A DNA stretch of 64,000 nucleotides from Harriotta raleighana (taxonomy: Eukaryota). Positions within the stretch are counted from its first letter, which is position 1. Every line of letters begins with the position of its first letter. Shown piece after piece: positions 1 through 64,000 of this stretch. The translations under genes and the position numbers were made by a program. A model generated the notes under the pieces. The model was not told the DNA's origin. It searched no databases and was given only the letters and a program-made list of their open reading frames with translations. The stretch is taken from contig JBNZDD010013719.1 in NCBI GenBank assembly GCA_050575255.1, positions 3,463,572 to 3,527,571 on the forward strand, written 5' to 3'.

Positions 1-840
1 CCCGAACATTTCCCCCTGCTCGGGTCTTAAATCATCTGTCCAGCGCCTTGGGACGTCCTCCTGACGTGAAACGCGCTCTATAAATGTAATTTTGTTGTTG
101 TTGTTGCTTTGAGACTCTCACCGACGTAATAAAACTCCATATCAAATGCAAATGGAAGAATTGTTATTATTAAAGAGTTTATCTCCCTGTCACAGGCTTT
201 CTCATAATGTGTTGAGGCACTGTAATAATAAAAATAATCCTTGTATTTGATACAGCACCTTATATTTTTGAGACATCTCAAAGCACTTCACAGTATATAC
301 TGCATGCTTTGTGGATAAAATACTGCACCGAATTTTGCATAGTGGTGTCCCACAAACAGTTATTATATATTTTTGAAGAGATTATTATTAATAATAAGAG
401 AAAGCAATCCATCAATCGATCAACATTCTTATTTCTGGGTTCTTACTTCCTACTAGGTAAACAGAGGCATGTGGGTGTGTGGGTGGGTTGGGGAGTAAGG
501 AAGCTTGCCAAAGGTTTAATAATAATAATATGAGCTTTATCAAGTGTCAAAGCTCTACATGGGATACTGTAATGTGGAGGGACTGTATATTTTGTGGGCG
601 AATGAGGCACCCGCTTTGCATACACCAATATTGCACAAATAGTTGGGATGTGAGTGACCAATTTTAGAGGATTGATAGCCAGGATTCCGGGAGACAGAAA
701 CTCCCTTTTCCTTGAATCCACCTGAATAGGCATATTGGACTTCGGTTTAACCTCTCATCCTGCATAATAATAATAATTATTATCCAACCCTCTGGTTAAT
801 CTGAGGGTCTCTTTGAGTACGCTCGGACGCTCACTCTTAC

Positions 841-951
841 CTGCTGCTCAGCGCCAACCAGCTCATGCTCTACGGCCTCGTGCTTGCGGAGCTGAGCCTG
901 TACTCCACGCAGGTCCTTGGCTATATCATCAGGAATGCTGGCTTGTTTCTC
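841..951 (-). CDS. SPTBN5: SPTBN5 coding exon 32 (last seen in window)
   Basis: [37 protein letters not shown]|gtaaga. Confidence 0.88.
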
Positions 952-3900
952 CTGTATGAGAGACAATGAAAGCAATGTGAAAACTGTGCAACCTACGCCG
1001 CTGCCACATTCTGCCGTCAACTGCCGGAGCAAAGCTTCCCGCACTCCATCATGCGTTTCTTCTGATAAACAGCATGTAGAAATTTTGTCTGCTCACTCCC
1101 CTCACGCTCCTCGCTCCACTCACTCCCCCCATTCACTCTCCTCTCACTCCCCACACACATGCTTAGTAGGTCGCACACTCACACACTAGGCACATACCTC
1201 AATATGGCTGAGAGCGTCATTAAGCTCTCGGATACACTTGTGGACCTGCTCAGCCATCCTCAGCCTCCGACTTCGGTCCTGGCTCATATCCAGCAGCCGA
1301 GACCACAGCTCCCTGAAACAGTCACCGCATGTGAGAGTGTGAAATTGTGTGTCCGTGAGAGAGCCCGTCTACATGTGTGTATTCCATTAACTTGGGATGT
1401 CCTTCCTACGTGAAAGGTGCGATACATATGTCATTTTTTGTTTGTTGTGACTGTGTGTGTGAGTGAGTGTGTGCTGGGGGGTAAAGGAATCTTCTGTATC
1501 GCTGTACAGTATAAAGATTTCACTGAAACCCAAAGTAACTGAGTGGCTGTTCTCTCTGCTGGCCTCCAGCCATGAGAGACAGACAAAGTTTTCCCTCTAC
1601 AAGCAGTCTGATATGCTATCGGTGTGGAGGGTGCTATATAAGTGTAAGTTGGTGTGGTTGCCCATGTGTCACAGAGCCTGAGCTCCACTGATTCCGCCCT
1701 GGCTTCCCCTACCAGCCCCACCTGCCCCACCCTCCCTTACCAGTTCTTCCCCTACATCCCTAGTCCCCAGCCCCTGCAACTTCGCCCTCCTTCGCCCTCT
1801 ACCGCTTACAATAACTGCCCCCCCCTTCCTCTCCCCCTCGCTCATGGTCAGCCTCCGACACTGTGAAATGCCTGGGGTGTCACCCCTTGTGAAGGCCTCT
1901 ATATATACGCAAGTTGTGGTTGATTTAATAATCAAAAAAAAACAATACTAAAATTGGTCATTTCAATCCACAGTTGTTTGTGGGACACTGTTATGCGCAA
2001 TCGGCTGCCGCGTTTCGCCCACAAATATACAGTCAATTCTCTTTACAGTATAGTCTATGAAGCGCTTTGAGAAGTCTAGAAGATGTGAAAAGCGCTATAT
2101 TGAATGCAAGGATTATTACTATTATCATTATTGATTTGGAGACTGAGGCTCGCTGCCGTGTTACAGACAGTGAGGTGAGCAGATACCTGAGTGCCTTCTG
2201 TTTCTCCGCAATCTCCTGTGACTTGGAATGTCCCTGCTCCAACATGGTCTTGACCAGGGCCTGGCACGCGAGGATCTGCTCCTCCCCAGAGTCCACCTTG
2301 TGCTGGAACACCTCGTACAGAGCCAGCAGATGCTGACAACACAGATTAAGTCAGTCAGCTCACCATTACCCATCACACAGCACAGAGCACCGATGAGCAT
2401 CAATGTCATTAGCCTGTCACACCTGGAAACCGGTCACTGTGATGGGTCACTACCTGACAGTCGTGGAGATTTGTCACTGTGATCAGCCGGTGTCCGTCAA
2501 ACACCAGAAAGCTGTCACCCTGATCAACCAGGGGTCTGACACACACACACAGAAAACCCATCACCGTAATCAGCTAGGTATCTGACACACACAGAAACCC
2601 ATGATCAGATAGCTGGTTGTCTGACCTTAGAGAAAAATGGGAAAGTTTGGGAAGGAGACAGGAACCGCAGGACAGGAGGAGATGTGAATCTTTGGAAGAA
2701 AGACAGGAATCTCGGGGGATGGGTGTGGGGGGAGGGGTATAGTGATCGTGATAGTTACCAGCACGTGTTCGTAGTCCGAGCCGTAGTCCTGGGAGGCAGC
2801 CGTCTGCAGTTGCTGTGTGATTCTCTGCTCCAGCTCCTCACACTCCCGCATGTACTCATGCCATTGCAAAGTCTCCGTCAGCTTCACCATCCTGGAACAC
2901 AGTCACCAGGCAGACAGTCACCGTCAAGCACATAGTGGGATCCGTAGGCTCTGGGTGGGCACATGGTAGGGCGAGCAGTCACCAAGCACGCAAATGGTGG
3001 AACGAGCAGGCTCTGGGAGGGCAGTCAACAGGCAGGCACATCGTGAAATGGGCATGCATTGGGTAGGCAGTCATTGGGTGGCAGTCACTGGGTGACCACT
3101 AGGTGGGTTGGGTGGGCGGGCGGGGGTGGGTGGGGTGTGCTCACCTGGACGTACACAGCTCCTGCAGTCTAACCAGCTTCCTGCGCACCTGCTCCTGGGG
3201 CCCGTCCACCATGTCAAAACCAATCACCCCCCGCAGTGGGAGGTCCATCGCCTCCTGCTCCAGTCTCTGCTGCAGCTGAGCGTGGACCTGCACATCACTG
3301 GCCAGTGCCTGAGACACAGCGTGAGACAGAGAGAGTGAGTGATAGAGAGAGAAAGTGTATAAGAGAGAGAGAAATTATAGTGAATCCTGAGAGAAGAATA
3401 GATTCTCAGACTGACACAGTGCAGGAGTTTTCCATGGACATACCCTGTGGTTTTTGAGCAGGGTTTCAGTGGCAGCTTCGTTCTTCCCATAATCCTCGCT
3501 GGATCCCAGAGGCAGCTTCTCAGTCACCCAGACCTCCAGCTCCGCAGCATCGACCAAGAACTGAGATCAGAAAGAGAGAGAGAGAGAGAGCGAAAGAGAG
3601 GTAGGAAGTCAGAGAGTGAATGCTTGGTATCTCATTCCTGCCCCTCTCCCCAGCGTGTTCATGCAGCCTGCCTTCACCTGATGGAAGCGGACGGTGTGTT
3701 GCAGTTTGCTCCTGCGCTCCTCGTAGCCACTTTCCAGTTCTTGCCAGACCTTCTCCAGCTCCCGCCGTTTGCCAGCAATGCTATCCGCGCTGGGGTGTTG
3801 CTCGGCCATCATTCGGACTCCTTTGTCCAACACCTTCTGCATCTGAGACTTGTGAGTGTTCACCTCCAGCTGCAACTCCTGCACCCGAGCAAAGGTCAGC

Positions 3901-6900
3901 CATCAGCAAGCATTCTCCCCGGCAGCCCAGCCTCCAGCCCCATCCCCCTGACCACCCTGAATCCATCTACCTTCACAGCCCCTCCACCTCAACCACCCCA
4001 ACAGCCAACCCCACCTGCCCAATCCACCTCCCCAGTTGGGTTACCCTCTGTTTGTGCAGTAGGCTTCGAGCGGTGTCCAGGGAGCGGCCATAGTTACTGG
4101 AGGTGGCCGCCGCCATGCGTTCCGACACCCAGGTCATCTCCAGCTCAGTGACATGATAGAACTCGTACAGAGTCACTGCAGCCTCCAGCAGCCTTCGCCG
4201 TTGCTTCAGGGGAAGCTGCAGGGACTGGAACCTAGTGAGAGGAACAGAGACAGCGACTGACAGTCACATGAGATCATCCAGCAAATACACTGCACTGCGC
4301 GAGAGATCGAAGGGTGGAGGGAGGGAGGGAAAGTGGGAGGGAAGGAGGAAAGGTAAAAGAGAATGAGAGAGCGAAGGAGGTAGCAAGGGAGGGAGCAAGA
4401 GGTAAGGTGTTAGGAGTGAGAGACGGAGCGAGGAGTGTGGGCCTCACCAATCCAGGTGATTCTGAGTCTGCTGCAGGATGCTCTGGGAGTTGAAGTGGTT
4501 TGTGGCGATGGAGCGTGCCCGGTTCATAATCCCGTTCATCTTGTCAGCCAGAAAGCCCATCTCAGCCTCTAGCCGCGTGTGCTCCTTCAGCAGAGTGCGG
4601 CTGGACCGCAGGTCTGAGCCCACCATCCGCTCATGCAACATCGCTTCGATCCGCTTCAGCTTCACTCTCAAGTCCTGGCAACACCACAACCATAGTTAGA
4701 TTTCAGACACCCGCAGCGCGACCAGCATCACCCACACAGCAACTGGCATCACGCACACAGTGACTGGTATTAGACATACACAGCGACTAGTGTCTCACTC
4801 TCTCACACACACACTGACCAGCATCAGACAACCACACAGTGACTGGCTTCACATACATACACACACACACACAGACTTGCGTCAGACATGTGCACAGCGA
4901 CCAGCGACACAGCGACGCACAGTGACCCGCTTCACACACGCACGCGCACACATATACACAGAGCGACAGGCATCACACACGCAATGACCAATGTCAAATA
5001 CCCTCACAGGCCACTCACCTGTAACAGCTCCATCAGTTGCTCCTGTTGCCCAGCTTGCCGGAGTTTGTCTCCTCTATCCGCCATCTTACTGTTCAGCTCA
5101 CTCCACCTCCTGATCAGCTCCTCCAGATGAGATTCCACTTGCTTTTTGGCGTAATGGTTTTCCCGAATGAGTTCCTGTCCAGCCTAGAGACAACCATGGA
5201 AAGAATGAGCCCGACCCCAGAACAACCCTGCACATAAATCTGCTTTATCCCTGTCCCCTTTCCCTCCTCTCTGCAGCCCTCTCTGCCCCTGGCCTGCCCT
5301 TTCTGGGGTAATGTTTCCAAGGTACTAATTCGCTTCCCGATTACCACAGTCCTCGCCAGACTGTCTCAGAGCGGATCAATTTCAAGATCCTCAAGCTTGT
5401 TTTCAAATCCTTCCACTTCTCTGCACCCCCACTACCTCTCTGATCTCCTCTTTCCTCACAACAGTACCCGTTGGCTTCGCTCTATTGGGTCTGGTCTCCT
5501 TTTTATCCCCCAAATCCTCCGTTCCACTGGGTGATTGTCGACCAGGTCACACTGGATGCAGCAATTTTCATGTCAGGACTTGTCAAGTGCTTCACAGGAT
5601 TCAGTATAAACTCTCTGTGTCACTCACCATCCGCAAACCCTCCACCTGCACCTGGTTGGCTAACATCTCTTTTTCGACAGCCTCATGACGCTTGAGTTTT
5701 TGCAGGATGTTGTTCGGGTCCCGGTAAGATTCGTCGGAAGCAATCTCATACTTTTCATTGATCCACATCTGGAGCTCGGCGGCATCTCGGTTAAACTCCT
5801 GGAGCAAGAAAAACAGATCAGGAAGGGGAACAGGAAATAGGAAATAGATGGAGAATGAGGGAGAGAGAAGAGAGAATTCCAGTTGCTCAGTCAGTAGAGC
5901 ACTCGCCTCATGAGTTTGATTCCTGAGGTAGGGCGAAATATTGGGAAAGATTCCTTAATCCACGGCGAGCAGTAAATAGGAACCCAGTTGTTGGTCAGTA
6001 GTCAGATCGCTTTTCCGGAGGTAATAATTCCTTTAAAAAATTCACTCAATCCACTGTTTGTGGTTCACTGCTGTGGCTATCAGCTGTTGCATTTCACTCA
6101 CAAAATATTTAAATTCAGTACATTCTGTGAAGTGCTTTGAGATGTCTCACAGATGTGATAACGAGCTAAATCAAATGCAAGGATTATCATTGTTAAAGGA
6201 GAGTGTGGAGAAGATTACACCCACACTTATAGGGAGACTGAAAGAGAAGAGAGGGTTAGTGAGAGAGAGACATTCAGAGGAGAGCACCGTGAGTGACCCA
6301 ACTCCATGGGGAATCCCAGGAGGCAGCAAGAATGGGGCCGAGAGGAAGAGGTTGAGCTTGTTAAAGCCAGGGATTGGAGACTGGGAGCTGTGTGCTGGAG
6401 ACTGTGAGCTGGAGACTGTGGGTTGTGCTGGGGGCTGGGCACTATACCTGGAATTTATATGATGCAGAGAGGAAATTGCGTCGCTCTTTACAACTACGCT
6501 TCATCTCACTCTGTCGCTCCTGGATTATGTTCACCCGCTTCTGGATCCTGGAGTCAAGAGAGCACAAATTACACATTGAATCCAGTCACTGACCCACTTA
6601 TTGTGACATCTGCCCTGTCACTGTCACACCTGCCCTGATACACTCACTGTCACATCTACTTTATCACTGTCATAGCTAACTTGACACACTCACTGTCACA
6701 CCTGCCCTGACACAATCACTGACACATCCACTTTGTCACAGTCACTGTCACAGTCACTGTCACACCCACCCTGTCACACACTGTCACACCTGCACCGACA
6801 CACTCACTGTCACACCTGCCCTAACCCAGTTAACGGACACGTACGTGTCACTGCCATAGTTTCCGCTCTGGATGGTTTTTCTCGCCATGTTCTGAAGCTC

Positions 6901-9900
6901 CTGTATGCGCTGGTCTGTCAATCTCAGCATTTTCTCAAACTCCTCGTGTCTCTTCAGCAAGCTGCTTACAGTGCCCACTGTGTCCTGAAATACAGCAGAG
7001 ATCCTACGGCTCAGACATGGTCACCAGAAACTCATGCTCTCAGTCGCTTGCACTGGAAACACACTGACCAGTGTCAGCCTGGCCAAATTGGTTGCGCTCT
7101 CACCTCTGAGTCAACAAGTTGTGGGTTCAAGCCTCAAATTCAACCCACTGTGACATTGAGGTCACAGCCTAGGTTGACACTCCAGTGCAGTGATAGGGGA
7201 GCGTTGTAATGTCAAGAGCTGTTGACCTCTGACTGTTCATATGGTCAACAATCCACCACACTCACTGGGCCTTCAATTCATGGCTGTTTGTAAAACATTG
7301 CTGCATACCAATTGAATGCCAAATTCTCTCACAAAACATGCAGTCATAACATACTACCCACACACGGAGATTAACTCTTACCCCAAGGTCACTGATCCTC
7401 AGGAAGGCATCATGTCCAGATAGTGTGGCCTCGATACGGTCGGCCTCACGGTTAAACTGTTGCAGCTGCAGACCCTCTTCCAGTTTCCGGTTGCGTTGCC
7501 TCCACGCTCCCGCCAGCTCCTCCTGAGCCTCACGAAGCCTCACCAGCATCTGAGCCGTCTCACCCCCTAAACTGGCCCGGGCCACGGCCTCACACCTTCC
7601 AAGCTCCTCCATCTCACGGAACCTAAGACAGAGCAAAATCTTTAGCACCTCGGTGATGACTGACCTCTGAGCTCCCTGCAGACGCACGGGGTGCAGCCCA
7701 GCATCCTGCGCTCGCGACTCGCAACTTCGGTAGCGGCAGTGGTTACAGTTTCGGTTCCGATCGTGATAGTGGTTACGGTAGCGGCGGCGGCACCTAACCC
7801 TCCTGTGCCGCCCAATGCCATGGAAGATGGGTAGGGTGGGGCTGTGCAATCTTGGGGGGAAGTGGGGTGTAGCGATGAGCTTGTGTGGGGGTGAGCTCAG
7901 GGGAGGTAGGTGGTGAGAGAATCTTGGGGAAGAAATGGAGGAATCTGAGTATGGGGGGGAAGCTGGGGGAGAGCTTGAGGGTGGAGCTGGGGTTGATCTT
8001 AGGGTGATCGGGGTGGGGACCTTGGGGAGGGGCACATAGGGAGTCTTACATGGGGTCTTACTTGGATTTTTGTGCATTAATCTCTGTCAAGATGTGGCGA
8101 TGTTCTTTCAGCAGCATGTTGGCGGAGGTGACATCGAGACCGGTCTCCGAGCTCTGTAACCGGGCCATGATGGTGGACGCCCACACTAGCAGCTCACGGC
8201 TCTCCTGCAGGAACAGTTGCTGCTTGTCTGAGTCTAATAGCAGCCGCTTTCTCTGCTTCACCTGCTTCTTCAACCTCCACAGCAGCTGCTCCATCTCACT
8301 GACCTTCGCCATGATCACCTCGCTTTCCGCCGGGTTTGTCTGCTTGATGCTGAAGCCAGAAACACACAGCATTAACTTTAGCCCTGTGCACTACAACGTT
8401 ACATTCGTAAAGTGCGTTTCACATCCGAAGATATGCCAAGGGACTGAANTTGACACTCCAGTGCAGTGATAGGGGAGCGTTGTAATGTCAAGAGCTGTTG
8501 ACCTCTGACTGTTCATATGGTCAACAATCCACCACACTCACTGGGCCTTCAATTCATGGCTGTTTGTAAAACATTGCTGCATACCAATTGAATGCCAAAT
8601 TCTCTCACAAAACATGCAGTCATAACATACTACCCACACACGGAGATTAACTCTTACCCCAAGGTCACTGATCCTCAGGAAGGCATCATGTCCAGATAGT
8701 GTGGCCTCGATACGGTCGGCCTCACGGTTAAACTGTTGCAGCTGCAGACCCTCTTCCAGTTTCCGGTTGCGTTGCCTCCACGCTCCCGCCAGCTCCTCCT
8801 GAGCCTCACGAAGCCTCACCAGCATCTGAGCCGTCTCACCCCCTAAACTGGCCCGGGCCACGGCCTCACACCTTCCAAGCTCCTCCATCTCACGGAACCT
8901 AAGACAGAGCAAAATCTTTAGCACCTCGGTGATGACTGACCTCTGAGCTCCCTGCAGACGCACGGGGTGCAGCCCAGCATCCTGCGCTCGCGACTCGCAA
9001 CTTCGGTAGCGGCAGTGGTTACAGTTTCGGTTCCGATCGTGATAGTGGTTACGGTAGCGGCGGCGGCACCTAACCCTCCTGTGCCGCCCAATGCCATGGA
9101 AGATGGGTAGGGTGGGGCTGTGCAATCTTGGGGGGAAGTGGGGTGTAGCGATGAGCTTGTGTGGGGGTGAGCTCAGGGGAGGTAGGTGGTGAGAGAATCT
9201 TGGGGAAGAAATGGAGGAATCTGAGTATGGGGGGGAAGCTGGGGGAGAGCTTGAGGGTGGAGCTGGGGTTGATCTTAGGGTGATCGGGGTGGGGACCTTG
9301 GGGAGGGGCACATAGGGAGTCTTACATGGGGTCTTACTTGGATTTTTGTGCATTAATCTCTGTCAAGATGTGGCGATGTTCTTTCAGCAGCATGTTGGCG
9401 GAGGTGACATCGAGACCGGTCTCCGAGCTCTGTAACCGGGCCATGATGGTGGACGCCCACACTAGCAGCTCACGGCTCTCCTGCAGGAACAGTTGCTGCT
9501 TGTCTGAGTCTAATAGCAGCCGCTTTCTCTGCTTCACCTGCTTCTTCAACCTCCACAGCAGCTGCTCCATCTCACTGACCTTCGCCATGATCACCTCGCT
9601 TTCCGCCGGGTTTGTCTGCTTGATGCTGAAGCCAGAAACACACAGCATTAACTTTAGCCCTGTGCACTACAACGTTACATTCGTAAAGTGCGTTTCACAT
9701 CCGAAGATATGCCAAGGGACTGAACAGTCAGGGGTTAGGACCCGAGCGGGTAGGGTAGGAGGGTGGCTGAAGACACTTTCAAAGAGGAGGGTCTTGAAGC
9801 ATGCAAGGGAGGGAGCATTGTGAAGGGAATGTCGGGAGGAGTTCCAGAGGGTGGGGCAGATAGGCTGAAACTCTGACCGCCAATGGTGAGGTAGGTTAGG

Positions 9901-12900
9901 GTGGGGACATGGAGCAAGCTGCATCCTGCTGAGCAGAAGGAACAGACAGAGTGATAAGGGGTTAGCAAAGAGGTATGGGGGTGGGCAAGACTATGGAACA
10001 TCTTGAAGGTGAAGAAGAGGATTTTAAACTTAATGCTCTGAGGCATGGGGAGCCAGTGGAACTGGGCGAGGATGGCTGTGATGGGGTCACAGAGCCTGAT
10101 GCAGGAGAAGATATGAACTGCAAAGTTCTGGATGATCTGCAGCTTGTGGAGGGAAGAGTTGCGAAGGGTGACAAGCAGGGAATTGGCATAGTTCAGTCAG
10201 GTAAGCAGGGTGTGTCCCATACATACATCCGGTGATGGGTTTCCAAGTGTGTCAGACTGATGTGGCTGATCACAGTAATGGGTTTTGGTGTGTGTAGGAA
10301 ACACGGCTGATCACTGTGATGGCTTTCCATATGTCAGATATCCAACTGATCAGTGTGATGGACTTTCATGCGTTGCAAACCCAGGACTAAGAATAACAAT
10401 ACGTACGATTTGGCCACTTTCTTGAGGTATTCAATCCTGGCCTCCAGGGTGTGGATGTCTCGCTCTGCCCCAGCTGTTATCTTGAAATCCCGATCGAACT
10501 CCTTGGAGAACAGGGTAATTTGATCCTCGAGCAATGTAGTGGTTTCCTGACAGCTGTAGAGGAAGGTCTTCATATCTGCTGTCCCAATCAGCTCTCTCCC
10601 CTTCTCCTCCTTCAGCGCCAGCATCACCTCCCACCTGTAAGCACGCAGCAACTGAGTACCCGCCCTTCCCGGTAGCGCAGAATAAAATGACAATAATCAT
10701 GGCATTCGATATTCTTATCATGTCTTTGAAACATCTCGAACACTCCACAAAACGTATTGTAAAATGGATCGACTGTATTTTGTGGATGAAATGTGGCAGG
10801 CAATTGTGTACAATAGTGTCCCATAAACAGTTATAAATTGAGTGCGCAAATATTTTTTGAGGATTATGCCCAGAAAGTGATTGGCCAATTGATGAACATT
10901 TGAGTTAGAGTAGTGCCTTACTGCTTGGTAAATACAACAAACAAGATTAGATTTATAGATCGCCTTTCACATGGGGAGGATGTTATTGGGGGATTTCCAT
11001 GTCGGTGCTTGGGGGATGAGTGGAGCGCTGTGTGTGAGTGCTGTGGGGGATAGCACTATGGGGGGTAGGTGTGGGTGGGGTCATGATCATTGTCAGGGGA
11101 AGCGCTGTGAGAAGTTGAACTGTTTGGGTGTGAGAGTGCTATGGGAGGGGTGATTGCAGTGGGTGGATGTGAATTTTGTAGGCATGGGGAGCACTATAGT
11201 GGGGTGTGCGTATCCTATGTGCGGTTGGGGTGATTGGGCACTGTAGAGTGTGAGTGCTGTAGGGGATGAGCTGTGTGAGGTGTTAAGTGCTATTTATATA
11301 TATGATGATGTGCAGGTGAGCCTTGTGTATGTGTGTGTTTGGAGGGATGTTCCGTGTGGGGGTATTGGGGGGTGGGGAGGGGAGCACTGTAGTAGGTGGT
11401 TCCTACGGAGAGATGTTCCCTGTGGGGGCACTGTTAGGGGTGTTCCTGGTGGGGTGTCGGAATGAGGGTGAGCGCTGTAGGGGTGAGCGCGTAGTGGGGG
11501 TGTTCTCTGTGAGGGTGTTCACTATGGGGGGGGGTGAGCATTGGGGGATGTGCAGCTGTGATAGTACTGTTGATGAATGTCTCGTTGTTTCTCTCGGATC
11601 TCCTTCTCTTTGCTGTGTCCACTTCTGATCAGCTCCTCCACCTGTTGGTTGATCTCCTCCAGTCTACCCTTCCCCGCAGCCAGTTCCACCAGGAAGTTCT
11701 AAAACACAACAAACTTTAGTGCAGCTCCAAGATACCATACAAGCCCAAAGATAAACTCAGCCGCTCGAACTCTAATCTCCGAAATGAGAGGTTGCTGGTT
11801 CAATCCCAATATTGGGGACCTTGAGCTCACAGTCTAGACCACTGTACGGTCTCTGGGTTCTGGTGAGACCCTTGTTTCACAGTGACCAGAATTGTCTACA
11901 ATTTTCAAGGCCTGACTAATATATTGTGCAGCCTGAGTATGATGTCTGGGGATTTTAACTCAACTGATTCAGCAATATATCTCAGCATCTTGTTTCCTTG
12001 CCTTGCCCCTCTCCCCCCAGCTCAGCCTTATTCTTTGCCACTGTCTTGGACACTAATTTACATGAGACGCTACACACTGTTTTAACATTGTGGGTGTTGA
12101 GTCAATTGACATAAGAAGCAGCTTGATATTGTGATGGAGGACAAGTGGTCATTAAAAAATAATCCTTACATTTGCTATATCCCCATTATATCGGGTGGAT
12201 GTCCTAAAGCACAATGCGGGAGTAAGTGCGAAAGTGAGGGTGAGAGAGTGTGAGGGAGGCCACACTGCTACGTAAACTTACCTCATATTTTCTCTGCATG
12301 ATCTCCACATTGTCTGATTTAGCCTCAAAAGTTTTGAAAACATTCTCTTTGTCTCTCATCCATGACTGGAAATCATCGCACGTATGATACAGTCTATATA
12401 GGCGCACCATCTCCTCTAGATTGAGGCGTCTGGCCTAGAGCATAGCAGTGGGAGAGTGGGGGCACAAAGAGAAATAAATGACAATCAAATTGATAATAAA
12501 CTGGGCTGCATTTTATCAATGACAATATCAATGTGGAACTGAGGATGTCTCAAAACGTTTGTTGAAATCATTGAACAAAGAGAGAGGATGTGTGCAACTA
12601 ATTCACAAAGAGAGACAAGGAGGTGGAAATAGAGAGGTGGCGAGAGAGGGAGGGAGAGGAGGGCAGGGGTAGGAGAGAGGAGTGGCACAGAGAGAGGCGG
12701 AGGCAAGTGGGAGGGACAAGTGGGGAGGGAGGCGGGGAGCAAGGAGGAAGGTGGGGAGTGGGGGTGGAACTGGACAGCATGGGAGGGAGATGTTGAGCGG
12801 GAGTGAGGAGGGGAGCTTGGAGATGAATGGGAGTCACCAGATGGGAATCGGGGAAGGGAGAGGAGGAGGGAGAAGGGAGCGAGGAGGAGGAAGAGGGGAG

Positions 12901-15900
12901 CACAGAGGAAAGTAGGGAGTGGGTGAGAGAGGTGGACAGCAAGGGAGGGAGGTGCGAAGTGGGGAAGGAGTTGAGAGTGGGGGAGGGAGATGGTCAGCAG
13001 GGGAGGGAGGTGGACAGCGGGGGAGAAAGGTGGTGAGGGAGATGGTGCTCTATGCGGGGGGCTAACCTCTGCAAGTTGGCATAATTTCTCATACTCGCTC
13101 TCCAAACCACTCTGTGTTCTCTCGATGGTGCCAGGGATGAAGTGAAGGTCTGAGAGCTGCAATTCATCAGTCACCCGCCGGTTGGCACGAGTCCTCCGCC
13201 CAGTCCTGCGTTCCTCCTGCCAACACCAAGCAAAAAACCATCAGGGTCCAGATCATCACCACCGCCATAGAGCACATGACCCCCGTCCCCCAGCACACTT
13301 AATCGAGTTCCTGTATGCAATATATTCCCGTCCCACTCCAGCCCCTGCGCCGCCCCAGCCCCATCCCATCCAGCCCCACCCCAGCCCTTCCCCATGTCTT
13401 GCTCCACCCTGTGTGGTGTCAGTGCTGGTGCTGATGGTGGTGCTGGTAGCCTTGCCTGGGCTGGGATCTCGGTGAAATAAGTGGTGGGGACACTGATGAT
13501 CCTGCCATAATGGGTCCGCAGCTCCCACGTCTCTGCGTTGGTTTTACTGCTGACATCCAACTCATCGTCTTTGTTAATGAGGAACACTGCGCCTGGGGCA
13601 AACAGAGGGTAACGGTCAGGGTGCTCCCCACACTGAGATATGAGATCATGGGCACAGGATCACAGGATTGTAGTGACACAGGAACACAGCAGGAGATGTG
13701 GCACCTCCTCTTAATTGCCGTTCCCATTGGACAAGATGGGGAACAAATAGCGACAGCTCAGTGTGGCGGTGGTGGTGATTGAGTTTACACCACATCTCAT
13801 CCACCAGATGTAACTCCCTTACACTTCCCCTCACTCATTACAGCTGATTGACAGCTCAGAACTGCTTGTGAATGGCTAGGGTCCACCATCAATCAATCAC
13901 AATTTGATTCTTCCCACCCACGCTCCGGGAGCTACCTGTGAGTGGAGCTGCTCGAGATACAGAAGGCATGAGGTGAATAAACGCAATTTGTCTGGATGAA
14001 CCGGCACAATTCAAATAGGTGAAAATGAATCAGGGACGGGCGTTTATCCCAGGATCTGGCTTAAGCGGCTTCCAGTGTGTGTAAGAATAATCCTTGCATT
14101 TGATATAGGGCTTTTCACATCTTCTGGACATCTCAAAGCGTTTGATAGAATATACTGTAAAGTGAATTAACTGCATATATGTGGGTGAAATGTGGCAGCC
14201 AATTGCACACAGCAGTGTCCCACAAACAGTTGTGGATTGAAATAACAAAGTTATTATGGTGTTTTATTTTGGGATTGTTATTAGGCGTGTGGAGTAAGGA
14301 AACTTGCCCAAGATTTCAGCCTGCCTGGAATTGAACCCAGGTCTCTCACTTGTAACCACTAAGCTACAGGACTCCATGATATCATGATATGATGGGATCA
14401 TAGCTCCCAGATAAGGTTAAATCACGTTTGCCATGTGGGTTGGGCTACTAACCTCTGTAGACCTCATGGAATCTGACACGTGGGAAGTGCTGTTGTGCTG
14501 TGACACTCAGGGAGCGTGTGTGAGGCACGGTGGTCTCTTCTTCATCATCAGACCACAAAGTGTCCACTGCCTTCGCATCCTGGGCTTCAACCTGAGAGCA
14601 CAGGAGCTTTACACTGGAGCCACACAATGCACACACTCACTTTACAATATTAACACCATTAATAAAACATCCTTCACGCCTGATGGCATCTCAGAGCGCT
14701 TAACACTCACTCAACACTGTACACACTCACTGTACAAACCAACTGCACACTGTACACTCACTGTATACATTTCCTGCACTGTATGCACTCACTGTACAAA
14801 CTCACTGCACACAATCACTCACACTGTACGTATTCACTGCTTACTACTCACTATATGTAGGAGCACACACACTCCAGGTGGCATGTGGACACACTTACTG
14901 TGATGGGAGCTTGCAGTGCTGCTGTCCTCGCCTGCTCAGCGATTCGCCGCACCTCACTGTGATAGGCACTGATCTCCTGTTGCAGCCGCAGGTGCCTCTG
15001 GAGCAGGGCGCTAGCACTCAACTCGTCCTTCCCGTGGTCATCACTGCCGAGGAGCGGACGCACCTCCCTTAGCCACGACTCAACCTCATTGACATCTGTG
15101 AAATACTGAGAGCGGCATCACAACATCACAGTGAGCTTGTTACAGTATGACATCACAGAGTGCTCACAATACTCTCTCACTGGAGGAAGACATCCCGCTT
15201 TCGTAACTGTGGACAGTATTAGGCACAGGTTGGTAAGAGCCAAGGCTTGGCTTATCCTGAATGTGTCTTGTAGGTAACTGCAGAAGTCTAACCAGCTAAA
15301 ACTGCATAGGTTTTGCCTTCGAGGGCACTTTCTTTCACTGCTTTCCCACTGCTTGTTCAGCTAGCCCTCCACCCGTTAGGGCATTTGAAATTAACAGGAG
15401 CTGAGACAACGCAACTCCACTTGATGACCTGTCATGGGCAGGGACCAGGAATACTGAGAAACCACCAGGTTCAGGAGCCATATTAGATTCTGTCAGAGGG
15501 GATTGACAATTTAGAGCCAGCTGAGCTCCAAGGAGAGACACTGTGAGCGCTCTGCTCACTGCTCTCTTACCTGTTTGATCAGCAGAGCAGCCTGGAGGTG
15601 GGTTCGGTGGCCAGCCACTGCCTCCAGCAGTCGCTGCCAGTTTCTGCGCAGTCGGCTCACCCACTCGCTGAGCTCGCGCTCACTGACCACACTGCCCCGG
15701 CTCATGGCTTCGCCCGCCTGCACCACTGAGTAACACAGAGACTGGTGCGAGTTACACTCCACTTCCAGGACCTGGAGAGAGAGGATCAGCAGAGTGTGAG
15801 AGATAGACCGAGTGAGAGGGAGAAAGTGAAAATAATAGAGACAGAGTGAGAAATAGACAGAGTTAAAGAGATACAGAGTGAGAGAAAGACAGAATGAGAG

Positions 15901-18900
15901 ACAGCATTTGAGAAAGACGGTGAAAGTCAAGAGGGGGAAGGGTGATAAAGACCGAGAGACAGAGTGAGTGAGAGTGAGCGAGAATGTCAGAAGATTGTTT
16001 TTTTGTTGTAAATCGTTGTTGGTGGGAATGTGCTGGGCTTAAAATTACAGTGACAGGAATCGCATTAGACTCTGATTGCCAGTAAAGTGCACTGTGTTGT
16101 GGCCAAATTGACTGGCTGGGTGTGGTGATGGGAGTGGTAGTGGCTGAGGCTGGGTGTGGGATGCCCCATACCTTGTGTTTCTGGATGGATGCAGTGATCT
16201 GGTTGACGTCTCGGCCCAGTGTAACAGAATGCACCAGCTGCCATCGCTCCAATATCCATGCATTCTCCTCCTCACAGTCCCTGATAATCCCAAACACCAC
16301 CTGCTGCTGCTCCAGCCGCTTCTGTCTGTGTGTGGATAAAACATAGAGACTACAGCCAACCAGCCATGGGCAGAAGCTTCCAAAACTGGGGGAGGAGCAC
16401 CAGCCCATGCCTGCCATCTGGGGGCTCAAAATAGATAGGCGGACTCATAGGGAGCCATTGGTGACAGGGCCTCACCTGGCTGTGCTGAGTCTCTGCAGAG
16501 TGTGGTGAAGGTTGTTGAGTTTCTGCAACCCATCCCACACGCCGGGAGCCCGGCCCATCTCCTCGGCCCTCTGGTTAATGTGTTGCAGCACCTCACCCTG
16601 TACCACCACCTGCGCTGCCATCATGTTGTGTTTCTGTAAAAGGTCTGCCAGCTTCAACATGTTCTTTCCAGAATCTTCAGAGCTGAGCAGCACCTGTCAG
16701 GGCAGTGAAAAGAGGTCAGACAGACAGCAGGTTACACTGAGGGCTTTTTATCCAGACACTGAGTTGATTTTGTGCCCGACACTGGCTGCCCAGTCTGACA
16801 CCACAGTTATATTGGCACTGTCCTTTCTCTCCTGTACGCTCACTGTGCTCACCAACCTTGTTACCTCTCTCTCCCTCCATCAAAAAAACTCTTCCACCAC
16901 TAATAAACTCCAAACTCGTCTGAAACTCTGTTACCCAAATCATCACCCTTCCACCAACTCTGCACCCCCTCACCCCTGACCTTGCTAGAATCTCCTGGCT
17001 CCCAGCGACTTCAAGCACCTCACCTCATCTGTAAATCCCTCCACACCCTGGCACTTCCCAATCTCTCCAATCACTTCCTACCCCTCTCCTTCTCTCACCT
17101 CACTCACCCTCCCTCTCCTCCCTCCATCAGTGGTTGAACTTTCAGCTCCTTCATTTCTAATCTCTGGAACAAACAAACTCACTCCCTCCTCCAGCTTCTC
17201 TATCAGTCTTTAAATCCCATCCATTTGACCACACCTAGGGTCACTTCCCACTCTTCCCTCTCCACCAAGGGGTCTTTGAAACATCCCCCTGATTATGGAA
17301 AGGGTTGCATAGGATACATTTGTAGAATATTTGTTCCTCTTCTGAGGAAGAATGAATGCCATGCTCCATCGTGGTCTGGGATTTTATTTAAAAAGAGAGG
17401 GCTAGGCCCAAAGCCTCATTTGAGGCTGTGGCTGTACCTGCAGGGCCTCCATCTCTTTGTGGGCACTGTCGATGTCTCGCAGCAGCGCCAAGGTGGTTTC
17501 CTGATTTCTGAGGGATTCCTTCTGGCTGGACAACTGAACCAACAGATCTCTCCAGCGACGGTCAATCTCCTGGTGCCTGTGGACAACCACAACTTGTAAC
17601 AGAAACATCCGTCATATCAACCTGGAGCCTTCCTCCATGTCTCATCCCACATTTACACTGAACTGTGTCATCCAATGGGAATGCTGGTTGTTCCTGGTAC
17701 CTGCCATCCACATAGTGAGGGCTCAAACCCACACTTGTCAGATGTCAAATGACCGACTTGTGACTATCCTCCTTGGAGGGGAGATAGGTAGAGTCTCCTT
17801 GGAGCTGAATTGGCTCCAAGATCACATGCTTGGCAATGGATATAGCAGTCTCAGTATTCCAGCATTCCTGAGCTAGGGAGATCCACAGTATTCAAGGATA
17901 CTGCTGATTTCAGCACAGTTCATCAGCAGGACTTGGAAGGGCATAACATTCACTGAGGGCTGGGAATCCTCCGACTCGGCTCCTGTTAACCCTGCAGGGC
18001 AATATCCTAGCTGGACTAGCAGCAGGAAAACTTGCCGCACAGAGCTTTCAATAGCGTGCCATATGGTTTTAGCTGTTTAGACGCCAGCAGTTACCCCAAC
18101 ACACACTCTGGGGATCCCAAGTCTGGGCTCTTGCCAACCTGTGCTTAATACTTGCTGGAATTAGATAAGCAGGATGTGACCCTCCAAAGAGGGAGAGAGT
18201 ACGTTTTCCATTCCAGCAATCTATCTCTGGGATTTCCACATGTCAATGGACTCCATGGAATTCTCAGTTTGGTTTGGATACTCTTGAACATGATGATGGG
18301 TTCCTGCATTTATCAGGCACACAACTGACTCAAAAAATCAACAGTGCTCTGGAGTACGGGCTGATTGTTGGCTCAGGAACTGGACTAGAGACCATTACAG
18401 AGAGTGGGCCTTACACCAACATTCCATCACCTAGTATCAGCTGAGCTGGTTGAGCTCCTCAGTGCTCAGTTAGTGTGACCATACAGCAGGCAGACTCATG
18501 CAGCAAGGTGGACACTCACTTTCTCATGATCTTGGCTTTACTGTGGTAATTCTCTGTGTTGATGACCTGAGCCATTTCGGCCAGTGCCCTGAACCTCTGT
18601 TCCCGGGCCAGCAGATCAGTCGAGATGGCCTCTAGTCTCTTGGTGGCTGCCTGGGAATGCTCACAACTCTCCACCTCAGAGCCTTGTTTGGCCACCACGG
18701 AGGTCATCTCATTCAGGTACGTCTCCCTCAGGACAGCTTTCTTCCGAAATTTCTGCACCAGCTGCTCCAGCCTCTGGAGCCTCAGCATTTCCTGCAGGAG
18801 GGCCTTCTCCCGCTGGTGCTCAGCCTTCTCCAGGAGCTCCCAGTGCCGCTCGATGTCACTCAGTAGATGTCCCTCAGGTGGCATATACTGCCTCATATTA

Positions 18901-21900
18901 TTGGCTCGCAACTTGGTCCTGATGTTGAAGAGGTGAGCTTCGATGAGGCCTCGTTCCTGGTACTTGGGCGGCTTCTCGACCGTCCGGAAATGCTTGAAAT
19001 CCGACATCAGGCTTTGCATGCCATTGAGTGAGCTGGGGAATGAACGGGCATCCAGCTCATTCACCTTCTGAGTGATCCACTTCAACAGATTGGACACAAG
19101 TGCCTCGTACTCTCTCTTCAGCTGCTCGATCTCTTGCAGGAGGCCCAGTATCTGTGTACAAAGCAGCGAAGTATAGGGTGCAACAAAAGAACAACAACAA
19201 AATTACATTTGTAAAGCACCTTTCACATTCGGATAACGTCCCAAGGAGCTCAACAGTTGGGGATCAGGATCTGAGATTTGGGGGCAAGATTGGGATGAGT
19301 GAGGACAGAAAGATAGGATGATGGCTGAAGGCACAGTCGAAGAGGAGGATCTTGAGACATGCTTTGAAGAAGGCAAGCGGGGGAGCAAGGTCAAGGGTTT
19401 ATAGGATGGAGTTCCAAAGGTTGGGGGCAGAGAGACTGAAAGTCCAGCTGTAGATAGTAGGGCAGGTTGGGCCACACAACCACTCCCCTACACAGCCTCT
19501 TACACAACAACTCACTCATGCAGCCAAAATCACACAACCAGTAACACTCCAAAGAGATTAACACACACTAAGTCTTTTACAGTCAAACAGAAAGTCAGGG
19601 GGTCAGACACTCAGAAAGTCAAACAGTCAGATAGTTAGACAATCAGAGGCCCTATATCAAATGTAGGAATTATTATTGTTGTTGAGGCCAGTGATAGACT
19701 GGCTTCCAGAAAGGGCTCATGATTGTTAGCTAGAATAGTGATGTTGATTCAGTATAAATCTTTTGTGCATTTAAAGTAGTGCAGTAATAGTGTTCAGGAA
19801 ATTTCTGAAGTAGAGGGGAGTTTTTCTCTCTTGGTGTCCTGAACAACAATCCCCCAGATAAAACTGGTCACTCACTCCATGGCTGCTTGTGGGACATTGC
19901 TCTGCCCAACTAGCTGCCATGTTTTGCCCACAAAATACAAAGTCAATCCACTTTACAATATATTCTGGAAACCACAGCTCAATTCTGTGATAAGGCAATA
20001 ATGCAAGGATTGTTGTTATTATTCATATTATACAGCCAGTCCAACCCTGATTGAAGCAGAGAATGAAACTCAGTCATGACTGTGAGGTGCTTCAGCTAAG
20101 TCACTGAAACTTAGCTGAAAGACAGGGATAATTGTGGTGTACAGGCCCTTACCTTGGCAATCCTCTTCTGCTCGGTCTGGTCCTTCCGCAGCCTGGAGAA
20201 GTAATGGTAATAGAGCGAGACGTAGGTCATGATGGACTTCTCATCAGGATGGGGCATGGCCACGTCCTCAGGATCCAGTAGATGGAAGATACCAAGCTTC
20301 TCATCGGCCACACAGAAGGCATTGTGCAGATTATAGATGGGTTTGTCTTCTGTCAGCTTATTGTAGTCAATCAGGTCAGGCCTTGCAATGAAACATTCAG
20401 GTCACAGGAGCAGGAGTTGGCCAGTCACTGGGCTGAGCGCATAGGTCATTGGGAAGAGCACATGGGTCACTGGGCAGAGCACACTTGGAGGGATTGACTA
20501 GTCACTGGGAGGGATCAATCAGTCACTGGAAGTTTGGAATCCACTCGTCTTCTGTTAACACAAAGCCCTAATAGATGGGGTGGTTCTAGCTGGAAAACAG
20601 TGGGAACCACAAAACACCTTTGGCATTTGTTAAGCTGTCACACAGTGATCTCAGTGGAAAACCATGCTGACATAGACTGTCACAAGGGAGGGTTGGTTAA
20701 ACAAGTCTTCATTTGCATCATAAATAATTGCAAATCCCTCCCTCAGAGAGGAGTCCTCCAAGACTCTCCATTCTGTTGTGGACGCATTAAATAAAAAGAC
20801 AAAGGGATGCTCTGCCATTGTTAAGTGACAAGTGTTACCTGTGAGCATGGATGATTGCGTTGAAGGCCAGTCCATCACGCCAGCTGTGGGTGAAATCTCT
20901 AACGTTTACATTGTCGTAGCCAGTTGTCTTTCGCTGGCACCAGATCAACAGGGCCTCCTTCGCAGATCGCAGGGCACTGCTGGCTCCAAACTCCTCCTGC
21001 GCAACACACAAAGGGTTAGTCAGTCAGGCAGACACACAAATCACAGCCATATAGTCACTCAGCTAGACAATGATGATTAAGGAACCATTCCTCCACACAG
21101 AATGGTGAGAGTGTCGATCGCTCTTGCACCAAAGGTCAAAGAAGTAGAATGCAGCAGGTAATGTAAAATAAGTAAATAGATATCTGTGAAGTTAGGGGGT
21201 TAAGGGATGTGGGGAAAAGGCAGGGAAATTAGATTAAAAGATCTGCCATGATCTAGACTGGCAGATCAGGCTAGACAGACACCAATCTATGGCCCTGTGA
21301 GGCAAGAGGCAGCATGCTCACTCTTCCTATACAAAGGTCCATGTGATCAGACTGCATGCAGAGCTACACGTATATAGGTTGCACATTTCCCTGTATACAT
21401 GGTTGCATGAGCCACCATCTCTAACCAATCAACCAGGACAAGCCTGAAAGCCACCCACCTCATCCAGGGTGATGCAGGAGATCTGGAAGCGGAGGATGAT
21501 GATCCAGATCAGGCCCAGAATCAGAGTGCGGTCCCCATCCACCACATTCTCTGGGCCGATCAGCTCCACTTTGATCTGAAAGACACACAAGTACAAGTTC
21601 AAATGTCAACCCATGGATAGTAGTAATAATAATGTAAAAGCAACCCTCACATTTGAGATCATGCCCAATCATATTGCTGCGATGCCTATTCCTGCTTCAC
21701 AGCATATACTGTAAAGTGTAGTGACTGCATGTTTTAAGAGTGAACACAGAAGCCAATATGCACTGCAATTTTTGGGGGCAGTCAGCCAGAGGTCTGACAT
21801 GTCCGACAAACAAGCATGCAGTGAATGATTGATTTTATCTGGGGGAATTGTTCACTAGGACATCTGACAATTGTTCACTAGGACTCCTCTTTTCTGTGGT

Positions 21901-23831
21901 ATCTTTAACATGCACCCAAATAAACAGACAGTCGGAAGTCTCAGCTGATGGATGGAACCACTATGAAGGCATCACTCCCCCAGCACAGCACCGGAGTGTC
22001 AACCTGCACTGAAAGCTCTAAGTCCCGATGTGGAGTTGAAATCTTCTCTGTCAGAGGCAAAAGTGCTTGGGACTGAGCAAGGTTGAAAGTGAATGATGAT
22101 GAAGGGAAGTCTCACTGGATTTACCTTAGTTCTCAGGAAACAAATGGCTTTGCTGTTGTTTTCCAGATAGTGAACCCGCATCCTACCATTGGTTGGTCTG
22201 GGAAGCTTTTCTCCTGAAATCAGCTCCAGCAAGCGGATCAGAGCGATCCCATCCTTCAACTCTGTGTAGATATCAGTGAGAAAAATACCGGCCTGGGGAG
22301 GAGAGAACAGTTCTATGACTCAGTGACATATGGAAACCCATATGGAAACCCATATGGAAACCATCACGGTACTGAAAAGTTCCATGTCTGCCACTACATA
22401 TGAGAATTCCTATGTTCAGAATGAAATGGACTCTCTAATGCCAGAGGGACACAACCAGATTATCTAGTTCCAGAAAGTATAAGAGCCAAGTCTTGGGGTA
22501 ATTGCTGGAGTCGAACCAACTAAAACCACATAGCTTGCCATTGAGTACTGTCTGGCAAGCTTTCCTACTGCTTGTTCAGATAAGACCACCCTACCCATTA
22601 GGCCTTTGGATTCGCTGGGTTAACAGAAGCTAAGTGGGAAGTCCCTGGTGACTGGTCTGCCCTTTCATGTCTTGAAAATGAGCCAGGCTGGCTGGAATGT
22701 TGCAGATTGCTCTGGCCTAGGGACTGAACTAGAGACCATCACAGAGGGTCATTGCATTGCCAAGCAAGGTACCTTGGAGTCAACTCAGCTACAGTGAGAC
22801 ACACTTGCTCGCCTCCATCCTTCCAGTAAGAAACTATTATGTATAAATTGGACTTCAGTCTCAGGGTTATATGCTGACAATTGATTATGAATGCAGGAAA
22901 ACATGAGCATTCCACAGCACCTGTTATCTGAATGCTGCCTATAAAGCCTCCAAGACTTTCCCTTTCATAGCAGTTTCACAGCCTATCAGTGACTTGGGTA
23001 CTCTCATTCTCACCATAAAATCACATTCCTTGGTGGAGCATGAGAGATTAAATTGCGTCTGACAGAATGTCAATTTATACAGTCTCATAGTCCAGTTACA
23101 GCCTGGAACAGCAATGTTAGAAACTAGATTCCTTCTTTTAACATTTCACCTCTCTAACAGTGAATTAAGCCTGCACACTTCCTTTCGAAGCCCCACCTGA
23201 GCTGAATTAGAAATGGTCAATTGTAACAGGGCAATGCCATGACTAGTCTATCCTGGTGAGTTGATGGCCACAATCTCTGGTGAAGGTGTTACTGGGGGCA
23301 CAGAGCTTTACCACCACCCCCAATTCCAACTGCCCTATTCCTCAGAGACCCCACCACCCAGACATCTGATTCCCTAGTTAACCATCTTTTATCCCAGATA
23401 CCTCCCCAGGCACCCGATCTCCAAAAGACTCCCACCACCTAATCATCCCCATTCCCCAAACACCCGAGCTACCCCACCCCCAAAGATCCCCTGCAGATCC
23501 TAGACATATCCTACCCCTCAGATACCGCATCCCAATACTAAACATACTTCATCCCTGATACGCCCATTAAGTTACCACCCAGTCACCTGCAACTCTCAGA
23601 CCCTTCGACTCCCACCATCCCAAAGACCTCTGCAGCCACCGCAACCCCCACCACTTCCTATCTAAACATCCACCTTCCAGCCCTCAGACAACCTGCCACT
23701 GATTGCCAATTCCATACCTGCTCCTTGGTGAAGAGCTGGTTAATCCAGTTGGTAAAGGTTTTTTTTTGCACACTCATGCGCTGCTCCTGTAGCTCCCGGA
23801 TTCGCCCCTTCTCAAACTCCTCGTCCATCAT
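841..23831 (-). CDS. SPTBN5: Spectrin beta chain non-erythrocytic 5 (beta-V/beta-heavy), 5' part: 32 coding exons, about 1927 codons, continues past the left window edge
   Basis: Starts [31 protein letters not shown], followed by CH1/CH2 motifs ([75 protein letters not shown]) and then serial spectrin repeats. Exons have AG/GT boundaries with matching phases (one probable GC donor). The insertion in repeat 5 fits the beta-V/beta-H class. Confidence 0.92.
1198..1312 (-). CDS. SPTBN5: SPTBN5 coding exon 31
   Basis: [38 protein letters not shown]. Confidence 0.86.
2187..2332 (-). CDS. SPTBN5: SPTBN5 coding exon 30
   Basis: [26 protein letters not shown]...KQKALR. Confidence 0.88.
2759..2891 (-). 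CDS. SPTBN5: SPTBN5 coding exon 29
   Basis: [22 protein letters not shown]...[12 protein letters not shown]. Confidence 0.88.
3145..3308 (-). CDS. SPTBN5: SPTBN5 coding exon 28
   Basis: [20 protein letters not shown]...[11 protein letters not shown]. Confidence 0.85.
3444..3560 (-). CDS. SPTBN5: SPTBN5 coding exon 27
   Basis: [39 protein letters not shown]. Confidence 0.88.
3678..3878 (-). CDS. SPTBN5: SPTBN5 coding exon 26
   Basis: [20 protein letters not shown]...LQHTVRFHQ. Confidence 0.88.
4045..4231 (-). CDS. SPTBN5: SPTBN5 coding exon 25
   Basis: [39 protein letters not shown]...LLHKQR. Confidence 0.88.
4448..4674 (-). CDS. SPTBN5: SPTBN5 coding exon 24
   Basis: [10 protein letters not shown]...[20 protein letters not shown]...HLDW. 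Confidence 0.88.
5019..5183 (-). CDS. SPTBN5: SPTBN5 coding exon 23
   Basis: [13 protein letters not shown]...[19 protein letters not shown]. Confidence 0.88.
5628..5798 (-). CDS. SPTBN5: SPTBN5 coding exon 22
   Basis: [45 protein letters not shown]. Confidence 0.9.
5875..6192 (+). mobile_element. tRNA-derived SINE (further partial copies at about 226-400, 1925-2132, 10680-10870, 26318-26495, 34400-34528, 44521-44595, 47085-47205, 61910-62037)
   Basis: gctcagtcagtagagcactcgc head, core and tail. Confidence 0.8.
6448..6547 (-). CDS. SPTBN5: SPTBN5 coding exon 21
   Basis: [33 protein letters not shown]. Confidence 0.85.
6590..6825 (+). repeat. Degenerate cactgtcaca minisatellite (intronic)
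   Basis: Read directly. Confidence 0.8.
6845..6984 (-). CDS. SPTBN5: SPTBN5 coding exon 20
   Basis: [20 protein letters not shown]...GNYGSDT. Confidence 0.88.
8658..8898 (-). CDS. SPTBN5: SPTBN5 coding exon 19 (identical second copy at 7382-7622)
   Basis: FREMEELGR...[30 protein letters not shown]. Confidence 0.86.
9338..9625 (-). CDS. SPTBN5: SPTBN5 coding exon 18 (identical second copy at 8062-8349)
   Basis: [12 protein letters not shown]...[12 protein letters not shown]...EINAQKSK. Confidence 0.86.
9665..10200 (-). mobile_element. L2 LINE 3' fragment
   Basis: [17 protein letters not shown]; [10 protein letters not shown]; L2-type tail. Confidence 0.85.
10407..10634 (-). CDS. SPTBN5: SPTBN5 coding exon 17
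   Basis: [30 protein letters not shown]...YLKKVAKS. Confidence 0.86.
11568..11698 (-). CDS. SPTBN5: SPTBN5 coding exon 16
   Basis: [43 protein letters not shown]. Confidence 0.86.
12282..12434 (-). CDS. SPTBN5: SPTBN5 coding exon 15
   Basis: [30 protein letters not shown]...QRKYE. Confidence 0.88.
12600..13040 (+). repeat. GA-rich low-complexity intron tract (also GT-rich 10960-11560, C-rich 23310-23655, CA repeat 58770-58806)
   Basis: Base composition read directly. Confidence 0.75.
13067..13216 (-). CDS. SPTBN5: SPTBN5 coding exon 14
   Basis: [50 protein letters not shown]. Confidence 0.8.
13456..13592 (-). CDS. SPTBN5: SPTBN5 coding exon 13 (SH3-like core; probable GC donor)
   Basis: [46 protein letters not shown]|gcaagg; 3' boundary uncertain. 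Confidence 0.7.
14085..14375 (-). mobile_element. tRNA-derived SINE (same family)
   Basis: Head ggagtcctgtagcttagtggtt, core and tail on the - strand. Confidence 0.85.
14453..14591 (-). CDS. SPTBN5: SPTBN5 coding exon 12 (linker plus start of SH3-like insert)
   Basis: cag|[19 protein letters not shown]...[13 protein letters not shown]|gttagt; the phase-1 end matches the next exon. Confidence 0.72.
14899..15105 (-). CDS. SPTBN5: SPTBN5 coding exon 11
   Basis: [41 protein letters not shown]...APIT. Confidence 0.88.
15571..15771 (-). CDS. SPTBN5: SPTBN5 coding exon 10
   Basis: [13 protein letters not shown]...LQAALLIKQ. Confidence 0.88.
16172..16325 (-). CDS. SPTBN5: SPTBN5 coding exon 9
   Basis: QKRLEQ...[16 protein letters not shown]...[16 protein letters not shown]. 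Confidence 0.88.
16476..16693 (-). CDS. SPTBN5: SPTBN5 coding exon 8
   Basis: [22 protein letters not shown]...LSTAR. Confidence 0.88.
17438..17576 (-). CDS. SPTBN5: SPTBN5 coding exon 7
   Basis: [15 protein letters not shown]...EMEALQ. Confidence 0.88.
17800..18456. mobile_element. Unclassified ~650-bp dispersed repeat with imperfect terminal inverted repeats (other copies about 15180-15530, 22400-22792, 24330-24830)
   Basis: Shared core ttttagctgtttagac...agttacccca...ctcttgccaacctgtgc; the left end is reverse-complementary to the right ends of this and other copies. Confidence 0.6.
18520..19151 (-). CDS. SPTBN5: SPTBN5 coding exon 6 (spectrin repeats 1-2)
   Basis: [12 protein letters not shown]...[31 protein letters not shown]; 632 nt. 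Confidence 0.92.
20153..20381 (-). CDS. SPTBN5: SPTBN5 coding exon 5 (CH2)
   Basis: PDLIDYNKL...[31 protein letters not shown]...RIAK. Confidence 0.92.
20839..20996 (-). CDS. SPTBN5: SPTBN5 coding exon 4 (CH2)
   Basis: [53 protein letters not shown]. Confidence 0.92.
21085..21330 (+). mobile_element. Old CR1 3' end in an SPTBN5 intron
   Basis: cacacagaatggtgagagtg...gggatgtggggaaaaggcaggg...ctcttcctat. Confidence 0.55.
21459..21575 (-). CDS. SPTBN5: SPTBN5 coding exon 3 (CH1)
   Basis: [39 protein letters not shown]. Confidence 0.92.
22125..22292 (-). CDS. SPTBN5: SPTBN5 coding exon 2 (CH1)
   Basis: [30 protein letters not shown]...FLRTK; AG/GT boundaries. Confidence 0.92.
22327..22362 (+). 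repeat. Perfect 12-mer tandem repeat (catatggaaacc)x3
   Basis: Read directly. Confidence 0.9.
23718..23831 (-). CDS. SPTBN5: SPTBN5 coding exon 1
   Basis: cag|atcATGATG...GAGCAG|gtatgg; MMDEEFEKG...FTKEQ. Confidence 0.88.
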
Positions 23832-25349
23832 GATCTGCAAGGGGAGGAAGAGAAATCAATAGGGACAGAAAGAGCGGCTTGTGCTTCTGAGCGCACAGAA
23901 AAATTGGCCACGCTGGTGAGTCACCAACACCACCCACCATCTCACTCCCCAATCTTTACCGAGAGCTTAGACAAATCAGCATAAACTCCCACAGACAAAG
24001 CTGAGGACAGAGCCTTCATTGTGTGTTCTCTGCATTAATGTGTCTGGTGACCTTACAGCCACAGAGAGGAGGAGGCAGACACCTAGACAGCTCCTGTCAT
24101 TTCTCTCTTACCTCATTGGATTCATTAACAGCTTGGTAACACACAAATAACCGAGGACACGTTGTAAACAAAGTTGAAGCTACAGCAATCCTTGAATCCA
24201 ATACTGTACCTAAAATCTGCCTCACTTGTTTGCACCTTCAGGTTAGAAGTTTGCCGGAAACTACCCAAGATTCTGAGCTCAGTCTTCACTAACCCTTCAG
24301 TGCACTGCTGGGAGGAGTGCTGCAATGTGAGAGCTATCAATGTTAAACCAAGGTCATGTTCCACTAAGGCTTTCCAGTCTGGTTCCTGATCCCGGCGGAT
24401 CCACTTTAGTCCAGAGCACTGATAATGCAGCCTGGTGCATCGGCAGGGTTTGGAGGAACAGACCAATCACTGGGGCCAGAAATTCTGTTCAGCTCCAGTT
24501 AATGAAAATAAAAGCTCTGATAGGGTGATCCATGTTGGACAAGCAACAGAAAGTTTGCCATACAGTTCTCTCAACGGTAAGCTATGTGGGTTTAGCTGTT
24601 TAGACTCTAGTTACCCCAATGCACACTCTGGGGTCCGCAAGCCTTAGTTCTCACCAGCCTGATAAAAAGGCTCTCTGGCTTTAGGTAAGTTGGGATATGT
24701 CTTTCTGGGAAAAAAGTTTGCAGGCCATTCTAGACCATTTATGGGTGGGATACTCACAGTAAGTAATTCTCAGTATGGTTTGGATACTATTATGGATGAG
24801 AATGGGCTGCCACATGTGCCAACAAAAAAATGACCTACAAAAAGATAGTTCCTACCTTTGGCAGTGATGACTGTGAAAAACCTTAGATGTGATGAAGTGT
24901 GTTTTCAACGTGAACTCTTCCGTGCTGTGGTGCAATGACTTTTATCATAGTATTTTATTACTCAATTGTGAATCAATGATAGATAACTGCACTCTTTGTT
25001 CATTTGACAAATGCTCCAACCCCACCAAAATTCCTCAGGGCTCATTCCAAAATCTTGCCCATGCACAAGGCTAAACACCACTCCTTGTGACAGTGACATA
25101 GCTTCCTGTTCAGTCACACACCGCTTATCTCCTGCAAACAGCTATCCCCTAACTCGAGCTGAACACAAGAATAGACAGTGATAATTATTTGATCTACTTA
25201 CGCTTTGACCAGGCTCGATTGGCCGAATAGCCTCTTTATGCGCTGGGGATTTCTAAGTTTCTATGTTTTTTATATCTGGACTGCAGTGATAGGGAAGTGC
25301 TGTTTTGTGGGAAGTGCCATCCTTTGAATGAGATATTAACCCAAGATTA

Positions 25350-26265
25350 ACGACTGCGCCTTCGGTCACCCTCCAACCTCTACACTACCTGCGCTCCATC
25401 CCTCCTGATTCCAACCCCTAGCTCAGGTGCAAATCCTTGACAGTCCACTGCCTTTGGATGACCACCCAACATGAAAGGCACTATACAAATGTAATTTGTT
25501 GTTGTGTATCGAACTCCATGGTTGCACACTCGATCATACTAAGCGAGTCAGGAACCTAGCCGACTTATTTGATCCTCAACTGTCTTTTCTCCCCCACATC
25601 CAATCAATGACTCACTCTGCCTTCCCTCAACTCCGCAATATTACCCAACGCCCCAGTATCTTACCCCCAAGGCAGTTGAAACCCTCATCCATGCCTTCAT
25701 CCCTGATTGACTATACAAATGCCCTGCTTGTCATCCTTCCCAATTTCTCCCTCCACAGTTAGCAGATAATCCATAACTCTGCAGCCCGTGACTTTTACCG
25801 CTCCAAGCTTTGTGACCCCATCTCCCCCATTCTCTCCCAACTCCACTGGTTCCCCATCATCCAGAGGACCCAATTCAAGATCTGGGTCATTACATTCATA
25901 GCCCTCCACGGCCACGCCCCACCCTACATCTGCTATCTTCTAACACCCTACCAACCTGACCACCTGGCCTGCTCCACGTCCCCTGACCAACCCATAATTG
26001 CAGACAAGCCTTCAGCCGCTCTTCCCCCAAGCTCTGGAACTCCATCCTGGAGTCCTTCCACCTCGCTCCCTGCTCTCCCTGGCCTCCTTCAAGTCCTGCT
26101 CAAGATTCTCCTCTTCAATGGGCCCATCGGTCACCCAAATCCCCCCCTTCCTTTCACCCTCCCCATCGTCAACCACAGCTCAGGTCTGAAACAATGTCTG
26201 TCCAGCACTTTGGGGCATCCTGCTCACATGAAAGGTGCTATACAAGTATAATTATATTGTTGTTG
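25350..26265 (+). mobile_element. L2 LINE 3' fragments
   Basis: VRNLADLFDPQLSFLPHIQS; tail aaaggtgctatacaagtataattatattgttgttg. Confidence 0.85.
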
Positions 26266-27283
26266 CTGTTTCTCTCTCTCTCTGCCTTAGTTTTTTTCTT
26301 CCTTTCTGTTTCTAATAATAATAATAATAATCCTTTGCATTCGATATAGCATTTTTCACATCTTCTAGACGTCTCAAAGCACTTCACAAATATACTGTAA
26401 AGTGAATTGACTGTATATATGTGGGTGAAACACAGTAGCCAATTGCACACAGCAGTGTCCCACAGTCATGGATTGAAATGACCAATTTATTATTGTTTTT
26501 CTTTCACACTCACTTTTTCTCTCTCTTAACCTTCTTGCTTGCCTTGGAACTACCTCCCGATGCAAGACAAGTGTAGTTTTGTTGTTGTTGTTTAAGATTC
26601 CTCCCTTCCTCCAGCCGCTATTGTTCCACAAGCTCACCAGTATTCTGAGGTAACTCTTTCTAGCTTGGCAACAAGAAGAAATGAAGGAAAAGGAAACAGT
26701 TCTTACCAGTTTTAGAGGTGTCCCAAAAGATTATTGTCTGTAGAGAGTGTTTCGGATCAAACTAGTCCCAACTCCTCATTTAAACACTTCCCAACTTCTT
26801 GCCTCTCAATACAGCACTGAGCTCTGTCCCTTCGTGTCTGATATCACTGATTTTGCAATGACCTTTGGAAGTAATAACTCATAAGTGATGTACACTCATC
26901 ACAAGCCAATCCACCTCCCAGCATTTTATTCACTTTCACTTTGCTGTAAAATTGTAAATTATTGTGTGTCAGCATGACTCAGTCAGTGATACTTTCATCT
27001 CTGAGTCAGAAGATTGTGGGTATAATCCGCAAATCGCAAATTGGAATTTATATAGTCTAAGCCAGGTTGGTCCAACTTTGGGCTGCAAAGGGCTGGAAGC
27101 TCCATTTGAGAAACATCCACAGGCCACATTAGCAATATTTTTGTGTCACCTCCTCTCACTCCCTGCCCTGATTGTTAGTGAAAATGTGTTAGTTGGAATG
27201 TAAGAGGAGTGCAATGGAGCTCAGCACACATGCCCACTACTCCACCAGGCAAGAATGACTGACTCAGGAAGTCAGTCATTCTT

Positions 27284-27441
27284 GCTTGGTGGAGTAGCAG
27301 GCATATGTGTAGACGTGATTCTCTTTCCACTAGACACCATTAAAACCAGACTACAGAGCTGTCAAGGTTTTTCCAAGACAGAGGGGTTGCGAAGCAATTT
27401 TGCTGGAGTTCCTTGTGCTGCCATAAGATCATTTCCTAGTG
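27284..27441 (+). pseudogene. SLC25A26: Isolated fragment of a mitochondrial S-adenosylmethionine carrier (SLC25A26-like)
   Basis: [51 protein letters not shown] carries the carrier signature PxDxxKxRxQ and resembles the SLC25A26 N-terminal repeat; no other part of the gene was seen. Confidence 0.75.
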
Positions 27442-27770
27442 ATGGGTAATGAGAGGCTGTTTAGCCCACAGTCTTTGGCTCTCAAAAACAACTGCCTGCA
27501 GGAAGGATAACTGAAAATCCTTTGTACTTACTGCACACAAGAATGCCTACATGATAAGAAGTCTGAGATTTCAGATTAGTGTTGGAGACAGGAGAATAGG
27601 AGTTGGTTCCCACTCGCATGCCATCTATTGGGGCCTTATACTTAAGAAAATCTGTGCCTCCCAAGTATTCCTGTGGCACCTGGAATTTACTGTGATCATG
27701 TGGAGATCAAATGGGGCACTTCATTTGCCTCCATCTGTACATGGAATGGTCTGGGCTCTAAATGGTCTGT

Positions 27771-28033
27771 GGAATCCTCTAGCTCAGTGGTTAGAGCACT
27801 TGCTTTCAAGCATGAGACCTGAGTTCGATTTCAGGCAGGGCAAAACCTTGGACAAGTTTCCTTACTCCACATGCCTGATAATAATCCCTCAAAGAAAACA
27901 ATAATAAATTTCAATCCATGACTGTTTATGGGACACTGATGTGCACAATTAGCTGCCACGTTTGCCCATATGTATACAGTCAATTCACTTCACAGTATAT
28001 TTTGTGAAGCACTTTGAAATGTCTAGAGGACGT
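27771..28033 (+). mobile_element. tRNA-derived SINE (same family)
   Basis: ggaatcctctagctcagtggttagagcac...gttcgattt, followed by the same core. Confidence 0.85.
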
Positions 28034-28525
28034 CCTTTTGAGACATATTTTTGTTTTAGACTTAAGAGACTCATTGTTCACCACTAGTATGTTAACATTA
28101 TGGCTCATCATATTTTCTCTCTGGAAGCTGCATTACTTCCAGGGTATTGATGGTGGCCAGAACTGTTCACAGGTGTGGCCTGATGAGAACACTCAACAAC
28201 TTAAGTATGTTTCCTCCAGCTCTCATCTAAGTCAGAGGTGTGTATTTTTTTCACTCTTAAATGTTACATACTTAAGTCATCTCCACACTATGTGTTTCTT
28301 GCTGAAATACAGCATTGAGACACCACAAGTTCTTTATATTGTCAATTCCGAAACCAGCTATTGACCAGACTGTGGACACTAAAGAAGTGAGGATTGTGAT
28401 CTGTTTGTTCAGTTGACTGTAACTGACACAGCGAAGAAGCCACTAGTTGGTCCCAGTGCACATTTCTCCTATATAAAGGAGGCTCCATTAGTACATCACT
28501 ATTACTCCAAGCTGATACTTTCGCA

Positions 28526-30436
28526 ATGGAGAGATATCACAGTTTCTCAGAAAAAGATTATAAATATGAGACTTCATTTTCCAAATAATGTACATTTACT
28601 ATCCCATGCAAGGGGTCATTGGAGTTCCAGGTAAGTAAGTGCCACAGTCACTGCTATGAGGGACAGTTGCATAACCTAATAGCTGTGATATCAGCACGTG
28701 TTACACGGGTATTTATTCAGCCAATCTTTTCAGTGAGAAATTGTACACATTTTACATAAATTGCTTTCTTCACAGCCTTGGGAAGTCCTCCTGGTGTGAA
28801 AGGTGTTACACAAGTATAATTTTGTTGCATTATTGAAATGATAACTTTCTGCAAAACTCAAAACAAGCAAATTGGGGATTATTCTTGCTCGGTTGTACAT
28901 GGGGAGTATAAGCAATGAAATATGTGTTATTTAATGCGTCTGCTCCCCCATTTTGGAGTCCTGAAGCTCAGTGGTTAGAGCACTCATCTTACAAGCATGA
29001 GACCTGTGTTCGAATCCAGGCAGGTCAGGGCAAAACCTTGGGCAAGTTTCCTTACTCCAAACATCTAATAATAATTCCTCCAAAGAAAAACAATAACAGT
29101 TTGATCACTCAATCCACTACTATTTGTGGGCCACTGCTGTATGCAATTGGCTGCTGCAATTCACCCACTCAATTCACTTTATAATATACAGTATTCTGTG
29201 AAGCGCTTTGAGACATCTAGATACACGAAAAGCACTATATCAAATGAAAGGATTATTATTATTTTATATCATCAATGTATTTATTCATGTCGTTAAAATG
29301 TGACAGCTGGTCTGTAGAAAAATCTGATCTCCCACTTATTGGAAGCTAATCACTGATATAATGAATCATCAAAGAGAGTTAGGATTATTAATGTTAAAGT
29401 TTGAATTTCCAAAACATAGAATAAGTTGAATATATTTCCTCAGCTTGATCGACATTTTAGAATTACTGCACATTTCAGATGAACAAATCTTTTAAGAAAA
29501 GTTTGAAACTAGACAGCAGTGTATTAAAGGTTTCCCAGTGTGCTCTTGTCTCAGAGATGCAAGGAATTAATGTGCAACACCTCTTGTTGTGGAAGGAATC
29601 TAATCAAAATATTTAGAGTTTAGAAAAACAATGGTTTGGGGTAAAATTAGATACTGTATAGTGATGCTGTGAACTTGTTGCATATCATCAATCTCTGTTT
29701 CTCTCCTGTGATTTTGGAGTTGATACACTCTGATATCAATGATGGTGGACAATCTTTATTTGAGCGCAATCAAAGTTACATTGATGATTTCCACCCTATC
29801 ACAATTTGTTCTTTTCCACAGGAGAGAATGTGCAAGCCATTGCAGTCCAAGGGAATTTTAATGTCAACAAGAAAGAGAGACAGAGAGAGAGAGACACAAA
29901 CACGCACAGACTGAGACCTATTTAGTCCAGAGTCAGCTCGAGACTGTTATACCAGTGTCTATTTCTTGTTTCCGGTTAACTTGGTGGCGATCGTGATCCT
30001 GAGCCAGGGAAAGTGTGGTCTCTCCAGATGTATCTCTCACTACCTGGTAGCCATGGCAGCCAGTGACGTACTAGTCATTCTATTTGATCCCATTCTGACT
30101 CACATGAATTTCCTGTATTTTCCCAGTTGATTCCTGGACATTACCCCTGTGTGTGCACAGGTAACCTCCCTGCCGGTGGTAGCAACCTATACCTCTGCCT
30201 GGTTAACAGTGGTGGTTTTTACATTTGATTGCTATGAAGCCATCAGTTATCAAGGACTGAAGACAAGGTATTGCACTGAGAAGACATCATTGGTGGTTAT
30301 ATCAATAGTTTTTGAGGATCAGCTGTGTGAAAAACATTACCTAGTTCTTCCCTATGAAACTTGGTTTGTAATCAACAATGTGCCATGGTTTTGCAAAACA
30401 AAAGGAATCTTTTTTACATCATCATGGTGGAAGGCA
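28526..30436 (+). pseudogene. GPR139/GPR142-like rhodopsin-family GPCR pseudogene, copy 1 (exon 28526-28630; exon 29976-30436, truncated by L2)
   Basis: YYPMQGVIGVP|VNLVAIVILSQGKCGLSRCISHYLVAMAASDVLV...SAWLTVVVFTFDCYEAI; 2-nt frameshift in exon 1, acceptor AG changed to GG, TGA at about 30128. Confidence 0.85.
28955..29263 (+). mobile_element. tRNA-derived SINE with L2-like tail, full length
   Basis: A box (agctcagtgg), B box (gttcgaatcc), conserved core tgtgggccactgctgt...attggctgc, tail gaagcgctttgag...ggattattatt. Confidence 0.88.
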
Positions 30437-30439
30437 ACG

Positions 30440-32125
30440 GTGGGCAGAGGATATCTCCTGACACAGGCAATCACGGCATCCTCGTCCACCACCCTCCTCA
30501 TCCATTTTAATGGGATCTGTGTGATCCGTATGTGATATCCCAAGACTCCATCCTTGCCCCTTTGTTTTCATCAGTTCCCTCTTCACTGTGTCATCCGCAG
30601 ATTTGGGGTCAACTTTCACATGTATGCGGATGACATCTAAATCTATTTCTGTTTCTCAGCCAGCTGCATCTCCCAGTCTACTGATGTCTTGTCTGCTTGT
30701 TTGATGGACATCAAGTCCTGCATAGGTACAAATTTCCTGCAGCTGAACGTTGGCAAGATAGAAGCCATACACTTTGGCTCCCATTACCATTTTCTTTTAT
30801 GTGGGTCCAAACTCTTCAGCCTCCCTGGCTCTCCCTCAGACTCACCCAACCATACGAAATCTAGATGTCAGATTCAATCCACAGCTTTACTTTCTCCCTC
30901 ACATTTGTTCCCTTACCCAGACCACTATTTTCCACCATTGCCATGTTGCTCACCTCTATTCATACTTCACTCCCATAGCAGCCAAAAAATCATCCATGCC
31001 TTTATCACTATCCTAGCTGGATTTTTCAAATCAGAATAGAGAAATAAGGCACAAAGAAACAAAAAGCCTTGGAATAAAGAGAAAACCAGAAATAACATAG
31101 ACCAAACAAGGGAGGAAACCAAAGCAAACTTAGGGATTTTGGGGCTGCATGTGCCTAAATGAATGCAGCTTGATCAATAAGGTTGGTGAGCTGCAGGCAA
31201 CAGGAATGGATGCTGAACATTCCAGACTACAATGTATTCAGGAGGGATAGGGAAAGAAATAAAGGTTGTTGCAAGAATATGGCTCTCACCCAAACTGCCC
31301 TATCCATGGCCAAGCTTTCAGCCACTCTGCCCCCACACTCTGGGACTCCATCCCACAATCCCTTTGCCTTGCAACCTCCCTTGATTCCTTCAAGGCCGGT
31401 CTCAAAACCCTGATTTTCGATCATGCCTTCAGCCGCCATTCTACTTCTCTGCCCTCCCTCATCCCATTCCTGCCCCCTCAAACCCGGCTGCTCAAGTCAG
31501 GTGGCAGAAAACCGGTCTGATAGTTCACCACCAACTGGCTCGAGCATCTCCAGTTACCGCCATTCTTTGTCATGCCGAAAATGGCTTACTACTCGAACAT
31601 CATCCTGGAGGCTAAATACAATCCAAAAGTTATTTTTTCCACCACCCACGACCTCCTCCGTGTGTCCCCTCGGGCCTTCCCAATATTCACTTCAAATGCA
31701 AAGTGCGTGGTGGTCATGGACTTCTCTCCTCCAAAATCCACAATATTCACCAGGCAGCTTCATTCTCCTGTCTCTTGTCGCCCACCACCACCACCCCCAT
31801 TCCATCCCCCTCTCACTCTTTGTCATCAGCTCCTAACATGACCTCCTTCCTACATTCCTTCACCCCCATCTCTCCTTCCTCCCTCTCTGGCACCATCACC
31901 TCAATGAGCCCCACCACCTGCTGCCTTGATCCCCTTCCCACTAATTTACTGGTCACCCAGTTCCCCATTCTCTGCCCACTATTGACTGACATCATCAACC
32001 AGTCCCTCTCCACAGGATCAGTCCCTGCCCCCATCAAAACTGCTGCCATCACCTCTCTCTTCAAAAACCTTCCCCAGATCCCTCAAACCTAGCCACTAAT
32101 GCCCTATTTGAAACCTGCCATTCCT
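30440..32125 (+). mobile_element. Cluster of L2 LINE fragments with a small CR1 endonuclease piece near 31190-31265
   Basis: FHMYADD, CLMDIKSCIGTNFLQLNVGKIEAI, PTTCCLDPLPTNLL...IINQSLSTGSVP; MLNIPDYNVFRRDR. Confidence 0.8.
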
Positions 32126-32699
32126 TAAACAACAACAAACAGCAAAATCAATAACAATAAACAAAAAAAGTAACAACAGCAGCAGCAAAAGCAACAACAA
32201 CAATTAACAATAATCCAACAACTGCTCCCTGTCCTCGCCACGTGCCTGGACTATCTTCAAAAAGGCGGGAACCAGCCCCAGTGTGTGACAGACCCCAAAA
32301 CCAATTGGCTCCTCAGCTGGTGCACCAGGTGATTCGGTGATGGCAGTTTACCCAGCAGCAGCAGCCCGACCACAATCTGGATCTCCCACGATGAGATGGT
32401 CTCTTGCAACAAGATGGTCCACCGCCTGCAGCACCAAACCAGGTAAAAGACCTTGCAGACGTACCCCTCGAAGATGTCACTGATGGGCGAGCTCACCACG
32501 TCCATGGTCGCCAAAGATGAAATGCCCATGCTCATGTGGATCTGCCCCACCATCTCACAGATACACAGGGTGTAGCTCTACATCCTGTACTTGCGTCCTT
32601 GGTAGCGGTAACAGTTCCGGATGTGTTAACCATTTCAGTAGCAGCGGCGGCAGCAGTGCCTAACCTTTCTCTACTGCCGCCACCATTTATGAAGAACCA

Positions 32700-33470
32700 T
32701 CTTGAATCACACGACTCTCACCTCCACCAACCTGCCCCTAAAACTCTCCGAACCCGTACTCAACTTAGGCATCAGGTTCGACCCCCAACTGTCCTTCTTC
32801 CCTCACATATGGTCCCTCACCAGCACTGCTTTTTTCCACCTCCGACAGATCACCCGTCTCCGGCAATATCTCACCCCAAAAGCCACTGAAACGCTGGTCC
32901 ACGCCTTTGTCACCTCTCGGCTGGACTATTCCAAGGCCCTCCTCACTGGTCACCCCTCCACCACAATCCATAAAATCCAACTCATACAAAACTCTGCCAC
33001 CCGCATTTGCACCCTCAACAAACTTCGCTCCCCCATTACCCCAGTGCTTGCCAGACTTCACTGGCTCCCTGTCCAAGAGAGGATTGATTTCAAGATTCTC
33101 ACCCTTGTTTTCAAATCCCTCCATTCCTCTGCATCCCTAACTCTCTGACCTCCTCTCTCCTCAAATCAGCACCCGTTGCCTTTGCTCTACCAGGTCTGGC
33201 CTCCTCCTTGTCCCCCAAATCCTCTGCTCCACCATCAGCAGCCGTGCCTTCAGTCACTATGCCCTGAGGCTTTGGAACTCACTCCCTTCACCTCACCCCC
33301 TCTCTTCCCAGTTTCAGGGCTCAGCTAAAGACCTTTCTCTTTGACTGCGCCTTCATTCACCTTTCTGCCCCGCTGCTGCCCCTGGCTCGCCCCTGGGTTC
33401 CATTATTGTTAAGTGCTCTGAGATGCCGTTTAGCATGGAGGGCGCTATCTAAATCAAAGTTGTTGTTGTA
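32700..33470 (+). mobile_element. L2 LINE 3' fragment
   Basis: NLGIRFDPQLSF...ETLVHAFVTSRLDYS...LHWLPVQERIDFKIL; stem-loop tail plus (ttg)n. Confidence 0.92.
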
Positions 33471-34540
33471 AACCCCAGAGTGGAACCATCTTTTGCTGCA
33501 GGCCAGGGCAACCACAAAAACTGACAGTTCGGCATACTGAGCCGTCTGTCAGGAAGGCAAGCATGTCTTTAATAAACCATGTTCTTAGTAACGAACCATT
33601 GGCTCCTGCCGCTGCAGATAGTGACTCAAGCTTTGGGAGAGATAGGAGGGAGTGAGAGGCAGAGAGAGAGGGGGGAGAGAGATAGGGGGTGGGAATGAAG
33701 AGGAGGTTGGAGGGAGTTCAGGAGAGGAGGGAGAGAAAGTAGAAGTAGGGATAAAGAGGGGGAAAGAGAAGGGGGAGAGTCAGAGAAAAGTCAGAGAAAA
33801 AGTGAGAGTCAAGGGGAAAGTGAAGGGGGAGGGGGAAAGGATTCTCATTCCTCCGTCTCAGGCAATCTCTCTCAATTATTCTCCCTCACTCCCCTTCACA
33901 CACTCTTCTCTTTCACTCTCCCCCTTCCCTCTTTCAATTCTCTCTCCCGCCCCCACTCATTATCCCGTCTCAAACTCTTTCAATCACCATCTCTCAATCA
34001 CCCTCTCTATTTATTTCTCTCTCCCTCACATTCATTCCTTCCCAAACTATCTCACAATCTTTCTCACAATCTTTCTCACTGTCTTTCTCATTCTCTGCTC
34101 TACCTCTGAAACTCTCTCCTAATATCCTTCCGCTCTCCCTCTCTCAAATGATATTTTCTACTTCCACTATCCTCTTAGGGAGCATGTTCTATAAGTTTAC
34201 TATTCGCTCACTGAAGCAGTGTTTCCACAGAGGTGTTTCACATTGACCCCTTCCCCCCACTCCAACCCCTTCAAATCGCAGGCCATTCCTCTGTTTCTAC
34301 TGTTCAGTACACGGTAAAACAACTCATCATGATCCACATGATCTATTTCCTTCAAGACTGTAACAATGTTCCCCCTCAACATTCTCTTATCTGGCAGTTC
34401 CTACTTACTGGTAGGTAAACAGAAGCTTGTGGTGTAAGCAACTTGCCCAACATTTTGCCCTGCCGGGAATAGAACCCAAGTCTCTTGCTTCTGAGACGAG
34501 TATTCTAACCACTGAACTATAGGACTCCATTAAATAATAG

Positions 34541-35605
34541 AGAGTTGTGGTGAGCGGCTGTTTTTGAGACTGGAGGGAAATGTGCAGTGGCATCCCCCAG
34601 GGATCGGTTCTGGGACCACTGCTCTTTGAAATATATATTAATGATCTAGACTTGGGTGTAGAGAGCACAGTTTCTAAGTTTGCAGATTATACTAAGTTCA
34701 GGAGAATAGTAAATAGTGAGGAGGATAGTAACCATCTGCAAGAAGATATAGATAAAATGGTAAAGTGGGCAGACACATGGCAGATGAAATTTAATGCAGA
34801 GAAGTGTGAAGTAATACATTTTGGGAGAAGAAATGAGGGGAGGCTATATAGGCTAGATAGTACAATTTTTAGGGGTGTGAGGGAACAGAGAGACCTGGGG
34901 ATTTGTGTTAATGACTCTTTGAAGGTGGCAGGACAGGTAGACAAAGCCGTTAAGAAGGCATATAGGATACTAGGCTTTATAAATAAGGGTATAGAGTACA
35001 AAAGTCAGGAAGTGCTGACTAACCTCTATAAAACTTTGGTTAGACCTCAGCTGGAGTACTGTGTCCAATTCTGGTCACCACACTATCGAAAGGATGTTAA
35101 GGTATTGGAAAAGGTGCAAAGAAGGTTACTAGAATGGTATCAGGATTGAGGGACTTCAGTTATGGGGAAAAGCTAGATAGGCCAGGTTTATTCTCTTTGG
35201 AACAGAGAAGGTTGAGAGGAGACCTTATAGAGGTTTATAAAATCATGAGGGGATTCGACGGGGTGAATAAGGAAAAACTGTTTCCACTAGTGGGCGAATC
35301 TGTGACTCATGGTCACAGATTTAAAGTAGTTTCAAATCGAAGTAGAGGGGAGCTAAGGAGATATGTTTTCCCTCAGCGGATTATACGAATCTGGAATGCA
35401 TTGCCTGAAAGGATGGTGGAGGCCAATTCGATAACAGCTTTTAAAAGAAACTTAGATCTTTATTTAGGGAGAACGGGTCAGTTAGGTTATGGGGAGAAAG
35501 CTGGGCAGTGGGATTGATTTGCTCTTTTCAAAGAGCCAGCACAGACTAAATGGGCTAAATGGCCTCCTTTTGTGCTGTAAATTCCTATGATTCTACGAAT
35601 CTATG
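34541..35605 (+). mobile_element. CR1 LINE, 5'-truncated (RT C-terminus plus 3' tail), flanked by ATAATAG target-site duplication
   Basis: SGIPQGSVLGPLLFEIYINDLD...SKFADYTK...WQMKFNAEKC...LYKTLVRPQLEYCVQFWSP; attctatg-type tail. Confidence 0.93.
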
Positions 35606-35612
35606 ATAATAG

Positions 35613-36135
35613 TCCCTTCCTGAATTTTTATCCCTATGTGAAGCACTTTACATTTCTTTACAATGAATTTCATCTGCCATTGTTCTGCCCAATTCCTAAG
35701 TGTATTTATGTCCTCCTGTAACCTATCCTGTTCATCTTTGTTGTCTGCCACCTTCATTAGTTTTGTGTCACGTGCAAATTTAGCAATTGTCCTTGTGACT
35801 CCTAGTTCCAGATCATTTATGGCGATGATAAATAAAAGCAGTCCCAAAAAAGACCCCTGTGGAACTCCACTGGTAATATTCTTGAAGCCTGTCATTTTAT
35901 CAACCAATTAGATATCCATTGTAAGATATTTCCTCTGATTTCTGCTTTCTTTATTTTCAGTACCAGCCTTTCATGAGGAACTGTATCAAAGGCCTTAATC
36001 ACATTCAGATATACAGCATCTACTACTTTGTCCATACCAAGCTCATGTCTAACACAATAAACAAACCAGTGAATTTGTTTGGAAGGATCTTCTATTCATG
36101 AATCCATTTTGGCTATCATTATCATTTTACTGTCT
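35613..36135 (-). mobile_element. Older CR1 LINE RT fragment
   Basis: SGVPQGSFLGLLLFIIAINDLE...WQMKFIVKKC. Confidence 0.85.
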
Positions 36136-36954
36136 AGTGTCCGGCTCTCAGATTCGCCTTTTTAAATCAGATGTGTGTATTTTACTGTGTATTCTACTGT
36201 AAATGTAACACCCTAGAGTCATCTCCACACTGTGTGTTTCTTGCTGAAATACCTTGAATTATATTGAGATATCACAATTTTTTTTTTACAATGTCAATTC
36301 TGCACCCAGTTATTGACCATACTATGGTTGGTGTCAGAGAGGAGTTGGTTAAATTGTCTTTAATCAAAGTCTTCCTAACTTTATGTTCAAAAAAGGGTGA
36401 GGGACAGCCCACCAGGTAACTTCCCAACCAGTCAGCTTAACATCCATGGAAGAGATATTTCTACAGACCATTATCCAGGACAGCGAACACAGTTTTGTTA
36501 AGGTGTCTAACTAACTTGATTGTGTTCTTCGATGAATTAACTGACAAGTTTGATGAAGGTTGTACATCTTCATCCAAACATGATGTGTTCATGGACTTTC
36601 AAAATATGTTTGATAAAGTACCACATGGCCTACTCCTGAGATGAATCTTATAGTTTAATTCCAAGAAATATTATTTTATTGTATTTTTGTGCAGCAATCT
36701 CCACATTATTATTGAAATCTCTTGAAATTTTATTTAATCGACATTTTTATAGAAATTACATATATGTTATTTTTCCTTTACAGAAATTCCATGAAAGACA
36801 GTAAAGTTTAAGTATATTTCCTCCTGTTTACGATGACAATCCCACACGCATTTATTGACCAGACTTGTTTAAGTCAAAGAGGTGACAACCATAATCTGTT
36901 TGTTCAGCTGACTGTAACTAACACAAATGAAGAAGCTCAATGGATATTTCTCTC

Positions 36955-36966
36955 CTGTATATAAAG
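36955..36966 (+). promoter_or_regulatory. TATA box upstream of GPR139-like copy 2 (equivalent site at about 28470 in copy 1)
   Basis: ctcctgTATATAAAgg about 55 nt before the ATG; conserved in copy 1, mutated to tagaaagg in copy 3. Confidence 0.5.
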
Positions 36967-37372
36967 GAGGCTCCATCAGTGCATCACTATTAGTCCAAGC
37001 CATTACTTTCACAATGGAGAGATATCACAGCTTCTCAGAAAAAGTCTATAAACCAGATTTCATTTTCCAGATAATGTATATTTACTATTCAATTCTAGGG
37101 GTCATTGGAGTTCCAGGTAAATCAGTGTCACAGTCACTGTATTGCTAATTGAGACAGACTCATAATCTAATAGCAGTCATATAAGCATGTGTTACATGGG
37201 TATCTGTTCAGCCAATCTTCTCAGTGAGAAATTACGCACATTTTACAGCATTTACTTTCTGTCACATCTTTATTATTGAAATGATAGCTTTCTGCAAAAC
37301 TCAACACAAGCAATCTTGAGGCTTATTCTTGCTGGTTTATACCAAGGAGCATAACCTCTAAAGCACGTTAGT

Positions 37373-37670
37373 TAATAATAATAATCCTTCCATTTTGTTT
37401 TTCACATTTTCTGGATGTCTCAAAGCGCGAATATACCATAAAGTGAATTGACTGTATATTTGTGGCTGAAACATGACAGCCAATTGTGCAAAGCAGTGTT
37501 CCACAAACAGTTGTGGATTGAGTAATCAAACTGTTATTGTTTTTCTTTGGAGGGATTATTATTAGGCACGTGGAATAAGGAATTTTGCCCAAGGTTTTGC
37601 CCTGCCTGGAATCGAACCCAGGTCTCTCACTTGCAAGGTGAGTGTTCTAACCACTGAGCTACAAGAATCC
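37373..37670 (-). mobile_element. tRNA-derived SINE (same family)
   Basis: Full head, core and tail on the - strand. Confidence 0.87.
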
Positions 37671-37989
37671 ATGCCTCTGCTATGTGGATATCATCAACTT
37701 GATCATTCAAGTAGGTGAAATGGGACTGCATGTCTGTAGAATAAACTAATCTCCCACACATATTGGAAGCTAATTACTGGCATGTATTAATACATTATTA
37801 ATAATCAAAGAGGGTAAGAATTAATTTTGTTAAATTTACAAAACATAGAATGATGATGAATTATTTCCTCATCTTAAAAGATGTTTTTGAAATATGTTAA
37901 GTCCACATTTCTAGTGAACAAATCTTTCAAGGCCATTCATAGCCTTGCCCCTTCCTGTCAATTCAATCCCACTCCCTGTGCTCTCCCGA

Positions 37990-38490
37990 GAGCTCGGCAT
38001 ACTAGTCCTCATCAAATATTTATCTACTTCTCTCTTAAAAGTTGTTATCAAACTGGCTTCCACCCTTACTGGCAATTCTTTCCAGATCTGAACAACTCGC
38101 TGCTTGAAAAGATTTCTCCTGAACTCCTCTTTGTTTCCTTTAACAATTCTTTTGAATTTGTGTCCTTGCCTACCAACCTACTCAATAGTGGGAATAGTTT
38201 CTCCTTGTTCAACCTATCAAATACGCTCTTAATTTTGAAAACATTATTCAGTCTTCTCTTAACCTTCCCTGAGCCAAGGAGAATAATCCTAGCTTCACTA
38301 GCCATCCCTCATAACTGACACCCCTCATTCCTGGTAAATCTCCTTTGCACCCTTTCCAATGCCTTGACATGCTTCCTAAAGTGTAGTGCCCAGAGCTGAA
38401 TCAGCTGGGGCTAACGAGTATTTAATAAAGGTTCATCATACCTTCCCAACTTTTGTATTCAATGCCTCTATTTATAAAGCCTTGTATCCC
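37990..38490 (-). mobile_element. CR1 LINE 3' fragment
   Basis: RRLNNVFKIKSVFDRLNKEKLFPL; degenerate CR1 C-terminal coding region. Confidence 0.75.
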
Positions 38491-40384
38491 CCAACGCCTC
38501 CCCAAACCCAACCCTCGGTATTGCACTGGAGCATCAGCCAAGAGTACTGGCTCAACTTCCCAATGTGGAGCTTGAACCCACAATGATCTTCATATTCTTT
38601 ACACAAACCTCAAGTCAACCTCCAGCAAATAAAAGGTTCACAGTTGTTCCTCAACCATACTCATTACTGATAAGTTACAGCAAAAAATACTCTGATGATT
38701 ATGCTTACTGAACATGTATTGATATAGACCAGCAATAAGATTGTACTCAACAAGGGAAATATAGTCAGTTATGTCTGTGTTTGTCTCTTTTTTCCAGTTA
38801 ATTTTATGGCGATTGTGATCCTGAGCCGGGGAAAGTGTGGTCTCTCCAGATTATCTCTCACCACCTGGTGGTCATGGCAGCCAGTGACATGCTCGTCATT
38901 TTTTTGATGCCATTCTGACTCGCATGAATTTCCTGTATTTCCTAATATGTTTCCTGGACATCACCCCTGCGTGTGCACTGGTAACCTCCCTGCTTGTGAT
39001 AGCCACCAATATCTCTGCCTAGGTATCAATGGTTTTCACCTTTGATCGCTGTGTAGCCATCAGTTATCAGGGCCTGAAGACACAATATTGCACTGAATAA
39101 TTATTGGTGGTTATATCAATAGTTTTGGGGATCAACTGCGTTAAAAACATTGCCTGCTTCTTCCCTTATGAACTTTGGTTTGTAATCAACAGTTTGCCAT
39201 GGTTTTCAAAACAAAAGCAATCTTTTTTACGTCATCATGGTGGAAGGCATACAACTGGTCAAATTTAATTTTAACCCCCTGTGTTGCATTCTTTCTGATA
39301 TTGCTGCTCAACATTCTGACAGTCAGACAGATTCTCGTGGCCAACAGGGTGCGAAGAGGGCTTGTCAGCCACAGAAGTGAGAAGGGCAGTGACCAGGAGA
39401 TGAAGAATCGAAGAAAGTCCATCATTTTACTCTTCACTGTGTCCAGCAGCTTCATAATACTGTGGGCTAATTATGTGGTGTATTTCATCTACAAACAGAT
39501 AACAAACCATATTTATACAGGTCACAATGACCCTGTGTATATCCTATATGAATGTGGAATTATGCTTCAGATTCTTTGTAGTGCCAATCACTTTTGTTTA
39601 TGCTGTGACCCAGACGAAATTCAGCGAGTAAGTGACAAATGCAATCAAATATCCATTCCATCTCATTTATAAATTAGTCACTTAAGAAAAGTAACATTTC
39701 CCTGTTAACTTTGTTGATTAACCCCGCTGCCTTGTGTGAAAATGATCCGTGCTTTACCTGCCCAATGACAGTATACTGACATTTGTGGACTGGCGAAAGA
39801 ATCAAAATGCAAAAAAACTACAGCAAAATGCAATAAATCAAGTTGTACCTAACAGGCTAATGGCACAACAACTCTCTTCCATGTGCAGTCTGATAAAGCA
39901 CTTTGGTACATCTTCCCAATGTGCAAGGCACTTTAGAAATATAATTTTGTTGTTGATTAAGCAAACACTGGTAGCCTGGCATGGAATGCGCTCCCAGTCA
40001 ATACTACTTCTGTACTCCATCATGGGGAATTTTCATTCGATCCACATTCTTACTGAAGTCAGCTTGACTTTTTATAAACAAAATTTGGAAGGCGAAAACA
40101 AAAGAGTCAAGGAAGCAGAGGGAGGAGGAGAGAAAGGGAAAGTGTATTCAGTATAAATGCAGAGTAAAATGACATCTGATGCGATTTGTGCACAACTACC
40201 CAGCAAAATAACATTTTATGGAATGTCTAAAAAAAATCACAAGCAAGATAAAATTTCAAGTGGTTTCAGTACAACTGTGGAATAACATGACTTGATACAA
40301 TGTCACCATGAATATGCAGCAAAATAACATTTCATGGAATTGCTGTCAAAATGTTGAGGGAAATAAAATTTCAAGGGCTGAAGA

Positions 40385-41225
40385 CAAATGTCTAACTAAC
40401 TTGATTGAGTTATTCTATAAAGTATCAGAGAGGGTTGATGATGGTAGTGCAGTTGGTGTTATGTAAATGGACTTTCAAAAGGCATTTTATAAAGTCCCAC
40501 GCAATACAGTTGTTAGCAAAATTGAAACTCATAGGATTAAGGGAATAATAGTAGCATTGATCTGAAATTGGCTGAAGGTAATGGTGAACCATTGTTTTTC
40601 AGACTGGAAGGAGAATACAGTGGTTTCCCTCAAAGGTCACTATTAGGACCATTGGACTTTTTAAGACCTTGACTTGGATATAGAAAGCAAAATTTCAAAG
40701 TGCACAGCTGCCACAAATTTTGGAAACATAGTAAAGTGTGAGTCGGAAGAGTGGGCACCACACTTGAGGAAGAAATGTCAGGGCCTTGGAGAGTGTGCAG
40801 AGAAGACTTACAAGAATGATACCAGAGATGGTATCATTGTTGTAAGAATCATATGGAGAGACTTCAGAGGCTCGGGTAATTTTCAGGAGAGCAGAGAAGG
40901 TTCAGGAACGATTAAATAAAGGTGTTCAAAATTACAAACTTCTCCCAGTGGAGTAGACGCAAAGAAAATATTACCTCTGGCAGGTCAGGCAAAGATTTAA
41001 GATAATTGGCAAAAGAAGTCTGGAACGCATTGCCTGAAAGGCAGTTTTGATAATATCTTCTATAAGGAAATTACATAGATACAGTACTTAACAAGGAAAC
41101 AAGTACTGCACTGTGAGGTAAGAGCGGGGGAGTGGAATTACTGTTCTCTTAACAAGCTGACACAGGCAAGTTGGACCCAATGACTTCCTCTATGCTACAA
41201 GATTCTAGGATTCCAAATTCTATGA
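40385..41225 (+). mobile_element. Degenerate CR1 LINE RT and 3' end
   Basis: tgtctaactaacttgattgag, atggactttcaaaaggca (MDFQKA), ending in a ttctatg tail. Confidence 0.75.
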
Positions 41226-42165
41226 AATGTAATGTAGTGTTATATTTGTGCAGAAATCTCATCAAACATCATTTAAAACCAGATTTGTTTAATGTGCGAG
41301 GAACAACATACATTATATGTATCTTTCTGAAATACTATGAATTGTTTTGAGACAACACAAGTTTTTTATATTGCCAATTGTCACCAGTGATTGGTGTCAG
41401 AGAGGTGATAGTCATGATCTGTTTGTCCAGCTGACTGTAACTAACACAAATGAAGAAGCCAGAAATGGTCCCATTGGACATTGCTCTCCTGTAGAAAGGA
41501 GTCTCCTTCAGTACATCATTATTAGTCCCGCTGATACTTTCGCAATGGGGAGATCTCATGGCTTCTCGGAAAAAGTCTATAAACTAGACTTAATTTTCCA
41601 GATAATATACATTTACTATCCCATTCTGGGGGCCATTGGAGTTCCAGGTTAGTCAGTCACTGTATTATCTCAGGAGACAGTATCATAACCTAACAGCAGT
41701 GATATAAGCATGTGTTACATGGGTATTTATTCAACCAATCTTCTCAGTGAGAAATTGCGCACATTTTACATGATTTGCTTTCTGTCACATCTTTATTATT
41801 GAAATGATAGCTTTCTGCGAAAATCAACACAAGCAATATTGAGGTTTATACTTACTTGATTGTACAGTACCTGTTGCATATTGCTTCAAAGACATAAGTT
41901 GCAATTGAGTATGGAAGATGCCAGGATAAAAGGTTTGAAAGAAGTTGATTTGTAAAGTTGGAATTAAACACCAAATTAATCTACATCATGTTTTGGATTA
42001 AATAGCATTACATGGTATCAGAAATGAAAACGGAGCCTGGAGTAAAACTGATTCCAGGAGATAGAGGGACCACCCCCAGAGTGAGAGATAAATGCACAGA
42101 TAGACAGAGACACACAGAGAAAGACAGAGAGAGACAAATAGACACATTGACTGAGACCCAAATTG

Positions 42166-42482
42166 TGGAGTTCTGTAGCTCAGTCGTTAAAGCACTCGGC
42201 TTGCAAGCATGAGACCTATGTTTCAAAATCAGGCAGATTGGGGCAAAATCTTCAGCAAGTTTCCTTACTCCACATGCCTAATAATAAGCTCTCAAAAAAA
42301 ACTGTAATAAATTGATCATTTTAATCCATGACTGTTTGTGGGACACTGCTGTGTGCAATTCGCTGCAGCATTTCGTCTGCAAATATAAAGTCATTTCACT
42401 TTATAGTATATTATGTGAAGTGCTTTGAGACATCTAGAAGATGTGAAAAGCGCTATATCAAACTTCAAGTATTATTATTATT
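42166..42482 (+). mobile_element. tRNA-derived SINE (same family)
   Basis: ggagttctgtagctcagtcgttaaagcac... ending in (att)n. Confidence 0.87.
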
Positions 42483-42500
42483 AAGTCAGATAGATAGTTA

Positions 42501-43344
42501 CAGTTAACCCTCATCGGGGATTACATTCCTGGAAAACTGCGCACTCAGTAAAATCGTGTTGGGTAATCTTAACAAGCAATGAGAAAAAGGAGCTTAGGGG
42601 AATCCAACTACAGGCTACCCACTTCAAGCCTCCAGGCAGATCCACACCCGACCGATGCAAGATACGTACTGAGGCGGGCTAAAGCCGGCTGGCCCGCTCT
42701 CGTCACTTTCCCTACTCTCATCTCCCCTACCCCTCGGGAAGTGGGCAAATCAGGGGGAGCTCGGGAGGGAGGCAGAGAGCAACAAGGGAGAGGGCAGCTG
42801 GAGAGGGGAGAGGGCAAATGGGGAGAGGAGAGGGCAGAGATTAGCTGGGGAAGGGAGGGGAGAGGGCAGCGAGCCGCCGGGGAGGGGAGAGGAGAGGGCA
42901 GAGAGCCACCGCCGTTGCCTTGTAAAGTCACTTCAGTCCAGCAGGCAGTTATCCAGACAGACGACGGAGCGACGGTGCCAGACCCACTGCGCCAGACCCA
43001 CCATGAACAGGTTCTGCAAGTGGCTGTACAAAGCCAAGGTAAGTTTAATGATAGACACAGATAGACAGCTTCCCCCCACCCCCTCGAAGATGCGCAGCAG
43101 GTAAGTTTTCAGTGGATGACTTCTGAGACAAACTGCCAGGTTGAAAGAAGGAAGTGATTTCCAACTTTGACTTTCCAAGGGTGCATTGCGCGGGACCGGC
43201 GTCCTCACAAATGCGCATATGTGGGGGTATATGCCAGGGTGTACATGCAAGTATTACGTGCATTACGCAAAAAGTTACGCATTATTTTCTTTGCGTATAG
43301 TTGAATTCTCAGTCGAAAAAGTCGCGTTCAGCAAGGGTTAACTG
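42501..43344. mobile_element. Non-autonomous Tc1/mariner (Tigger/pogo-like) DNA transposon
   Basis: ta|CAGTTAACCCT...AGGGTTAACTG|ta: terminal inverted repeats flanked by a TA target duplication. Confidence 0.8.
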
Positions 43345-44904
43345 TATATCCATTTTTATTTCTTGTTTCCAGTTAAGTTGATGGCGATCATGATCCTGAG
43401 CCGGGGAAAGTGTGGTCTCACCAGCTGTATCTCTCACTACCTGGTGGCCATGGCAGTCAGTGACCTATTGGTGATTCTATTTGATGCCACTCTGACTCGC
43501 AATTTCCTGTATTTCCCCAATTGTTTTCTGGACATCACCCCCGTGTGTGCACTGATAACCTTCCTGCTTGTGGCAGCCACCCAACATCTCTGCCTGGTTA
43601 ACAGTGGTTTTCACCTTTGATCGCTGTGTAGCCATCAGTTATCAGGGACTCAAGACAAGATATTGCACTGAGAAGACAGCAGTGGTGGTTATATCAATAG
43701 TTTGGGGGATCAGCTGTGTGAAAATATTGCCTGGTTCTTCACATGTGAACCTTGGGCCATGGTTTTGCAACAATGGGCCATGGTTTTGCAAAACAAAAGC
43801 AATCTTTTATACATCATCATGGTGGAAGACATACAACTGGTTAGACATTTATTGCATTTTTTCTGACATTGCTGCTCAACATTCTGACAGGCAGACAGAT
43901 TCTCATGGCCAATAGAGTGCGAAGAGGGCTTGTCAGCCATAATGGTGAGAAGGGCAGTGACCAGGAGATAGAGAATCGAAGAAAGTCCATCATTTTACTC
44001 TTCAGAATGTCCAGCGGCTTCATAATATTGTGGGCTACGTACGTGGTGTATATCATCTACATGCAGCAAACAAATCATTCTTATAAAAGTTACAATAACC
44101 CTGTAAGTTACAATAACCCTGTGTATCCTGTATGAATGTGGAATTATGCTTCATATTCTGAGCAGTGCCACAAACACTTTTATTTATGCTGTGACCCAGA
44201 GGAAATTCAAAGAGGAAGTAACAAATGTGATAAAATATCCTTTCCATCTCATTTATAAATTTGTTACATAAGGAGAATATTTCCCTGTTAACTTTCTTGA
44301 TGAACCCCACTGCAAGTGTAAAAATGATCAGCACCTTACAATATCCTGTCCAATTTCACTGTCCCGAAATGTGTGGACAGGCAAACGCATCAAAATGCAA
44401 TAAATCCATAGCAAATCAAGTTCTTCCCAACAGTGTAATGTTAATTAATGTTTCCTGTAAATAGTTTGTGAGTTCTGATAGAGTTGAAGTATCAATATTG
44501 CTTCAGCTCCTAGATCTTTGTGGAGTCCTGTAGCTCAGTGGTGAGAGCCCTCATCTTACAAGACCTGCGTTCGAATCCAGGCAGGTCAGGGCAATCCCTT
44601 TTCCTTTTCCTTGTCCCCGCCTTGTCCATCTTTACATCACACCTTCAATTTATGGTCAATCTTCTCACTTCTCATCTCCGTCTCAGCTACAAGTTCAGCT
44701 ATTGGAACTGGAGATTTGAGTAAACAATAGATAATATGAGTTAAAATAACACAGTGTATGAAAATTTGGGTTGAAAATAAACATCTATATTCACTCTCCT
44801 CACATCTGCTCAACCCTGGCTCAACTCATTGTTATACACTTCAAGCCATGACCTCACTGAAAGGGTGATGTATACAAGTTGTTGTTCAGTTGATTTAACA
44901 ATGC

Positions 44905-45620
44905 AACACAGCAACAACAAATGTACACATGTATGGCACCTTTCACAGGACGCCCAAAGCGCTGAACAGTCAGGTTGTGATCTGAGCAGGGTGGGGGTTG
45001 TCGGGGGAGGGAGAAGGAGAGTGGGAGAGGGGGAAGAATTAGGGGGGGGGCGCCGAAGGTGTGGTCGAAGAGGAGGGTCTTCAGACCGACCTTGAAGGAG
45101 GAAAGTGAGGAAGCAAGGTGGCGGGACTGCAGGATGGAGCCAAAGTGTGGGGGGGTTAGAGAGGCTGAAAGCCCGGCGGTTAGGGCGGTGGACGCAGAGT
45201 AAGTCTGAGTCTGCTGAACGGAGGGTGCGGGCAGGCTGATAGGGAGACAGCAGGTCAGCGAGATAGGCAGGGACAAGGCTGTGAATGGCCTTGAAAGTGA
45301 GGACAAGTATCTTGAATTATTCTCTGGGGGATGGGGAGCCAGTGGAGTCAAGCGAGGGTGGGAGTAATGTGGTCATGAAGCCTGGTGCGGGAGAGTATAT
45401 GAGCTGCAGAATTCTGAATGATCTGCAGCCTGTGAAGGAGTTGGGACGGCCAACGCAGTCAAGCCTAGAACTGATAAAGGCATGAATGAGGTTTTCAATA
45501 GCATCTGGGATGAGGTAGTAGCAGAGCCTGGCAATTTTGCGGAAGTGGTGGAAGGTTGTGCCAGTTATGGAGCAGATGTGGGGGAGTAGTGATAGTTTGG
45601 GGTCACCTCAGACCCCGATA
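44905..45620 (-). mobile_element. L2 LINE 3' fragment
   Basis: FKVGLKTLLFDHTF; tail cagcgctttgggcgtcctgtgaaaggtgc. Confidence 0.85.
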
Positions 45621-46564
45621 CACCACACTACAATACAATCCAACACAATAAGGATTGTCCTCGCAGCTTTATTATCTTCTCTTGTAACCACATTGTATCT
45701 TCAATATTATCTGTTCATTGTATCCTTGTTAAATTGTAATAATATATATATTGTCTGGTCATTATATCATCATTGTCTACTCATTAAATCCTCATTACAT
45801 CCAAACAATGATCATTCTATCCTTATTATACCCACACTGTATCCACATTTTTTCTTTATTATATTTTGTTGCATCTTCATTGCTTCCTAATTTCAGTTTT
45901 TTTAAATCATTAGTCAATTTTTTTTCCTATTTCCGATGGTTGCATTGGATGGCATCTGGTCTGCTGCTCATGCACTATGTTTCAGCATTGAGTCTCACAA
46001 ACAACTCAATTGTAAAGAGCTTTGCAGACAATGTGGCTTCTCCCCACCAGCCTACCCTACCACTTTTAGAGAGTGCTGAATAGTGAAGATAAGACAGAAC
46101 CTATCTAATGTTACCCTCCTTGGCCCTGGGAACTCATCTCCCTATGCAGCCTTGTTGTGACTAGAAAACACAGAATGGGCTGGCATTGAGCGAGCTTCCA
46201 AACCATTCTACTTCAGTATTCTATCATTTGGAATTTTCATTTGATCCACATTGTAACTTGATTTGTTTACCAAATATGGGAGCCACATCTCCCACCAGCT
46301 CCGCAAAGTCTGCTTCCCCCACTTCTGAAAGGTAAACCCCACTTCCCTGGTCCACATGCTACCCAACTCTTTCCCCTCACACTTCACAGCCGCTCACTCT
46401 ACCATATCCATGCCCCCAACCCTCCCCCACATATACCCCCATTGGGCATTTGCCAAGCATTCATTGGAGTAGTCCACCGAGAGTTAACAAAGTCATGGAC
46501 CAGGGTTGCGGCAGCTGTTGGGGTGAGGTATTGGCGGAGATGGGCAATGTGGACAATGTAGACA

Positions 46565-47070
46565 CTTGATAGTAATGATGATAAAAGATAGCCAAAATGG
46601 GTTCACAAATAGGAGATCCTGCCAAACTAATTCACTGGGTTTGTTTGATGGTATGACAAAGGAGCTTGATATGGGTAAGGGAATGGATGATGTATATACG
46701 GATGTGGTTCTGGCCTTTGATACAGTTCCATATATAATGCTGGTATTTAGAATAAAGAAAGCAAGAATCAGAGAAAGTATCTTACAATAGATGTTTAATT
46801 GACTGATTGGAGAATGTTACCAGTGGAGTTCCACGGGGAATTGATTTTGAACCTCTTTTATTTAACCTCATCATAAAAGATTTGGAATTAGGAGTCACAA
46901 GGATAGTGGCTAAAGTTGCCCAAGAAACAAAGATAATAAACATGGTAGACTGCAAAATTGAACAGGATAGATTAAAGGTGGGTTTAAACACACTTGGGAA
47001 TTGGGCAGCATGATGGCAGATGAAGTTCAATGTAAAGTAATGCAAAATACTTCACAAAATCTAGGAAGGG
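46565..47070 (+). mobile_element. CR1 LINE RT fragment (inverted paralog of 35613-36135)
   Basis: SQNGFTNRRSCQTN...AFDTVP; VTSGVPRGIDFEPLLFNLIIKDLE. Confidence 0.85.
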
Positions 47071-47619
47071 CTATTATTTAATGGGGTTCTACAGTTCATT
47101 CATTAGAGCACTCATCTCACAAGCAAGAGACTTGGGTTCTATTCCCAGCACGGTGAAATGCTGTGTAAGTTTCCTTACTCAACATACCCAACAGTGAGTA
47201 GGAACTGTCGGATAAGTGAAAGTTGAGGTGGAACATGATTACAGTCTAAGATTCTGAAGGAAATAGATAATGTAGACCACGATAAGATGTTAACCTCTGC
47301 AGAAACTCTTATTGAGAGAGTGAGAAGTAAACTTATTGAACATGCTTTGTAGGAGGACAGTGGAAGCAAAAATATCATTTGAGAGAGAGAGAGAGCAGAG
47401 AGATATTGAGAGTGTTTGAGGGGTAGAGAAAAGGTGAGAAAGATTGTGAGGTGGGAAAGAGTGAATGTGATGGAGAGAAATAAAAAGTTACGGGAAAATT
47501 GAGAGATGGTGATTGGGAAAGTTTGAGAGGGGAAAGAGACAGTGTGTGAAGGTGAATGGGGTAAGAAGAGGGTCTTCCATTATGAGGAAAGGCTACATTG
47601 ACTAGCATAATTCTCTTAC

Positions 47620-47985
47620 AAACAGATAAGGTTGGGAGGAGACCTAATAGCGGTTTATAAAATCATGATGGAATCCAACATAGTGAATCAAAAAAACTTT
47701 TTCCATTGGTGGATAAATCTGTGACTCGTGGTCACAAATAAACAATAATTTGCAAACAAAACAGATGGGACAAGAATAATTTTTTCACTCAGCGAGTTGT
47801 TCGAATCTGGAATGTATTGCCTGAAGAGGTGGTGGATGCGGATTCGATAACAGCTTTTAAAAGAGAATTGGATCTTTCCTTGGGGAGAGTGGGCAGTCGG
47901 ATTCAGTTATTCTTTTCAAAGAACCAGCACAGATTAGAAGGGCCGAATGGCCTCATTTTGTTGCATAAAATTCTATGATTCTATG
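47620..47985 (+). mobile_element. CR1 LINE 3' end
   Basis: Homologous to about 35205-35600; ends ttctatgattctatga. Confidence 0.85.
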
Positions 47986-49910
47986 AATCCTAAGCCTAAC
48001 ACTCTAACCCTAACTCTAAACTTTAGAAATTCCAACCCTAACCCTAATCCTATTGCTCACGCTCTAATCCTCTATCCATAACCATAACTCTAACCCTCAC
48101 CATAAGCCTAACCATAACTCCCTAACCCTATCCCTAAGCATGGAAAACCAAACCGTAACCCCCTAACGTCTACACCTATGTCTAACCCTAGCGATTTTTA
48201 GCGTTACAAGACTTTTGAGGGTTATGATGCTGATTTCTCATCTTACTGCGATGTTTTATGTTTTTGAGTCTTTGTCTGGTTTTGAGGTTTTTAGGGTTCT
48301 GTGAATGTTTAGGTTTCTGAGGCTTTTGATGGTTATTGAGGCATTTTATGTTTTGAGATATTTTTAGGGTTGTGAGGCATTTTAGGTTTCTGAGGCTTTG
48401 TCTGGTTTTGAGGATTTTTTAGGGTTCTAAGACTGCTTCGGGTTCTGAATTGTTTCTCCGTAGAAATATCCTAACAATACAAACTCTAAATTTATCCTGA
48501 AGGATGGAGTCCTAACTCGAATCCTATGGGAGGAACACAAACTATAACTCTAACCCCTAACGCTAATCATAATGAAGGAACCCTGAACCTAATCCTAAAT
48601 GTGGAACCCTCAGGATGGAACCATAAACTTAACTTAAAGGATGGAATCCGTAACCCTAATTCTGACCCAACCCAACCCAACAGTAACCTTAATCTTAACC
48701 TTAAATCTATCCCTAAACCAAATACTCAAATCCAAAATCTAAACGCTAAACGCATGATGGAAGCTTAAACCTGACCCTAATGTTCTAACGCTATGCCTAA
48801 CACCCTAACCCTAACGCTACCCCTACCTTGACCCTAACCCCTAACCTCTAATGCTAACCCGAACCCCAACAACAACCGAACCCAAACCAACCATAATCCT
48901 AAACCTAATCTAGATTAGGTTTTAGGTTACTGAGATTTTTGAGTGGTATTGAGGCCTTTTGTATTTTAAGTTTTTTTAGGTTTGTGAGGCATTTTAGATT
49001 TCTGAGGTTTATTTGGGTTCTGAGGCATTTTAGGCTTCCGTATCTTTTTGAAGGTTTTGAGATTTGATAGGATTCTAAGGTGTTTTATGGTTTTCTGAGA
49101 CGGAGGATCAATTGTTGGAAACTTCGCTGATACACAAGGGATGCTCTGCTGTTTATTGCTAATGCAAACACCGCTGTTATTTTATTTGTAGTTTATGTTT
49201 TATTGGTAACAATGTCGCCTAAAGTAAAATTTCAAAAGTCTCACAACACTAAAACACCTGAGAATCCTAAAAAAAATCTCAAAACCAAAAATGCACCAGC
49301 AAACTAAAATGCCTCAGATCTTTGATACGCTGCAAAACCATAAAAGCTGCATAACCCCAAACATCTCAGTAAGCTAAACAGTCTCAGACGACCATAAAAC
49401 GCCTCATAATCCAAATAAACCTTAAAATCATAAAAGGCCTCAGAAACTAAAAAGCTTCAGAACCCTAAAACATCTCCAAATCCTCAGCAACCTAAAACGG
49501 CCCAGAAACATGAAAAGCCTCAAAACCCTGAAACACCTCAGAACCCTTAAAAACATCAAAACCTAAAATCGCTCAGCACCCTAAAAATGTTCACAATCCT
49601 AAAAAACTCAAAACATTGAAAACCAAATCTCAGAATCAGTACAAAAAACCTTCAGAAACATAAAATGCCCCTGAATGCTAAGAAATCTCCAATATCCCAA
49701 AACACTAAAACATTTCAAAATCCTAATAAACCTCAATAAAAAGCCGCAGAAACCTAAAATGCCACGGACTCCTAAAAAAAAAACCTGCAAACCCTTCAGA
49801 GCCTCATCAGCGTCAAAAGGCTCAGTACCCTAAAATGCCTCAGATATCTAAAAAAAAGGACGACAAAACCAGATAAAGACTCAGGTACATCTGAGGCTTA
49901 AATACCAAAG
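47986..49910. repeat. Composite array 1: degenerate (CCCTAA)n blocks alternating with ~19-bp satellite blocks in both orientations
   Basis: taaccc-rich at 47986-48190 and 48460-48910; tttctgaggcattttagg-type units at 48190-48460 and 48910-49098; reverse-complement units at 49230-49910. Confidence 0.85.
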
Positions 49911-50189
49911 AGCTAAAACAAGATTGATCCTGCAGCTCCATCAGAACTCACAAGGTGTCTGTAGGTAACATTGATCACCATTAATCTGTTGGGTACAACA
50001 TCATTTGCTGTTGATTTACTTGTTTGACTGTCAGAATGTTGAGTAGCAATATGAGAAACAATGCAATACAAGGGATTAAAATTGTGTTTGACCAATTTAA
50101 TGCCTTCTACTATAATTATGTATACAAGATTGCTTTACTTTTGGAAAACCATGGCTCTCCATCCCCCGGAAGATTCTGTTCAAGATCCT

Positions 50190-50830
50190 TGATCTCACTT
50201 TAAAGGCCCATCAAAGACTTTCCCCACTCTACCTCTGTACGCAGATGGAACAGACAGGCTGATATGGGGGTTTATGATTTCAGACATGTGCAAGACTGTA
50301 GAGGGCCTTGAAGTTAACAACCAGTGAAGCTTGGCAAGAATGGGGTTAATAGGGGCTCTCATCCAGGACAAGTGATCAGACAGACAATTAGTCAAGACAT
50401 CAACGGTCCTTGAGTCGAGGGTGGAGGCGGTGAGGTAGAATTAGGTGTCATCTACATACATGTATATATTGGCCCCACACCTGTGGAAGACATCGATGAA
50501 TGGGAGCACGTGTAGATTGAAGAGGAGTTGATTGAGGAGAGAGTGCAGAGGGACAACATGCATCATCAGTGCGTGGGCTAGAGGAGAAGCTCTTGATGGC
50601 CATGTAGTGCAGATAGTGAGAAAGTTAGGATTGGAACCAGGGAAGAACAGAACCATTGAGTTGCACATGTAAACTTGACACCACAGATGACGCACAAACC
50701 TACTTTGCCTCGTCCACCTGCAACTCCAGTTCTGTCATTATTCTATCATTTTATCTGGCAGACATCAGGACCAGGATGAAAGTACGTTTCCTACCACTTA
50801 ATATAGACAATCTAGCGGCCACACACCTTG
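50190..50830. mobile_element. L2 LINE fragments in mixed orientation
   Basis: IYMYVDDT and PILAKLHWLL on the - strand; LADIRTRMKVRFLPLNID on the + strand. Confidence 0.7.
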
Positions 50831-51357
50831 GCTCTTCCCCTCTCCATGGCTCGGAGTCAGGATCCACCACAGTTAAGCGCTCTGATACACTACTCAGCAT
50901 GGAGAGCGCTGTGTAACTGCAAGTTATTGTTGAAAGCATTGGCGCTGCAAATATTTGATATCAGGATTGGTGTTTTATTTCAGACTTATTACATTTGTCT
51001 GAGTAATTAGTTTGGCCAGTTTTGTTCAAACTCTTCATAATTTTGCAATGGGTAATTTCGCATTATGAATTTATGAATGTCAACAATTTCAGAAATAGTA
51101 GTAGGAACATTAGAATTTGCTAGGCAAAAGAAGACCAAGGACTTTCTGCTTCCACTGTCTCTCTTGGGAGACTGGTATGTAAGTTTACTGCTAATTCACT
51201 GAAGATTTGTTCTGAATTTACCTGCCTTCATTGGCTGATTTTACTGCTCAGTGTAAAATAAAAGATCTTATCATTATCTACATTATCTAGATCCTTCCGA
51301 AGCTTAAGGACCATAACCATATTGGGTCCCAACTATTCCTTCTGCAATCACGCCTTG

Positions 51358-51596
51358 TAATAATAATAATCCTTGCATTTGATATAGTGCTTTTCACATC
51401 TTCTAAACTGAATTGACTGTTTATATATTGGCGAAACATGGCAGGCAATTGCACACAGCAGTGTAACACAAACAGTCGTGGATTGAAATGAATAATTTAG
51501 CTTGGCCAAAACTTGCCCAAGGTTTCGCCCTGTCTGGAATTGAACCTAGGTCTTTCAGTTGCAAGGCGAGTGCTCTATATGCTGAGCTGCAGGACT
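51358..51596 (-). mobile_element. tRNA-derived SINE (same family)
   Basis: Head, core and tail on the - strand. Confidence 0.82.
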
Positions 51597-53154
51597 ATGC
51601 TTGTACTCCAATTATTACAGCTATTATAGCTACCATTCATTCACATCCCCGCTCTCTTGCATAGTGAGTGTGCTAACCACCAGGCTACGGGACTCCATAA
51701 TAATAACATACAGCACTTTTCACTATTCATCTGTTTGCTCCACTCCCATTAATATCTGATACCTTCTCTCATCTCTCACCCATTGACTGCGCCACATCCA
51801 TGGCCATGACCTCTATTTGGTGATCACCAGTGGCCTCACCATCTTGGACATGAATGTCACCAGTAATGCCTTCTCGAATCACAGCCTTGTCTCCCTAAAT
51901 TTCTCCATCCCTTTTGTCAGCCATCCAGGTCATTGGATCTTCCACCCATGAAATAAAAATATCTCTTTTCTGGGGTTAAAAATTGCTTCTGGACAGAATC
52001 ACGATCACCACCAAGTTGACTGTTGGAAAAAACAAAAAAAAATTCCTGACTTGCATGATTATGTTATTGATGGAATCAGAAAACAGAACATGGAGATGCA
52101 CTCTCCTCCATGGGTCACCTCACATCTGTTCCTGTTCAGCTGGTGGATAAAGCTCCCACCATGCTAATTATACAGCAGAGAATTGATTGCACTGATGAAA
52201 AACACTAAATTAAATTTGAAATCCCCCCAAATCTAATTTAAATTTTATTTGACTCACCTGAAACATAAGCACAGGCCAGAAGAATATAATAAATTGCTTC
52301 TCTCTGAAAAATGACTGAACATTCCATGTGGCATTGATCACAATGATGTCCTTTCTTGGCAGACTGAGGAATTTCATTCCAAAGTGTTTAATTATAGCTG
52401 GAGAGATATCTCATAAGAGATAGCTCTATTGGGTGTTCCTGTTGCCAGTCACCTGAACCAACAAATTAACACAGCTTGGATTTGCCTTTCAGGTAAAATT
52501 GCTCTCCCTCCCACTGACTACATCAGCCCATTCTCCTAAACTCCCTCAGCCTAACCTCCTCCCCACCCTCCACTGGTCAGTGCTGACCAGGAAGCTTTTA
52601 GCAGACAAACGGTTGTGGAAATGTGGAGCTTCTCTCCTCCAAAAGACTTTTGACTATAAATCAATTGGAAATTTCAAGATTAAGATCCATAAATATTTGT
52701 TATGAAAGGGTATCAGGTAATATAGAGAAAGGGATTAGCGAGAGCTAGGGTATAGATCAACCATGATATAGTGTAATAGAATTGTGGAACAGGCTTTACT
52801 TCCTTTTCCAACATTGCCTTCAATCTCCTTCCAAAACACAAAGATCAAGACTGCCCTAGTTAATCCCCTGAACAATTTTCTCCTTATCTGTGACGATGTT
52901 TCTGTTTGCTCCTTTGGACTCAATCTCTACTGCCTTTGAAAACTTTGAACATTTCATCCTCTTCCATTGTCTCTCCCCAATATTCTAGCTCCATGGTTTA
53001 TTCTTTTCCTGGCTTCATGTGAATCTAGACTATGATTCCACCAAATGGCTTCTTATCCCACCCTGCACATCCATAAGCTTGATTCAGTGTGTCACAAAGC
53101 CTAAAATTAGTTGATCGCTGCATGACTTGGCTCCAGCCTATCAGCCATACTTGT

Positions 53155-53495
53155 GGATTCAGTAACTCAGTGGTTAGAGCACTCACCTCGAAAGGGAGCG
53201 ACATTGTCAGCAGGACAAAATGTTGGACGAGTTTCTTTATTCCATACATTACTTTTTACCCAGCAGTAAATGGGAACCCAATTGTTTGTCAGATGGCATC
53301 TTGCTTTTCTGAGGGATCATAATTCCTTAAAAAGCATTAATATTAATTTGATCACTTAATTCATGGTGGTTTGTGTGACACAGTTGGCTGCTGTATTTCG
53401 CCCACAAAATATACAGGCAAGTCACTTCACAATATGAGATCTTTGAGATCACAAATCCATGTACAAGCGCGATATCAAATGCAAGAACTATTATT
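53155..53495 (+). mobile_element. tRNA-derived SINE (same family, long variant)
   Basis: taactcagtggttagagcac...acccagcagtaaatgggaaccc...tatcaaatgcaag. Confidence 0.8.
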
Positions 53496-54029
53496 TTGAC
53501 TGTTGGTAGATTTGGTGACAGGGACCACAGCTGAATAACAATTTTTCAACCATACTGGCTTGGGTAGGTTTAGGATTATGGTGAGGCCTAGGATTAGGGT
53601 TTGGGCTGGGTCTTGGGTTATGGCAAGGGAAAAGGTTACCTTTAAAGCTTTGCCCATCGCTAGGGCCAAGCGTAGCCCTAGCTAAGGTTATGGTTAGGAA
53701 ATGGGAAGATGGAATTACTCTTACATGTGATAGGTTGGTTTCTAGGGAGCGGCCATATTTTCTGTAAATCTCTTCACAACTGAGTTGTCGGTGATGCTTT
53801 AAAATTTGAAACTAGGAGAAGACCGCAGAGTAAAAGAGAATTTGAATATTACAAATTGGAAAAGTTATTTGACGCACAATTAAACAAAAATGAAATTAGA
53901 AATCAATGGAGATACAATAAAGATGTTGAAAAAAAGAATGTGGATACATTGAGGATTCATTAAGGACAAAATGATCAGTGCTGGGATGGAATGAAAATGA
54001 ATGAAAATGAGCATATAATGACTAGACAA

Positions 54030-54335
54030 CAACAATTAAATCACATTTATAAAGCGCCTTTCATGTTGTCAGGATGCTAAACAGTCAGGTTGGGACCCGA
54101 ACAAGGGCGAGGGACAGTGTAGTGGTGAGGGGACAAAGCGTTAAGAGTGGAAGGAGAGAAGTTGGTAAAAGGCACGATGGAAGAGGAGGATCTTGAAACT
54201 GGCCTTGAAGGAGGCAAAGGAGGAAATGAGGTGAAGGGATTATGGGATGGAGTTCTAGATTGTGGGGGCAGAGAGGCTGATAGCCCGGCCACCAATGGTA
54301 GTGTGGGTGGCAGCAGACATGGAGCAGACTGGCAT
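54030..54335 (-). mobile_element. L2 LINE 3' tail (similar tails at about 1-105, 5335-5560, 16860-17230 and 19195-19470)
   Basis: GLSASLPPQSRTPSH frame and aaaggcgctttataaatgtga tail. Confidence 0.75.
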
Positions 54336-56075
54336 TAAGTTTTTAGCATTCTAAGGCATTTTATGTTTGCAAGCCATTTTATGGCTTTGAGCGTTTTGAG
54401 TTTTTGAGGCTTTTAAGCGTTTTGAGGCGTTTTAGATTTTTGAGGCTTTTTCTGGTTTTGAGCCGTTTTCAGTTGCTGAGTGTTTGGAGATTATTTAGGG
54501 TTCTAAGGCTTTTTAGATTCTGAGCCCTATTATAATTTTGAGGTTTGTTTGGGTTCTGTGGCGTTTTATGGAATTGAGGGTTTGGTGTATGAAGCTTTTT
54601 ATGGTTTTGAGATTTCTTAGCATTTTGCAATGTTTCATGTTTCTGAGACTTTGCATGTTTGGGAGGTTTTTTAGGATTCAGAGAGAGTTTTATGATTATG
54701 AGACTTTGGAGGGATATTGAGTCCTTTTATGTGATATTTTTAGGGTAGTGAGGCAATTTAGCTTTCTAGGCTTTCTCTGGTTTTGAGGCTTTTTTAAGGT
54801 TCTTAGACTATTTAGGTTTCTGAATGCTTTCTGGGTAGAAATACCCTAATATCCTATCCCTATTTCTAAACCTAAGCCTTAAGAATGGAATCCTAACCAT
54901 TCTTAATGGAATGCGAAAGTTAACCCTGACCCATTATATTAACCTTAACATGAAGGATGCAATCCTCAACCTAACAATAAGTATGGAACCATAATGATGG
55001 AACAATAACCTTAACCCAACGAATGGAAACCGTAACCCTAACGTTCATCCAACCCAAACCTAAACTTAATCTTAAACTTTTCCTTAAACCTGTCGCTAAT
55101 GCTAACACTCTAACTCTAACCACTAACCCTAACACTAATTATGGAACCTTCCATAAACCTTCCCAAACGTAACTTGAACTGTAACCCTCACCCCAAGACT
55201 CTAACCCAAACTCTAACCCGTACGAATACAAACCCAAACTCCTAACCCTAACACACTAACCCTCTAACCATAACCCTAATCCTAAGGATGAAATGTAAAA
55301 ACTCACCGTATCCCTAACACTAATGCCCTAACCCTAACGCAAACACCCGAACGCTATCTCTAACCCTAACCAGAATTCTAACACCAAAACCAACACCAAA
55401 TTTAACCCTAAACCTAACCTAGCCCAAACCATAACCCTAACCCTAAAGCTAGCCATAAGATCTGCAACATTAAGGATAGAACCCTCATCCTAACGTTACC
55501 CCTAAGAATGATAGCCGTAACCCTAACAGCTAAACCTTAGGATGGAAACCCTAACACTTACTCTAAGATCCTTAACACACACTAAGGATAGAATCCCTAA
55601 GACTAGCGCAAGCCCATAGAAAGCATCTGCAATCTAAAATGCCTCAGAACACTGTCAAACCTGAAATCATAAAACACCTCATTACCATGAAAAGTCTCAG
55701 AACCCTAAACATTTGCAGAAAACCATAAAACACCTCAAATTTCAAAAGCATAAAAGGGCTCAGAAACTAAAAGTTTTCAGTACCCTAAAATCTCCAAACA
55801 CTCAGCAACTTAAATCGGCTGAGCTTCACAACTCAAAAACCGTAAAACGCCTCAGAACAATTTAAAACCCCAAAACCTTAAAACATTCGGAAACTTTTTT
55901 TAGGATTGTGTGTCTTTTAGGATTAAAAGACTCACAATCCTAAAAAACCTCCGAACCTTTCAACTAAAATCTCAAAATCATGAAAAGCTTCAGAAAACTA
56001 AACTGTCCTTGATAATAAACCGCGGAACCATAAAAAGCCTCATAACTCTCAAAAATCACAGAACCCTAAAAAGGG
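54336..56075. repeat. Composite array 2: ~19-bp satellite arm, degenerate telomere-like core, inverted satellite arm
   Basis: GT-rich arm 54336-54835, taaccc core 54835-55620, CA-rich arm 55620-56075. Confidence 0.85.
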
Positions 56076-56084
56076 TTATGAGCC

Positions 56085-56645
56085 TTTAGAGTTGATAGAA
56101 ACCATCTGCAAGAAGATATAGATAAAATGGTAAAGTCGGCAGAAACATGGCAGATAAAGTTTAATGCAGAGAATTGTGAAGTGATACATTTTGGGAGAAG
56201 AAATGCAGGAGGCAATATCGTACAATTTTAAGGAGTGTGAGGGAAAAGAGAAACCTGACTCTGTGAAGGTTGCAGGACAGGTCGACAAAGCCATTAAGAA
56301 GGCATATGGGATACTATGCTTTATAAATAGGCTTATAGAGTACAAAAGTCAGCTGACTAAGCTCTCTATAACCTTGGTTAGGCTGGAGTACTGCGTTCAA
56401 TTCTGATCACCACACAAGAGAAAGAATGGTAAGGAATTGGAATGGGTGCAAAGAAGGTTTATTAGAATGGTACCAGGATTGAGGGACTTCAGTTCTGAGG
56501 AAAGGCTAGATAGACAAGCTTTATTCACTTTAGAATAGAGAAGGTTGGGAGGAGACCTGATACAGCTTTATAAAATCATGAGGGGATTCGGCAGGGTGAA
56601 TAAGGAAATATTGTTCCCACTGGTGGTCAAAGATTTAAAATATTT
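56085..56645 (+). mobile_element. CR1 LINE fragment, same subfamily as 34541-35605
   Basis: aaccatctgcaagaagatatagataaaatggtaaagt shared with about 34730; KVAGQVDKAIKKAYGIL. Confidence 0.85.
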
Positions 56646-57229
56646 TGAAAATGAAGCATGTTTACTTAAGGACACAGATCAGCAGCACAAACCACTGAAC
56701 TAGCCCTCTGGTATCATCTCTCACAATCACTCCCTTTTCCCCAGCAACCTCAACCAGACTGATTTGGGATTCATGGGACAGAGGTCTGAAGTACAGCAAA
56801 TGTGTATTGAAACCTCACACACAGCAGCTTGATAATTAAACACGAGTAAATTGTTCTCTGTGTTTCCATAACATTTTAGATATTGTGTCAAGATCATATT
56901 TCCAGAAAGTGGGGAGATCCTGGTAGAGTGTATGGGAGTTCTGACCTTTGAGTGTCTCCCTGAGTCCTGGCCAACAATCCCCCACATGAAATTAGTCACT
57001 CACTCCTCGGCTGCTTGTGGGACATTGTTGTGTAGGTGTTCAGCACTTTTTGAGATATGCTGATGATGTAAAAAGGTGCTTTATCTAATGTAAAACTTAC
57101 TGTTACAGTAATCTCGTCAAAAGGTGAGACAGATATATTAGACCAGGAGGACTGAAATGTAGTACAGTATATGTGTATTTTCAGAAGGATTTAATTAATG
57201 TGCTATACAGAACTGAAGGCAATATTGTG

Positions 57230-58135
57230 GGAGAGGCGGAGGTGGTACAAAAGGGAGGTTCTCTGATTGATGGCAAGTGCATTTACACAGGTTCCCTCAT
57301 GTAGGATAGTATGCTGGAGTGCTTGACAGTGGCCGAGCACAACGCCGAGTTGGGGGAAGGTGACTGTAGGCACAATTGAAGAAGAAGGAAGTAATAAGGT
57401 GGAGGGGTGGAGAGAGAGTGTTCCAGAGTTTCGGGGCAGAGTGGCTGAAAGGTGGAACTGAGGGCACAACGTCAAGCAAAAGGCTGGAACTGGTTGAGCG
57501 GTGGCAGCAGGTAGTGGGTTGGGAAGTAAGCAGGTTGGAGAGATAGGGAGGTGCCAGGATATGAAGGAATTTGAACAGGAGTCTTGCAATCACTCCATTC
57601 AGTGGTAGGGAGATAGTATTGCCTGGCTAGAACTGGTGCAATGGAGGTACAGAGTTTAGTGCAGATGAACAAGTGGGAAGTGGCATTTTGGATAAGTTGG
57701 ATTTTGTAGATAGTAGTTTTGGGGAGCCCAGCGAGCAGAGCATTGAATAGACGAGGCGGGAGGTGATGAACATATGGCTAAGTGTTTTGGCTGAGTCTGT
57801 GGTAAGGTACGGTCGGAGGCAGGTAATGTGACAGAGATATAGGATGGTGATCCTCATTAGGGACCGGATGTGGGGGAGGAAAGACAGTTGGGGGTTGATC
57901 CTGATGCTTTGGTTGCACAACAGTTTGGTGAGGCCGGGGAAATTGAGGGGGCCAGAGTTGCAGGACAGAAGATGTTGTCGGGAGCCAAGGAGTAGGGCTT
58001 CTGTCTTGTCAACATTTAATTGCAAGAACTTTCCACTCATCCAGGCCCAGACAGGCTGACAGAACATCAGTGAACCTGGAGTCACAGCTGGAGGAGAAGT
58101 AGATCTGTGTGACATCCGCATACAGGTGGAAGTAG
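57230..58135 (-). mobile_element. L2 LINE fragment
   Basis: WMSGKFLQLNVDKTEALLLGSRQ...PQLSFLPHI...FITSRLVY. Confidence 0.88.
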
Positions 58136-58389
58136 AAATCAGTCTTTCTTCCTCTTTATAACCTGACGAGTTAACGGAAAATGTTCCTTTGATGTTTCAG
58201 ATTTCACACGCTACTGGGGGTGGAAATAATCTCAGAAATGGGGAGGATATTAAACTGTTACCTGAGGGGATCTTTACTGGGACACTCTTGTTCTGCGTAT
58301 ATACTGCACTGATTACTCGGATTCCCAGACCCAGTGTAATAAATGCTTCTCCTGCATATAGGATCCAAACATAGGAATTACAAGCAATA

Positions 58390-58752
58390 ATAATAATTGA
58401 CATTGTGACCTTCACATCAGGAGGATGTCCCACATGTCGCATAGAATTTGCTGTGGAATGAGTGTGTGCCTCATTGCAACATCCCACCAGCTCCCAATTT
58501 AATCGGGGCATTGTGGGCCAGGACACTGGGAAAGAGAAATTCCCTTCTCTTTTGGAATATTGCCACAGGATCTTTAACATCCACCTGGATAGGTGAACAG
58601 ACCTCAGTTCAAAATCTCATCTGACCCTCCAGCACTGCAATGGTGCATCAGTTTAGACTAAATGAATCCCAAGGCCTAATGTGGGACTTGAACCTACAAT
58701 TTTGTGACTCAGAGAGCGATCCCAAATGTGCCACACTGAACTGGGCTGACGC
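58390..58752 (-). mobile_element. Older second SINE family, Deu-domain type (related pieces at about 640-760, 7065-7230, 21700-22085, 26965-27070)
   Basis: Minus-strand head tctgagtcacaaaattgtaggttcaagtcccac and body ggatgttaaagatcctgtggcaatattccaaaagaga...tgtcctggcc. Confidence 0.65.
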
Positions 58753-58809
58753 ACCTTGAGCCGGGGTGACACACACACACACACACACAGACAGACAGAC
58801 ACACACAAC

Positions 58810-59355
58810 AACAAAATTAAACTTATAGAGTGCCTTTCACATCAGGTGGACATCTGAAGGTGCTGAACAGTCAGAACGGGACCCGAGCAAGGGAGAGGGG
58901 CTAGGTAGTGGGGAGGGATGGGAGGGAGGGAGAGAGTTGGGAGGGTAGCAGAAGGCAGCGTCCAAGAGGTCCAAGAGATTGGACTTGAAGGAGGCGAGGG
59001 AGGGAGCGAGGCGAAGGGACTGTGGGATGGAGTTCCAGAGTGTGGGGACAGAGAGGCTGAAAGCCCGTCCGTCAATGGGTTGGGCGGAGGACATAGAGCA
59101 GGCCGGAGACTGCTGAACTGAAGGGGCAGGGAGGTTCATAGGGGGACAGCAGGTCGGAGAAGTGGGGTGGAGGGGAAGGCTTGAATGGCCTTGAAGATGA
59201 GGACAAGGATGATGAATTCGATCCTCTGGGGGATGGGGAGCCAATGGAGATGGGCGAAGTGGGAGTGATGTGGTCGCGGAGTTTGGTGCTGGTGAGAACA
59301 CGAACTGCTGAGTTCAGGATAATCTGCAGCTTGTGAAGGGAACAACCAGGAAGGC
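58810..59355 (-). mobile_element. L2 LINE 3' fragment
   Basis: LHKLQIILNSAVRVLT, HLHWLPIPQRIEF, RAFSLSVPTLWNSIP. Confidence 0.88.
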
Positions 59356-59984
59356 TGAAGAGGAGGAAATTTTCACACACAGTGCACACACAGAGTAAAC
59401 GCAAGTTGTTTGCAGTCGGAGCTTTGGTGTAATGGAGCTGAGACTGTGACCCGTGATCTGCTGTCAGCGGGTAAATATTTGCTCTTGTCCAGAAGTGAGG
59501 AGTGCCTGACAGTGATGAACGATAGCTGGCACCTTAACATACTGTACACACTTCTCCTCTCAAAGCTGTGCTAAACCAGTGGAACCAGCAGAGCCAAGCC
59601 ACTCACTGTCTAAGCAAACAGCTGGTGAGAATATGTAATATACAACCCCACCCCCTCCCCCCCACAAATACACAGCCAATCACCTTAGATAGCTCCCTCC
59701 ACCACACACTGAGATCTCACTCTGGCACACACACAAATATAGCCCACCCCACACATTGCACTTACCCCACAAACACCCACAAAGCCCCTCCCCATACACA
59801 CCCACACACATCCCCTCTCACGCGAACACACAATACATAATAAGCCCCCCACCCCTCAAACTCACATACACTTGCACCCCTATAGACACACACTGAACTG
59901 AACCCCCCCCCCCCACCCCCCAATCCCTAAACTCACACAGGCTTCCTTTTTGTTTGACAACGACTGGTACCTCCTGTGGTGTAA

Positions 59985-60322
59985 AGTTCTGTAACATAGC
60001 AGTTAGTGCACTTGCCTCGCAAGCTAAAGGATACAGGTTCGATTCCCTGGATGGGTGAAATCTCAGTCAAGTTCTGCACTCCATGCCTGTTTATCTAGCA
60101 ATAAGTAGGAACCCGATTGTTAGTCGATTGGTCGATTACTTTCAGGGGTAATAATCCTTCCCAAAAAACATTGGTCGCCCAATCCACAACTGTTTGTGGG
60201 ACATTGCTGTGCACAATTGGCTGCCACATTTTCCCCCAAAATATACAGTCAATCCACTTTATAAGCACTTTGAGAAGTCCCAACGATGTGATAAGGTGCT
60301 ATATCAAATGTAAGAACTACTA
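59985..60322 (+). mobile_element. tRNA-derived SINE (same family, long variant)
   Basis: caggttcgattccc B box, core tgtgggacattgctgtgcacaattggctgcc, tail. Confidence 0.82.
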
Positions 60323-60644
60323 ATGTCAGTCGTTTACTGCGGAGATGAATGCATAGGGATCTGTAAAAATCATTGGAAAGTATTATTATTGGAAAGTAAA
60401 ACATGTCCACACAGATCATTCCTAATACTGCAGAGGCCAATGTACTGCTGTCTCTCAGGCTGTTTGTGTAGTTTATGCAATGTTGTTTCCTACCTATGTC
60501 CCATTAAGCAGGAACCAGCCAGGCTCGGATGGTATTGGGGGAGGGACACTGACTGCATAAACACATACTGCACTTCTACTGGGGCTATAAAAGACTTGAG
60601 GGAGAGACAGAGATCAGTGGTGATAAGTTATGTGCACACAGCAC

Positions 60645-60740
60645 TTCCACACACAGCACATCTGCTCACAACACATCTGCTCACAACACATCTGCTCACA
60701 ACACACACAACACATCTACACACAACACATCTGTACACCC
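60645..60740 (+). repeat. 15-mer tandem repeat (acacatctgctcaca)n
   Basis: Three near-perfect units plus degenerate units. Confidence 0.8.
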
Positions 60741-61039
60741 ACAGCTGCACTGCCCATATCTGGACTGCCTAGGCTGAGTGGATTGTATCTGACACGGATT
60801 TGGAGCTCGAATCCGGCTCAGGATTCACACAGAAGAAAGAGACTATCAGCCCAGAGCAGCACAGACAGAGCCTGAGGGGCAGCGGGGAGTAGAGGGCAAC
60901 AGCGTAGGGCATTGGGAGGGGCAGAGCTGGGCAGGGCACAAGGGAGGGACACTGGGGAAGAGACTTTGGCATCTGGTTAACACAACACTTGTGTTAGTGA
61001 CCTGGTACCAGGTAAGCGGGCATGGGAGTGGGGGGAGCG

Positions 61040-61260
61040 CAGTATAACTGGGGGGCAGTGTAACTGGGGTGTGTGTATCTGGGGGAGGTGTGTCACTGGT
61101 GGCCAATGTAACTTGAGTGATGGGGGGTCAGTATAACTGAGGGGCAGTGTAACTGGGGGCCAATGTGACTGGGGACAGTGTAACTGGGGGCAGTATGACT
61201 GGGGTGGGTATTGTGACTTGGGGGGGGCAGTGTAACTGGGGGTAGTATGACTGACTGGGA
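61040..61260 (+). repeat. G-rich ~15-16-mer minisatellite (gtgtaactgggggca)n
   Basis: Read directly. Confidence 0.8.
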
Positions 61261-61459
61261 TGGTGGGAGGAATCGAGGGCATGGAGAGCATTGGGAGTTA
61301 TGTGGTGGTGAATATTACCAGTGTGTTCAATAGGAAAATGAACGGGATTTGGGCAGAAGTACGACTTGGGTGATTATTACCATTTGTATGGATCTGGCCC
61401 ATGGGAGTTTCAGGTAATAATCTTAGCTTTTCCTTCATGATTTTCTTTTTACCCCAAAG

Positions 61460-63817
61460 GCAGCAGCGGCTGGCAGCTTCCAGCTTCACCTCAATAACGT
61501 CATGTGGAGCCTTGAGGCTGCGGGCCACGATGTGCCAGGGGGGCATGAGGAACTCAGGGGTAGGATCGAGGGGGGCACACCTTCCTTCACATGTGTCTGA
61601 AGCACTTGCAGTTGGCCCCTGCCACCCAGCCCTGTACATATGGCAGCGCAATGACCCCGCTCCTCACTAATGGCCCAAGGCTGCACCATAGCCCGAAGAC
61701 TCCAGTCCTCATCCCATTCACCTTCACATGGCCGGTGAGTGAATATGTCACCTCACCAAGGGGTGGGGGGAGAGATCAGAGACTCAGACATACAGAGAGA
61801 TCACATAGTTTGGAGCCAACTGTGCTTGAGCGACAGATTTGGGATGTGAGGGAGGGGAGGTGGCTAGTATACCAGGGGGAGCGGATAGGTTTGAGATGCT
61901 ACATACAGCTGGGTAAGCAGGTGTGTAGCGTAAGGAAACTTGCCCAAGGTTTCACTCTAAAAGATTAGAAAAGCATTTTGAGACTTTGATAAGAATTGAA
62001 AAGTGCTATATCAAATGCAAGGATTATTATTATTATTAAAAGTCAAGTCACCGAAAGAGAAGAAGAGAGCTGCCCGCTTCCTCTCTCCAGTCTCTCAGCT
62101 CAGGCAGGGTCACAGATATCAGCTGCTGATTTGTATTGGAACAAGAAGGAATACTCTCCTGCTTGTGTGTTTGTGTGTCTGTCTGTCTGTCTCAGGGTAC
62201 CATCTCTCTCATCCTCGAAGCCTGGAGCTCCAGCTCAGAATCCCCTGCTCTTAGTGAGTATCCACTGTTCCAGCGCATCGGGACATCCTCCCAACATGAA
62301 AAGCGCTATGCAAATATAATTTTATATTGTAAAGGGGTGGAGTGGGCAGGGTGGGGAGGGGGAGGCTGACAATGGAAAATAATGTAAATTCCCAGGGCAG
62401 GTTAGATTCCATGTGAATGGTGGGAGGATTGAGAATGTCTTCACTGTGTCCACCAGGCTATGGTCAGACCACACAATGCCTGTTTCCTGTGGGGGCTATT
62501 TTGGGCGTGGGAAGGAGAGGGCCGCCATGGGGAGGGCGCTTTCTCACAGCTGTCACAGCCTTTTACTGTATTTTACACCACGGAGTGACGCCCCACTCCC
62601 CACTCAGGGAAGCTTTACTACTGTTGGGAATGAGCGGGAAGAGTTTAGTAAAATGATTAGATTCATGTCGTTCATTGTCTCGGCCTTTATCACAAACCTT
62701 TTGACATTAAACATCAAACTAACTTCCTGAGCCCGAGAACCGGGAATTCTCTCCTGCAATCTTTCCAATTCCCTCACGGCTTTGACTGCCCACAGCAGTT
62801 ACTGTGTGTGTGTGAGTGTGTGAAGCTTTAACCCTGTGTGTGAGTGTATCAGCTCCTCTGTGTAACACCTTCCCAGTATGCTCCCACTCTCAAATGATTC
62901 TCTCCTCCACCAGCTCATTTTGCTCTCCATCCCTCTCTTTTCTCCTATCCTTCCTTTTTAAGTATCTATCCAATTCCCTTTTGAATCTGCTTCCCCCACC
63001 TTTCCAGACACCTACTTTCTCTCTGCAAAATCGTACTCCTCTTTTCCAATACATTGTGACATCTACATTGACTCCCCCCACACTCTTCCCTTTCTCCTGT
63101 CTCCCACACTCTGTAATGCATTGCCTCAAATTATGGTGGAAGCTGATTCAATAAGAACTTTTAAGAGAGAAGTAGCTGGTTATTTGGGGAGGGCAGGTTT
63201 GCAGGTTTATGGGGAGAGAGCGGGGGAGTCGGATTGATTTGGACAGCTCTTTGCAAAGAGCCAGCACAGACACAATTGGCCAAATGGCCTCCTTCTGAGC
63301 TGTATAATTCTATGATTCCCTTTACATAGGAACGTAAGAATCAGGAGCAGGAGAAGGCCATTCGGCCCCTCGAGCCTGCCCCGCGATTCAATAAGACCAT
63401 GGCTGATCTTCTAATCTAACTCCACCTGCCCTCCTTATCCCTATATCCCTTAATCCTTTTATCCATAAGAAATCTATTAACCACAGTCTTTAATATGTTC
63501 AAGGACTCAGCATCTACAGCCCCTTGAAGCTGACCCTCGCTGTGTGTCGGTCCCACAGACAGCACGGACTGGGAGCTGCTCTTGAGTCGGTTTGTGGTCC
63601 AGCGGAAGGTTCCGGTCAGTCCTCGCTGGTCCCAGGACACACAGAGGGATGGACACACCCGGATCATGTTCTCTTACAGGGTGGTGTGTGACGCTCATTA
63701 CTATGGCGAGGGCTGCTCAGTTTACTGCCGGCCACACAATGATACCTTCGGCCATTACTGGAGCATGACGGGCAGCGAGTGTGTGAAGCAGGCTCAGCCA
63801 AGAATACTGCACTCAAT
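61460..63817 (+). pseudogene. Delta-like Notch ligand gene, frameshifted (exons 61460-61734, 62196-62253, 63559-63817; possible signal-peptide exon 59432-59470)
   Basis: MNNL/C2 motifs AGSFQLHL, HTFLHMCLKHLQ...PCTYGSAMTP...IPFTFTWP|GTISLILEAW and DSL motif YRVVCDAHYYGEGCSVYCRPHNDTFGHY, with Delta-type exon boundaries; frameshifts in the first and third listed exons. Confidence 0.85.
63125..63530. mobile_element. Two CR1 3' ends, tail-to-tail (+ strand 63125-63318; - strand about 63322-63530)
   Basis: aattctatgattc tail followed by a reverse-oriented tail (taagaatcaggagcaggagaaggccattcggcccctcgagcc). Confidence 0.75.
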
Positions 63818-64000
63818 GTATGCCATTCAGTCAACAACACTGACACCACAGTTACCACAGCACCATCAGTGACATACAGCGCTGTTCTCATGCAGTGTGG
63901 GTGGAGAATGTAGAAGGAGCTTCACTCTGTCTCCAACCTACGCTAACCTGTCACTAGTTCACACTCCCAGGTCAGGATTAGAGTCACAGTAAAGCTCCCT

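Follow-up and report, generated by a model that had tools for sequence, protein, structure and literature searches.

A predicted SH3 domain lacking the ligand-binding tryptophan in repeat 5 of Harriotta raleighana beta-V spectrin, and its likely repeated loss among vertebrates

The window analyzed here is a stretch of 64,000 nucleotides of Harriotta raleighana DNA (contig JBNZDD010013719.1, positions 3,463,572 to 3,527,571, assembly GCA_050575255.1). Its minus strand carries the gene for beta-V spectrin, SPTBN5, whose first coding exon lies at 23828 and which continues leftward beyond the window. The gene was represented by an open model of 32 exons and 1922 codons, which omits one duplicated exon pair, and the features around repeat 5 are collected in Table 1. 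The window model was 57-59% identical to the four annotated shark SPTBN5 proteins, 53% identical to that of the lungfish, and 45% identical to that of the platypus. The actin-binding tandem of CH domains is present, with exons 1-5 matching residues 1-262 of shark SPTBN5 (68-83% for Scyliorhinus), and the matching N-terminal part of the orthologues contains two Pfam CH domains. Over the 30 kb next to the window, exons matching a shark beta-V of 4124 residues continued collinearly as far as residue 3646 and then covered residues 3877-3905; the C-terminal PH region was represented in this adjoining DNA by a single 29-residue match to shark beta-V. Because the exon matches run in order through the next 30 kb, the gene was assigned to the heavy, 30-repeat form. 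The orthologues have 29-31 Pfam repeat stretches (21 in the bichir model), and together with the collinear exons they indicate about 30 repeats as opposed to 17.

Table 1. Positions of the SPTBN5 model and of the repeat 5 features within the window
Feature	Position	Strand	Evidence
SPTBN5 5' half, coding exons 1-32	841..23828	minus	Open 1922-codon model, shark identity, collinear exons, tree
Coding exon 11: repeat 5 helices A and B, plus 7 insert residues	14899..15105	minus	207 nt, AG/GT, phase 0-0; 57% identity to shark beta-V
Coding exon 12: acidic linker (SDDEEE); SH3 first strand and start of RT loop in 14489-14453	14453..14591	minus	Translation, splice sites, profile alignment from profile position 4
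Coding exon 13: remaining SH3, RT loop to last strand	13456..13592	minus	Pfam SH3_10 E 0.0012, below cut-off; AlphaFold2 three-strand meander; fold searches mostly SH3, weak scores
Putative non-canonical GC donor of intron 13, CAG/GCAAGG	13450..13455	minus	Best among enumerated frame-keeping donors
Coding exon 14: basic post-SH3 linker and repeat 5 helix C	13067..13216	minus	150 nt, phase 0-0; aligns with RRSRSMRRG linker and helix C of sharks

A FastTree phylogeny was calculated from 46 sequences over 1788 columns, with the insert columns left out, with no ray or other chimaera sequence among the taxa, and with two outgroups (P0020 and P0031) that we took to be conventional beta spectrins by our own labelling. 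The vertebrate beta-V clade had a support of 1.0, and the window sequence was placed as sister to, and outside, the four sharks, also with a support of 1.0. The tree and the identity to shark SPTBN5 bear out the assignment to beta-V spectrin made in an earlier note on this DNA. That note had also described two extra exons interrupting a spectrin repeat in frame, and both were found on the minus strand where it had placed them, with the reading frame open.

Exon 12 has 139 nt (acceptor ctctcag, donor GTTAGT) and exon 13 has 137 nt (acceptor ccccag), so that the pair totals 276 nt and runs from phase 0 to phase 0. The frame is open when exons 11-15 are joined and is still open when exons 12 and 13 are skipped. 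The GC donor of exon 13 at 13456 agrees with the consensus at five of six positions and falls three residues past a TEI motif, where the alignment of the homologues breaks; the frame-keeping GT alternatives (13408, 13337, 13297, and 13276) agree at none or one of the six. An automatic model with 31 introns, all of them GT-AG, instead used the donor at 13337 (one of six consensus positions) for exon 13 and the acceptor at 14606 for exon 12. We preferred the GC donor because of its better consensus and its position at the break in the orthologues' alignment. Neither alternative site touches the SH3 segment, and the choice of donor alters only the linker that follows it. We infer the splicing of exons 12 and 13 as modelled from the genomic sequence and the protein models of the orthologues.

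It could be argued that the two exons are genomic relics in H. raleighana, mostly skipped or otherwise spliced, and that the protein does without the domain. The need for a GC donor at exon 13 and the preservation of the frame on skipping both exons would fit this. However, neither exon contains a stop, both are of full length and align without gaps to 58 positions of an SH3 profile, the GC site is close to consensus, and the same segment is found in the annotated proteins of four sharks and many bony vertebrates, including all six further isoforms from salamanders, wrasses, and the horn shark, each of which retains the long insert. We consider the skipped-exon explanation very improbable. A second copy of the SH3 exon elsewhere in the genome was ruled out, as exon 13 matched the genome at a single place. 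The acidic motif of the exon 12 linker also occurs in sharks, lungfish, bowfin, and teleosts.

In the window sequence, 122 extra residues separate helices B and C of the host repeat, which we take to be the fifth by our own count, in agreement with the literature. A non-vertebrate profile was assembled from 27 beta-heavy SH3 sequences chosen by eye from the search rows; the scan with this profile kept anchor pairs scoring at least 78, and its 153 targets still include some rows that are conventional spectrins or wrongly anchored. The spliced peptide scored 25.5 bits on this profile and aligned ungapped over 58 positions (profile positions 4-61). None of 2000 shuffled peptides reached this score, the best having 11.4 bits, and the reversed peptide scored 2.3; a chance open reading frame was ruled out by this difference. 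On a profile of 16 vertebrate sequences built without the window, the peptide scored 36.7 bits. The vertebrate and non-vertebrate profiles matched each other with an HHalign probability of 99.4, a value biased in favor of a match by the fitting of the vertebrate alignment to the non-vertebrate profile. A beta-heavy SH3 domain was found at the same site in coral, amphioxus, a crinoid, molluscs, insects, and a choanoflagellate, and the window insert is comparable with the domain of invertebrate beta-heavy spectrin (Drosophila karst and C. elegans SMA-1, represented here by the amphioxus, crinoid, mollusc, insect, and coral orthologues), to which it is homologous. The proposal that the insert is an SH3 domain related to the beta-heavy SH3 at this site was upheld, and the sequence comparisons confirm the prediction that exons 12 and 13 encode an inherited beta-heavy SH3 inside the B-C loop of repeat 5.

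The earlier note had proposed a search with SH3 models; exon 13 alone matched Pfam SH3_10 at 19.4 bits (E 0.0012), under the cut-off of 22.8. All nine insert-bearing vertebrate proteins that were scanned whole scored under the Pfam SH3 cut-offs, and among the matches listed in the precomputed Pfam lists for vertebrates there was no recognized SH3 family. Amphioxus passes the Pfam SH3 cut-offs, and a lungfish fragment taken alone passes SH3_10 at 23.8 bits. SH3_10 was the commonest SH3 family in the alignment, being found in 13 of 15 members. A homologue search with exon 13 alone, covering proteins of up to 2000 residues, gave four candidates and no match. The same exon gave three matches in a search of PDB sequences (best E 0.18; CED-2 and TNK1), and in the ESM Atlas its top score was 0.90 to an unnamed cluster, with SH3 clusters at 0.84-0.88, which we regard as leads only.

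The canonical pocket with which SH3 domains bind PxxP peptides is formed by the two Tyr of the ALYDY motif, the first Trp of a WW pair, a Gly-aromatic-x-Pro segment, and an (Asn)-Tyr. All 27 non-vertebrate copies have the first Trp, whereas all 27 jawed-vertebrate inserts are without it. At this site, the 12 non-teleost jawed copies have Lys (seven), Thr (three), or Met (two), with Thr in the window, and Trp is likewise missing from all 10 teleosts and all four sharks (one or two of these being gap rows, one of them a shark). The Gly ahead of the Pro is found in 24 of 27 non-vertebrate copies versus one of the 12 non-teleost jawed copies, that of the lungfish, which retains GYIP and NY. All 12, like the window, retain the second Trp, the Pro, and the last Tyr, and the second Tyr of the first strand is Tyr or Phe in 11 of 12; in teleosts the second Trp is gone as well (0 of 10). 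The pocket sites of the window read E, Y, T, I-S-x-P, and T-Y. Whereas the non-vertebrate domains have the WW pair throughout and mostly G-Y/F-V-P, the window copy is without the first Tyr, the first Trp, the Gly, and the aromatic residue that follows it, and so does not have a canonical PxxP-binding aromatic pocket.

These residues agree with the altered binding surface (TW, SVP, and TY) described in the earlier note, but not with its suggestion that the domain may be decaying in this lineage. Since the Trp is absent from every aligned jawed-vertebrate copy, decay special to the Harriotta lineage was ruled out, and the alteration of the pocket is, as far as the aligned sequences indicate, mostly old and common to jawed vertebrates. 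The window copy is also more complete than those of its closest relatives, the sharks Heptranchias, Heterodontus, Scyliorhinus, and Pristiophorus. These share the acidic and basic linkers of the window, but their inserts are eroded, without the first strand and with an incomplete RT loop, whereas the window copy is full length. A vertebrate pattern comprising RFxYRG, RGD/E, W, P, Y, and TE is common from bichir to wombat. In pairwise comparisons, which are not independent of one another, the SH3 was more conserved than the flanking helices in 142 of 351 non-vertebrate pairs versus 16 of 78 jawed-vertebrate pairs.

AlphaFold2 predicted for lungfish repeat 5 the helices A and B, a five-strand domain (pLDDT 85-90), and then helix C, with the linkers under pLDDT 50. 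The predicted lungfish domain has five strands and a helical turn and superimposes on solved SH3 domains with an rmsd of 1.2-1.5 Å over 55-60 residues. Exon 13 of the window, which is without the first strand, was predicted as a three-strand meander and a turn with a mean pLDDT of 74.7. Both models were made from alignments containing true SH3 domains, and the window model covers exon 13 only. The exon 13 model had no Foldseek match at E 0.001 (best E 0.2), and its fold-search rows were mostly SH3 domains with weak scores (VIA Z at most 4.7). Structure prediction, which had been put forward as a check, gave a match to solved SH3 domains for the lungfish and weak SH3 matches for the window exon. 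We predict that the insert folds as an SH3 domain held in the B-C loop on two long, flexible linkers.

Plakins (plectin, desmoplakin, and VAB-10) offer a parallel. According to the accessible part of 10.1101/681072, their SH3 domains lie inside a spectrin repeat, the fifth, and are without the ligand residues, as in the window SH3; the plakin domains also contact the preceding repeat SR4, on which they pack. By analogy, the beta-V domain might be an atypical SH3 that, having lost its groove, lies packed against the repeat before it, makes the rod stiffer, and comes free under force. Desmoplakin was the top Foldseek match of the lungfish model, plectin headed the VIA rows of exon 13, level with ordinary SH3 domains at Z 4.7, and the predominance of SH3_10 in the alignment points the same way. 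However, the plakin Foldseek matches had an rmsd of 20-21 Å and TM scores of 0.23-0.28, indicating common parts but not common packing. The beta-V linkers, of about 40 residues each, are variable and predicted to be long and disordered, unlike the packed arrangement in plakins, and the host gene is a beta-V spectrin, a member of a different protein family. A plakin-like clamp is, in our estimation, unlikely.

Orthologues were gathered with HMMER using exon 6 (the best 150 of 1168), by word searches (120 of 173, and 21 of 21), and by three cluster look-ups. On the non-vertebrate profile, the lungfish scored 76 bits, the three salamanders 44-49, the three caecilians 35-43, bowfin 40, bichir 26-35, platypus 34, wombat 29, and sugar glider 18. 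Thirteen teleost models scored 8-18 bits, all with inserts of 144-157 residues, and the four sharks scored at most 3.5 bits with inserts of 107-124 residues. Among the matches listed, no SH3 score was obtained for any of 81 bird, 16 frog, and seven turtle clusters, which carry a relic of 31-51 residues at the site; the same was true of two lizards, all three isoforms of one fox species, and one lamprey model. A third lizard model (P0010), in which the whole stretch is missing and which was mis-anchored, was left out of the insert-length count. Among 74 further members, all 65 bird, turtle, and frog models that span the site were short, three were fragments without the site, and the remaining six were the isoforms mentioned above. 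The two coelacanth models disagree, having 139 and 49 residues, with no SH3 score in either, and a Trichinella model is without the SH3 domain. A move of the SH3 elsewhere in the protein was ruled out, as no positive whole-protein score was obtained in the bird, frog, turtle, lizard, fox, lamprey, or coelacanth models.

The alignment of orthologues called for in the earlier note placed the insert at the same site in amphioxus, bony fishes, lungfish, salamanders, platypus, and marsupials, and in eroded form in sharks. Retention restricted to this lineage was ruled out by the lungfish, caecilian, salamander, bony-fish, platypus, and marsupial models. That note's scenario of one loss after the split from this lineage did not survive, since lamprey, frogs, sauropsids, and fox are without an insert that persists from lungfish to marsupials. 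The view that mammalian SPTBN5 lacks the SH3 held for the fox, the one placental sampled, in which the protein is orthologous by the tree and the insert at the same site is a 47-residue relic without SH3, but not for platypus and marsupials. From the pattern of presence and absence on the accepted vertebrate tree, full loss is likely to have occurred independently on at least four occasions (lamprey, frogs, sauropsids, and placentals), in addition to the erosion in sharks. Absence was read from annotated protein models as opposed to genomes, with placentals represented by one species and lamprey by one model, and sampling was uneven, with no ray, other chimaera, crocodilian, snake, gar, zebrafish, or second placental. 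Exons that are skipped yet still present would be compatible with absence from protein models, a possibility that counts against repeated loss. A connection of SH3 loss with the evolution of outer hair cells was dropped, the domain being absent from frogs, birds, and lamprey and present in marsupials.

The relics themselves indicate a route of loss in one group. Relics from turtles had a median score of 29.5 bits on the profile built from the linker that follows the SH3, with shuffles reaching at most 2.8, but did not match the linker that precedes it (-1.5), as would be expected after removal of exons 12 and 13. The match was weak in frogs and lizards (medians of 3.0 and 4.5 bits), and the post-SH3 linker score of bird, fox, and lamprey relics was at shuffle level. 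Removal of the cassette of exons 12 and 13 as the route of loss is thus supported by sequence for turtles only.

The explanation we favor, to which we give somewhat more than an even chance, is that exons 12 and 13 encode an inherited beta-heavy SH3 domain that is predicted to fold but is vestigial, without its ligand-binding Trp, the Trp having been replaced once and the cassette lost repeatedly. The domain is likely vestigial because it is without the Trp that SH3 domains use for proline-rich partners. The Trp would have been replaced once, ahead of the split of the jawed-vertebrate lineages, and proline-peptide binding would have been lost then, after which the remaining pocket may have relaxed lineage by lineage. 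The fold-forming residues would have remained under selection so that the insert leaves the spectrin rod undisturbed. Because exons 12 and 13 form a phase-0 cassette, the whole domain can be dropped without a frame break, and it would have been dropped in this way, independently, in lamprey, frogs, sauropsids, and placentals; in sharks, the domain would have eroded in place rather than been dropped. C. elegans in which the intact SMA-1 SH3 has been deleted is described, in the accessible parts of the sources, as viable, normal-sized, and fertile (PMC8699742) and as having normal alae (PMC13395344), and this tolerance fits a dispensable domain.

Full length, the second Trp, the Pro, and two Tyr have been kept across cartilaginous fish, bony fish, lungfish, amphibians, and mammals, an observation that speaks against a vestigial domain. 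Two of the retained residues face the ligand side in canonical SH3 domains. Judged from the alignment, such conservation seems long for a part without use. A domain repurposed at the jawed-vertebrate stem would accommodate it: the Trp-less SH3 would bind a putative non-PxxP partner through the Tyr, Pro, and Tyr together with the new RT-loop pattern, and would be lost where that role was lost. The retention of the second Tyr site as Tyr or Phe and the invariance of the Pro and last Tyr in the non-teleost jawed copies agree with this proposal, as does the pattern common from bichir to wombat. Against it, the residue in place of the Trp is not fixed, the second Trp is gone in teleosts and the first strand is deleted in sharks, the SH3 is less conserved than its flanks in 62 of 78 jawed pairs, and at least four lineages manage without the domain. 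We regard this repurposing as improbable, though a stronger candidate than the plakin-like clamp.

Taken in a broader form, the idea is that a Trp-less SH3 with a new job, whether with a non-proline partner or as a force-released clamp, remains functional in cartilaginous fish, lungfish, salamanders, caecilians, platypus, and marsupials, and that the insert in human repeat 5 is a scar. This we hold only tentatively, at well under an even chance. If true, it would mean that an SH3 with a new job was missed as it lies below domain-search cut-offs and is deleted in the species that have been studied. Under the vestigial explanation, which we prefer, the function of the SH3 insert is most likely slight. 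The simplest account of the short insert in repeat 5 of placentals is that it is a leftover linker of the SH3 cassette. Human beta-V was reportedly described by Stabach and Morrow in 2000 as being without SH3 and having a 45-residue insert in repeat 5. Cortese et al. (2017, PNAS) reportedly compared beta-V across vertebrates, and their paper or its supplement may mention the domain and so anticipate part of the present findings.

Our literature search, whose coverage did not extend to these two papers, found no paper on an SH3 in vertebrate beta-V. The earlier note had held that the insert would lose its novelty if it were widespread and already described in fish SPTBN5; it is widespread in annotated fish proteins, but no paper calling it an SH3 was found. 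In the accessible parts of PMC3249148, PMC6546920, PMC13545430, 10.1101/388496, and PMC9537699, an SH3 in vertebrate beta-V goes unmentioned, and the review among them lists CH domains, 30 repeats, and a PH domain for beta-V, naming no SH3 in that part (PMC6546920). Database entries may already flag the vertebrate SH3, as the lungfish fragment passes SH3_10. What is likely new here is that many vertebrates, as far as marsupials, retain the ancestral beta-heavy SH3 minus its binding Trp, and that the domain has probably been lost several times.

Unless a partner exists for the Trp-less domain, the functional importance of the finding is modest, because worms tolerate deletion of the intact domain, and we expect it to be a moderate surprise to a spectrin specialist. 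The finding corrects the usual picture in which the SH3 divides invertebrate beta-H from vertebrate beta-V, since the domain survives into monotremes and marsupials. Within one gene, it provides a graded series in which the pocket is intact, the pocket is lost, the fold is eroded, and the cassette is removed at least four times, and this series would be a clean test case for the loss of a domain once its binding residue goes.

The SH3-bearing insert of SPTBN5 (beta-V spectrin) is present in four sharks, Heptranchias, Heterodontus, Scyliorhinus and Pristiophorus (protein models P0296, P0301, P0302 and P0304), where the SH3 is internally deleted to graded extents; in the sawshark, nearly all of it is gone. 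In the teleost models P0161, P0287 and P0292-P0303, the insert is full-length and retains the RFxY and P-x-T-Y motifs, and the second Trp of the SH3 WW pair is missing in addition to the first (0 of 10).

Two invertebrate beta-heavy models, P0033 and P0115, one of them from Trichinella, have an insert of only 57-61 residues without an SH3. Among the matches listed, Pfam PF27015 was assigned to the wombat and many bird SPTBN5 models, and its presence does not follow that of the SH3.

Examination of the Harriotta gene revealed two identical tandem copies of 1275 bp at window positions 7174-8448 and 8450-9724, on either side of the sole N of the window (8449), each containing two spectrin exons. 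The tandem copy most likely represents overlapping contig ends that were joined during assembly, rather than a true duplication of exons. From the sequence, the splice donor of intron 13 (13450-13455, minus strand) is most probably GC, the only non-GT donor in the 32-exon model.

Fragments of other coding sequences were also detected in the window.

Retrotransposon and other coding fragments in the window
Feature	Position	Strand	Evidence
LINE-type retrotransposon fragment	34568-35517	+	Pfam RVT_1, E 6e-11
Further scattered LINE-type retrotransposon fragments	25763, 32693, 44810, 57627, 58837
7-transmembrane receptor-like fragment	30131-30535	+	Pfam search, see below
7-transmembrane receptor-like fragment	39172-39672	+	Pfam search, see below
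7-transmembrane receptor-like fragment	43559-43915	+	Pfam search, see below
DSL (Delta/Serrate) fragment	63534-63872	+	Pfam DSL, E 1.5e-8

The LINE-type fragments would be classed as CR1/L2. When searched against Pfam, two of the three related receptor-like fragments matched 7tm_1 below the cut-off and the third had no match; they look like broken copies from one receptor family. The DSL fragment could be an exon or a broken copy of a Delta-like gene.
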